A DNA stretch of 55,426 nucleotides, filler included, from Squatina squatina (Eukaryota), in the NCBI GenBank assembly GCA_031763465.1. It is 3 parts of 3 records of this genome, joined end to end, with 100 filler letters (N's around TTAATTAATTAA, not from the genome) between each part and the next. Parts side by side here need not be neighbours in the genome. Positions count along the whole stretch, not along the records: positions 1 to 26,420 come from JARFOE010000080.1; 2 more parts are not named here. One strand, given 5' to 3'. The notes beneath the pieces were generated by a model. The model did not search any database, was not told the DNA's origin, and worked only from the letters and a program-made list of their open reading frames with translations. Shown here piece by piece: positions 1-55,426 of this stretch. The position numbers and the translations under genes are program-made. Numbering within the stretch: the stretch's first letter is position 1; each line of letters opens with the position of its first letter.

Positions 1-140
1 CTGTATTCCCTTTATCCATACAAAATGTTCCTTTGAATTTGTCAAAAGTGACTTGTCTTTAATAAATCCATGCTGGCTGTCCTTGACTATTCCATAAACT
101 TCTAAATGTCCACTAACTTGATTCCAATTTATGAATTCTA
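1..140 (-). mobile_element. Decayed CR1-type LINE ORF2 fragment
   Basis: aataaatccatgctggctgtcc reads on the minus strand as the CR1 RT 'SQHGFIK' segment; similar to the copy at ~35150. Confidence 0.5.
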
Positions 141-837
141 AGTGGGAAAAATTCAGGTTGTTTGCACCTCCTGTTAGTGTAATGGTGAGATGTGCAAACC
201 TGTCCACGTATTAAAATGGGCTCACAGTTTCTCTGCTTCCCAAAGCACAAAGAAGATTATTTTCTGTACTCCACCGTTCACAACCAGTGATTACAATTAT
301 AACACATGCTTGTGTGGAACAATAATACGCTAAATAAATCATTCTAAAATTACTGATGTTGATTTAAAGTCTCTCAACCTCCCTAGAATCACTTCTGGCT
401 TCAGAATAAGCAACAGAAACAACCCATTGCCTTCATACTGCGTGTTTGCCATCATTTATTAACTTTTTTCTGTTTTCTTAAGGGGGAAGGGGATTATATT
501 GTTTAGATGCAATATTATTATCCTCAGAATGCAGTGTTGTGATTTTCATATTAATTTTATAAGTCACATCAATAAAATCTTAATGAAAAGTAACACTTTG
601 CTAATCTAGTTTCAACATTAAAAGATGAGATCAAGACAAATGAATGAAAGAATCAAATAATGTTAATTACAGTCCATGCACAGTGATTAACCTTCACTTT
701 AAATTGATTTAAATATATTTGCAATGTTGTATCTTTTATGTGGCTCATCTCAGTGCAGCAGAGCCCACGACAGGGCGGGAGCAGCAGAGCCCGGTGGAAA
801 ATCAGATTTCTGGCCCAAGCTGAGCTCTGGGTTTTTC

Positions 838-849
838 CAAGATGGCGGC
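838..849 (+). promoter_or_regulatory. YY1 consensus site in a GC-rich island upstream of AMER2
   Basis: Exact CAAGATGGCGGC within a GC/CpG-rich block (~750-1052) set in AT-rich DNA. It is separated from AMER2 by a gap and could instead be TE-derived. Confidence 0.35.
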
Positions 850-1309
850 GCCCACGTAGGTAAAATGAAGCGGGAGCACAGGGAACGGGAGGCCGGGCTA
901 GCAGAAGATCGGGGCACGTAGTGCAGAGGAACGGTTAATGTGAGGCCCAGGGAGCCAGGAGCCGAGCACTGAGAAGCAGCAGAGTGGGAAGTGAGAGGCC
1001 TGGGGAGACAGCGACCAGCAGCCGAGGAGCAGGGGAGCGAGAAGACTGAGGCNNNNNNNNNNNNNNNNNNNNNNNNNNNNNNNNNNNNNNNNNNNNNNNN
1101 NNNNNNNNNNNNNNNNNNNNNNNNNNNNNNNNNNNNNNNNNNNNNNNNNNNNGTTGACTGGCTCTAGTCCACAGATGACGAAAGCTGCTTATCCTCTTGG
1201 TTGCCATGGAGTTGAATTTGAGCAGTACTGAGGCTGCTAGTGGGGAAAATCAGCATCAGGCAGCTGCAGTGGTCTGCAGGAAGAAAACAGGAACAAGATC
1301 GTGGCAGAC

Positions 1310-2274
1310 ATGGACTTGCATTTTGATTGTAATGATATTTCAGCTTCTGAACAGCAATCCGGCAAGATAAGTAAGACAGCATTTAAATTATTTGGGAGGA
1401 GAAAGTCAGGGGGCACCATGCCTAGTATTTTTGGTGTGAAAAACAAAGGGGATGGGAAAAGCTCCTTGAAAATGGGGCTTGTTAGAAGCAAAACGCACGA
1501 TGGAATTGCTGATATGGGACTGGAAGTGAGCAACAAGGAAGAATCTTTGAGTAATTATCAACTGGACACTGATTCCAGTACAAAAATAGTCAGCAGTATG
1601 AGTTTTGCTTCTGGTGGTTGTGGACCTATTGCTAAGTCTCACAGTTTTTTTTCTTTACTAAAAAGGAATAGTAAATTAGAAAATGGCAAGGGTGAGTCAG
1701 TACATTCAAACTCTGAACAGGTGAAAGAGAAGAGTTGCAACAGACAAAAGAAAGGACTAAAAGGGTTGTTCAGCAGCATGAGATGGCATAGAAAGGACAA
1801 AATCAGTAAAGAGGAAAAGGCTGAGTACCTGGAAATCCATGGCACTATTACATTGCCTAGTTCTTTGACTGCCAGCTTGGAATGTGTTAAAGAAGAGACA
1901 CAGAAATCTTGCTCTGAACTTGAAAGTGCTGCAGTGGAAATGCAAAGCAAGTTATCCTGTGAAATGCAGATTGATAACGAGAGCGCCTCCACTGAGGAAT
2001 CTGAACAAGCAAATAGTGGGAAGTCCCTTCCAGAATTATGTAAAGATTTGGAGAAAGCTGCCATTGACAGCCAATCTTTGGACCAACATTCTAATGTCAA
2101 GGCATTAGAACAGCTGGAGGAAAAACAGGATGAAACTTTAACTGATGTGAGGCAGGGTGTACAAGAAGAAAGTGCTTCTGTAACTGGATCCAAATCTCGC
2201 AACACTCCTGGAACTGCAACACCCAGTGCACCCAATAATGATCCACCCTCGGAACAATCAATTGATCGAATTTG
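1310..2274 (+). CDS. AMER2: APC membrane recruitment protein 2, 5' part of the large coding exon (truncated by gap)
   Basis: ATG at 1310; MDLHFDC..SGKISKTAFKLFGRRKSGGTMPSIFGVKNKGDGKSS..GLVRSKTHDG, KSHSFFSLLK, KKGLKGLFSSMRWHRKDK, SLTASLECVKEE, PPSEQSIDRI match recalled vertebrate AMER2. Confidence 0.93.
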
Positions 2275-2651
2275 NNNNNNNNNNNNNNNNNNNNNNNNNN
2301 NNNNNNNNNNNNNNNNNNNNNNNNNNNNNNNNNNNNNNNNNNNNNNNNNNNNNNNNNNNNNNNNNNNNNNNNNNATTTCCCCGGAGGTATTCTTTTTATT
2401 CTCTTTTATTTGTGAGAGAACCCACCCTTTCAGTTTCAACTATGAATTTTGTTCTTGTAATTGCTCAAGCTGTTTATTATTTCCATATGCACATCCAGGG
2501 ATGTGCATCCCCGCTCTGCCCAGTCCTGGGTAGGGAAGAATTTCAGGGGCCCTGGTGCTTGTTACAACCTGCCATGAGCTGGGGGATCCCATGCACCCCT
2601 CATCACAGCCTGGAGACCCACCACAGGGCAGGGCAGCCACACACGTGTACT

Positions 2652-3007
2652 GGAGGAGAGGAGATGGCAAGCCCGGATGAAGTTGACGATGAATATCTGC
2701 AAGAATTCTGGGACACACCACCTCCAACAGCTGAGCCTCTTAAAGACAAACAAGAACAGATTTCAGCTGACCAAACATCATGGACAGCTTCAGAAGATAC
2801 AACTTGTCTTGATGAGGCAGCAGACAGTACAGTAGTCAAGCAGCTTACTCTGAATGATATTTCCATAAGTAAGAATGACAAAGAAGACCCAACAACAACT
2901 ACAAGTGATCAACAAGAATGTGTCCCAAATAGTGATGAGGGATATTGGGACTCCACAACCCCTGGACCTGATGACCTATATCCTAGGGTTTTGAAAGAGG
3001 TGGCTAT
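2652..3007 (+). CDS. AMER2: AMER2 coding exon, middle part (truncated by gap)
   Basis: GGEEMASPDEVDDEYLQEFWD and VPNSDEGYWDSTTPGP are conserved AMER-family motifs; the C-terminus presumably lies in the 3008-3767 gap. Confidence 0.9.
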
Positions 3008-4738
3008 NNNNNNNNNNNNNNNNNNNNNNNNNNNNNNNNNNNNNNNNNNNNNNNNNNNNNNNNNNNNNNNNNNNNNNNNNNNNNNNNNNNNNNNNNNNNN
3101 NNNNNNNNNNNNNNNNNNNNNNNNNNNNNNNNNNNNNNNNNNNNNNNNNNNNNNNNNNNNNNNNNNNNNNNNNNNNNNNNNNNNNNNNNNNNNNNNNNNN
3201 NNNNNNNNNNNNNNNNNNNNNNNNNNNNNNNNNNNNNNNNNNNNNNNNNNNNNNNNNNNNNNNNNNNNNNNNNNNNNNNNNNNNNNNNNNNNNNNNNNNN
3301 NNNNNNNNNNNNNNNNNNNNNNNNNNNNNNNNNNNNNNNNNNNNNNNNNNNNNNNNNNNNNNNNNNNNNNNNNNNNNNNNNNNNNNNNNNNNNNNNNNNN
3401 NNNNNNNNNNNNNNNNNNNNNNNNNNNNNNNNNNNNNNNNNNNNNNNNNNNNNNNNNNNNNNNNNNNNNNNNNNNNNNNNNNNNNNNNNNNNNNNNNNNN
3501 NNNNNNNNNNNNNNNNNNNNNNNNNNNNNNNNNNNNNNNNNNNNNNNNNNNNNNNNNNNNNNNNNNNNNNNNNNNNNNNNNNNNNNNNNNNNNNNNNNNN
3601 NNNNNNNNNNNNNNNNNNNNNNNNNNNNNNNNNNNNNNNNNNNNNNNNNNNNNNNNNNNNNNNNNNNNNNNNNNNNNNNNNNNNNNNNNNNNNNNNNNNN
3701 NNNNNNNNNNNNNNNNNNNNNNNNNNNNNNNNNNNNNNNNNNNNNNNNNNNNNNNNNNNNNNNNNNNATGACAAGTAATAGACTGTGTGTTACTAGCTTC
3801 ACTGCTGTACTGGAATGTTAGGACATTATTCTTCAAAAGTTGATGATTAATTGTCATCAACACAATCTACGGCAGAGAAAAGGCTACACTCTGATTGTGC
3901 CTAGAGCCAATCCATTCTGGGATCAGATTCTGTTGAACCGTTGGATGTTTGTGATCTGCAGTAGGAGAAGAAAGGAAACTGATATATAAGATGGTTACAT
4001 AACTATGATCAGGGAATGATTACATAATCAGGACCAGCTTGTGCTCTCATTACAGTGAAACCACTCACAATTAATTTGTAGAAAGACGGCAAAGAAGTGA
4101 AGCATTTATTCCCTTGAAGCTATTTTTTGAAAGATGATGGGAGGGAAGTCTGCCTTTCTATATAGTTTTATTGCCTTCACGACGTATCCTTTTGAACTTT
4201 CAATCTGTCAATGTTTTTTTTTGAGTAACTAAATCCTTGTGGTCTTATTTTCTACATGTGAGTGAGTACAAAACTCAGATTGTGGAGTTAAAATACAGTA
4301 AGGTGAATGAGCACCAGAAATGTTCTTACCAACGGGGGCAGATACAAGTGTAAATATACATTTAACTTGGAATGTTCCTTTCAGAATCTTCTGTACAGTC
4401 ATTGCTTTAACTCTATCTAGACAGAGTGAGTGATAGGCATATGATCTCCAATTTTTATATTTAAACTCTCTGAGGTGTATCCTTTATTTGTAACAGACTG
4501 ATTGTGACAAAGAGCAGCTTATGCAGTGAAGGAAGACAAAAATGGATAATATTTATTACATATTTGTACTATTGTCTCCAGTGCAACTGGTTAAAATAGT
4601 TCTTATTTATTGCAGGAAACCTACTTGCCAATCACCTGNNNNNNNNNNNNNNNNNNNNNNNNNNNNNNNNNNNNNNNNNNNNNNNNNNNNNNNNNNNNNN
4701 NNNNNNNNNNNNNNNNNNNNNNNNNNNNNNNNNNNNNN

Positions 4739-4894
4739 ACTACAACAAAGTCAGCACTGTGGGAGTACCTTCACCACATGGACTGCAGCGGATCAAGAAG
4801 TTGGCTCACTATTACCTTCTCGAGGGCAATTAGGGATGGGCAATCTATGCCGGCCTTGCCAGCGACGCCCGCACCCCATGAATAAATTTTTAAA
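4739..4894 (+). mobile_element. 3' tail of a shark LINE/SINE family
   Basis: catggactgcagcgg...gggcaattagggatgggcaat...ccttgccagcgacgccc...atgaataaatttttaaaa; a reverse-strand relative lies at ~28757-28985. Confidence 0.55.
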
Positions 4895-5980
4895 AGGTGC
4901 CGTCTGAGACATCATCAGGGAAGCAACGTTGTCTGTAGATTCCGATGGAAGAGTCTTTTGTTTTAGTGCACCCTTATCCTGTGTGTCTCTGTCATTTCCT
5001 ATTCCTCCTGCTTCTGCTCTGCCTCCAGTATAAGAATCAATATGGGAATGGTCATATTGCACCCCATGGTGACCATTGCATGATAGAATGATGGGAAGAA
5101 AGAGGTTTCCCTGCCTGAAATTGCTGAAAGACAAATAGCAAAATCTTTCCACAGATGCACAGCTGAAAAAACATTCCAATCACTTCAGTTTGTGGTCATG
5201 CAAAGCCTGTGAACTCAACCACTTCTTGGTTTGATAACTCATGCTACCTTACCCCTCTTTTCTACAAGCTTAACTTAAATCAGGTCCAATTTTGATGTAA
5301 ATGGTGGAAGCAGCTTTGGCTCTCATTACCCTGTCATAAACAGACATGCACCACTTTGGGGGCAGGCACATCTTCTGCCAGTAGTGGATGCTATCAGAGT
5401 TTAATGTGTATTTTGGAACAGGTGTAATTCTGATGTATCTGACTTCCCACCCCCACCCCCTCCACTTGCACCCACTTCCCGTCCCCCGCCACCAAACAAA
5501 TTCTGGTCCCCTAAGCCACAACTACATCAATTTTGCATCAAGAAATATGTTGAAATTTCGGGACTAGTTTCTTCCAGCAAATCTTCTGAAAATAGCTCAA
5601 CTATTCACGGGAAGAAATGATCGATCTGGATTTTATGTAACTCTAGCTTTAAATCAGCACAATAAGGACTGCAACAGACTGGTTGTGACTTTGGAATTAT
5701 CAATAATATAATTAACCAACATTTCTGTTACCTCCAGTTCTTTGATGACTCCCGATTTATTTCTGTATTTATAAAGTATGTAATGTCGTAATTAAAATTT
5801 CATATCTTGAAATCTTTGGATGTTTTTATTTTCAGCTATTGGTAAATGAAATATTTATGAAATCTCAGGCCTGGATATGTATTTCTGTAACATTTACAGT
5901 TCATCTTTATATACACATACTTTAAATTCTGAAAAACTCTTGTTTGTAGCACATCTCCAGGACTCACTCTTTCCCAGCCT

Positions 5981-5994
5981 GTTGCCATGGTAAT
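5981..5994. promoter_or_regulatory. RFX X-box-like palindrome
   Basis: GTTGCCATGGTAAT, 13/14 to GTTRCCATGGYAAC. Confidence 0.35.
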
Positions 5995-6280
5995 GAATGC
6001 CAATGACAATTGTTACTGCCAGCTGTACAAGTGCAATGTGGAACAGATCCATGGGTTGCTTGCTAATGAGATTGTTATTGTACCTACTATTTTCCTGCTG
6101 CCTGCAGAGGATAATTATCAATGCAGAATGTTAACCAGGAAAATTAACCTTTACTACTTCCTTCCTTTTGATATCAGAATATTCTATATTGAATAATAAT
6201 GCTTCTTGAAGGGTTACAGTTCTATGCTGGCAATTGGGACTTTGCACCAGTGTGGTAACAATCTGGAACAATCTCAGCAT

Positions 6281-6294
6281 GTTACCATGGCAAT
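6281..6294. promoter_or_regulatory. RFX X-box-like palindrome
   Basis: GTTACCATGGCAAT, 13/14 to GTTRCCATGGYAAC, 300 bp from the first copy. Confidence 0.35.
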
Positions 6295-6578
6295 GTCATG
6301 CCAACACAAAATAGCATCAGTAAACAAAGACACCGATTTTCAGTTAGAAATGACACTACAACATCCAGAATAACAGCAATGTGCATCCAGCTAAAGGGAC
6401 CATGTGGCTTTTGATCTTGATAATAAAAAATGTAATTCTATGTACCTGTGACCTCTTTTTAGCTAATGATGATTTAAGNNNNNNNNNNNNNNNNNNNNNN
6501 NNNNNNNNNNNNNNNNNNNNNNNNNNNNNNNNNNNNNNNNNNNNNNNNNNNNNNNNNNNNNNNNNNNNNNNNNNNNNN

Positions 6579-7739
6579 CACAGATTTGGGAGGCGACAAC
6601 ATGTTCAAGGACTTTGGAGAGCATAAGGCAGTAGTTTGCATGGACAGAGGGGTTAAGCATTAGATTTTTGAGGAGAGGAGTAATGATGGCAGATATGAAG
6701 GAGAGGGGGACAGCCAACAAGGGAGCCAGGACGGAAGCTGGGTGGTCAGCAGTTTAGTGGGAATAGGATCAAGAGAGCAGGAGATGGGTCTCATTTCAAG
6801 ATGACTCGGGGGTGGGGGGGCATGAAGGGAGATAAGATAGAAACTAAATAAATAATGCAAATTCAGAGTTAGGGCCAGGGGCAAACTTAGAGCAAGTTAG
6901 GTCCGGTGGGCTAGGGGAAGGGAGGGAAGTAGCAGATACAGCTGAACTAATAGACACAATCTTTGTAACAAAACAGTCAATGAGCTGGAAGAGAAGCCGG
7001 GTGTTATCTCTGCCTTCCTATGACTTTAAAATAGTGGCCCGTTTTAGCGATGGAAAGCAGGACGTGATAATACTTTATGATTCAGCCAGACCTGAGGATG
7101 GATGGTTAAACCAGATGTTTGCCAAATCTACGTCCCTTGGACTTAAGGGAGCAGGGATGAGAGGTATACCGGAGGAATGACTAGGGTGGAAGTGTAAGGG
7201 TTTTAATGGCGACAAGAACAAGAACAGTGGTGGAGGGGGTGTGACTTAGCAAATCAGTAGCTGCAGAAATGTCATGAAAAACTATAGGCTAAAGGCTAGA
7301 TGGTTGGGAATTTGAAAGTGTGGTTGTAAGAGACTTGAGGGTGAGTTTTTTTTTCCCCCAGGGGCATACACAACAAGAAGTGGGGTTGGGAGGGGGAGGG
7401 AAATATGGGTAGAGAGTGATATAAGGAAATGATCAGAGGTTGCCTCATCAGATAGTTGTGGCGGGTGTAGCGAGGCCATGTGAGATGACAAGATCGAGGG
7501 GATAGCAGTGTATATGGATAGGAGAGTTTATATGGAGGGAGAGATTTAGGGACAAAGGAGGACTGTGAACTCAGAGGGGAGCAAGAAGTGTTGAGGTGGA
7601 GGTTGAAATAATCGAGGATGAGAAGCCGCTTGGTGCAGAGACAGAGGGAGGAAAGCAGAGAAGATATCTCAATAAGGTACCAGTGAGCGCAACCCCAATT
7701 TCCCATTCACCAACAGTCCCAGACCTCCCAGTGTCAGTT
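6579..7739 (-). mobile_element. Decayed L2/CR1-clade LINE ORF2 (endonuclease end to RT start)
   Basis: Minus-strand peptides RLLILDYFNLHLN, SDHFLISLS, SCSLDPIPTKLL, SKVLEHVVASQI, with frameshifts and stops. Confidence 0.75.
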
Positions 7740-8319
7740 NNNNNNNNNNNNNNNNNNNNNNNNNNNNNNNNNNNNNNNNNNNNNNNNNNNNNNNNNNNNN
7801 NNNNNNNNNNNNNNNNNNNNNNNNNNNNNNNNNNNNNNNGTGGAACATGCCTGATGTTAGCTGTTGATTATCCCTTTCTCAGGCTTTCCACAGACTGATC
7901 AAAGGCGACATAGGTGGAGCTCCATGAAGATACCCCATGTGGCAGCAATGGAAGAATTCCACTTTGTCTCCATTTGGATTAAATGCTTGTGTCTGGGCTA
8001 CACAAAGAACCCGTTCAACATATTTATTGGAAGAATGCTACCTAACAGAATTAAAAGCACTGATGGTATGGACCCTTGCATTCTACTCCATATAATTTTG
8101 TTGCAGTTTTTAGTGTCACTTCAAAGTGAAGGATTTCAGGACACTTTTCGTTTTCTAGTATTCAAAGGTGACAAGTATAAATATGAAATATAAGTACTTC
8201 TGATTTTACCCCTATTTTCAAAAAAAGTACTCTCACTGCAGCCAAGTTATTTCTATTTTTCACACTAACCTCTTTGAGTGACCTTTGAGTGCCAAATTGT
8301 CAGCAACACTGTTCTGCAG

Positions 8320-8857
8320 ACTCACCCTGATCTCTCTGTCATTGACCTCTTACGCTGTTCCACTGAAGCTCAATGTAAGCTCGAGGAACAGCACCTCTTC
8401 TTCTGTTCAGGCACTTTACAGCCTTCTGGACTCAACATCAAGTTCAACAATTTCAAACCATAACCTCTGCCCAGTTATTGTCTATTTTTGTTTCCCTCGA
8501 ATGGCTGTTGCTGATTTACACCCTATCTCGCCCCATCTTTTGATCCATAACATGCCCATTACCATCTCCTTTTGCCATGCACCATCTCTTAATGCTCCTT
8601 AATCTCTTCTGCCTCCAACCCTATCACAGACCTTCCCTTTGTTCTTTTCTCCCCTCCCCACCCCCCCCACTTTCCCTGTCCCTGCACTTGCTTAAAAACC
8701 TGCTACATTTCTAATTTTTTCCAATTTGGATGAAGGGTCATTGACCTGAAATGTTAACACTGTTTCTCTCTCCAGAGATGCTGCCTGACCTGCTGAGTAG
8801 TTGGAGCATTTTCTGTTTTTATATCAGATTTCAGCATCTGCAGTATTTTGCTTTTGC
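8320..8857 (+). mobile_element. Penelope-like retroelement 3' end with pseudo-LTR
   Basis: CKLEEQHLFFCSGTLQPSGLNIKFNNFK resembles the GIY-YIG C-terminal tail, followed by a pyrimidine-rich UTR and the gatgaagggtca..gacctgaaatgttaac..gatgctgcctgacctgctgagta tail also seen at 35752-35948. Confidence 0.7.
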
Positions 8858-9587
8858 TCCAGGACATATAGATCAGTTGGTGCTTGCAAACATGAGAGAA
8901 AGACCCACATACAAATTGCTGTGAGCTGCTGTCTTGTTCTGGGACACTGGGAATGCTGCTCTCCAGACCGACAATGGCTGGAAAGGAACAAAATGAGAAT
9001 ACTTGCTCCAAGAGATACCTTCAAGCAAAGCTTGCATTGCAATGTAAATGCTGCTTGTGTGGTTGTGTGTATGCCTGTGAGGGAGTAAGTCAAAGAGTAA
9101 CAATAGAGAAGAGCAGGAAGGTACTAGTCCTGAGCTTGAGGGAGGCCTGCGATTTCACCTTTCCCTGTTTCCTCCATGCTGTTCTGTTCAAGGGTGTCTA
9201 CAATTCTGGCCTTGCTCCATTTTGGGTCTTTTCCATTTTATTCTTTGCCACCTTGTTACGCAGGGAAGTAGCCTTGACATGTTGTAAGTTGAAGGAGAGT
9301 AGGTACAGTAACAGACCACTGTGGGTAGTGAAGAAAGTNNNNNNNNNNNNNNNNNNNNNNNNNNNNNNNNNNNNNNNNNNNNNNNNNNNNNNNNNNNNNN
9401 NNNNNNNNNNNNNNNNNNNNNNNNNNNNNNNNNNNNNNTAAGCACTTGTTACAAACAAGTGTGCACATTTGCAAAAATGGATTTCAAAGATGTTTCTCCT
9501 TATAACATGACTTCTAAGGCATTTTCTATAGTTAATTGAGGTTAAAATATCCCTCTTTTATACTATATACAATCTGCTGTCTCCCGA

Positions 9588-10469
9588 CATAGAAAAAACC
9601 TGGGAATATAGAACAAAACCAGTGGTAAGATACTGGAATCTATATTAAAAGAAGTGATAGAAGAGCATCTAAGACAGAAAATATAATAAAAAATAGCATG
9701 GAATCCAAATGGCTTAAGTCATGCTTAACTAACCTGATAGAGGTAATGGAAAGAGTAGACAAGGGTAATGTGGTCGATGTCATATAACTTGGATTTTCAA
9801 AAGGCATCTTATTTTCGATAAGTACCACATGGTAGGCTCGTGACAAAGGTTAGGGCATGTGGAGTCAGGGGACAAATAGCTGAATGGATAGAAAATTGTC
9901 TAAAAATAGAAAACAGAGAGTAGGGGTAAAGGGTAGTTATTCAGATTGGAGGAGGGTAGAAAGTGGTGTTCCACAAGGATCAATGCTGAGGCCACTGTTG
10001 ATCATTTACATTAATTCTTTGGACGTAGGAACAGGTAACTCAATATCAACATTTGTAGATAATACCAAATTTGGGGAGGAGGAGGAGAGTATAGCTAACA
10101 TTGAGGAAAAATGCAACATCATAAAATGCAACAAGAAATGAGAAAACTTGCAGACTGGGGAGTTAAGTGGTAACTGAACCTGAACATAGATAAATGTGAG
10201 GCGATGCACTTTGGTGGGAAAAGAAGAAACATCACCTACACCTTAGAAAAAAGAAACTGAATGAGGTAGAACTGCAAAGGGATCCAGAGATACAGGTGAA
10301 CAAGTCATTAACAGCAGCATCGCAGGTTAGGAAATCATTTAAAAATTCTAAAAAAGCGCGAGGATTTTTTCTTAGGGGTATAGAATTCAAAAGTAGTGAA
10401 GTTATGTTAGACTTGTATAGGACCCTGGTCGGGCCACATTTCGAGTACCGTGCACAGTCCTGGCCTCCG
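9588..10469 (+). mobile_element. Decayed CR1 LINE reverse transcriptase fragment
   Basis: KSCLTNL, RKQRVGVKGSYSDWRRVESGVPQGSMLRPLL, ISTFVDNTKFG, LYRTLVGPHFEY; multiple disablements. Confidence 0.85.
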
Positions 10470-11904
10470 NNNNNNNNNNNNNNNNNNNNNNNNNNNNNNN
10501 NNNNNNNNNNNNNNNNNNNNNNNNNNNNNNNNNNNNNNNNNNNNNNNNNNNNNNNNNNNNNNNNNNNNNAACACTCCGTGCAAATTGGGTGTTAAATTTC
10601 TTGGGCCAGTGGTAGATTTTTACAATACAAGTATTTGTGTTTCTGCTTAAAATACTGCATGAAACTTCTTCAGAGTAGGAGTATGTCATATGAAATGTTT
10701 GGTTTTTTTTAGTCATTTTCAAAATGAACCTAGACCACAGAAGGAAAATTTTTTACTTAAGTCAAATGCAGTTCTAGTAAATGGCTGTCCCAAAGTCCTT
10801 TTGAGAAACAAACTGCTTTTACTGAAAATATATATTTGATCAGAACAACTACATATAATTGTGTGCCAAATGAAATGCATCACTTCCTGCCACAGTGACA
10901 ACTCACAGTGCACACTCCAGAGATTAAAGACTTGCGAACTGAGAGGGTTTATGTGTTCTCGCAGAATGTTTTTGGTTAAAGATTTTGTCAGACTGTACCG
11001 GTTGCTATATAAACAAACATAATACATTACTACGCTGCCAAAGGAGGGCAAAGTGCTTTCGGAACGCTGGTCCAAATGACTGAAGGAAAGTATGAAGCAT
11101 GTTTTCTGTTCTTTGCTTTGATTTCCTGCAGCACTGCCCACCAGCAATGCGTGGGTGGAGTCATCAGTCTTTTACTGCCAACATATCATCATACAGTACT
11201 TCTTAGTGCTGTGCAGCTTACTTGGGAGCATTGCAGTGGATTTGAATAGAGTATATCTCCGAGCAACAGAAAGTTGTTTAGGTTCAGATTGAGCATGCAC
11301 TGCCATTTTGCTTGGAAGGCTGTGTACGTTGAAAAGATGTGGTTCACAAGATTTGGTGAGTTCATGTGAAGTAGTTTGGACAGTGCTTGATGGACTGCTT
11401 TATTATATTTGAAGATTACCAAATGTTATAGTAAATCTCTCTTAGACTTTCAGTAACATCCTAGCTTTTTAAAAATGTTAATATCTGTGTAACTAGATCT
11501 TGCTACGTTCCAATGTAACTAATTGCTACTTCTTTTACTGAATGTTTTTAATTTTTTTGGCTCTCTAGCCACAATGGGGGTTGATGAATTTATACAAGGG
11601 AGATAATGTGCTTTCAAAAGACTAAGATTTTATTACATTTCAAAAACTGATGAGATAAGTTTATTGAAAGTGGCTAAAAGCAGAACATGCAAAAAGATGG
11701 GATTATAGATTAGTTGCAATTGGATGAAGCGTTTGTCGTGCTGTATATTTTATGAGAAAAATGTTTTCATTCATTACTTTAAGGATGATTGCGAGGCTTG
11801 AACTGTGCCAATTATAAACAATAAAATTGATGATATAGCTATCCCACGTGCCTTAATTTATTCAGTCTAGTGAGCCAAAATCTTACCAGCACCTTTTATG
11901 TTTT

Positions 11905-12240
11905 TTTAATTCCTCCATTCCTGAAGGTGTTGACAGCTTTCTGGGGTACAGTTCCATGGACACTAGGCAATACCTCACCCTCGTGAGCCTTGACAGTGAG
12001 TGTTGGCAGGCTACTTGACCATGGAGACATCACAGTCAAGACTGATCTGTCCTCTCCTCTGATATGCAGTTTCATCAGGGATTGTTAGATAGCAATCAGC
12101 AGCAGGAACTCTTGCAATTTTTTCTTCTGACCCACAACCCAGCATTGTTGAGGCCATATGTAAACTCCTGGCTATGCTCAACAAACTGAATACAAAGAAG
12201 AGGTCAAAGCTAAAACTTTTCTGGTCTATATAACTTGGTT
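11905..12240 (-). mobile_element. Old tRNA-type SINE remnant
   Basis: Shares segments with the dispersed copies at ~31090-31650 and ~52620-52932; boundaries approximate. Confidence 0.4.
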
Positions 12241-14952
12241 TTTNNNNNNNNNNNNNNNNNNNNNNNNNNNNNNNNNNNNNNNNNNNNNNNNNNNNNNNNN
12301 NNNNNNNNNNNNNNNNNNNNNNNNNNNNNNNNNNNNNNNNNNNATGTTAATCCAGTTACACCAATCGTAAAATAACACTAATCAGAAAATCTAAGCCACA
12401 GCACTGTGTACTAGTGGCCTGCCTACATCAGCCTGCTAAAATGAGCTTTCAGGCAAAACCACTGCCTCCTGTCATCAAGGCAGCAGAGAAGACATTTATT
12501 CCAACAGGTTTGTGAATTAGCTGAGATGGCACAAATGGGACTTAGAAGTAAGTTAATTTATTGTGGGCAGATTCAAAGGGATGTTCAGCATGGGTGAAGT
12601 TATAAGGGGCTGGGATCTGGGTGGAGTTATAGTAGGTTCTCAGGGTTGTAACTATAACTAAATACAGGGGTCCATTGATACAGTCATTCACAATACATAA
12701 GAGTAGCTACCCTGAATGAGCTCATATCGGCCTTGTGCCAGACTACAAATAATGATTTCATTAGAACTCATCTGAGACTGGTAATTTAAAACAAAAAGAA
12801 AAATTGAAATTTTGATGGCGAAGGAAAAAGGCTTTAAAATGACAGTTCTAGCTGTGGTGCCAGGACTGTCATTTCATTATTATAAGCCATAACATAGTGT
12901 ACTGAAAGCACCTTCAGGAGAACTCTAATTCAGATGATTATTTNNNNNNNNNNNNNNNNNNNNNNNNNNNNNNNNNNNNNNNNNNNNNNNNNNNNNNNNN
13001 NNNNNNNNNNNNNNNNNNNNNNNNNNNNNNNNNNNNNNNNNNNNNNNNNNNNNNNNNNNNNNNNNNNNNNNNNNNNNNNNNNNNNNNNNNNNNNNNNNNN
13101 NNNNNNNNNNNNNNNNNNNNNNNNNNNNNNNNNNNNNNNNNNNNNNNNNNNNNNNNNNNNNNNNNNNNNNNNNNNNNNNNNNNNNNNNNNNNNNTATTGT
13201 AACCAATAAAGGCATTCATGCTGGGTTCATTTTCAAACTTTTGTCCCCGGAATACTCCAGGGTCACCATGTCAGGGGCGGAGAGTTTTAATTATTTTCCA
13301 CTGCTCAGAAGACTCCTTGGGCTTGCTAGCTTGATAGTACTTTAACTCCTTTTTCAATACCAAAAAGTACATGGAAAATTACTTCATTTTATGCAAGGGA
13401 TTTTTTTTCTCATCCTCTTTCAAAATTAACAAGCATCTAGTTTATTCACCCATGGATCAATGAGCTGAATACCGTTACAATTGTCCTTTTCCTCTTTTCT
13501 CTTTCTTCCCCTAAGTGAGGAGGCTGTATTGTCTGAGAGGATCTTTCCAATGACAACTTTACACAGTGGATTAAAGGCGGAAACTAGCCCCAAGGGTCAT
13601 ACAGCTGTGACTCTCTTCTCTCTCCTCCTCTATTGTTCTCTTGAGATGTGATCTGCCAAACAAACAAGCAGCGAGTCACTGGCAGCCCTCTGCCTACAGT
13701 CACTTTGCTTTCNNNNNNNNNNNNNNNNNNNNNNNNNNNNNNNNNNNNNNNNNNNNNNNNNNNNNNNNNNNNNNNNNNNNNNNNNNNNNNNNNNNNNNNN
13801 NNNNNNNNNNNNGGGTAGATGCCCTTCACCAGAAGCGGTCCCTTCCTTCTCCATGCTGGCCGTGCCAGCTGGAACAGCTGTTTCTCTTCCAGGTGTGGAC
13901 GGAGCAGCCGTGCACGTCCAGGATTTTCTAGTGCTCTGTCAATCCCACAGCGTCCATGTCGCCAATCATCTCTTCTCAGGCGCTTGACCCAGCTTGGCCA
14001 CGAACTGCCAGGTGCAAGGTTTCGGTTCCCGTTGGCTACGTCAGCTGTAAATTGTGCTGGTGTTTTTCATGCTGGATTTTGAAAGTTCATCTCCCTCTCA
14101 ATGCACCTTCTGTGAACCTTGGTCTGCCTGACGCAGACCTCTCTCTATAGCAGCTGCAATATGTCTTCAGCTGAAAAACAGCATCGATTTTTTTTTCTCT
14201 CCAAAGCACTGATGAATTTACAGTTGAGGCTTTGTGAACTGCTGCATTGTCTGGGGCTGGTCCAACTGGTTTGTGATTTGATCTGCTTGCCTGCACGAAA
14301 GAGCCACTGTTTAACAGTGTATATGTGTGTGTCCTCTGTCTGCTCTTTCCCAGATCACTCAGGTAAGATGCCTTTTTTTGTTGCAGGTGTCCCTAAATGC
14401 ACGTTGCTGACTTGGTCAGGAATACAGTAGAATTGTTCTAATACATGCAACAGGTGACTGAATATTGGCAAATTTCCTAAAGCTGCAATGGTCATAGTAA
14501 ATAGAGCAAGTTCCAGTCAGCGGTACCCTTTCAAAGTTTAAGTCAGTACATTTTTTGGGAGGTGGGGGGCAGGGGGAAGGGGAACAGCATTTCTGCCTTT
14601 GATTGTTGCTTTGGCATTTCTAGATATTGTGGTTCTGAACAAGATAAGTACGGTTCCCCAGTTGAGCTGCAATAAAACTACTTTGTATTTTTGTTGTATT
14701 TCAGAAAAGTGTTCATGAATATTAGTTTTTAAAAAAAAATGATATTGGTTCATGCTGTGTGAATTATATTACAATATTATAAATGGTCATTTGCAATATA
14801 ATTTACATTCATAGGCATGGCTTGCTATTTAAATATTACACCATTTTAGAACGTTGACCCCTTTTTATCAAATTAAGGGCATACATCGTATTTTGAATGG
14901 GCTATGCAGCTTCTTAAAGGGGTCACACACCCAAAAAAATTAAGGGGAAAGT

Positions 14953-15186
14953 TGTGAGGGAGTGCTGCACAGTCGGAGGTGCTGTCTTTCAGGTGACATG
15001 TTAAACTGAGACCCTGTCTGTGCTCTCAGGTAGACGTAAAAGATCTCATGGCACTATTTTGAAGAAGAGCAGGAGAGTTATCCCTGGTGTCCTGGCCAAT
15101 ATTTATCCATCCATCAATCAACATCACAAAAGCAGATTATCTGGTTATTACCACATTGCCGTTTGTGGGAGCTTGCTGTGCGCAAA
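14953..15186 (+). mobile_element. Deu-domain SINE (SacSINE1/AmnSINE1 superfamily)
   Basis: ggaggtgctgtctttcaggtgacatgttaaactgag...aagatctcatggcactattt...cctggtgtcctggccaat matches the recalled Deu-domain core. Confidence 0.7.
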
Positions 15187-15286
15187 NNNNNNNNNNNNNN
15201 NNNNNNNNNNNNNNNNNNNNNNNNNNNNNNNNNNNNNNNNNNNNNNNNNNNNNNNNNNNNNNNNNNNNNNNNNNNNNNNNNNNNNN

Positions 15287-16175
15287 TTCTTTCAAAAAAC
15301 TGAAGTCCTCAGTTTTTCAAGGAATTCAAGCCAGAGAAAACTCTGAGGTTATAAATGTGGAAAATTTTGAAAATGTGCAAAAACATGTGCCAAATGGCCA
15401 TGCTGTGCACATGCAGAACAGGTATTAATACACGGGCACTTTACAGGATTTGTGTAGCTCTGTGGAGGACTTTGCTTCAGATTGCTCAGAAACAGAAGAT
15501 GTTGATGAAGCCTTTTTGCGCCACACCCACCGATCACGGAGCATTAGACGTGCTTACAGGGTTGGACGGATAAATTTATTGGATTGTGATAAATCCCCAA
15601 TTCAAGAGGACTCGACCAGGGTTGTGTCCCTTGGAGCCCAAGAATCAAACATTGGTTCAATAGTAACCAACTGTGAAAACCACAAAGCTATCTACCGGAG
15701 AAGCAAAAGCACTGACAATTTAAGCTTTTTCAAGAAAAGTTCATTTAAAAGGAAATCAACCTCCAACCTCACAGAGTTAAAAGTAACCAATGAAAATGAA
15801 AGACTACAACGGACAGTAAGTGCTTCATCAGCAGACTCTGAAAAAGTCAATGGCAATTCTGAAAGGCAATCTAAACGCTGGAGGAGCCTGATCAGAGCTA
15901 AAGATTTTGACCGAATGCTAAGGTTAGTGAATAACGTTGCAGATGTTGCAAGGAGGAGAGAGAGCCCATCAAAGGAAAATTCACCTTTACATGAACACAG
16001 AAACGGAGCTCGGCCTAACAGCAGACTACATGATGATTATTCTCGAAGAGTTTCTACCGGTGCTGACACTGAAAGACACAGATTAGCCTCACCCAACTGG
16101 AACCAATCAACGTCCTATCCTGCAACCCCCAGCCCATTCACCCTCACAAACACTCAGACTGTTACTATGCACCTG
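15287..16175 (+). CDS. SPATA13: SPATA13/Asef2 long-isoform large N-terminal exon (both ends in gaps; in-frame TAA at 15426-15428)
   Basis: SFKKLKSSV.QGIQ, THRSRSIRRAY, YRRSKSTDNLSFFKKSSFKRKSTSNL, KRWRSLIRAKDFDR, SRLHDDYSRRVS match the recalled SPATA13 long isoform. Confidence 0.88.
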
Positions 16176-16653
16176 NNNNNNNNNNNNNNNNNNNNNNNNN
16201 NNNNNNNNNNNNNNNNNNNNNNNNNNNNNNNNNNNNNNNNNNNNNNNNNNNNNNNNNNNNNNNNNNNNNNNNNNNAGTACACAGTTGGCTTGGGTCTGCC
16301 TGTATTGGCTCTAGTCTGCCTGCAACGCATGTCATCAACATTTTTAAATTACCAGATTTTAAAAGCTATTCAAAATCAGCAATGTTATATCTGTGCGCCG
16401 AAGCAGATTTAGACGATATGTGGTGGATCCTGTGATGCACATTTTCTCAGATCTGTAAATCTTAGTCTTTTTTTTTTGTGCAAGTGTCTGTCCTTGCATA
16501 TATCAGCAGTTGGACACTGATATGTTTGTACAACCAAAAATATTGTTTTTAAATTGCTATTGTTACGCTGATGTGTGGACAATCTAGAGTTTATAACTCT
16601 AGGAAGATGTAATGCTAATAAAGTTGATGACACTCAGTGTTCACATTTGAAAG

Positions 16654-17028
16654 GTTTCTTCTGAAGACCAGTGGAGGAAACCGTTACCTTCCCAGGAAGA
16701 AGAAAAGACAGATACAAAAAAGGTTGGACAAAGAAGGTGGAACTCCGGGAAAGGCAGGCAGCGACAACGACCCCTTTCAGACTATGGTCAGTTTGCTAGC
16801 AGGAAGTTCTCTATCCCGGAGAATGGTGTTCCTATTCAACCTCAAGAAATGGACCTTGCCGAGAATGAAGACACAATTGAGGCCTCTCGTGTTGATTCCC
16901 AGTCACAGAAATGTGCCACTGTTCAGCACCATAGACACCGAAAAAGAAGACCAATCTCTGTAATTGGTGGGGTCAGTATCTATGGGACTAATCAGTCTGA
17001 GGAAATGGAAGACCTTCTTACAGTACAA
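16654..17028 (+). CDS. SPATA13: SPATA13 exon preceding the APC-binding region
   Basis: tttgaaag acceptor and gtaaga donor; ..RRWNSG..RPLSDYGQFASRKFSIPE..RKRRPISVIGGVSIYGTNQSEEMEDLLTVQ. Confidence 0.9.
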
Positions 17029-17373
17029 GTAAGATGACTCTCTTATGCTACCTCATCTGCACCAAAATCAAACTTTTCTTCTTTGCCTGCCTCTTCACTT
17101 TATCTTTGGTTGAAAATTTTGCTTCCATTCAAGAGGCTGTAGTATGGAATGTGGGCTATTTTCTGTCCCCCTTCACTCTAATTCAGTCATTAGTGTACTT
17201 GCAAATACTCTTCCCCCTTTAGTACATTTTTTTGCCAATAATAGCTTGCCTAAATATATTTGCTTTTCTGAGANNNNNNNNNNNNNNNNNNNNNNNNNNN
17301 NNNNNNNNNNNNNNNNNNNNNNNNNNNNNNNNNNNNNNNNNNNNNNNNNNNNNNNNNNNNNNNNNNNNNNNNN

Positions 17374-17468
17374 GAGAAGTCATCCGAGTACTTGATGCCT
17401 CCAACAAGGAATGGTGGTGGGGCATGATTGACGACAAGGAAGCCTGGTTTCCTGCCAGCTTTGTTCGA
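17374..17468 (+). CDS. SPATA13: SPATA13 SH3-domain exon (5' end in gap)
   Basis: [31 protein letters not shown] followed by a gtatgt donor. Confidence 0.9.
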
Positions 17469-19412
17469 GTATGTTTTTCAGTAGTGTATGAAGATGGATT
17501 AACTTTCTCAGACAAGTTGACAATTTTATTTGCGAAACCTTACTTTTAACTTGAGATGAAGTCTCACTTCCTTCCACTCCCCAACCCATTTCCTGGTCCC
17601 TCTGAAATATACATACACTGGTTGAGAGGGTAAGTGAGCAACTTCTTCCTTTGCCACTCTGATCCAATTGCAGGCACACACATGATTTGTTGCAGTTTGC
17701 ATTTAGGGTGAAAGCCTAGCACTTTGCAGCTCTTGCACTTTCCCGCTGCAGCATGGCTAAGATCAAGAACTTCATTGTAGGAGATCATGGATACAAACCC
17801 ATATCCCACTAATCCATGCCACAGTGTGTTGATGACTTTTAGTTATAAGCAAAGTTTTAGTTGAATAATATTTCCTTTGTGATACATAATTTCCCATCAT
17901 TCAATCACAGTTATCTTCACTTTAACAGTCAATTGTGTGAAGCTTATTATTAAAAAGCAGAATAGCGTAAAATGTTATTTACAGTTTAACCATTAAATTA
18001 TTTAAACTAAATTCAACCTTTCTGTACATGTAGTCCATGGGGTTTTGCTCAATAGGAATGCAGATTGGCTAATCGGGTATGGAAGTCAATGTGCCCAACT
18101 TGTGACACACCAAATTTTTCAACTATTGATGCAGGAGTAGATTTCACAATTTTGGTTTTGTCTTGTGCTAAACAGTACGTGTCCAGCAAAATTACAAGTA
18201 GAAGATGGAAATTGAACTCTGCATGTGTGACCACATGATGAATAGGATATGTACCAGAAGTGACAATAGGAACACTAAATTAAGTCTTCTTTAAATAACT
18301 GTTGTTCTCTGAAAACATTTTCAATACGGAACAGTATATTACAATAGTTTGCTAATAGAATGAATTCTGTAGTCTCAGTTACTCATTGAATACCTTCTAT
18401 TTGTCCTACATTTCTGTTCTTAGACTAATCACCAATATGGTATCTCCACTCATGNNNNNNNNNNNNNNNNNNNNNNNNNNNNNNNNNNNNNNNNNNNNNN
18501 NNNNNNNNNNNNNNNNNNNNNNNNNNNNNNNNNNNNNNNNNNNNNNNNNNNNNNTATTATGCAAGTTATGGTGGTTCTTGATCAACCACTAAATGATGTA
18601 GCACTGCTACCGTGAAGTATTAGTGCTCTGTTTCACACTCCACACAGGGAAGTTTCCTGATTTTACAAATAAAGTTCCACTAACCAGCAACACGGGCATA
18701 CGCAGTAGGTCTTTATTTTCTGAGGGAATCCACCATTTTAAAAATGGCAATTACAGCTATAGCACAAATGGAAACAATTGGTGGTGCTGCATTTGCATTT
18801 GTTTTATGCCAGTTTTTACTTTGGGGCACAGGCAAATGAGCTCCGTAAGAAATGTTGCTGTAAGTTCCCGTCGGAATGATCGCCGCAGAAAAAGGCGTAA
18901 ATATTGGTAATTTCTGCGTAAGTCGGATGCAACAAATTCTGGAACCATCGTACTTACTGATATAAATTCCCACAGTTGGTAAGATCACATCTCCAAGTGA
19001 TTATGTTAGTACTATCAATTGTTAATTGCTACATAAAGTGTAAATGTGAGTTAGCTTTACACAAACAAGCACACTTCATGTTCCATACGTTTTAAGTGCA
19101 ATGCATACAGAATGTGCAATACTTGTCTTTGGGTTTTTATTTAAGAAATTCTTGAAATCTGTCTTCAAGTTTCTTTACAAATTGTTTCCCTTGGTTGCTT
19201 TTCTCTTCTCATTCTCTATACTTCTAATAAATATTTCAAATTCAGTTTGGCGAAACTAATTTTGTTATAACAGAGTAACTTTCCACCCAACTGGATTGAT
19301 TTATTGCTGGACCTCTGGTTGTAAATTGTATTTAATTGAAATCCATGAACCTCTGCTAAAGCAACAGCTGAACAGTGACAGAGATTAACCAAATCTTATT
19401 GCCATTCCACAG

Positions 19413-19542
19413 TGATTACAAAAACATCAGTGCTGCATACGAGGCCATGAAAAATGTAGCACGTCTGATTAACGAACGCAAAAGACGATTAGAAAGTATA
19501 GACAAGATCGCTCAGTGGCAAGTGTCCATTGTAAATTGGGAG
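19413..19542 (+). CDS. SPATA13: SPATA13 exon, end of DH (RhoGEF) domain
   Basis: ccacag acceptor and gtgcgt donor; [43 protein letters not shown]. Confidence 0.92.
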
Positions 19543-20665
19543 GTGCGTTTTTCATTTCTGACCTGTAATTAGACCTGTTTTGCTTTATCTAAATCTTTGA
19601 CATTTCTATTAGTTTGATGTATTCAACTTGGTCTGAGTAGGAATGATTTATTTTCCACTTTTAATCGCGCATGTGCGGATGCCAGAAGTTGCTATCCGAT
19701 TTACTCCTTAACGGTGGGCGCTGGTAGATTCACAGTTACTTGACTGCAAAACTTGGGCTTGTGTGTTTGCTCTTCATGTTACCATAGCCTATCAATTAGG
19801 CTCTTTTCTGCATATTTAAAGCAGTAGCTAGTTGTGCAAACAGTGGTTGGCAGGAGAGGAGGAGAAAGAAAGGGCATCAAGACGCATACAGAAGGAGATT
19901 CCAGAATGAACACTGCTGTTTTGGCAAGCGAGGTCGCTCAGCAACTAAGCACTGAGAGTTGGTGTTATTTACATCAAAACCTCATCGAAGTGCATTGCCC
20001 TAGAAAAGGTGGTGGGGCAAGTATCTCTGTTACAATCTTGTATAGTACATATACAGATTCTCTGTTTCTCTTTGTCTGCACTACGCCACCCAGGGATGTA
20101 AAAATGCAGTGCTGGAGTAGACTGTCTGACGGTTCCAGTGTCAAACCTAAAAATACATCAACATTAGCACAGAGTTTGTGCCTTTTCATCAAGCAAGGAA
20201 ACTCTATTCCCAAACCATTGCAATGTTTCATAGTACTGTGACACTTGGACACCTTGGCTCAACACGAACATTGTAGATTTATTAAAATCAAGATTGAGAA
20301 GTTAATATAGACAGACTTGGATTAACATAAATGACTTTAATGGGAATCTCTCTGACAGGAAAGGAATGGCACTTGTGGAAGTAACTAAAATTCTACAAAT
20401 GTGAGTGAAAAACCTGCTCAGTTAGTGCATTGAAATCCTGCAGTACCTGATTACTACCAGTAGAGTGAGCCTTATTAGCTCATTGAAAGCCTCAGGTGGC
20501 CTCAACCAGTACTACAATTTTGAAATAAATGCACTGAAGACTTCATTGTTTGAAAAGTGTCAAATCCTGACCTCCTGCTTACTCATCTTTCTATGTTGAA
20601 CGGATAACTCATTATGTTGTTGGAATGGCTTTATATATCAAGTCATTTATCTGTATATTTTTCAG

Positions 20666-21038
20666 GGGCAAGATGTTTTAACAAGGAGTTCAGAATTGAT
20701 CCACTCTGGAGAGTTGACCAAAATCTCATGCCAAGGAAAGAGCCAGCAGAGGACTTTTTTCCTGTTTGACCATCAATTGTTCTTCTGTAAAAAGGATTTG
20801 TTGAGACGAGATATGTTGTATTACAAAGGCTACATTGACATGGATGAGATAAAAGCCCTGGACATAGAGGATGGTAAAGATACGGATTTTACCATTAATG
20901 TAAAAAATGCCTTCAAACTGAGAAGTAAAACAACAGAGGAAGTCTACCTATTTTGTGCCAAAAAGCCAGAAGACAAACAGCGATGGCTGCAAGCATGTAT
21001 AGACGAAAGAAAAAGGGTAGAAGACGACAAAGAAATGG
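20666..21038 (+). CDS. SPATA13: SPATA13 PH-domain exon
   Basis: ttttcag acceptor and gtaagt donor; [55 protein letters not shown]. Confidence 0.93.
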
Positions 21039-21261
21039 GTAAGTTTGATTTCTGAACATTGCTTAAGAATAAATAGGTGCAGCAATTGATTTCCGACATT
21101 CCTGAGAGACCAGCCGTTATTCAAGNNNNNNNNNNNNNNNNNNNNNNNNNNNNNNNNNNNNNNNNNNNNNNNNNNNNNNNNNNNNNNNNNNNNNNNNNNN
21201 NNNNNNNNNNNNNNNNNNNNNNNNNAACAATTAACTTTCTTTTGCATTAATCTTTTTTCAG

Positions 21262-21336
21262 GATTTGAAATTTCAGAAAACCAGAAGAAACAAGCTATGT
21301 TAAATGCCAAAAAATCCAGGCATGGAAAGATTAAGG
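21262..21336 (+). CDS. SPATA13: SPATA13 penultimate coding exon
   Basis: ttttttcag acceptor and gtaagt donor; (G)FEISENQKKQAMLNAKKSRHGKIK; phases compatible with flanking exons. Confidence 0.9.
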
Positions 21337-22603
21337 GTAAGTAAGGCGATATAGATATTCTGAAAGCTCACTAAGTTTTAGGAACTGTGGTTTCCATTGT
21401 GTAATACAGTAAAATGTTAAGACTTTTTAAAAAAAAAAAAAGGATAATAAGTATCTCGGACTAGTTTTGATTTCCTATGCATGTCAGAGAGGAATATACT
21501 TTTTTTATCCTCCTCATTTGGTTTTTATCTTTTTTTTTACTTCTCCTGAGATTACATGGTGGGTGGGGAGTGTACTTATTGTGACTCATAACATTACAAC
21601 CAGTGATGGATGAACCAGTAGCTTATTTCCTGCCTGTCATCTTCATATATTCGCAGTATATAGGATTTGGCAAACTGCAGCTTATCCATAGCAGCAAAAA
21701 TGGTATTAATTTTCCACTGCGTAACATGTTCAGATAAATGTGATAATACACGGAATGTTATATTTTGAAAGAAAGCACTAGTTTTATGTTGTTTGAGTTA
21801 AAATGTAATAAAACCCTAGCAAGTAACTTTTGTTAATATCTCAAAGTAAGGAGCATAATGTGACCTGAAGCCCTGTACATTTTTAGGGGGTGGGGAGGTG
21901 GAGAATGGTCGCGGCCAGTACTTTGCAGTAACTGAATAAATCAAATTCCTTTTTTACTACATAGGATTCCAGGATGTTCCCATGAAAATGAAAACCATTG
22001 TGATATCATGAGATCATGTTTGGTTCTGCAAAGTCACCAGTGTCTTTTCAATAGATATAATAATATGTCAGAATGCCTATTTGTGGCATGAATATATAAT
22101 ACAGATCAATGAGATATTGAGCTAATTCTACTCAAGGAAGATGTTATGGCAACTTATGACTTTGTCACTTGCTTACTGCATGTTCTCTATATATTCACAG
22201 GCTAAATTAGAAAAGTAAGCTGAAGCTTTGGGCTAATGCTTTGGACACTCTTTGGCAGTTCAGAATTCTTCACTTTGGTTGGAATGGGGTAGGAAGACAG
22301 AGGAAATCCTATTCTCTCTGACATGATGTAGAAGTAGAATAGCTTTGGCAATGGTGGTCACTAAACAAAGCACAGCTCTGTTCACAACACTATTCTAGTT
22401 GAAATGAATGACCTTGATGCAGAAGTAAGGTGACCAAAAGCACACTAACACAGAGGGAGTCTGAATGAGAGTCGATTGTCAGTGTATGCATGAGTGCAAT
22501 TATAGTAACTACATACTTTTCTTGATGCTCATTAGATGATGAGTCTGATGGTAAATGGTTAATTAATAGCAATATATGATTCTCTGTATTTTTACTGTTG
22601 TAG

Positions 22604-22785
22604 GGGTGAATTATAGTGGATTTTCTATTCCTCCTCCGCATCAGTCTCTTCATCCAATCCACCAACGACACATCACTGTGCCGACCAGCATTCCTCAGCA
22701 ACAAGTTTTTGCATTGGCTGAACCCAAACGCAAACCATCTCCCTTCTGGCACAGCTTTACCAAGTTGACCCCCTTTAAAAAATGA
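22604..22785 (+). CDS. SPATA13: SPATA13 terminal coding exon
   Basis: ttgtag acceptor; [54 protein letters not shown]. Confidence 0.93.
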
Positions 22786-24349
22786 AAAGACATATGGTTA
22801 CAATAAGAAAATAAAACTAAACCAATCACTGTGGATCAAGAATTCTAGGAAAACATCCAGCTTTGAGAGGAGTTGAACAGTAAAGAGCCATCAGTTATGA
22901 ATGTTACATTGTGCTTCGACTCCCCATATAGTTCAGTTGAGGCCTTTCTGACAACTAAATCGGCCAGATAATGAAGATGATTAGAACTGAGAGGCAAGCA
23001 GTTACAAAAAAACTTCAGTTTCAAAACGTACTCTGGTGAATTCATAAGATATTTTCACAGGTTATTTTGCAGATGATAAGTACATTATTTCCAATAAATA
23101 TGAAAGACAATTATTGAGAACAGTTGCCAGTATTTTATCAAGTTGGGTCTCTTCATTCCTTTCTGTACATTTGTATAAGATAATTTAGTTAATCATTTAC
23201 CACATTGTTTGCCTTGATATTTTATGGAACAGTGACAGAAATAAAATTTGCCATATACCCAATTAAGGCAAATCACAAGTCTGGTTCTGTTGCATAGTTG
23301 TTCAAAGAAGCACACTATTACAATGTGATGATACTGGTTGTTACATAGACATTTTAAGCAAGCAAATGTTTGAAATCTAAAATGCAAAAAGCACATTGCA
23401 CATTTGTGGTTAGAATTATAAGGAGATCCATATTAATATGAAAAGATAGTTAAATGTTTTTGTATAATAGTGTCTGATATGAGCTTTAAATGCAGATAAC
23501 TGAAGATGAATTCCTTCATAGAAACAGAAACACCATCTTATGCTCACAGGGAAATCAAACTGTTTCTGTCTCATCAGTATTTTAACCTTTCAAGGCCTTA
23601 AAATTCCTTGTTTACTTGGAATAGAACAGCACAATAGGACTTTTCTCTCTCTCTGTCTGCCTGTNNNNNNNTCTGCGTGTGGCAGTAAGTCAACAGTATC
23701 GATGGAGACTAAATTTAATTCTCACCATTCCAAATGAAGACTACCAAAACAAACATACAGGACTCAGTACTTTGTTTTTATTTTGCTGATCATGGCATGA
23801 ACTTTTAGCGCCAAAACTAAACTACTGTGTCACCAATTCTACCCAGAATGTGTCTTGGTGAATACAATAATCAGCTATGGAATTGCTTCATGCTGCAGGA
23901 ATGGCATACAGCCCTAGATTAGCATGAAGTCTTGAGCTATGGCTAATTTATCAGAATTGTGTGGGTTTTTTTGCATCTGTTTTATAAAGTCTTGCCTTTA
24001 AAATGTACTGTAAAAATAGCAGCACTCTTTGTTTTGTCACTGTTGGCAAATTTGTTGTATGAAGGATGTCTTAAAAATCTAATGGCATTTAAAAATTTGT
24101 ATTTATAACCAAAACATTTTGGAAACCAATACCTTTTAAGTTACAAAGGAAACGAGTTGTTGGGGAAATATTGTTACTGGCAAACTGCAGTGCAGGTTTT
24201 GTGAACCAAAGGACATTAGCCATAGTAACTACTTATTACTGACTATTGTNNNNNNNNNNNNNNNNNNNNNNNNNNNNNNNNNNNNNNNNNNNNNNNNNNN
24301 NNNNNNNNNNNNNNNNNNNNNNNNNNNNNNNNNNNNNNNNNNNNNNNNN

Positions 24350-25232
24350 CTCATCCTTTATTATCAGGGCTACCCCACCTCCTTTTCCATTTTGCCTATC
24401 TTTTCTAAAAGTCAAATACCCGGGAATATTGTGGGGGACCAATTGGAGTGGCCCAAAACAGACCACAGCATTCACGGCCCCACAGTCAGGAGTACGCCAC
24501 GCCGGCAGCGAGGCATGGGGGTGTGGCCTTAGTGACCATTCCGGGTCAGCGTAACATGGCAATGCGAAACGTGGAGGGGTCGGTGAGTGATCTTATGACA
24601 TTGCGCGTCTGACCCCGGCGCCAATGGCGCCCTGGCGACAAGGCCTAAGCGCAGGCGGGGGGCCCAAGCTCAATACTCAAAATGAGCATTTAAAAAAATT
24701 ACGTTGCTTTCACGCCCTGGTAGCACCTCTGATCAGTGCTACCCGGGCATGAAGGCACAACAATTGGGACCCCTTAGTTCCCAACTTTGGTCACCCTGCA
24801 ACCATGTCTCAGTGGTGGCTACTTGATCAAACCCATTTATCTCTATTTGTGCCACTAATTCATCTATCTTGTTATGAATGCTTCATGCATTCAGATATAG
24901 TGCCTTTAATTTTAACTTTTTAACTATTTTTCCCTGATGTGCCCTTAGTTGCTAAATCCCTATTACTGTTATTAAACTCTCTGACCCTTCCTGACACAAG
25001 CTGTTTAATTTTAAGCAAAGTGCTACTCTGCTCTGCTCTGCAGCCTTGACCAGAACCCCCATCCACCTTTTTAATTTAATGCCCTATCTACCACCCTAGT
25101 TATTCGGTTCACCCGGACACTGGTCCCTGTCCGGTTTAAGTGCAGTCCGTCCCAATGGAACAGTCCCTCTTTGCCCAGTGCCCCATGAATTGAAATCTCT
25201 GTCTTCCACACCACTCTTTTAGCCATGCGTTT
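24350..25232 (-). mobile_element. CR1 LINE fragment (ORF1 esterase end plus ORF2 endonuclease start) interrupted by a MITE
   Basis: NAWLKEWC..DGLHLNRTGT (ORF1), then LKALYLNA*SIHNKIDEL..TETWLQGDQSWEL | NIPGYLTFRKDRQNGKGGGVALIIKDE. Confidence 0.85.
24433..24773. mobile_element. GC-rich MITE nested in CR1
   Basis: Ends gggggaccaattg / caattgggacccc form an 11/13 inverted repeat; removing the element rejoins the CR1 peptide at WEL|NIPGY. Confidence 0.7.
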
Positions 25233-25573
25233 NNNNNNNNNNNNNNNNNNNNNNNNNNNNNNNNNNNNNNNNNNNNNNNNNNNNNNNNNNNNNNNNNNNN
25301 NNNNNNNNNNNNNNNNNNNNNNNNNNNNNNNNCAATGTTGAACATAGCAGTAAGAAAAGACAGAATAAGTGCATGCACCACACAGGCCAAATTCTGGAAT
25401 TATTATTGCATGAGACACACACTTCAGACAGTGTATAATCAGTTCAAATCTCAGGTTTGATTAATCCCATAATTTAGAAGTCAAATCTCTATTGGTCAGC
25501 ACTTCTCCAACCTATAACTTTAATGATAGTTGTTTCTTTCTGGTAACTGTGCAGTAACCAGTCTCAATCTTAC

Positions 25574-25745
25574 CATCTGGTACCCATACTGTATGACTTT
25601 TTCAGTGTACTCCTCCAGTGTGAAGTCTCCAAGATCTGGTTTGTTGTGCTCCTCAAGAATATACTCATCGACTGTACTGTAGTCTTCTTCAAGGGATTCT
25701 TTCTTTTTACCACTGCAGCATCTGTTTATCAGCTGCTTTAACCAC
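25574..25745 (-). CDS. Internal exon of a divergent anoctamin (TMEM16) family gene, TM6-TM7 loop into TM7
   Basis: Minus strand ttttttag | 172-nt open exon | gtaag, encoding WLKQLINRCCSGKKKESLEEDYSTVDEYILEEHNKPDLGDFTLEEYTEKVIQYGYQM; EYxExxIQ[FY]G[FY] is the anoctamin TM7 Ca2+-site signature. Confidence 0.82.
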
Positions 25746-26420
25746 CTAAAAAATAAACAGTGTCCAAAGGTAAAATGTTAAAATAATAACGAATGATAAA
25801 ATATTATCCCACAATGTTGTTCTTTACAGTTTTTGTTTACTAAGAATGGATGATACTTTGGTTCTTTTTTAGATGTTATAACATGTGCAGTATTATTATA
25901 CAAAGCCTTAATACACCTGCATCAAAATTCTCTATCTGCTATTTTTACTGAGATATTAACCCATTTAATATTAACAGATAGACCCATCCATTAAAGTAGC
26001 AGATAGAAGAATGCCATATCAATGTGTTAAGCACTCACGATTATAACCAAGAGCAGTATCTAGGCTTGCATGGACACAAACACAGTGACTCTACCACTCC
26101 TTCCTCTCAAAGTTCTCATTGACCACTAGTAGACTCATTAGCAGTGCCTGTTTCTCCAGTTTGGGCCAGTTTGTTAAGTGTTTGCCAATTGAAACATTGA
26201 TATTGGCATTATGAATGAATTTGAAGATTAGATTAACATTCAATCAAACAATTTACTTCAAATGTATATTAAATCTCATTAAGTTCCTAGCACCACTTGC
26301 AGAAGAAATGTAAAGCGAAACGTAGAAACACAGAAAATAGGAGCAGGAGTAGGCCATTCGGCCCTTCGAGCCTGCTACGCCATTCAATATGATTATGGCT
26401 GTCGACTAGTTCAGTACCCT

Positions 26421-26520
26421 NNNNNNNNNNNNNNNNNNNNNNNNNNNNNNNNNNNNNNNNNNNNTTAATTAATTAANNNNNNNNNNNNNNNNNNNNNNNN
26501 NNNNNNNNNNNNNNNNNNNN
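26421..26520. other. Artificial concatenation linker (N-TTAATTAATTAA-N)
   Basis: Palindromic all-frame-stop 12-mer at 26465-26476 centred in Ns. Confidence 0.95.
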
Positions 26521-29500
26521 AGGTAACTCTGAAAAATTACTTTAAGTTATGAGATTAGAACAGGTTCAAACCAATTAAAGGTGCATTTAGGACTGATATT
26601 AGGAAGTTCTTCACACAAAGTGATTGATGCATGCAATGGATCTCTGGATGGAGTAGTAGAGGTGAAAACCCTGGAGTTATTTAAGATCTAATTAGATACT
26701 GCAACATGGAGACTTTAGGATCTTTTTGGACAAATCAACTAAGATGGTCCAAATAACCTTCCTCAGCCTTAAATGTCTTGCCATCTTGTGATCAGACTCC
26801 TTACTTAAGTTTTAGTTTAGTTTTAATCACCCTATCCATTGAACTCTTGTTTGCTGCACCTTTTTACCTTGTGGAAAAATATCAGTTTTGTACTCTGACC
26901 ATCTCATATTTAACTACACAAAACAAGTTACTACTTTATTTTGCAAAGAATAAATACCAATGTTTTTGCATTTTGTGTCATTTTTGTGCAATAATGGCGA
27001 GATGGTTTTATAACTGTATAGCTGAGAAGCCTCTAGGCCCTCAGTTTATAGCAGCATCTTTAAGTAAAGAAGTCAGTAATTTAGAACTTTCTATTTACCA
27101 GAGTCTTAGCACAAACCCTTTCTGTATGTGGGTTAAATCTTAAAGTGAAGCACCTCAAAGTTTCATGTGGTTAAGATAGAATTTCACTATAATCTCCACT
27201 GGAAGCTTTAATAGAACTTGTACGATTATGAAGTTGCCCCTACCTGATACGCTCTCAAGCGTATTAAATAACTTCATTAAAGCTGTTGCCCGAGTCCCTG
27301 TAAATGATTTTGGTGCAGTAGGTTACCCTGTACGGCTCAGGCATGTGCGTGACTTTGTTTGGTAAAACTTTGCACAGTTTGGGTCTAAATTAAGGAAGAC
27401 TGAAAGTCATGTCCAAGAAGATTAAGGCTTTAATTGAATGAAACCAAATAGTTTTGATGAAAATGGCATTCACATGATATGAATGCTGGATGACTTGCAA
27501 AAATGTCATTAAGTCAGTAGAAATGGGAGTTTTACTGGAGGCCAGCAGTATGAATTTTATCTTCTAGATATTATCTTGATTTTAAATGTTATTTTTACCA
27601 TTTTAATTTAAACACACAACCAAAATATATGCATCACCATGTTAGTGAAACTTTATTGTTAACAAAAATGTTGCGGCCATCATTACGATAATGAATAAAA
27701 TGGGAATTGGCAAATGCATNNNNNNNNNNNNNNNNNNNNNNNNNNNNNNNNNNNNNNNNNNNNNNNNNNNNNNNNNNNNNNNNNNNNNNNNNNNNNNNNN
27801 NNNNNNNNNNNNNNNNNNNGTACAGGACGTCCCTCCTCTGGACCTCCACCACCAGGACCGTCCGTGCCGTGTCCAAGAAACTTTGAATCCTCTCCCTCAG
27901 TCCCTGAGCCGTCACCCAGCATGCTCCACACCTTCAGTGGAAGTGTATGCATGGAGGCTATATGTACTGCTCCAAGAAAATGCCTCTAAGCAGCTTGAAA
28001 CTAAATGTGCAGGTCTCTAGCTTAGTGTCTCCAGGCACGTTTAAATCATGGTAATCACCAAATAGCTGCAAAATTGCAGGCTAAAATCATACTTCTAAAC
28101 AGTCATGTTTTATTAGCAAAGCACCCACTCAGCACCTGTTTTCACCCTTTCCCCAAAATAACCCCCATAGTTTTTTGATTATAGTTAAAGTTGTGTTTTA
28201 ATTGTATGTTTTATGTCAGTTCATGTTAATATAATGTAAAGCTGCTACTGCTTGGTTGGACCAGATGACCAGAATTTCCCAGGACTTGTTTGACAGCCGA
28301 AGAGTTAAAAACACTGAGAAAACAGCAGACCACTGAATCAATCTACAGGCTTATCTCTTCTACTATTTGAACAATGACTCCATGAAAGAAAAAACTTCAT
28401 CTCATTACAAAAATGTTATACCCAAGTTTTTATTTTTCTTAATCATCACTGATGAGATTTCATCTCTCGGCACAGATTTGAAAGTGGTCTTCAGGTAATA
28501 TGTGGCAGCAGTGATATTTTAAAGTGGAACACATTTTTCGCATTCTTATTCGCTGCTGTCACAGTGGAAACGTTTCTAATTGTGATTTGTGATGTTTTAA
28601 TTATCGTAGGATTCTGAAAGGACACTTTTTCCTCCTTTGTCATGCAGGTATGAGGTACCTCAAATTGATGAGAAAAACAAATATAGCCATAATCATGCAT
28701 TCTAATAGCGAGCGGAAAGTAAAGGTTATTTGGCATTAGTTCACAGATCTGTTATTTAAAAAAATTCATTCTTGAGATGTGGGCGTCGCTGGCAAGGCCA
28801 GAATTTGTTAGCCTTGAGAAGGTGATGACGATGTTTAAGGTGGTTGGTGGGCTGCCAATCAAAACAGACTGCTTTAGCCTGGATGGTGTCGAACTTCTTG
28901 TGTGCTCTTGCAGCTGCACCCATTGAGGCAAGTGGAGAGTCTTTGAGGAGTCAGGAGGTGAGCCACTTGTTGCAGAATACCCAGAAAGATGCCATAAAGA
29001 TAAAAATGTGTTGCCAGGAGCCCCTTAAAGAGTTTAGAATGTATACGGCCACTCACTATATGCACTTTGACATAGTATAAGCAGCAAAAAGCACAAAGTA
29101 ATACAAGCAAAATATCTCCCAAAACTTTGCAGCATTTTACTTGAGAGTCGGTGAGTANNNNNNNNNNCTTTAAGCACCATTGGAAATGGCTGCCTCTGAC
29201 TTGTACTGCCTGTGGTTTGTGGGGTAAAGGTGAAAATGGTGTCAAACAAACTTGCACTCAATCAAATACATATTGATAAAAGTTTGCTCAATTTCACTTT
29301 AATTGCTGGGGATAAATGAAGTAAAAATCAGGTTTTAGCAGTTATTTCCTGCCATTGGTTGAGCCCATGCCCTTTCAGAAATTACAGTACATGTGATGTG
29401 TAAATCTTTAAAAGGCTTAGAGGGTGAGATGAACAAAACTTTTAAGCGTAGGAGGACAAGTTGCTAAAGCTGTAAGAAAAACATAAATGGGGCATAGAGT

Positions 29501-29863
29501 ACAAAAGAAAGAGGTAGATCTATGTAAATATTGGTTAGGCTGCAGTGAGACTATTAGATTAGAAATTGGTCTTTGTCACTTTACAGAGTGGGGGCATCGG
29601 TGCTATGCATTGAATGGCCTCCATCTGTGTCATATGATTTTAAGATTTTATGTGGATGGAAAAAATTAAGGGGTGAAGGCAACTGTTGTGTCAGGAAAAC
29701 CTCAAGCCAAAAAAATGGTATTTTGCAGAGGTCTTTGGATATTCAGATCATTTTGAGTCTTCACCTTAGCACTAAAATGTACATGTACATGTATGACATG
29801 TTGCTTCTGAGCATGAGAAGTAAATTAGTAATTAATTTTCCTCCCTTTTTTTCCCCCCTTTAG

Positions 29864-29974
29864 ATTACCCTAGTTGCACCCAAATGGAGTGTTCAAATGG
29901 AGCCTGTTACAACTCTAGCCAACATTGTGATGGATTGCTGAACTGCAGGGATGGAACAGATGAAAGCAATTGCA
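29864..29974 (+). CDS. LRP2: LRP2/megalin LDL-receptor class A repeat exon
   Basis: tttag acceptor and gtatgt donor, phase 1-1; YPSCTQMECSNGACYNSSQHCDGLLNCRDGTDESNC resembles megalin repeat 4. Not in the ORF track. Confidence 0.88.
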
Positions 29975-30923
29975 GTATGTTCTGCTTTTCTGATGTTTAG
30001 ATCCTAGCTGCCTGAATATAATAAATCACCTGTTAGACACTGATATACAGACATACTGAAACCCAGACCATGTCTGAAACAATTTAATATGTCCTCTGTA
30101 GTTCTGCTCAGAGGCAGCAAACTTAATCAGAAGAATTTCTTACCTAGTCATGGAGACTGGTAAAGTAGTGATTATCACGGGGTGGATCAATGGAAATGAT
30201 AATTGGGTAGTTTGTATAATTAATAGCTGATCCCTTAGGTCAGTTTTATGCCCAGCTGTTTGGTACTCAACTTGTGGAATGCAGAAGAGCTATCATTTCT
30301 ATCACAATGGAAATCACACATAAATGACATACCAATGTGTTCAACATGAATTCTGCTATTGTGTCATGGATTTGCAACAAACAAATATTTGGCTTAACCA
30401 ATCTGTGTTGCTGTTTATCCTCCACATGAACAGTAGCCCTTATCTTGTGTGCACACTCTGTTCCCATATCCTTTTATTATCTTTTTGTTTAAACACTTCT
30501 CTTACCCATTCCTCAATATTGACATGGTCTCTGCTTCAAGCACTTCCACAACCACACAGAAAAAATGTAAAGATGGTTACCTAATCCAACAAAAAAAGTG
30601 TTGTTGACACCTTCTTTCAAAAAATCTTTGTGCAACAATTGTGATTTTTTTACTCTTCATTTACCTGATGTCAGAGGGGGTTTTAGCTATTTTATCTGGA
30701 TGAACATTTGCATTATTCCATCTAAGAAGGGGTGGGAGTATTCACTGGCATCATTACCTGAAGCTTGATAGTCACACCATAATTTGTTAACAGTCCCACA
30801 ATGTTGCTAAACAAAATTCTGATTTGTGTACAAATACAAATAGCATTTGAGTTGCTAAAGTGGCAAAAAATTAATTCTGGAAGTAAGGATACAGTATTAT
30901 GGCAAATTTTGGTCTTAACACTC

Positions 30924-30992
30924 CTGTGAAGCGCCTTGGGACATTTTTACTATGTTAGAGATGCTATATAAATACGTTGTTGTTGTTGTTGT
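30924..30992 (+). repeat. L2-type SINE/LINE 3' tail with (GTT)n
   Basis: tgtgaagcgccttgggac...gctatataaatac followed by GTT repeats; a reverse relative lies at ~40081-40137. Confidence 0.6.
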
Positions 30993-31757
30993 TACAAACC
31001 ATTCAGCATTTGCCCCTCATAAGTACTGATGAAGTAAATTCTTGACGTAAAGAATTTCTTTTTCAGTTTTCTCTCCTCTCCTAAAGCTANNNNNNNNNNA
31101 CGGTCATTCTTCACTTGCGACAGTGACATGAGACAGTGTGTGCTAGTGGGTTTTTTAACTATGGATCCGGTCCCCACCTGACAGCCTCACATGCAGACTT
31201 TCCAGCAGGGGCTACTGGACAGTATTCAGGAGTGGGAACCCAGCTGATTATTCCCATTCACAGCGCAGGATGAATAAGCCAATTGTATCTCCCCAGTTAT
31301 TAAAATCATAGAATGGCTACAGCACGGAAGACGGCCTGTTGAGCCCATTACAACTCTCTNNNNNNNNNNNNNNNNNNNNNNNNNNNNNNNNNNNNNNNNN
31401 NNNNNNGTGATTGAGTTTGCCTCCATCACTCTTTAGGGCAGTGTATTCCAGATCCTAACCACTTGCTGCATAAAAAAGCTTTTTCTAATGTCGCCTTTGG
31501 TTATTTTGCCAATCACCTTAAATCTGTATCTTCTGGTTTTTGACCCTTCTGCCAATGGGAAGGGTTAGACCAGCTAACTCAGCATAGACTGGGGCCTTGC
31601 CTGACCAAATGGCTTAAGACCACACTGGGTGGTGCACTTATCCATCAAGCCATAGATAGTAGAACTGTATAATTTACCAACTGAAATTTTCAGAAAAGAA
31701 TGTGAGTGCTGTGCTTCTTCTCCCCATTTCCCTCATCTCTTTCCCAACCCTTTGCAG

Positions 31758-31871
31758 CTCGGAGATGTAGCAGTACTCAGTTTCAATGTCCCAGTACAGA
31801 ATGCATCCCACAGATATTTGTATGTGACCACGATGATGACTGTGGAGATGGAAGTGATGAGCAAAAATGTG
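31758..31871 (+). CDS. LRP2: LRP2 LDLa repeat exon
   Basis: ttgcag acceptor and gtaatg donor; [37 protein letters not shown]. Confidence 0.9.
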
Positions 31872-32393
31872 GTAATGTATTCCTTTTAACTTTCTGGAAC
31901 AGTTATTTCATTCCATCATACCATTTAAAGTAATTTAGAAGTCTTCAGCACAAACCTGTTGGGTATTTGGTACAAAGTTAAAAAAAAGGTTAAAAACTTC
32001 TGAAAGGTTGCTTGGATGCCCCACAATTTCAGCACTTGGAAAACCTATAATTTAATTTGGGGCNNNNNNNNNNNNNNNNNNNNNNNNNNNNNNNNNNNNN
32101 NNNNNNNNNNNNNNNNNNNNNNNNNNNNNNNNNNNNNNNNNNNNNNNNNNNNNNNNNNNNNNNGTGCTACATAACCAATCATGAGGAAATATGAGAGAGC
32201 AGGCTGGGTTGACGGTCTCTTCCCTGTATGTCTATCCTGGTGGGGAGGTGCCTGTCTCTACTTGGTGAGTCAGTATCTTGCAACAATACAGACTGAGAGA
32301 TACGGCAAATTACACTTGCAGTGAATTTCAGCATATTTTTAGTCCTCTGCAATTGTGAGTCATAATGGAGTTCAAAACTAGGGTCATACATAT

Positions 32394-32680
32394 AAGGTAG
32401 TCACTAATAAATCCAATAAGGATTTCAGAAGAAACTTCTATACCCAAAGAATGGTTAGAATGTGAAGCTGGCTAACCCACAGAGTAGTTGTGGTGAATAC
32501 CATAGATGCATTTAAGGGGAAACTAGATAAGTACATAAGGGAGAAAGGAATACAAAGATATGAAGACGATGTGAGGTGAAGCAAGGTAGGAGGGGGCTTG
32601 TGATGAGCATAAACTCCAGCATGGATCTGTTGGGCCGAATGGCCTGTTTCTGTGCTGTAAATTCTCTGTAGTTTATGTAT
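32394..32680 (+). mobile_element. CR1 LINE 3' end
   Basis: agaagaaacttctatacccaaagaatggttagaatgtg...ctgttgggccgaatggcctgtttctgtgctgtaaattct, a typical shark CR1 tail. Confidence 0.75.
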
Positions 32681-32921
32681 GTAATGAGTCAATGTAAATG
32701 TAAATTATTAGGTCAATTGAGTAAGGGACCTTGAATTGGGGCATATATTTATGGTTAGGTTATTTATAGTTGAAACACAGATAAGCAAAAAGTTATGTGG
32801 GAATAACATTTATAAAATTCTGTTTTGATCTAAAAATACATTCTAAAACTATTATAACATTTTAACATTTGAGCTATGATAACGCCTAATGATAGTGTGG
32901 TGATACTCTTGTATTTTGCAG

Positions 32922-33038
32922 TTTATCCAAGCTGCAAAGGAGATTATTTTACCTGCCCCAGTGGCTATTGCATTCATCAGAATTGGCTCTGCGATGGAGA
33001 TGATGACTGTGGAGATAATGCTGATGAAAGAGGATGTG
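32922..33038 (+). CDS. LRP2: LRP2 LDLa repeat exon
   Basis: ttttgcag acceptor and gtaaga donor; [38 protein letters not shown] resembles megalin repeat 6. Confidence 0.9.
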
Positions 33039-34322
33039 GTAAGAATGTGGGCAGTCAAGGAGTATATTAAAGTTTAAATGAGTAAGATTGGTAAACTGTT
33101 GAATGAGGATTACAGAATTTAACAAGCGTGCCCTAAACCGTGAATCACAGATTGAGCAATGTTTGTCGTGCCAGCGCAATGAGTTATCTTTCAGGTGTTT
33201 GGTTGACTGTATCATTGTTGCTTTCATGGAATCCATAGAAAATAACANNNNNNNNNNNNNNNNNNNNNNNNNNNNNNNNNNNNNNNNNNNNNNNNNNNNN
33301 NNNNNNNNNNNNNNNNNNNNNNNNNNNNNNNNNNNNNNNNNNNNNNNTTAAAACATTTTCCCACAGCAAATTTCTTTTGCCATCCATTAGGAGAGAAAGT
33401 GTGGAATTGATACTGTGGCACCAATAATATTTTGATGCTTTAAAATTGAGACACCTAACGCCAAAGGGCCTTTAAAAAAAATTTAAATATTACTTTAATC
33501 TGCAAATAAGAACTTTTTTTTGTACCATGTAACCTTTGATTCTCCTGAAGAATGTAAATAGCCTCGATATTTGGTTGAAAAAAACTATGTACTGTAATCA
33601 GATAAAAAGGGGAAAAGTGTGTTCAGATACTAATTAGCAACACAATCGGTTCACTGGTAACAAAATTCAGCCCCAATAAGTATTACTTAAGATACTGAAG
33701 AGAGACTGCAAGGCTATAAACTAATGTTGGTGGCTCACGTAAAGGTTTGCTTCAATTTTAGCTTTCCAACTTCAGTCTGTACCAACATCTGAATCCTACA
33801 ATTAGTTTGCGCTTGTGTAATTACTCTTATCATTATCCTCTCTGCAAACATTTGTCATCAATTATATCACATCTGGACCATCACCAGATTAAACTGCTCT
33901 TTGAAACATAAGAACAAGTGTTGAACTTGATCGATTACTAGTCACGCTGTTTTACCAGAACACTTTTTCTGCAAAAAATACAATATAGTGAAAGAAAGTA
34001 CAATTTTAATTGGTTTCATAATGCATACAATATTTTTAATGTTGTATGCTGCCTTCAAAAAGGCACTGTAATCATCAGTTTTGATTTTTCTTTTGATTTC
34101 AAATAAAATTTAAAAGTGAAATGAGCGACATCAGCTTGATTATGTATGTGTAATGATTATATATTGTTGAAATTAATGTCCGCTTTTAGGGTATGTGAAG
34201 CTGTGCCGTTACAGTCAGAAAGGAATACAAGTAAGTGCTGTAGTGGTAAAACTGACAAGTATCAAAACTTTGCTTTTCATTTTTGAAAATATAGAAAAAG
34301 AGCCTTAAATACAGAATACTAG

Positions 34323-35300
34323 CTTCTTTAGTCCTGGCAACGTCCTCGTAAATCTCTATACCCTCTCTAGTTCCTGTAATGTGGTGACCAGAACTGCACG
34401 CAGTACTGTAGCTGTGGCCTATCTAGTGTTTTATATAATTCTAGCATAACCTCTCCGCTCTTTTATTCTGTGCCTCGGCTAATAAAGGAAAGTATCCCGT
34501 ATGCTTAAGTATCCTGTATTCTTAACCACCTTATCTACCTGTCCTGCTACTTTCAGGGATCTGTGGACATGCACTCCAAGGTCCCCTCTGTTCCTCTACA
34601 TTTCTCAGTATCCTACCATTTATTGTGTATTCCCTTGTCTTGTTAGCCCTTCCCAAATACATTACCACACACTTCTCCTGATTGAATTTCATTCGCCACT
34701 TTCCTGCCCACTTGACCAGTCCATTGATATCTTTCTGCAGTCTACAGCTTTCTTCCTCACTATCAGCCACACAGCCAATTTCTGTATCAACTGCAAGCTT
34801 ATTAGTCATGCCCCTACATTGAAGTCGAAATCATTGATGTATACCACGAGAAGCAAGGGACTTAGTACTGAGCCCTGCGGAACCCCACTGGAGACAGCCT
34901 TCCAGTCACAAAAACACCCGTTGACCATTACCCTTTGCTTTCTGCCACAAAGCCAATTTTGGATCCAACTTGCCACTTTCCATTTTGGATTCCATGGGCT
35001 TTTACTTTTCTGACCAACCTGCCATGTGGGACCTTATCAAAAGCCTTGCTAAAATCCATGTAGACTACATCAAACGTGTTACCCTCATCAATCCTCCTTG
35101 TTACATCCTTAAAAAATTCAATCAAGTTAGTCAGACACGACCTTCCCTAAACAAATCCATGCTGACTATCCTTTAATCTGTGCCTTTCAAAATGACAATT
35201 AATACTGTACCTCAGAATTAAAAAAAAATAATTTGCCCACTACCGAGGTTAGGCTGACTGGTCTGTAATTACTCGGCCTATCCCTTTCTCCTTTTATAAA
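34323..35300 (-). mobile_element. CR1 LINE reverse transcriptase fragment
   Basis: PSNYRPVSLTSVVGK, DVVYMDFSKAFDKVPHGRL, RLQKDINGLVKWAGKWRMKFN; frameshifted. Confidence 0.88.
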
Positions 35301-35751
35301 CAATTGCAAATAATATAAAGATGAGCAAGTAAAGATTGGAATGTCATATAAATTCCAGTTAATGGGTTTTGAATTGATCAGATTATGCATGTCAAGGGAT
35401 TTTGCTATACTTTGATATTAATAACAAATATTCTTGTAATTTGAGAAGAGCGAGTGCTGTACACAAAACTGCCTAATGGAGGCTTCTGACCTCTCAGTAG
35501 GCAGAAATAATGAAATCTGTATTCACCACACAGTATTTTATACACTGGCATACAACTGTGCCAGAAGGAGGGGGATTTCTGCCACATATAATTAGAAATG
35601 GATTTCAGTAAACAGATTATGTATCACATGGAACCTCCTATGACAACCAGATGTTACAAGTAGGACTTGGTGCAAACTTCATGAGTTTTTTTGATTGCAT
35701 GCTTTCCCTGGCTCTATTTAGTCTCCCAGAGATCCAGGATCCTGTGTAATA

Positions 35752-35948
35752 GAAATAAAAACAGAAAATGCTGGAAATATTCAGCAGGTCAAGCAGCATC
35801 TGTGGAGAGAGAAACAGAGTTAGTTCAGGGTCATCGACCTAAAATGTTAACTCTGTTTCTCTCTCCACAAATGCTGCCTGACCTGCTGAGTATTTCCAGC
35901 ATTTTCTGTTTTTATTTCAGATTCCAGCATCTGCCGTATTTTGCTTTT
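35752..35948. repeat. Inverted duplication of a Penelope pseudo-LTR (71-bp arms)
   Basis: 35752-35822 and 35848-35918 are reverse complements with 3 mismatches; same sequence family as ~8730-8857. Confidence 0.85.
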
Positions 35949-35993
35949 GTAGCATTGGATGATTATTGAAAGCTTCAGTAGCACACCTTCACG

Positions 35994-36500
35994 TCAGACA
36001 GTGTTGCAGGCCGATGGCCAGTCTATGAAGGCAGCTCCAGTATTCAACTGCTTCTGGAACCCTGCCTCAGTGTTGGTAGAGAGTGCAAGGGCCTGGTCAG
36101 AGCAGCTTCTTCCCTCTCTGAAACCTGCCTGCTTGTTTGGGAGGGCGGCTTCTACAGCCAGTTTTATTTGGTTAAGGCCAAGCCATTCATCCAACTTGTA
36201 GACAGTAGAACGAACGATGATGGGGCGGTAGCTTTTGGGATTGTAGGCTGGTTTTCCTGCCTTTAGGATAGCAATGACTTTGGAATGGTACCAAACTTCT
36301 AGGATTATCCCAGTGTCAGGGATGTTGGAGGTGAGTTTGCCAAGCCCCATCTGTCCATTTGGGCCCTGGTTCTTGAGAAATTCTGGGTAGATGCCATCAA
36401 TCCTGGCGACCTTAGCAGACTTGGTGGCTGTCAGCACTGTGTTCACTTCTTCAGTAGTGATGGCCGATGAAAAGGTGGCTTTTTGTAGAGAGAGCTGTGT
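35994..36500 (-). mobile_element. Non-CR1 LINE RT fragment, probably Ingi/Vingi-like
   Basis: IDGIYPEFLKN, SKVIAILKAGKP..PKSYRPI, QAGFREGRSCSDQALAL, EAGFQKQLNTGAAFID; clearly an RT, clade assigned from memory. Confidence 0.7.
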
Positions 36501-37036
36501 TTGTTTTCGGTGGTAGTCGTTAGCTTTGAGTTTGCTCAATTATATGTGATGCTTATATAAGGCTGTTCATGTTTCATGGTATTTCAGCAGGTTTAACAAA
36601 ATCTACAGATGATTATATGGAAATGCCAATTTTAAATATGAAGAGCTGCAATACAAAAATTTAAAACCACATTTACAAGAATGCAGTTCTTGGAGTCTTC
36701 CAATATTGAATACTCTAAGGTTATTCGCTTAGCTGTAAAAATACAATCAAAAGTGGGAAAAGAGAGTTATAAAAATTATAAGATGCTTGTAAACCCTGTG
36801 TAATGAACTCGTCAAGTGAATTAAAACAGCAGAACTGTATTTTCTGGAATAACATCAATGGGAAATACATTACTAAAATGAACTATAATAAAACAATACA
36901 GTCTGTACAGTTAAGTAGATTCTTACAAGTTGGCAAATATTGCAGCATGTGTGTTATGAATAAAACTTTTGAGATATTTGAGGCACTGCAAATGCAGGGT
37001 ACATTACTTAATGTAAAATTATTTCCTGCCTTTTAG

Positions 37037-37206
37037 CTGGAATTGCATCCATTATCTTCTCAAATGGTCGTGATTTACTGATTGGTGATATTCATGGAAG
37101 GAATGTACGGATTCTTGTGCAGTCTCGCAATCGTGGCATTGCTGTTGGTGTGGATTTCCACTACTCTCTGGGCATGATCTTTTGGACGGACACCATTCAG
37201 AATAAG
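37037..37206 (+). CDS. LRP2: LRP2 exon, start of first YWTD beta-propeller
   Basis: ttttag acceptor and gtaggc donor; [56 protein letters not shown]. Not in the ORF track. Confidence 0.93.
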
Positions 37207-38421
37207 GTAGGCAACATTCCCAAAACTAGGCACTGAATCAATAACCTGGGGAAGATGGACTTGTGTTGAAAGCTCTTTAACACCATGCGTATTGTGTTTC
37301 TAACTTCTGATTTTCCACAGGTATTTTACTGCTGACAACCTGTTGCTAATCTGGTAATGCTTGCATTATTAAACTTTCTATATTCCAAAAAAACTGTGTT
37401 GTTTCACATGGAAGTTGATCAGGTGATGGTGAGTTCTTGTAGATAATTGCAAAGCACTGAAAAATTACCATCCTTACTCCCCAATACAACCCCTCATTCA
37501 CCCACCCACAGCTTGCAGGCTTGTTAAATTCTCTGCCATAGAGCATGAAGATGAATTCCTTACACAATACCACCTTTGACGAACAAGTGGCCAAAGCAAC
37601 TGTGGAACATTTAGCAATCCGAGGAAGAGATGCATTAGCTGTAGTGGGAGTGTAATGAGAGGGGTCTAGAACCAGGGGTCACCATCTCAGAATAAGGGGT
37701 AGGCCATTTAGGACTGAGATGAGGAGAAATTTCTTCACNNNNNNNNNNNNNNNNNNNNNNNNNNNNNNNNNNNNNNNNNNNNNNNNNNNNNNNNNNNNNN
37801 NNNNNNNNNNNNNNNNNNNNNNNNNNNNNNNNNNNNNNATTTGCTTGATGTGCCCGGAAATCTACAGCGTCCCGCTCCGAATCTACAGCGCCCGCTCCGA
37901 GTCTCCAACTCAGGGGGGGTCCAACTTGCAAGGTCGCGTGGATCGAGGACCTTTAGATAAGTACTTAGATATTTTTGCCATCGGAGGTCCCCGCACGCGG
38001 GAAGCCGCCGATCGCAAATTCAGCACCATTGTTTCATGATGTTGTTATTGAAAAAGGCGTGCTTGTACCATGTGTACCAGTGCATAGAATCATAGAATGG
38101 TTACGGCACAGAAGGAGGTCATTCGGACCGTCAAGCCTGTGATGGCTTTCTGCAAGAGCACTTCAGCAAGTCCCACTGCCCTGCCCTTTCACCGTAGCCC
38201 TGCAAATTCTTTCTTTCAGCTAGTTATTCAATTCCCTGTATAAGATTCCTCAATATATCTGTCTACTGCCTAATTATTACGTAACCTGTAATGTAACATA
38301 TATTCCGTATTGTCCCTGATATTAAACAGCGTGCAAAGATTGCACAACTTAATCTAAACAATTCTAAAGATTATTGAAAATGTTTTCAGAACCATTTTAC
38401 TTACCTTTCTTGTTTTATCAG

Positions 38422-38645
38422 CTATTCTCTGTAGATCTCACAGGCTCTAGAATCCAACAAATTTTAAATGTTTCCATTGACACGCCTGAAAACCTAGCTG
38501 TGGACTGGGTGAACAATAAGTTGTATGTGGTGGAGACCAGTATTAACCGAATTGAAGTTGTTGACCTGGATGGAAGTAACCGTATAACACTCATTGCAGA
38601 AAACCTGGGGAGCCCGCGAGGCATTGCTGTTGACCCGACTGTAGG
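38422..38645 (+). CDS. LRP2: LRP2 beta-propeller exon
   Basis: ttatcag acceptor and gtaaga donor; [49 protein letters not shown]. Confidence 0.93.
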
Positions 38646-38806
38646 GTAAGAGCTGAAATAATTATTAGGCTGGATTCTGGCTTTCTGAGCTCTGAACCAA
38701 TTTGTTGTTTACAAAGTGGTCTGTTGAAACTGAATTGCACATAATGTTAAAATCCTATTCCAAATGAAAGCAATGTACATATAAATCTGCAGTCTATAAG
38801 GTTGAA

Positions 38807-38937
38807 GGGTTAATTTTAACCTAACCTGACTGGTGGGAAATTGATGGGATTGGATCCCATTCAATTTTACTTTCTATTGAGCGGCCGATCTAAACCCATC
38901 ACTTTCCCGCCAGGTGGGTTAGGTTAGAGATATCCCC
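38807..38937. mobile_element. Short hairpin MITE
   Basis: Imperfect inverted arms of ~42 bp: gggttaattttaacctaacctgactggtgggaaattgatggg / cccatcactttcccgccaggtgggttaggttagagatatcccc. Confidence 0.7.
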
Positions 38938-39712
38938 AAAATGTCGAAGTTATGACCTGAAGACTCCTCCATAACATGGAAGTTTACAGATATTTTAAGT
39001 CATAAACATAGGCATCCTAATTAGTGCACAAAACAGAGCATTTTTCTTGTGCACCAAAAAGCCCCGCTGACGAGCGCCTATGATGTCAATTGTCAATCAT
39101 AGCTCAGTGGCAGCATATGTTATAAGCTCGCATTTCCAGCAAGTTTCAGTGCAAAAACTTCAAACTGATGGGTGCAGGAAAAAGCTATGTCTACACATGG
39201 ATTTCCAGGAGGAGTTTACAGAATTTGAACAGGAGCAGAAACCCTGACTGATTTTACCTCAACACTGCCTCATCATAGGGCACTGGCGATGTAATGCTAT
39301 AGCAGGTTTATTCCCCTCTTCCAGAGGGACTCCTTCCAAATTTATTCAAATGACCACAACCATGGAAAACTAGCCAGAGTTAGGGGCACATCCTTGTAGC
39401 GTGTGAGTGGCAGGCAAACTCTGCAGGCAGATTTTCACTACCATAGTGACTGAATGGAAAATCTAGATCTCCCTTTTCAAAGAAGATCTTGGGAATTATT
39501 GGTCACATCGATATTGAAAAACTCAGAAATTTATTGTAAAAGAAACTAATGTGTTTGTGGAAATAAAGCTGATAAATTCCAAGGCAATGTGGATCTTAAG
39601 AAAGAAAGGTTGTGCCATAACAAATTTATTGGATTCAGTCATTCAGTTGATTTGATGGATGAGGTTCTGTGTTGACTTTCAGAAAGCATTTAATAGGGTT
39701 ATTGGACATTTG

Positions 39713-39812
39713 NNNNNNNNNNNNNNNNNNNNNNNNNNNNNNNNNNNNNNNNNNNNTTAATTAATTAANNNNNNNNNNNNNNNNNNNNNNNNNNNNNNNN
39801 NNNNNNNNNNNN
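39713..39812. other. Artificial concatenation linker (N-TTAATTAATTAA-N)
   Basis: Same 12-mer at 39757-39768 centred in Ns. Confidence 0.95.
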
Positions 39813-42800
39813 GTGCTTTCAAGAGTGGCTCATCCTGGAGGCAGCGAAAGCCTCGGAGGTGTGTGCAACCCAATGTCTGGCTAAAAGGCAAAAATGAAAA
39901 ATATAAACACTCATACCCACACAGTTTAGTTATCACTAAAATTGGTATTCATTTAATTTTGATGCTATTACAAATCTTAAAATGTTAAGTGGTGATTCAT
40001 GAGAATGATCATGCAATGCCAAGTCAGCCAGTCAAGTAAGAAATGTTAATTGACTTTCATATTAAATGGACATATATAAATAATACTTGCATTTATATAG
40101 TGCTTTATCACATCAAAATGTGTCATGGTGCTTCACACAGTGCATTACAATTGGGGTTTAATGTCTGTTACTCATTTTATTCAATCCTGATTCAAAAGCT
40201 GTAGATAACAGATTAATCACGTGAAACAAAACAAATGGCTTTAGGTTGGTAATAAATTGTTTTGGATTTTCAGATGAAACACAGATTACTATGAAAGTAA
40301 AAATAACTTCTTGGTGATTTTATAAATCTCAAAATATAATTAGATTGCTACAAAAATTAATGCTTTGAAGATTTTATAAATCTTGTAAAATATATATAGT
40401 GTACCACTTATAATTCAAAGTCATTTTTGCATGAAAAAATTTGAGGTATCTAATCATTTGATTTAAGCAAAGTTGCAATTTAGTGCTAAGAATGGAATTA
40501 TCAGATAATGTGAATTAAACTACTTTGAATTAAGAGGAATAGACTGCACTACAAAATTAATGAACATACAGTATTAGTATATTCATTAGATTTAAAGTCG
40601 GTGGCTCCTTGCCAGTATGTCATTTATTTTTCTGATTTGTGAGCTTTGAAAGATTTGCCAAACCTGACCTACTACTACACTGGGCAATAAGCTTACCTAC
40701 TGGGCCATCAGGCAAGCTACAAATGTATTTTAAATNNNNNNNNNNNNNNNNNNNNNNNNNNNNNNNNNNNNNNNNNNNNNNNNNNNNNNNNNNNNNNNNN
40801 NNNNNNNNNNNNNNNNNNNNNNNNNNNNNNNNNNNTATATTCTGTGTATCATAGATTCCCTGCATGTTAAGGGAGCAGAATGCATTTTGATTGATATAGA
40901 CAACTAGATTTTCAGACGGGCCCATATCTCAATGCTGTTGACCACACACAGTGCTTTTTGAAATTCAATCCATGTGTAGAGTTTGTTCTGGCTTGACAAC
41001 TGATTTTTTTTTTGGTTTGTAATAAGAGCTTTCCAAAACACATAATGGAATGAGGGCGGGGGGATTTCATAAAACTCAGCTGCTTTGGCTTAATGTCCAA
41101 CTCAGTAGGCCAAACAGCTATTTGGACATTCTCCAAAACACATGAGGGCGTCCATTCCCACCACAAAGTAATACTAACTTAACTAACAGTCTCTGAATCC
41201 CTTTAATTGCTGAGTACTTCAAGGTTTATTGTATTTATTTCCATTTGGAGCTGTCAAAGCCATGTGGGTGTGGCTAAGGCCGCAGGCTGGAATCTGCCAA
41301 CAACAGTCTCCTAACAGGGAAGAGGGAGACTAACAGCTATAAAGTAAACAACCAACCACCCATTTTACAGGACTGTATCTCAGTTATTAAAAGGGGTCTG
41401 GCAGCCAACTTTTCTTTTGCAAGTTAGAGTTATTTGGGAACAATCTCAAGATTTAAATAAAACTATTGTGCAGCACTAATGCCCTCATGCTTTCCCTCTT
41501 GTGGCTGTGAATTTCCATAGCAGATAATGAAGATATCAGGCAATTCTGGGTGGGACCGGCATTTTACATGAACTGACACTCCCGAATGGCATAATCCTAT
41601 AACATAATACAGTGTGTAGGCTTGAAGCGACATATGTGGATCAAATGAATTGAAAGAAACAGACTCCGAAAAGGGAGCCTTCAGGGCACAAACACTTACC
41701 ACACTTTTTCAGCTCCTTCTCTTGCGAAGATAAACATGCACTATCCACTGAGCAACGAAAGGCCACACAACTAGAAACAGCAACGTCCGTCCTGATGGGC
41801 CAAACAGCCACCTGGCTGTTNNNNNNNNNNNNNNNNNNNNNNNNNNNNNNNNNNNNNNNNNNNNNNNNNNNNNNNNNNNNNNNNNNNNNNNNNNNNNNNN
41901 NNNNNNNNNNNNNNNNNNNNCCACGAATGTTTTGTCACAGGGAGTAGCTGAGACAGAGATATGGCATCTTTTTTAAAAAGTGTAGATAAATATTTACAGC
42001 AGAGGAAGAGACAGCTGGGATATGGGCAGAGAGTAGGGCAATTTTGTTAGTTTTGGGTTGTTCTAAAAAAGAGCCAGCACAGATACAATGGGCTGAATGG
42101 TCTCCTGTGCTCATTTTGTTTCTGTGGACCCTAAGCATGAAAGAGAAGCATTGGTAAGAGCAGCATGGATAGGCATTGTGTCGCTGCATATGGCATCACA
42201 TCATTCAAGGTCTGTGAAAGATTGCAGGCTCATTGAACAACTTTGCTGCAAAATATACAGTGTAAGAAATATATTCCAGAAAAATGTATTTTTAGNNNNN
42301 NNNNNATTCTCATACTTTAAGTATTGCTTTTTCATTTCTTGCTAGGTCTGTTTCCTGCATAGTATCTTATTTGTAAATAAATAAGACTAGCGGCTTAACC
42401 TGAATGCATCGTTCTGACCGTGTGATATTTACTGTTTTATTTGGTGAACACATAAGGGCACGTTGGAAATCCCTTGGTCTCCACTGCACTCTACCATAGC
42501 TAAGGGGCAATTAGTTCCATGTGACGCACAAGGGCACAGATTTCAGTCCATAGGAGTCTTGGACTGCTGTGAACAGTCCAAGGAAAAAGGACTGTTTTTC
42601 CTAGGAAAAAGGCTGAACCTTGACAGGGGACTACATCCACTACAATTGGCAACCTGTTTTTACTACTGCAGTATGGAGAGAGCACTCAATGAGGAAGAAA
42701 ACACTCTTAAAATGTTTACTGCTATGCCTTTCCTTCAGTGTAATTGTGGTGCCAAATAGGCAATGTTGCATCGCCCATGAGAATAAAAAGATATGCAATG

Positions 42801-45459
42801 AGGCAAGAAATTATTACGTAAAAATGCTTTCATAACGTTAGTGGTTTTTCACCTTATGACCAGACGTTTTCAAGCTTGGAGGCTGTAAGCCAGGTGTTTC
42901 CATCTGTAATAAGAAAGTAAAAATATGTATTAACTGTACACACTGATCTCATACCTCAGTGAGCTTCTATTACTACACAAATTAGAAGGGAGCATTCAAT
43001 AGAATGTAATTAGGCTATGTGAGATTTGTGTCACTGGGCTTGTTGACGTAGAACTCAATAATATACCCATGAGAGGATTATGCTGAAAATGAGTGAGTTT
43101 GTGGGAATGAGACTGTCAATGAACAGCTGTATATCTATTCCAATGTTTAGCTTCTGCCCCATCTCATTGCTATATTTTGAGAATTTATAGTGTGTTGTTA
43201 AAAACATCCCTGAAAAACAGATTTTCAAGGCTACTTTTCAATTGCAAGCAAATGGTAAACTTTTTGACCTGTTACTCAATAATTCTGGCTTATCTTTTAG
43301 ATGTAAAAATTTAAATTGAAGGACAGGACTGTATCTGTCCAGTTTATTTCACAAGAATTTTTTTCACTTTATTGAGGAATTAGTCAGGAATGCTATGAAA
43401 TCAGCAGAAGAAATTCAAAAACAATGGTAAATTCAGAGGAAATCAGTGAACATCAATTTTTAGTTTGAACATCATTAAATCTCAAGAAATTAAGTAAGAG
43501 ACCAACAAGACATGTTTAAATTAACTGACAACCCACTTTTATAGACAGTTCCATAAGAGAAAAAGATTAGTTAAGACAAATGTAGGTCCCTTGCAGTCAG
43601 AAACAGGTGAATTGATCATGGGGAACAAGGANNNNNNNNNNNNNNNNNNNNNNNNNNNNNNNNNNNNNNNNNNNNNNNNNNNNNNNNNNNNNNNNNNNNN
43701 NNNNNNNNNNNNNNNNNNNNNNNNNNNNNNNAGGCTTCTCAAAAGAAAATCTAATGCAGAATTAGAGAAATTTATAGACATTGAATAACTCTCAATTCAC
43801 AATGTTCAATGAAACTAAAATTTTGTATTAAAAAAAAATATTATGCTGAATTGGTTAACAAATGAAGCAGTTTGATTTTTACCAAGGACTCATTGCTAAA
43901 CTATCTGTAACGGTGGGTCTGTACCAGTAATCAGCAGCTGCTGCAGTATCTCTCCAACATCAGTGAAACTCAGTGAAGTGTTAGATGAATAGAAACTAGG
44001 AGCTGAAGCAATTTCCTAAAAATCTGATTTCAAGTCAAATTTAAATGCTACAATTCATCATGAATGAATATTAATGGGTAATACACTAGAGGAAATCAGA
44101 TGATATGAACTGTTGAGAGTGAAGCTCAAGCATTTCACAAGCTTCATCTGAACTGTTCAAGATGGGGAGGTTTCTGTATTTCATCTCATACAGTTCTAAA
44201 ATAGCTGGAATTAAAATGGAAGCAGCCTTTCCTCACCAAAATAAACTTGAAGGTCATGCTGTGCTACCCTGATTTGGAACTGCTGATTAGAGGAAGCCTG
44301 GAAGAAGACAATTTATGTGGAACTCCCCTTTTAACCCTCGTGGCAAACCTATGCTGCAGCAGCTACTGCTGACTGTATGCTTTTCAATTTATTTTTCATC
44401 CTTAACAGTTATGTTCAATGGGAAAAAAAAATATTGTAGTACCAATGCAGTTGATGACACAAAACATAATTGTGTCACTAGTCACATTGTTGTGCTCTTC
44501 TCCCAGGACAGCTTAACAGACGAGAACAATCCTTTCATCAACCAACAAGCAGCTCTCTGCTGTCATAATGGCGGTTTCAATAATAGGCCAAGCTTTGCTT
44601 AANNNNNNNNNNNNNNNNNNNNNNNNNNNNNNNNNNNNNNNNNNNNNNNNNNNNNNNNNNNNNNNNNNNNNNNNNNNNNNNNNNNNNNNNNNNNNNNNNN
44701 NNTTATCTAAAGTGGTCTAAGGGTATCTTCCAAGTCAGTTCCCTTGATAGTGTCATCAGTGAATATTATTTAGCACATTAAAAAAATAATATTGGAGGTA
44801 AATGGTAGGATATTAAATTTATGACTATCTTTTGTAATGTATTTAAAAAAGTTAGCAATGTTAATGTTACACAGATATTTCGCCACATGTAATATGAAGG
44901 CTTCCAATTTTCCAGTAAAATCCACCTGTCTAAATTCTTTTCAGTTTCTTTTGAGTTTCCAAAGCTCAGAGAAAGTGCAAGAAAATGTGGATAGCTGGAT
45001 ATTACAGATAAGCTCAGAGGCTCCATTTTAAATAGGGCAAGCTGACATCTCTGGGTACATAAGTCATCTTAGTGCATTTACCCTCATTTCAAACATAACC
45101 GAACTTAAAGGTTACCATTTTATACGTCCTATGGGATCCCAGAAGCCAGGCCTGCTAATGCTACAAGGGCCCAAGGTTGCCTGCTTGTAGTAACTGTAAA
45201 ACTTCAGCATCTTCTCATGGGATGGACGGTAAGAACCTGGTGACACAGAGACAAAGTTAAAATAGTGCATTTTGAACTTTTCTTTCATCTTCTGTTTTCT
45301 TACTCACTGGGCCACTTGTTGCTGCCATTCAGGCAGGAAGGTGGACAATTCAGGCCCAAAGTTTCCAACAACTCTGATCCAGGTTTGCTGAATAAGAGGT
45401 ACACTTTGAGACCTGTCATGTGGATTTTGATACAGGAGGGTCAGTGTCAGCTTGGTTAA

Positions 45460-45706
45460 AAAATTAGCTGAAGGATTGAAGGCAGCACGTCATGGTGGAT
45501 GGCTGTTTTTCAGACTGGAGGATGGTGGACAGTGGTGTTCCCCAAGGGTCAGTGCTGGGACCACTGCTTTTTGTGAGATATGTAAATGACTTGGATATTG
45601 GAATACAGAGTAAAATTTCAAAATTTGCTGATGATACCAAACTTGGAGGTGTGGCAAACAGTGAGGATGATACCAATCGACTGCAACAGGACATAGATAG
45701 GTTAGC
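45460..45706 (+). mobile_element. CR1 LINE RT core fragment
   Basis: SGVPQGSVLGPLLFVRYVNDL..ISKFADDTKLGG. Confidence 0.9.
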
Positions 45707-46063
45707 NNNNNNNNNNNNNNNNNNNNNNNNNNNNNNNNNNNNNNNNNNNNNNNNNNNNNNNNNNNNNNNNNNNNNNNNNNNNNNNNNNNNNNNNNNNNNN
45801 NNNNNNCGAGATACTGTTACTGTGAAGCTTCTGGAGGAGCAGAGCATCTCGGACAGCAACTTCTTGGTATTCATGTTTAACTACGCATGTCCAGTCACCA
45901 GAGGCTGCTCTCCAATATACACTTTAATTATGGGGAGCGCTAATAGCCTCACCGTTGTTTTACCGCAAAACCCGGGCCATTGTACCGGTCTTTTAATTGT
46001 ATTTAAACAATGAAACAAAAGGATTTCAATGATAGTTTATTTTATTCTATTTAATTTCTTTAG

Positions 46064-46276
<213 letters not shown>

Positions 46277-46619
46277 TAAAACATAAATGCCTGCCTGAAA
46301 TTCTTTTTATGTCGGTTATTGCACTCCATAAACATTTATAGTAGATTTTGACATGATATATATTTAAGCCCTAAACAAAAAGAGGACAGCTTAGAATTTA
46401 GAGCTAGCACCATAGTCTACTAATAATTCAAAGTCACCTTTTTTTGCACTTAAAAACATTGACTTATCCAGCAATTTGAAAGAAGCACTTGGAATAACAT
46501 AACAATAAAACAATTGAACTGATCCAGTGATTCTAATGTAAGCAACTTCAAGTTAACAGTGGACTGTATTTCCGAAACTAAATCACACAAATCCATTGCT
46601 ACACACACATTTATTTGAG

Positions 46620-46909
46620 ATGGGGTATATGTTAAAATTATGAGGGGTCTAGATAGAGGGGATAAGAAGCACCTATTTCCCTTTGCAGAGGGGTCAATAA
46701 CCAGGGGACATAGATTTAAAGTAATTGGTAGAAGGATTAGAGGGGAGTTGAGGAGAATTTTTTTTCACCCAGAGGGTGGTAGGGGTCTGGAACTCACTGC
46801 CTGAAAGGATGGTAGAGGCAGAAACCCTCATCGCATTTAAAAAGTACTTGGATACACACTTGAAGTGCCATAACCCACAGGGCTACGGACCAAGAGCTGG
46901 AAAGTGGGA
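46620..46909 (+). mobile_element. CR1 LINE 3' end
   Basis: accaggggacatagatttaaa..tttttcacccagagggtggtaggggtctggaactcactgcctg..ggctacggaccaagagctggaaagtgg. Confidence 0.8.
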
Positions 46910-47009
46910 NNNNNNNNNNNNNNNNNNNNNNNNNNNNNNNNNNNNNNNNNNNNNNNNNNNNNNNNNNNNNNNNNNNNNNNNNNNNNNNNNNNNNNNNNNN
47001 NNNNNNNNN

Positions 47010-47096
47010 CAAGCCTCAGGTGCAGGCACTCTGCAAGCTCTCCTACTTTACTGCAAATGCCTACCAATGGTGTGTCACTATCCGCCCCGATCTCAA
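47010..47096 (+). CDS. Probable ABI Ser/Pro-rich exon, 3' part (5' end in gap)
   Basis: SLRCRHSASSPTLLQMPTNGVSLSAPIS, then a phase-1 gtaaga donor compatible with the next exon; weak similarity to the ABI1 RRTPSV..HVNGG segment. Confidence 0.55.
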
Positions 47097-47201
47097 GTAA
47101 GATTCCTTCATCAATGTGAATTTTAGAATTCCGCAATTTAATCTGATTGATTTGCGCGAATGACTGACAAAGGCTTCTATGTATCTCTACCACTTCCTTA
47201 G

Positions 47202-47291
47202 TCTGCTCCCCAGCACCTATCCTTTCCCCTTTATTGCAGTTTATTCCACAGATGCCCCTGACTGGCTTTGTTGCCCGCTTTCAGGAGAGCA
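47202..47291 (+). CDS. ABI 90-nt exon of ABI1/ABI2 type
   Basis: ttccttag acceptor and gtaagt donor, phase 1-1; CSPAPILSPLLQFIPQMPLTGFVARFQES versus recalled ABI1 PQLTPQIPLTGFVARVQEN. Confidence 0.82.
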
Positions 47292-48365
47292 GTAAGTTTC
47301 GATCTTCTACACTTGCATGCTTGTACATATGGATATACTGGCCTGATTTGAATCTCATATCTTTTTTTAATTGTAAAAATAATTTTTATCAATGTCATAA
47401 AAATAGTATTTTTTTTGTAACAGTGCTATGCTTTTACATTTAATTACTGGTGTGTGCATAAACTAATTGAAAGGTCACCATCCCTGGGCCCACTAGTTAC
47501 TGGGTTCAACCTCAGTTCACACTGTGTTCTTTCAGCCAGCAGAGTAAGAATTATTCCATTCATCAGACTAGGCTGAATTCACATCCAGGCCATATAAGTA
47601 AAAGGACTGTATGATCCACAGTGGAACTTTGTCTCCAATAGTCTTACAGTGTCAGTTGTGGCTTAGTGGGNNNNNNNNNNNNNNNNNNNNNNNNNNNNNN
47701 NNNNNNNNNNNNNNNNNNNNNNNNNNNNNNNNNNNNNNNNNNNNNNNNNNNNNNNNNNNNNNNNNNNNNNTAGCGGGTGGATAATCTGCTCTGCCAGTTT
47801 TCCACCCAAGAGATGAAGGTGAAATAGTCCTTGAGGGGTGACTTGTTGCAAGGCTGTAGATTTTAAATGATTAAGGAAACAAAACGTAAGGTTAATAAAT
47901 GAGAATTATTCTTTCCATATCAAATGGCAGAGGTTCCCACTGTGTGTAATTCTGGAGACATTGCATTGCTGCTAATGATGGTGTGATAATTAGGTTAGAC
48001 AACCTCGCATTTTACAGAGATGTAACATAAAGAAAATAATTATGATAATAAAGCCAAATTTACTGTTACTTGAAGATACAGATCTTTTTGATTTTACATT
48101 CCGAATGCTGGTCTGACAAATGTGAACTATATATTGTGAACCCTTTCACTGCTGTTCATTCACTAAGTTCAGCAACCTAACTGTGACTAATTAAAATACA
48201 TTGGACAGCAACTTTGATAAAACAAATGCTTTAAATTATATATAACTTTCAATGGACATTTCTAGACACTCTGTTTTCAGAACCTGCCCTAAATTACTCT
48301 CCAGAAGCTCGATTTGATGTTTCTGATATTGAAAAATATTTAAGCACAAACAACATCCAATTAAG

Positions 48366-49066
48366 GGCCCGGAATTTGTGGCGGGTAAGAACAGCAATCT
48401 AACAGCGTTCGCTGTTATTGCCTCTTTGAAACTGACTGCAACGTAAGGATATAGCGCGTGCGCATCTAAACATGTAAATCCTGAAGTTGCGGTCAGTCAT
48501 TCACTGCTCCGACACTGGCTGTGCTGTGGCCGCGTTCCTTAGCCAACAATCGATGTAATCGGTGAAATCAATGAAACTGATGACACCTTGGGGTTTTATG
48601 CAGGACTACCACTTTTAAATACCCAATTAAAAGTTAAGCTTTGTTTGTGTAACTGGGTGTTTAACAGCATATTGACTGCTAAACAAATGTTGTGGCCCTG
48701 AAACTCATTTTAATTTTGCGGAGTGTGGAAATTTTTTCAAAGTTTGTTCCTATTTATTTCAGCTTTACCTTTTCCCCATGTCAGAGTCCCCCAATCTTAG
48801 TTTCTCCCTGTAACATATTTAAAAATTCTGAATAAAAGCAGCATCTTTACTTCCTGGTTGGCGGTCTGTGGGAATTCTGCATTGTGACTGTCTGCTTGGA
48901 CATCACAGCAGAGCACTCTATATTACCCATTATATTGCACTGAAATCACATATGTGTCTAAAAAGACAAACTTCTCGCTACAAAGAGCTCGAGATCTTGG
49001 TGGGCAGCTTTCTTCTGGGCCAGCGGTAAATGCCTTTGCTTTGCTGCTGACTGCAAATTCCAGGCC
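48366..49066. mobile_element. Non-autonomous TIR transposon (PIF/Harbinger-like MITE)
   Basis: TIRs ggcccggaatttg / caaattccaggcc (12/13), flanked on both sides by AAG (candidate 3-bp TSD). Confidence 0.7.
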
Positions 49067-49116
49067 AAGGAGCTTTGAAGACCACATGGCCTGTAATTAT
49101 TGGGCTAATGTTGAAG

Positions 49117-50157
49117 CTAATTCTGGGGCAGAAGAGGTGAGAGGTCAGCAGGAATTCCAATCCATTGAGGTAAGAAAGCTGCCTCGTACTTGAATAATTT
49201 TAGAAATTCTGATTCAGGCAAAGTATAGTTAGTGAGGAAAATTGTCTCCCCACCAGCCAGGTAGCCAGCCCAGTAACCAAATGTCCCAATTGTCATTATC
49301 GTGTGATTACAATGAGCAAGGATAGAAAAGTCTTGAGCTACACTGGATTCTTTTGGGTCATCGAAAAAGAAAACATCACCTTTGGAATCATCAATGTTCT
49401 CCTTACACCAATCCATCCCATTACTTGTCACTGCAAAAACAACATCCTTGTATTTATTTCTGAAGTAAGCCATTGCTTTTTCTAAGTATTTCTTATCCGC
49501 TACGACTCCTTTCCAAACATTTGGCATGACATTTACGTAATCTCCTCTTCGGACATGAACACCAACATATGTCACATTCTTTCGCTCTCCCCTGATGCGT
49601 CTAAGGATTACATTTGTCTGTTCTGTAATAAAGTCATGAAAGGTGAACTCACGGAGGATTTCCTCTCGGATGTGATGATAGAAGGTCCAGGAACTTGGGT
49701 ATCCTGTGAGCTTAACATACTCTCCTGGAATACTGCGGTACTGATCGTCCATCCAGTCATGGAGATTATAATATTTCCACTGTATTCTTTCGATCACACT
49801 TTGATGGAGGGTTGGAAGGGAAATTTTGAAGATAGGGGACAGGTAATTGGCCATGGAAGGCAAAATGTATGCTGGATGACCATTCAATTTTGCCAATGCA
49901 TATAATGTTGCATACTCCCCCATCTGGTTGCCAAGTCGCCCAATAGAGTTAATTGTCCAAATTCCTTTTGAAGTAGTCTTCGCCCTTTCATTAAATGTGA
50001 TGGTTATTTTTCGAAGAAATTTGGCAGTTTTGCTACCATATCTTAGCTGATATTGGTACATTATGAAAACTATTGTCATTGAATAGAACACTATTAAGAA
50101 GAACAGTCTTTTCTTGCTTTGCCAAACACAATTTCTGCTCAAAAGTTTCATTTCCAT
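49117..50157 (-). CDS. Galactoside alpha-1,2-fucosyltransferase (GT11; FUT1/FUT2/SEC1 family), complete single coding exon, 346 aa
   Basis: N-terminal type II membrane anchor; [76 protein letters not shown]. Confidence 0.95.
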
Positions 50158-52619
50158 AGATTCTTCACGATGTGATTTTAAGATTCTTTTCTCAATTCAG
50201 GTATGAGTTTCTGAAAGTCCAAAAATTGCTCATTACTATAAAATCTATGTTGAATTTCAACAATTCTTCAAAATTTGCTGAAGGATAATTTCTTTTTGAG
50301 AATGCTATTTTTGAGAAATACATCGAACATATTCTTAGTGTAACTGTTTACATAACAAATTGGTACAGACACAGACATGCAGTAATAGGACAGTTGGAGA
50401 ATGACAATGAAACATCGTGATTGGCATCACAGGAAGACATGGAGAGAACCACTGAATTGCTATCCATAACATGTGGCATGCACTGAAACACAGCCTTGCA
50501 GAGTCCCAGATTTGATATATCTCAGCAGACCTCAGCTGTGGCAGTAATAAGAGATCCCATTCAATCAGAATAAATTCAAGGTTTTTGCTCTGTGCTAATA
50601 GGGAACAGGTTTGAGTCTGTTCAGACTCGTTTCACAGAGAACCCTTGTAATCAGCTCTCACTCTATTGAATCGGGATTGTTGGCAAATGTGAGTTTTAAA
50701 GAGGGAGACAGAGCTAATCTGGCTACATATAGGCTAGTTCGTTTAACATCTGAGGTAGGGAAACCTTGAGGGTGCAAAACTTGGATCCATAGTGCCCGTT
50801 TTGTGAGTGCTACGAGTGCCCTTAGAGCTCTAAAATTGTGTCTACGGCACGCACCCTTGTGGGGCAAATCACACTGGATGCAATATTGGTGAGGCCGTTA
50901 GCAGAGCAGGAAGATCATAATGTCAATCAGCGTGCAATGCNNNNNNNNNNNNNNNNNNNNNNNNNNNNNNNNNNNNNNNNNNNNNNNNNNNNNNNNNNNN
51001 NNNNNNNNNNNNNNNNNNNNNNNNNNNNNNNNNNNNNNNNTATGACTTGAATCAACCTCCTTAGAAAAGGGGCATTAGAGGTCACTGTCGTCCTCAGTGT
51101 CTTCCTGAATTGTAAAGTAAAATTGCAGAAGCATAAATTACTGCTCGAGAATGATCACAATTTTTACAATCCTATTTATCTACAGTGATTAGCTTTCATT
51201 CAGCAAAATACGATTCTGTAAAGTTCCAAAGAAAACATTGGTTTTGCAAAACTATACATATATTGGTTTTTGCTAAATGCAATCTACAGCAATTGTTCAC
51301 TTACAGCAATTGTATACTATCTCATCTATTTCTTTCAAATTAAGTTTAAATTGAGTCTCTTTTTACATTGATAATTCCTTCACGTTACATATATAGAGAT
51401 TTTTTTTAAAATCTGTTACAAAGTTAAAAATACAATAAAAAACAACATTTTAAAAGCACCCTCATCCCAGGGATTTATTTTAAAAAATGATCTTCAATAT
51501 ATTAACTGACAAACTATAGACGATGGGTCTGATTTTTAATCACTAGAAGCAATATCTTTTTACAATCGGCTAGCACTGGAAATACATTAAAAAAACAAAA
51601 TCTACAAGTAATATCTAGTTATTTAAGTATGAGCAATACTCTCTGCAGTTCATCCTTTACGCAAGATTAATCTCAGATCCACGAGGTGAAATTCTTCCTG
51701 TTAATTTTAGTAGAAAAAGCACAAGTACAAATAGAATTTTTTGGGTTAAAGTCAGTCGCATTGACTTTTCAGTAAAATTATCAATCGGAGGGATTTCCTC
51801 CCTGAACTTGTTTAATGATTACTGACGAGTGTGTATGAAGTAGACGGGGAGCAGGAGCACAAGTGCAGGATCTAAATGAAGTGAAGACTTTATATAGGTG
51901 GATTCAGTGAAATAAACAGAGCATCTCTACAGTATATTAATAAAAAATTAANNNNNNNNNNGACTGTGGTGATAATACTCTCAAAAAAACTCCATTAGTA
52001 CTAATTGTTCATCTGAAATGTATATTTTTAAATGAGGGTCGAATATTTGTGAAGGCAAAAATTTTGTTCATCCATTCACCAGCAAAGAAGGTATTTTGCT
52101 CTGGGTGCAATCTATTGTAGATTTTATATCCTAATTTCACTTTTTAGTTTTATTTTATTGGGAAGCAGAGAGACAAAATTTGGTAAACGTCTAAACTTCC
52201 ACCTCGAGGACCTGGCTTGTGATTTCTGCCCATACCGACTGTATGAAATAAAACTCGACAATGGCTGCCAATAGGCTGCAGTTAAAGATGAGGAGCTCGA
52301 GCCAATTCAGCTCACGTCTCAAGGGCATGAATCCACATCACTACTGCTCTGAAACTGTGATTCACAAAGGGGATAGAAAATTGATTATTTTGTTATAGGC
52401 ATAGCTACACTGCATGAAATAATATCCAAATAATATTACATTTAAAAAAACATAAAATGCCTAATGAAGAATCATGTCCATTCATTTATCAGTGAAATAA
52501 ATAATTATCTATATTTTTTCCCCCTCTGGTTTCTTCTCTTTCCTTCTCTCATGAATGCATTTGGTCGTGCTAGCATATAGTTGCACAGGCTTGTGCCATC
52601 TGATACATCATCCAAATGG

Positions 52620-52932
52620 TCATTCTTCATCTGTGAGCTTAGAAAGTGAGTGTTGATGGGCGGTTTTACTGTGTGTGCGGGTGGGTGGGGGTATCATAGC
52701 CAAGCCCGGATGCCTCATCGCCCAATGCACAGACAGCAATGAGGAGTGGCAAAACTCGATCTCTCCACCACCTCCCCCGCTTATCCCATTAAAGCCAACT
52801 GTAGTACTCCCAATCACTGCCAACCTGGCTGAGGTCAGCTAAATCAGCACTGACCAGGAATCGAACCTAGGGCTTTTGTGGCCTGCACAGCTCAGAAGCA
52901 CACCACATGGTGCATTCAGCCACTGTGCCATT
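52620..52932 (-). mobile_element. tRNA-derived SINE
   Basis: Minus strand has a box-A-like tggcacagtgg and a box-B ggttcgattcc; body shared with ~31565-31650. Confidence 0.55.
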
Positions 52933-53496
52933 GCTAAGCTTCTGTGATTTTATTGGCTAGTTTTGATTTGAATTTTAATGCCTGCCCTTATCCCCATGTG
53001 GATGAGTGTGACAATTGAGCAGGAGGACAACCATCTGATTGAGGACCATCAAGACCTGCTGGTGCACAGCAGTGCATTGTGAGTGCAAAGCAATGCTGAG
53101 AACCAGACACACCAACACGGCAGAGTTAATGGAGTCTCTCAACAGCTCTCTAGACGACCAACCATGTGTGACACTGCGTACTTTCCTCTGGGGATACATG
53201 TCACGGATGCAAGATACCTCGGAGTATATTACAGGGCACAAAATAGCAAGCGGTTCAGGGAGACGCAATGATTTAAAGGACAATGCCTGATTGATCTGAG
53301 GATATGTTGACTCCTACACATTATGCCACTACACATTGTACAGCATCAATTTTTAAAGAAGAAAGATTGCAAGATTGGGGTGCGAGAGTAGATAATNNNN
53401 NNNNNNNNNNNNNNNNNNNNNNNNNNNNNNNNNNNNNNNNNNNNNNNNNNNNNNNNNNNNNNNNNNNNNNNNNNNNNNNNNNNNNNNNNNNNNNNN

Positions 53497-54905
53497 TCCT
53501 CCAAAGAGGTTGCACGCTCTGCGCCTTGCTTCTCCTGCAGCTCCAATCCTCGCTGCTGAGCTATGTTCTGCAGCACGCAGCAGATGACGAAGGTTCTGGA
53601 GACCCTGGCTGGTGTGTACTGAAGGGTTCCTCCAGATGTATCAAGGTATCTGAAGAGCATCTTCAGCATGCCGATTGCTTGCTCTATGACACATCTGGTG
53701 GACATGTGACTTTCAGCAGAAAGTTGACATAATTGGCTGACTTGTCAAACATGGCATTGATCACCTGGGGATGCATCTGTGGGTGGTCGACTGCGAGATC
53801 CTGAAAATGTCTGTTGTAGATCCCTGGAAGGAGCCTGAGGCAATGAAGTTGAGGGCGGTGGTGACTTTGACAGCCACTGGCAAGGCATGTCCACCAGGAC
53901 CTCTGGGCAGCAAGCTGCGACTTTACCACTGATGAAGCCAGCGTTACTGAGCAGGGGCTCAGCTTTGCGGCTCTGGCTGGCTTCCCACAGGTGCAAGGCG
54001 TCATCGACTGCACACATGTGGTCTTCAAGGCACGCTCACAGCACCCGGCGTGTTTGCAAACCATAAGAGCTTCCACTCCCCCAATGTGTAGCTCATCTGC
54101 AACCATAAAAAGATGAGCTTGCGCGACAGACTGAGTGTCCTGAAGCACTGCTGTTCAGTGATCTCTAGGAAGCTCATCCTCTGCCTATATACCATATGTT
54201 GAGAGTATTGCCTCCGGCACAGTGCACCCCTGTACTGCCCCCCTCTCTCCTGTGGAGCATTGGGTCGTTGATGAGCAGGCTGCAGTTGTTGCTGCTGTTG
54301 TTGCTGCTGCTGGTGTGGCTGATGTTGTTGCTGCTGGGGCTCATTTTGGTCTGAATCAAGATGAGCCTGCATAAGCGGCACCCATGCTAATCTGATAGAT
54401 GACAGAGGAAAAGTGGAGATCAGACGCACAAACCGCCAAAGCAGTGAGTGATCCCCAAGGTAATAGGAATCACCCGCAAATACTGAAAGGACACGGTCAG
54501 AGAAAGTGCTGTGAGCAAAAGCCTTTCACTTAAGCAAGGAGGCAAGTATGAGGTCTCAGTACTTCAACGATTTGTTTTATCCTGTCATTTTTTCAGCCCC
54601 CTCAATTGTCGCTGTGCTCTCATCTTGCTTTCACTGGCGAGGTCCAGGAAGCTTGGGAAACCCGATGCACCCATAGTGAAAGTTGAAAAGTCCTGTTAAA
54701 AAAGCTGTTATTTACCTCTTAACCGCTTTAAATTGGCAACCCGCCTCTCCTGAGGGGCTTTCTTACACGCAGCCGACTGCGCTCCAGTTAAATGCGGAAG
54801 TCGGCAGGTTGGTGCTGGCTTCCCGACACATTGTCAATTTCAGTGCATTTAACCACCCACCTGCTCCCAAACTCACTCATTCTTTGCTGTTAAAATTACC
54901 CGCTA
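53497..54905 (-). mobile_element. Rearranged, inactive PIF/Harbinger (HARBI1-like) transposon
   Basis: Minus strand: polyQ plus VYRQRMSFLEITEQQC (N-terminus), GGHALPVAVKVTTALNFIASGSFQ (HTH), TRCVIEQAIGMLKMLFRYLDTSGGTLQY (C-terminal E). Plus-strand insert: GFPQVQGVIDCTHV. Terminal-like gttaaaattacccgc at ~54890-54905. Confidence 0.85.
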
Positions 54906-55426
54906 TGGTTCCATATACCATAGTCTTTAATATACAGCTGTGTAATACAAATCACCATATTTAAAGCATCACCGAGTAATCAGAAGGTTAATCAGACTAT
55001 GTGAAGAACATCAAGGCTTCTTGTGAAACAAGCAAAATAGCAGACAACATTCCAAAGAGGGAAAATTATCAGATTACTGAAATATAATCACATGTTGTCA
55101 TAAGGCTTAAATATTTGGAGTGAACACAATATTGGCCCAAAACCTATTAAAGACGGCCAATTTGTATTATACAACAACCAATTGGTTTTAATAAAGCTGT
55201 CAACCATTTGAAGGGATTTGGCAAAGTTGATCCAGGCCAAAGTTTACTATATTGAAGGGCTCAAATCAAAGAGGGATACGAGTTAAAAATTAGTAAGTGA
55301 GGAGCAATAGATGTAAGTGGTTTTCTCGGGCATACCGAAAACACACCTCTTACTACAAGTTCTGGACGATAGGAATTATATGGACAGATCAGACTCGGAC
55401 ACACGTTTTTCGGGTTCAACCGTATT

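Follow-up and report, generated by a model that had tools for sequence, protein, structure and literature searches.

The window, i.e. the whole stretch of DNA analysed here (55,426 nt, filler included, from Squatina squatina, assembly GCA_031763465.1), consists of 42 pieces with a median length of 1081 bp, separated by 41 N runs, and many of its gaps measure 100 N. Two gaps (26421-26520 and 39713-39812) are made of 44 N, then TTAATTAATTAA, then 44 N again, which is an artificial all-frame stop linker. Because of these stop-linker gaps and the many 100-N gaps, the window is to be regarded as a joined scaffold. Its features are collected in table 1.

Table 1. Features of the window, with positions counted along the whole stretch.
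Feature	Position	Strand	Remarks
AMER-family gene (PF09422)	1241-2983	+	interrupted by N runs; upstream of RhoGEF
ASEF/collybistin-family RhoGEF	15429..22785	+	SH3 and PH exons (Pfam); stop 22783-22785
Ungapped 1088-bp piece bearing the anoctamin exon	25333..26420		bounded by N runs
Splice donor GTAAGA	25568..25573	-	from sequence
TMEM16L-type anoctamin internal coding exon, paralogue A	25574..25745 (read 25745..25574)	-	172 nt, ends in phase 0
E-Y-T-E-K, codons 45-49	25598..25612	-	both TM7 Ca2+-site glutamates and the lysine of the clade
Splice acceptor, pyrimidine tract then AG	25746..25790	-	from sequence
High-copy short repeat	26317-26401		inside the exon-bearing piece
LDL-receptor-related gene exons	29836..38647	+	three LDLa exons, one YWTD exon (Pfam)
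ABI-family HHR exon (PF07815)	46064-46276	+	
Alpha-1,2-fucosyltransferase ORF (PF01531)	49117-50196	-	intronless, 359 aa

The RhoGEF gene, among whose 44 ORFs no RhoGEF-domain exon was found, is taken to be SPATA13 by its C-terminus and its AMER neighbour. The latter is presumably AMER2, and the AMER-ASEF pairing resembles the human AMER1-ARHGEF9 and AMER3-ARHGEF4 pairs. Further along, the LDL-receptor-related gene has four Pfam-positive exons among 137 ORFs and is followed in window order by the ABI exon and the fucosyltransferase ORF, the latter possibly nested inside the ABI gene. We assume the receptor gene to be LRP2-like and the remaining block to resemble human 13q12; this gene may represent an additional megalin paralogue that mammals have lost. 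Decayed transposase-like fragments, presumably of Harbinger type, and reverse-transcriptase fragments were also observed, at about 53300-54500 (minus strand), 35994-36539 (minus) and 45480-45707 (plus).

As the scaffold is drawn, the anoctamin exon lies 2.8 kb beyond the RhoGEF stop codon and convergent with that gene, as claimed in an earlier sequence-only reading of this DNA. Three N runs intervene, so that this convergence is weaker than stated there; we consider it probable that the anoctamin gene truly adjoins SPATA13.

The exon itself is the cleanly spliced, minus-strand, 172-nt unit that had been described. Its first base finishes an upstream codon and is followed by 57 stop-free codons ending ...EEYTEKVIQYGYQM, while a TTTAAC about 35 nt upstream of the exon appears branch-point-like. 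The product spans the cytoplasmic loop between TM6 and TM7 and runs to the middle of TM7, in which both glutamates of the E-x-x-E motif are kept, in agreement with the earlier claim; alignment to mouse ANO6 equates them with E667/E670 of TMEM16F and E702/E705 of TMEM16A. Among 5.8 billion proteins searched with phmmer, the exon peptide had 27 matches out of 37 candidates, all carrying PF04547 (best E=1.6e-19). Every one of the 26 matches that carry names is from a shark or ray, the closest being a sevengill-shark ‘anoctamin-7-like’ protein (79% identity). An HMM built from 35 vertebrate relatives gave the exon 82.3 bits; the runner-up among the window's 2725 six-frame pieces reached 2.9 bits, and nothing in the reversed window exceeded 3.2 bits. 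The PF04547 check advised in the sequence-only reading was less clear-cut on the 57-aa peptide, which is a weak match (E=0.014, 14.7 bits, below the cut-off of 28, with a phage-integrase model slightly above it), whereas full-length orthologues reach 393-410 bits against the same cut-off; a PDB search using the exon peptide alone returned no anoctamin match. That the anoctamin exon is real is virtually certain. The further exons that were also to be looked for did not appear above background within the window, either with tblastn (27 relatives) or with the HMM of 35 relatives.

Four sequencing runs were compared with the window. Run X3 (organism B) carries an orthologous stretch of 25333-26012 at approximately 90% identity, with 59 differences and 10 gaps. 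Among the differences listed within the exon (at least 13) are nine amino-acid changes and three silent codons, without any stop; all those listed sit in the variable loop, where they give no signal of constraint. A second X3 match, of 79 nt over the exon 3' end, is possibly copy B of the gene (see below). Runs X20 and X21 and most of X1 match solely the short repeat of table 1, which explains why the shares found by the sequencing-run search were small; no RNA run was among those listed. The exon boundaries also recur elsewhere: in a bamboo shark and a clam, gene models that are truncated or read through stop at the upstream boundary, and for two rays and two invertebrate-type proteins the models have a break at the downstream one, at the donor codon. 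Because gene models break at both boundaries, the two flanking introns look old, and the pattern suggests that they are common to invertebrates.

The related elasmobranch proteins fall into two groups, A and B, which are 59-64% identical within one species. The exon scores 97 bits with copy A, at most 76 with copy B, a median of 46.6 with 136 invertebrate members of the clade described below, and at most 27 bits in the 40 matched proteins of a 44-protein canonical-type comparison set (mostly unnamed; FastTree support 0.34). By these scores, the exon is assigned to paralogue A; in an exon-only tree, whose sequence is too short for firm resolution of A versus B, its branch length (0.12) is similar to that of other A copies. 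The sequences that host A and B are equal in size in all eight species with both copies assigned in a single assembly (Pristiophorus came without sizes, and the S. torazame records come from sequences of differing size). Because of this equality, A and B likely share a chromosome, and a duplication on that chromosome would predate the shark-ray split. Two A gene models, those of Heptranchias and Heterodontus (P0002 and P0006), include spurious retroelement-derived exons, P0002 matching RVT_1. A 354-aa fragment, P0136, branches beside elasmobranch A and B and inside neither, and is a candidate chimaera orthologue or third copy. The Atlas model of the orthologue P0003 (pLDDT 0.68) matches an anoctamin cluster with a TM score of 0.74, the Atlas matches being at family level only.

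Full-length searches and trees place these proteins with those of invertebrates. A full-length member scores up to 546 bits with hemichordate, echinoderm, mollusc, coral, annelid, spider and comb-jelly proteins, against 266 bits with bird ANO7, 239 with bat ANO5 and, among solved anoctamins, 241 with ANO6, 173 with ANO1 and 156 with ANO10. An IQ-TREE analysis (38 of about 300 proteins, 403 columns, LG+G4) unites the vertebrate proteins with ctenophore, cnidarian, spiralian, chelicerate and ambulacrarian anoctamins in one clade with 100/100 support. The suggestion of a separate, invertebrate-like anoctamin lineage in cartilaginous fish is thus borne out, by the clade, by the searches and by the topology tests. 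The idea that the lineage was kept in cartilaginous fish applies to sharks and rays, with two copies, and proves too narrow, as paddlefish and reedfish hold it too. Indeed, a HMMER scan, with naming by further search, revealed a single member in paddlefish (a 48% relative), and the single reedfish member is its orthologue. Among the matches listed (the best 120 per search), those named within the clade include none from teleosts, lobe-finned fishes, tetrapods, lampreys, chimaeras or invertebrate chordates; the taxon searches were word-limited and some rows bore no names, which makes the absence of taxa soft.

Membership of known groups was tried with nine vertebrate rows: AU tests rejected joining them to ANO7 (p=2.6e-5), to ANO5 (p=5e-123) and to the ANO1-like group, ANO1/2 (p=1.4e-6), in trees from which ANO2, 3, 4, 6, 8, 9 and 10 were absent by name. 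The phylogenetic check that had been called for accordingly speaks against membership of three groups. Database names would instead make the gene a divergent paralogue of ANO7 or of another of ANO1-10, since 23 of the 27 exon matches are labelled anoctamin-7-like (two others are anoctamin-6-like, one is anoctamin-4-like and one is unnamed), and several human paralogues were outside the tree by name. Besides the AU result, this origin is opposed by an identity of 32% between the clade protein and bird ANO7 versus 45% with the hemichordate protein, and by a clade signature found in 34 of 35 vertebrate members and in none of the 44 canonical-type proteins. We find it scarcely credible, and hold with high confidence that the gene falls outside ANO1-10. 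Judged from these comparisons, the anoctamin-7-like label of the elasmobranch clade proteins is wrong. The lineage would then descend vertically from the first animals, with subsequent loss in the teleost and tetrapod lines. Transfer from a protostome into an early jawed vertebrate would be suggested by the free trees, which place the vertebrates beside protostomes and not ambulacrarians (97/95), and by the lack of any lamprey, tunicate or amphioxus member among the matches listed. However, a mixture-model tree sets the vertebrates as sister to all protostomes and inside no phylum (SH-aLRT 90), monophyly of the deuterostomes (vertebrates with ambulacrarians) is not rejected (AU p=0.12), and the truncated models suggest that both flanking introns are common to invertebrates; such a transfer appears highly improbable. 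It is distinctly improbable, too, that S. squatina holds only an orphan exon, left by a decayed gene or misplaced beside SPATA13 by scaffolding. A single exon was indeed found where a many-exon gene is expected, on a scaffold as fragmented as described above, and several of its loop residues differ from those common to X3 and the nearest sharks. Yet the frame and both splice sites are intact, the branch length is that of other A copies, and the SPATA13 and LRP neighbours are thinned likewise, so that the lone exon is no sign of decay. The remaining exons would sit in scaffold gaps or unplaced pieces, and the anoctamin gene is in all likelihood intact in this species.

A subfamily of this kind has already been published. 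Yuan, Zhu and Kadowaki (bioRxiv 10.1101/2022.04.22.489151) describe TMEM16L (ANO11) as invertebrate-specific and lost in vertebrates, from a vertebrate sample of 10 proteins from human and 12 from zebrafish. Our clade shares with TMEM16L, as described in the available text, the ctenophore-to-chelicerate range, both Pfam domains (PF04547 and PF16178, found together in 8/8 clade proteins scanned), the five Ca2+-site acids, the lack of the TM6 hinge glycine (present in 0/35 vertebrate members versus 40/44 canonical-type proteins) and the anthozoan methionine pair (both the hinge and the I551 site carry Met in 3/3 anthozoan proteins among those listed, other than that of Actinia). Moreover, all four species named there for recent L duplicates (Mnemiopsis, Macrostomum, Biomphalaria and Centruroides) have a clade member. 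It differs in being present in sharks, rays, paddlefish and reedfish, and the available text of Yuan et al. is silent on the loss of the S2 asparagines and on the two lysines seen here. Matched on these described features, the clade is very probably TMEM16L. The same authors' TMEM16M (ANO12) was rejected as a candidate: it is described as small, with an absent or partial dimerisation domain, a retained hinge glycine and no mollusc, deuterostome or arthropod members, which is not what the clade displays. The ANO11 of Himmel et al. 2023 (PMC9904763) is also a clade of unknown function that lies outside the mammalian groups and predates the cnidarian-bilaterian split; it can be likened to ours by description, its members being known only from that paper's figures.

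In the literature searched, most subscription journals being outside its reach, there was no report of the clade from a vertebrate, and the term TMEM16L was met only in Yuan et al.; the accessible parts of PMC5868767, PMC11993260 and PMC13739764 held nothing further on it. A whale-shark study (PMC8455134) lists, in its available portion, five small PF04547 orthogroups, of 2-6 taxa, in addition to seven large ones, and the small ones may already hold this clade unnamed. The novelty, as far as these sources extend, is therefore a TMEM16L-type member in vertebrates and not the subfamily itself. Nor is the gene hidden, as the sequence-only reading had it: clade genes are annotated in other sharks, but under wrong names (anoctamin-7-, -6-, -4-, -1- and -10-like).

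Residues of the Ca2+ site and gate, numbered from alignments to mouse ANO6 and ANO1, were counted over 171 clade members (35 vertebrate and 136 invertebrate, many of them isoforms or near-copies; 11 of 302 proteins had been removed because of gaps). In shark A, all B, paddlefish, reedfish and nearly all invertebrate proteins, the five acids are D/E/E/D/D, with Asp at the E654 position in 170/171 and at the E734 position in 167/171, the remainder being gaps. The three asparagines of TMEM16A are gone: the N650 position holds Lys or Arg in 170/171 members (the remainder a gap), the N651 position is hydrophobic (F/L), and the N730 position has T, I, V, L or F in most members, versus Asn in 43/44 canonical-type proteins. 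The lysine noticed from the start after the second TM7 glutamate is indeed present and is a clade signature; at this position, M706 of TMEM16A, Lys occurs in 170/171 members (the remainder a gap), including all 136 invertebrate members examined, and never in the 44 canonical-type proteins. TM6 lacks the hinge glycine and, as a rule, contains two prolines (K-P-x-P-K). All 35 vertebrate members have Ala, Val or Met at F518, Ser, Asn or Thr at Y563 and no Lys at K588. The loop pattern WE.DY.L, reported as lacking in the exon, is absent from all 35 as well, versus 31/44 canonical-type proteins with it, and the TM9-TM10 loop measures about 19 residues versus about 87 (by a pattern that caught 16/35 and 14/44 proteins, respectively). 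In copy B, neither glutamate is lost, and the pore position Q559/K588 is occupied by His in 15/15 proteins. Batoid A proteins (P0007, P0008, P0011, P0013, P0016 and P0030) have lost the second TM7 glutamate in 6/6 cases (to V, S, A or R) and retain the S1 acids despite the loss of this S2-only residue; in all six, the TM6 lysine after the hinge is replaced by Glu, as also in one shark protein.

According to Falzone et al. (PMC6028493), S1 comprises E654, E702, D738 and the shared E734, and S2 comprises E705 and three asparagines. Since the S1 acids stay while the three S2 asparagines go, S1 appears kept and S2 dismantled, and the glutamate loss in batoid A is consistent with an S2 that has ceased to bind Ca2+. 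In TMEM16A, E654D and E734D are each reported to raise the EC50 approximately 800-fold, to 0.8 mM (PMC4112547). As these E-to-D changes at the TM6 and TM8 positions cripple the TMEM16A response, S1 in the clade must be reshaped or weak, and a D/E/D/D S1 may bind Ca2+ poorly. Mouse TMEM16F/ANO6 (PDB 6P46 and others), a scramblase and channel activated by Ca2+ and the top solved match, has the same domain order and shares with the clade the TM7 and TM8 acids and a Gln-type residue at 559; its G615, N620, N621, N695, M671, F518 and Y563 are all replaced in the clade, and its E624 and E699 correspond to Asp. Yeast IST2 also has a lysine in the Ca2+ site, is described as scrambling without Ca2+, which this lysine replaces (PMC12618243), and offers a precedent for a side chain in place of the ion. 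It is no close relative (23 bits) and, unlike the clade, which keeps the acids and loses asparagines, it has the lysine in place of a TM7 glutamate and has lost three acids.

The reading towards which we incline, on sequence comparison, is that the gene is copy A of the elasmobranch pair in the likely TMEM16L/ANO11 clade and encodes a phospholipid scramblase that is gated by Ca2+ and where a lysine would take the place of the second Ca2+. S1 (E654, E702, E734 and D738, surviving as D/E/D/D) would bind one Ca2+; S2, without its three asparagines, would be filled by the TM6 basic side chain or the TM7 lysine, as with K443 of IST2; TM6, without its hinge glycine and usually with two prolines, would be locked into a kinked form; and the small TM4/TM5 gate residues would give a groove wide enough for lipid. 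The protein is accordingly described here as a predicted one-Ca2+ or pre-primed scramblase. The parts of this reading differ in strength. Scramblase activity is likely, a prediction made because of the small TM4/TM5 gate residues, the missing Lys at K588 and a gate that is wide in the anemone TMEM16L model already published (bioRxiv 10.1101/2022.04.22.489151), whereas the replacement of the second Ca2+ by lysine is predicted only tentatively. In its fullest form, which we deem unlikely, the reading would be that of an eleventh anoctamin lineage of early jawed vertebrates, a 700-million-year-class TMEM16L surviving in sharks, rays, paddlefish and bichirs and gated by one Ca2+ and a built-in lysine with a hinge-less TM6, batoid A having dropped an unused glutamate. 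The altered gating anticipated from the exon alone is thus real as far as gating residues go; the TM6 and TM8 changes bear on gating more directly than the TM7 lysine noticed there.

Two other functions can be envisaged for the same gene and clade. The scramblase could be constitutive, i.e. largely Ca2+-independent, with lysines and shortened acids locking TM6 open as in IST2. The pair of invariant basic residues in or next to the Ca2+ site, the absent hinge glycine, the reported stabilisation of the TMEM16F open state by G615A (PMC6414204), the effect of E-to-D changes in TMEM16A and the IST2 precedent all point this way; yet IST2 lost three of its five acids, while sharks, paddlefish, reedfish and almost all invertebrates keep five, which argues for a bound cation, and we rate full independence from Ca2+ as not very probable. 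A Ca2+-activated ion channel without scrambling is improbable as well: channel and scramblase functions are said to interchange easily in the TMEM16 family (PMC6028493), but the gate features on which the scramblase prediction is based, in all 35 vertebrate members and in the anemone model, run against it.

Whichever function applies, the shark, ray, paddlefish and reedfish members overturn the published statement, as worded in the available text, that TMEM16L was lost in vertebrates, and they expose a set of mis-named anoctamin genes in databases. A clade that extends from comb jellies to sharks and keeps the acids without the hinge glycine or the S2 asparagines constitutes a natural experiment on TMEM16 gating. 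Ray copy A is a further natural mutant, and what the two Ca2+ sites and the bending of TM6 contribute becomes directly testable in vertebrate proteins.

The known vertebrate holders of the clade are, we assume, all fishes with ampullary electroreceptors; this link is a correlation only, and anoctamin terms were found neither in a paddlefish lateral-line supplement nor in the text of a skate electroreceptor preprint. Among the invertebrate-type proteins, P0150 (821 aa, nematode-like) groups within the clade, has what we take to be a length similar to that of C. elegans ANOH-1, and may be that protein. ANOH-1 is described as promoting phosphatidylserine exposure on necrotic neurons (PMC4464654), nematodes are among the TMEM16L holders according to Yuan et al. 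(bioRxiv 10.1101/2022.04.22.489151), and the genetics of nematode ANOH-1 may attach to a defined subfamily.
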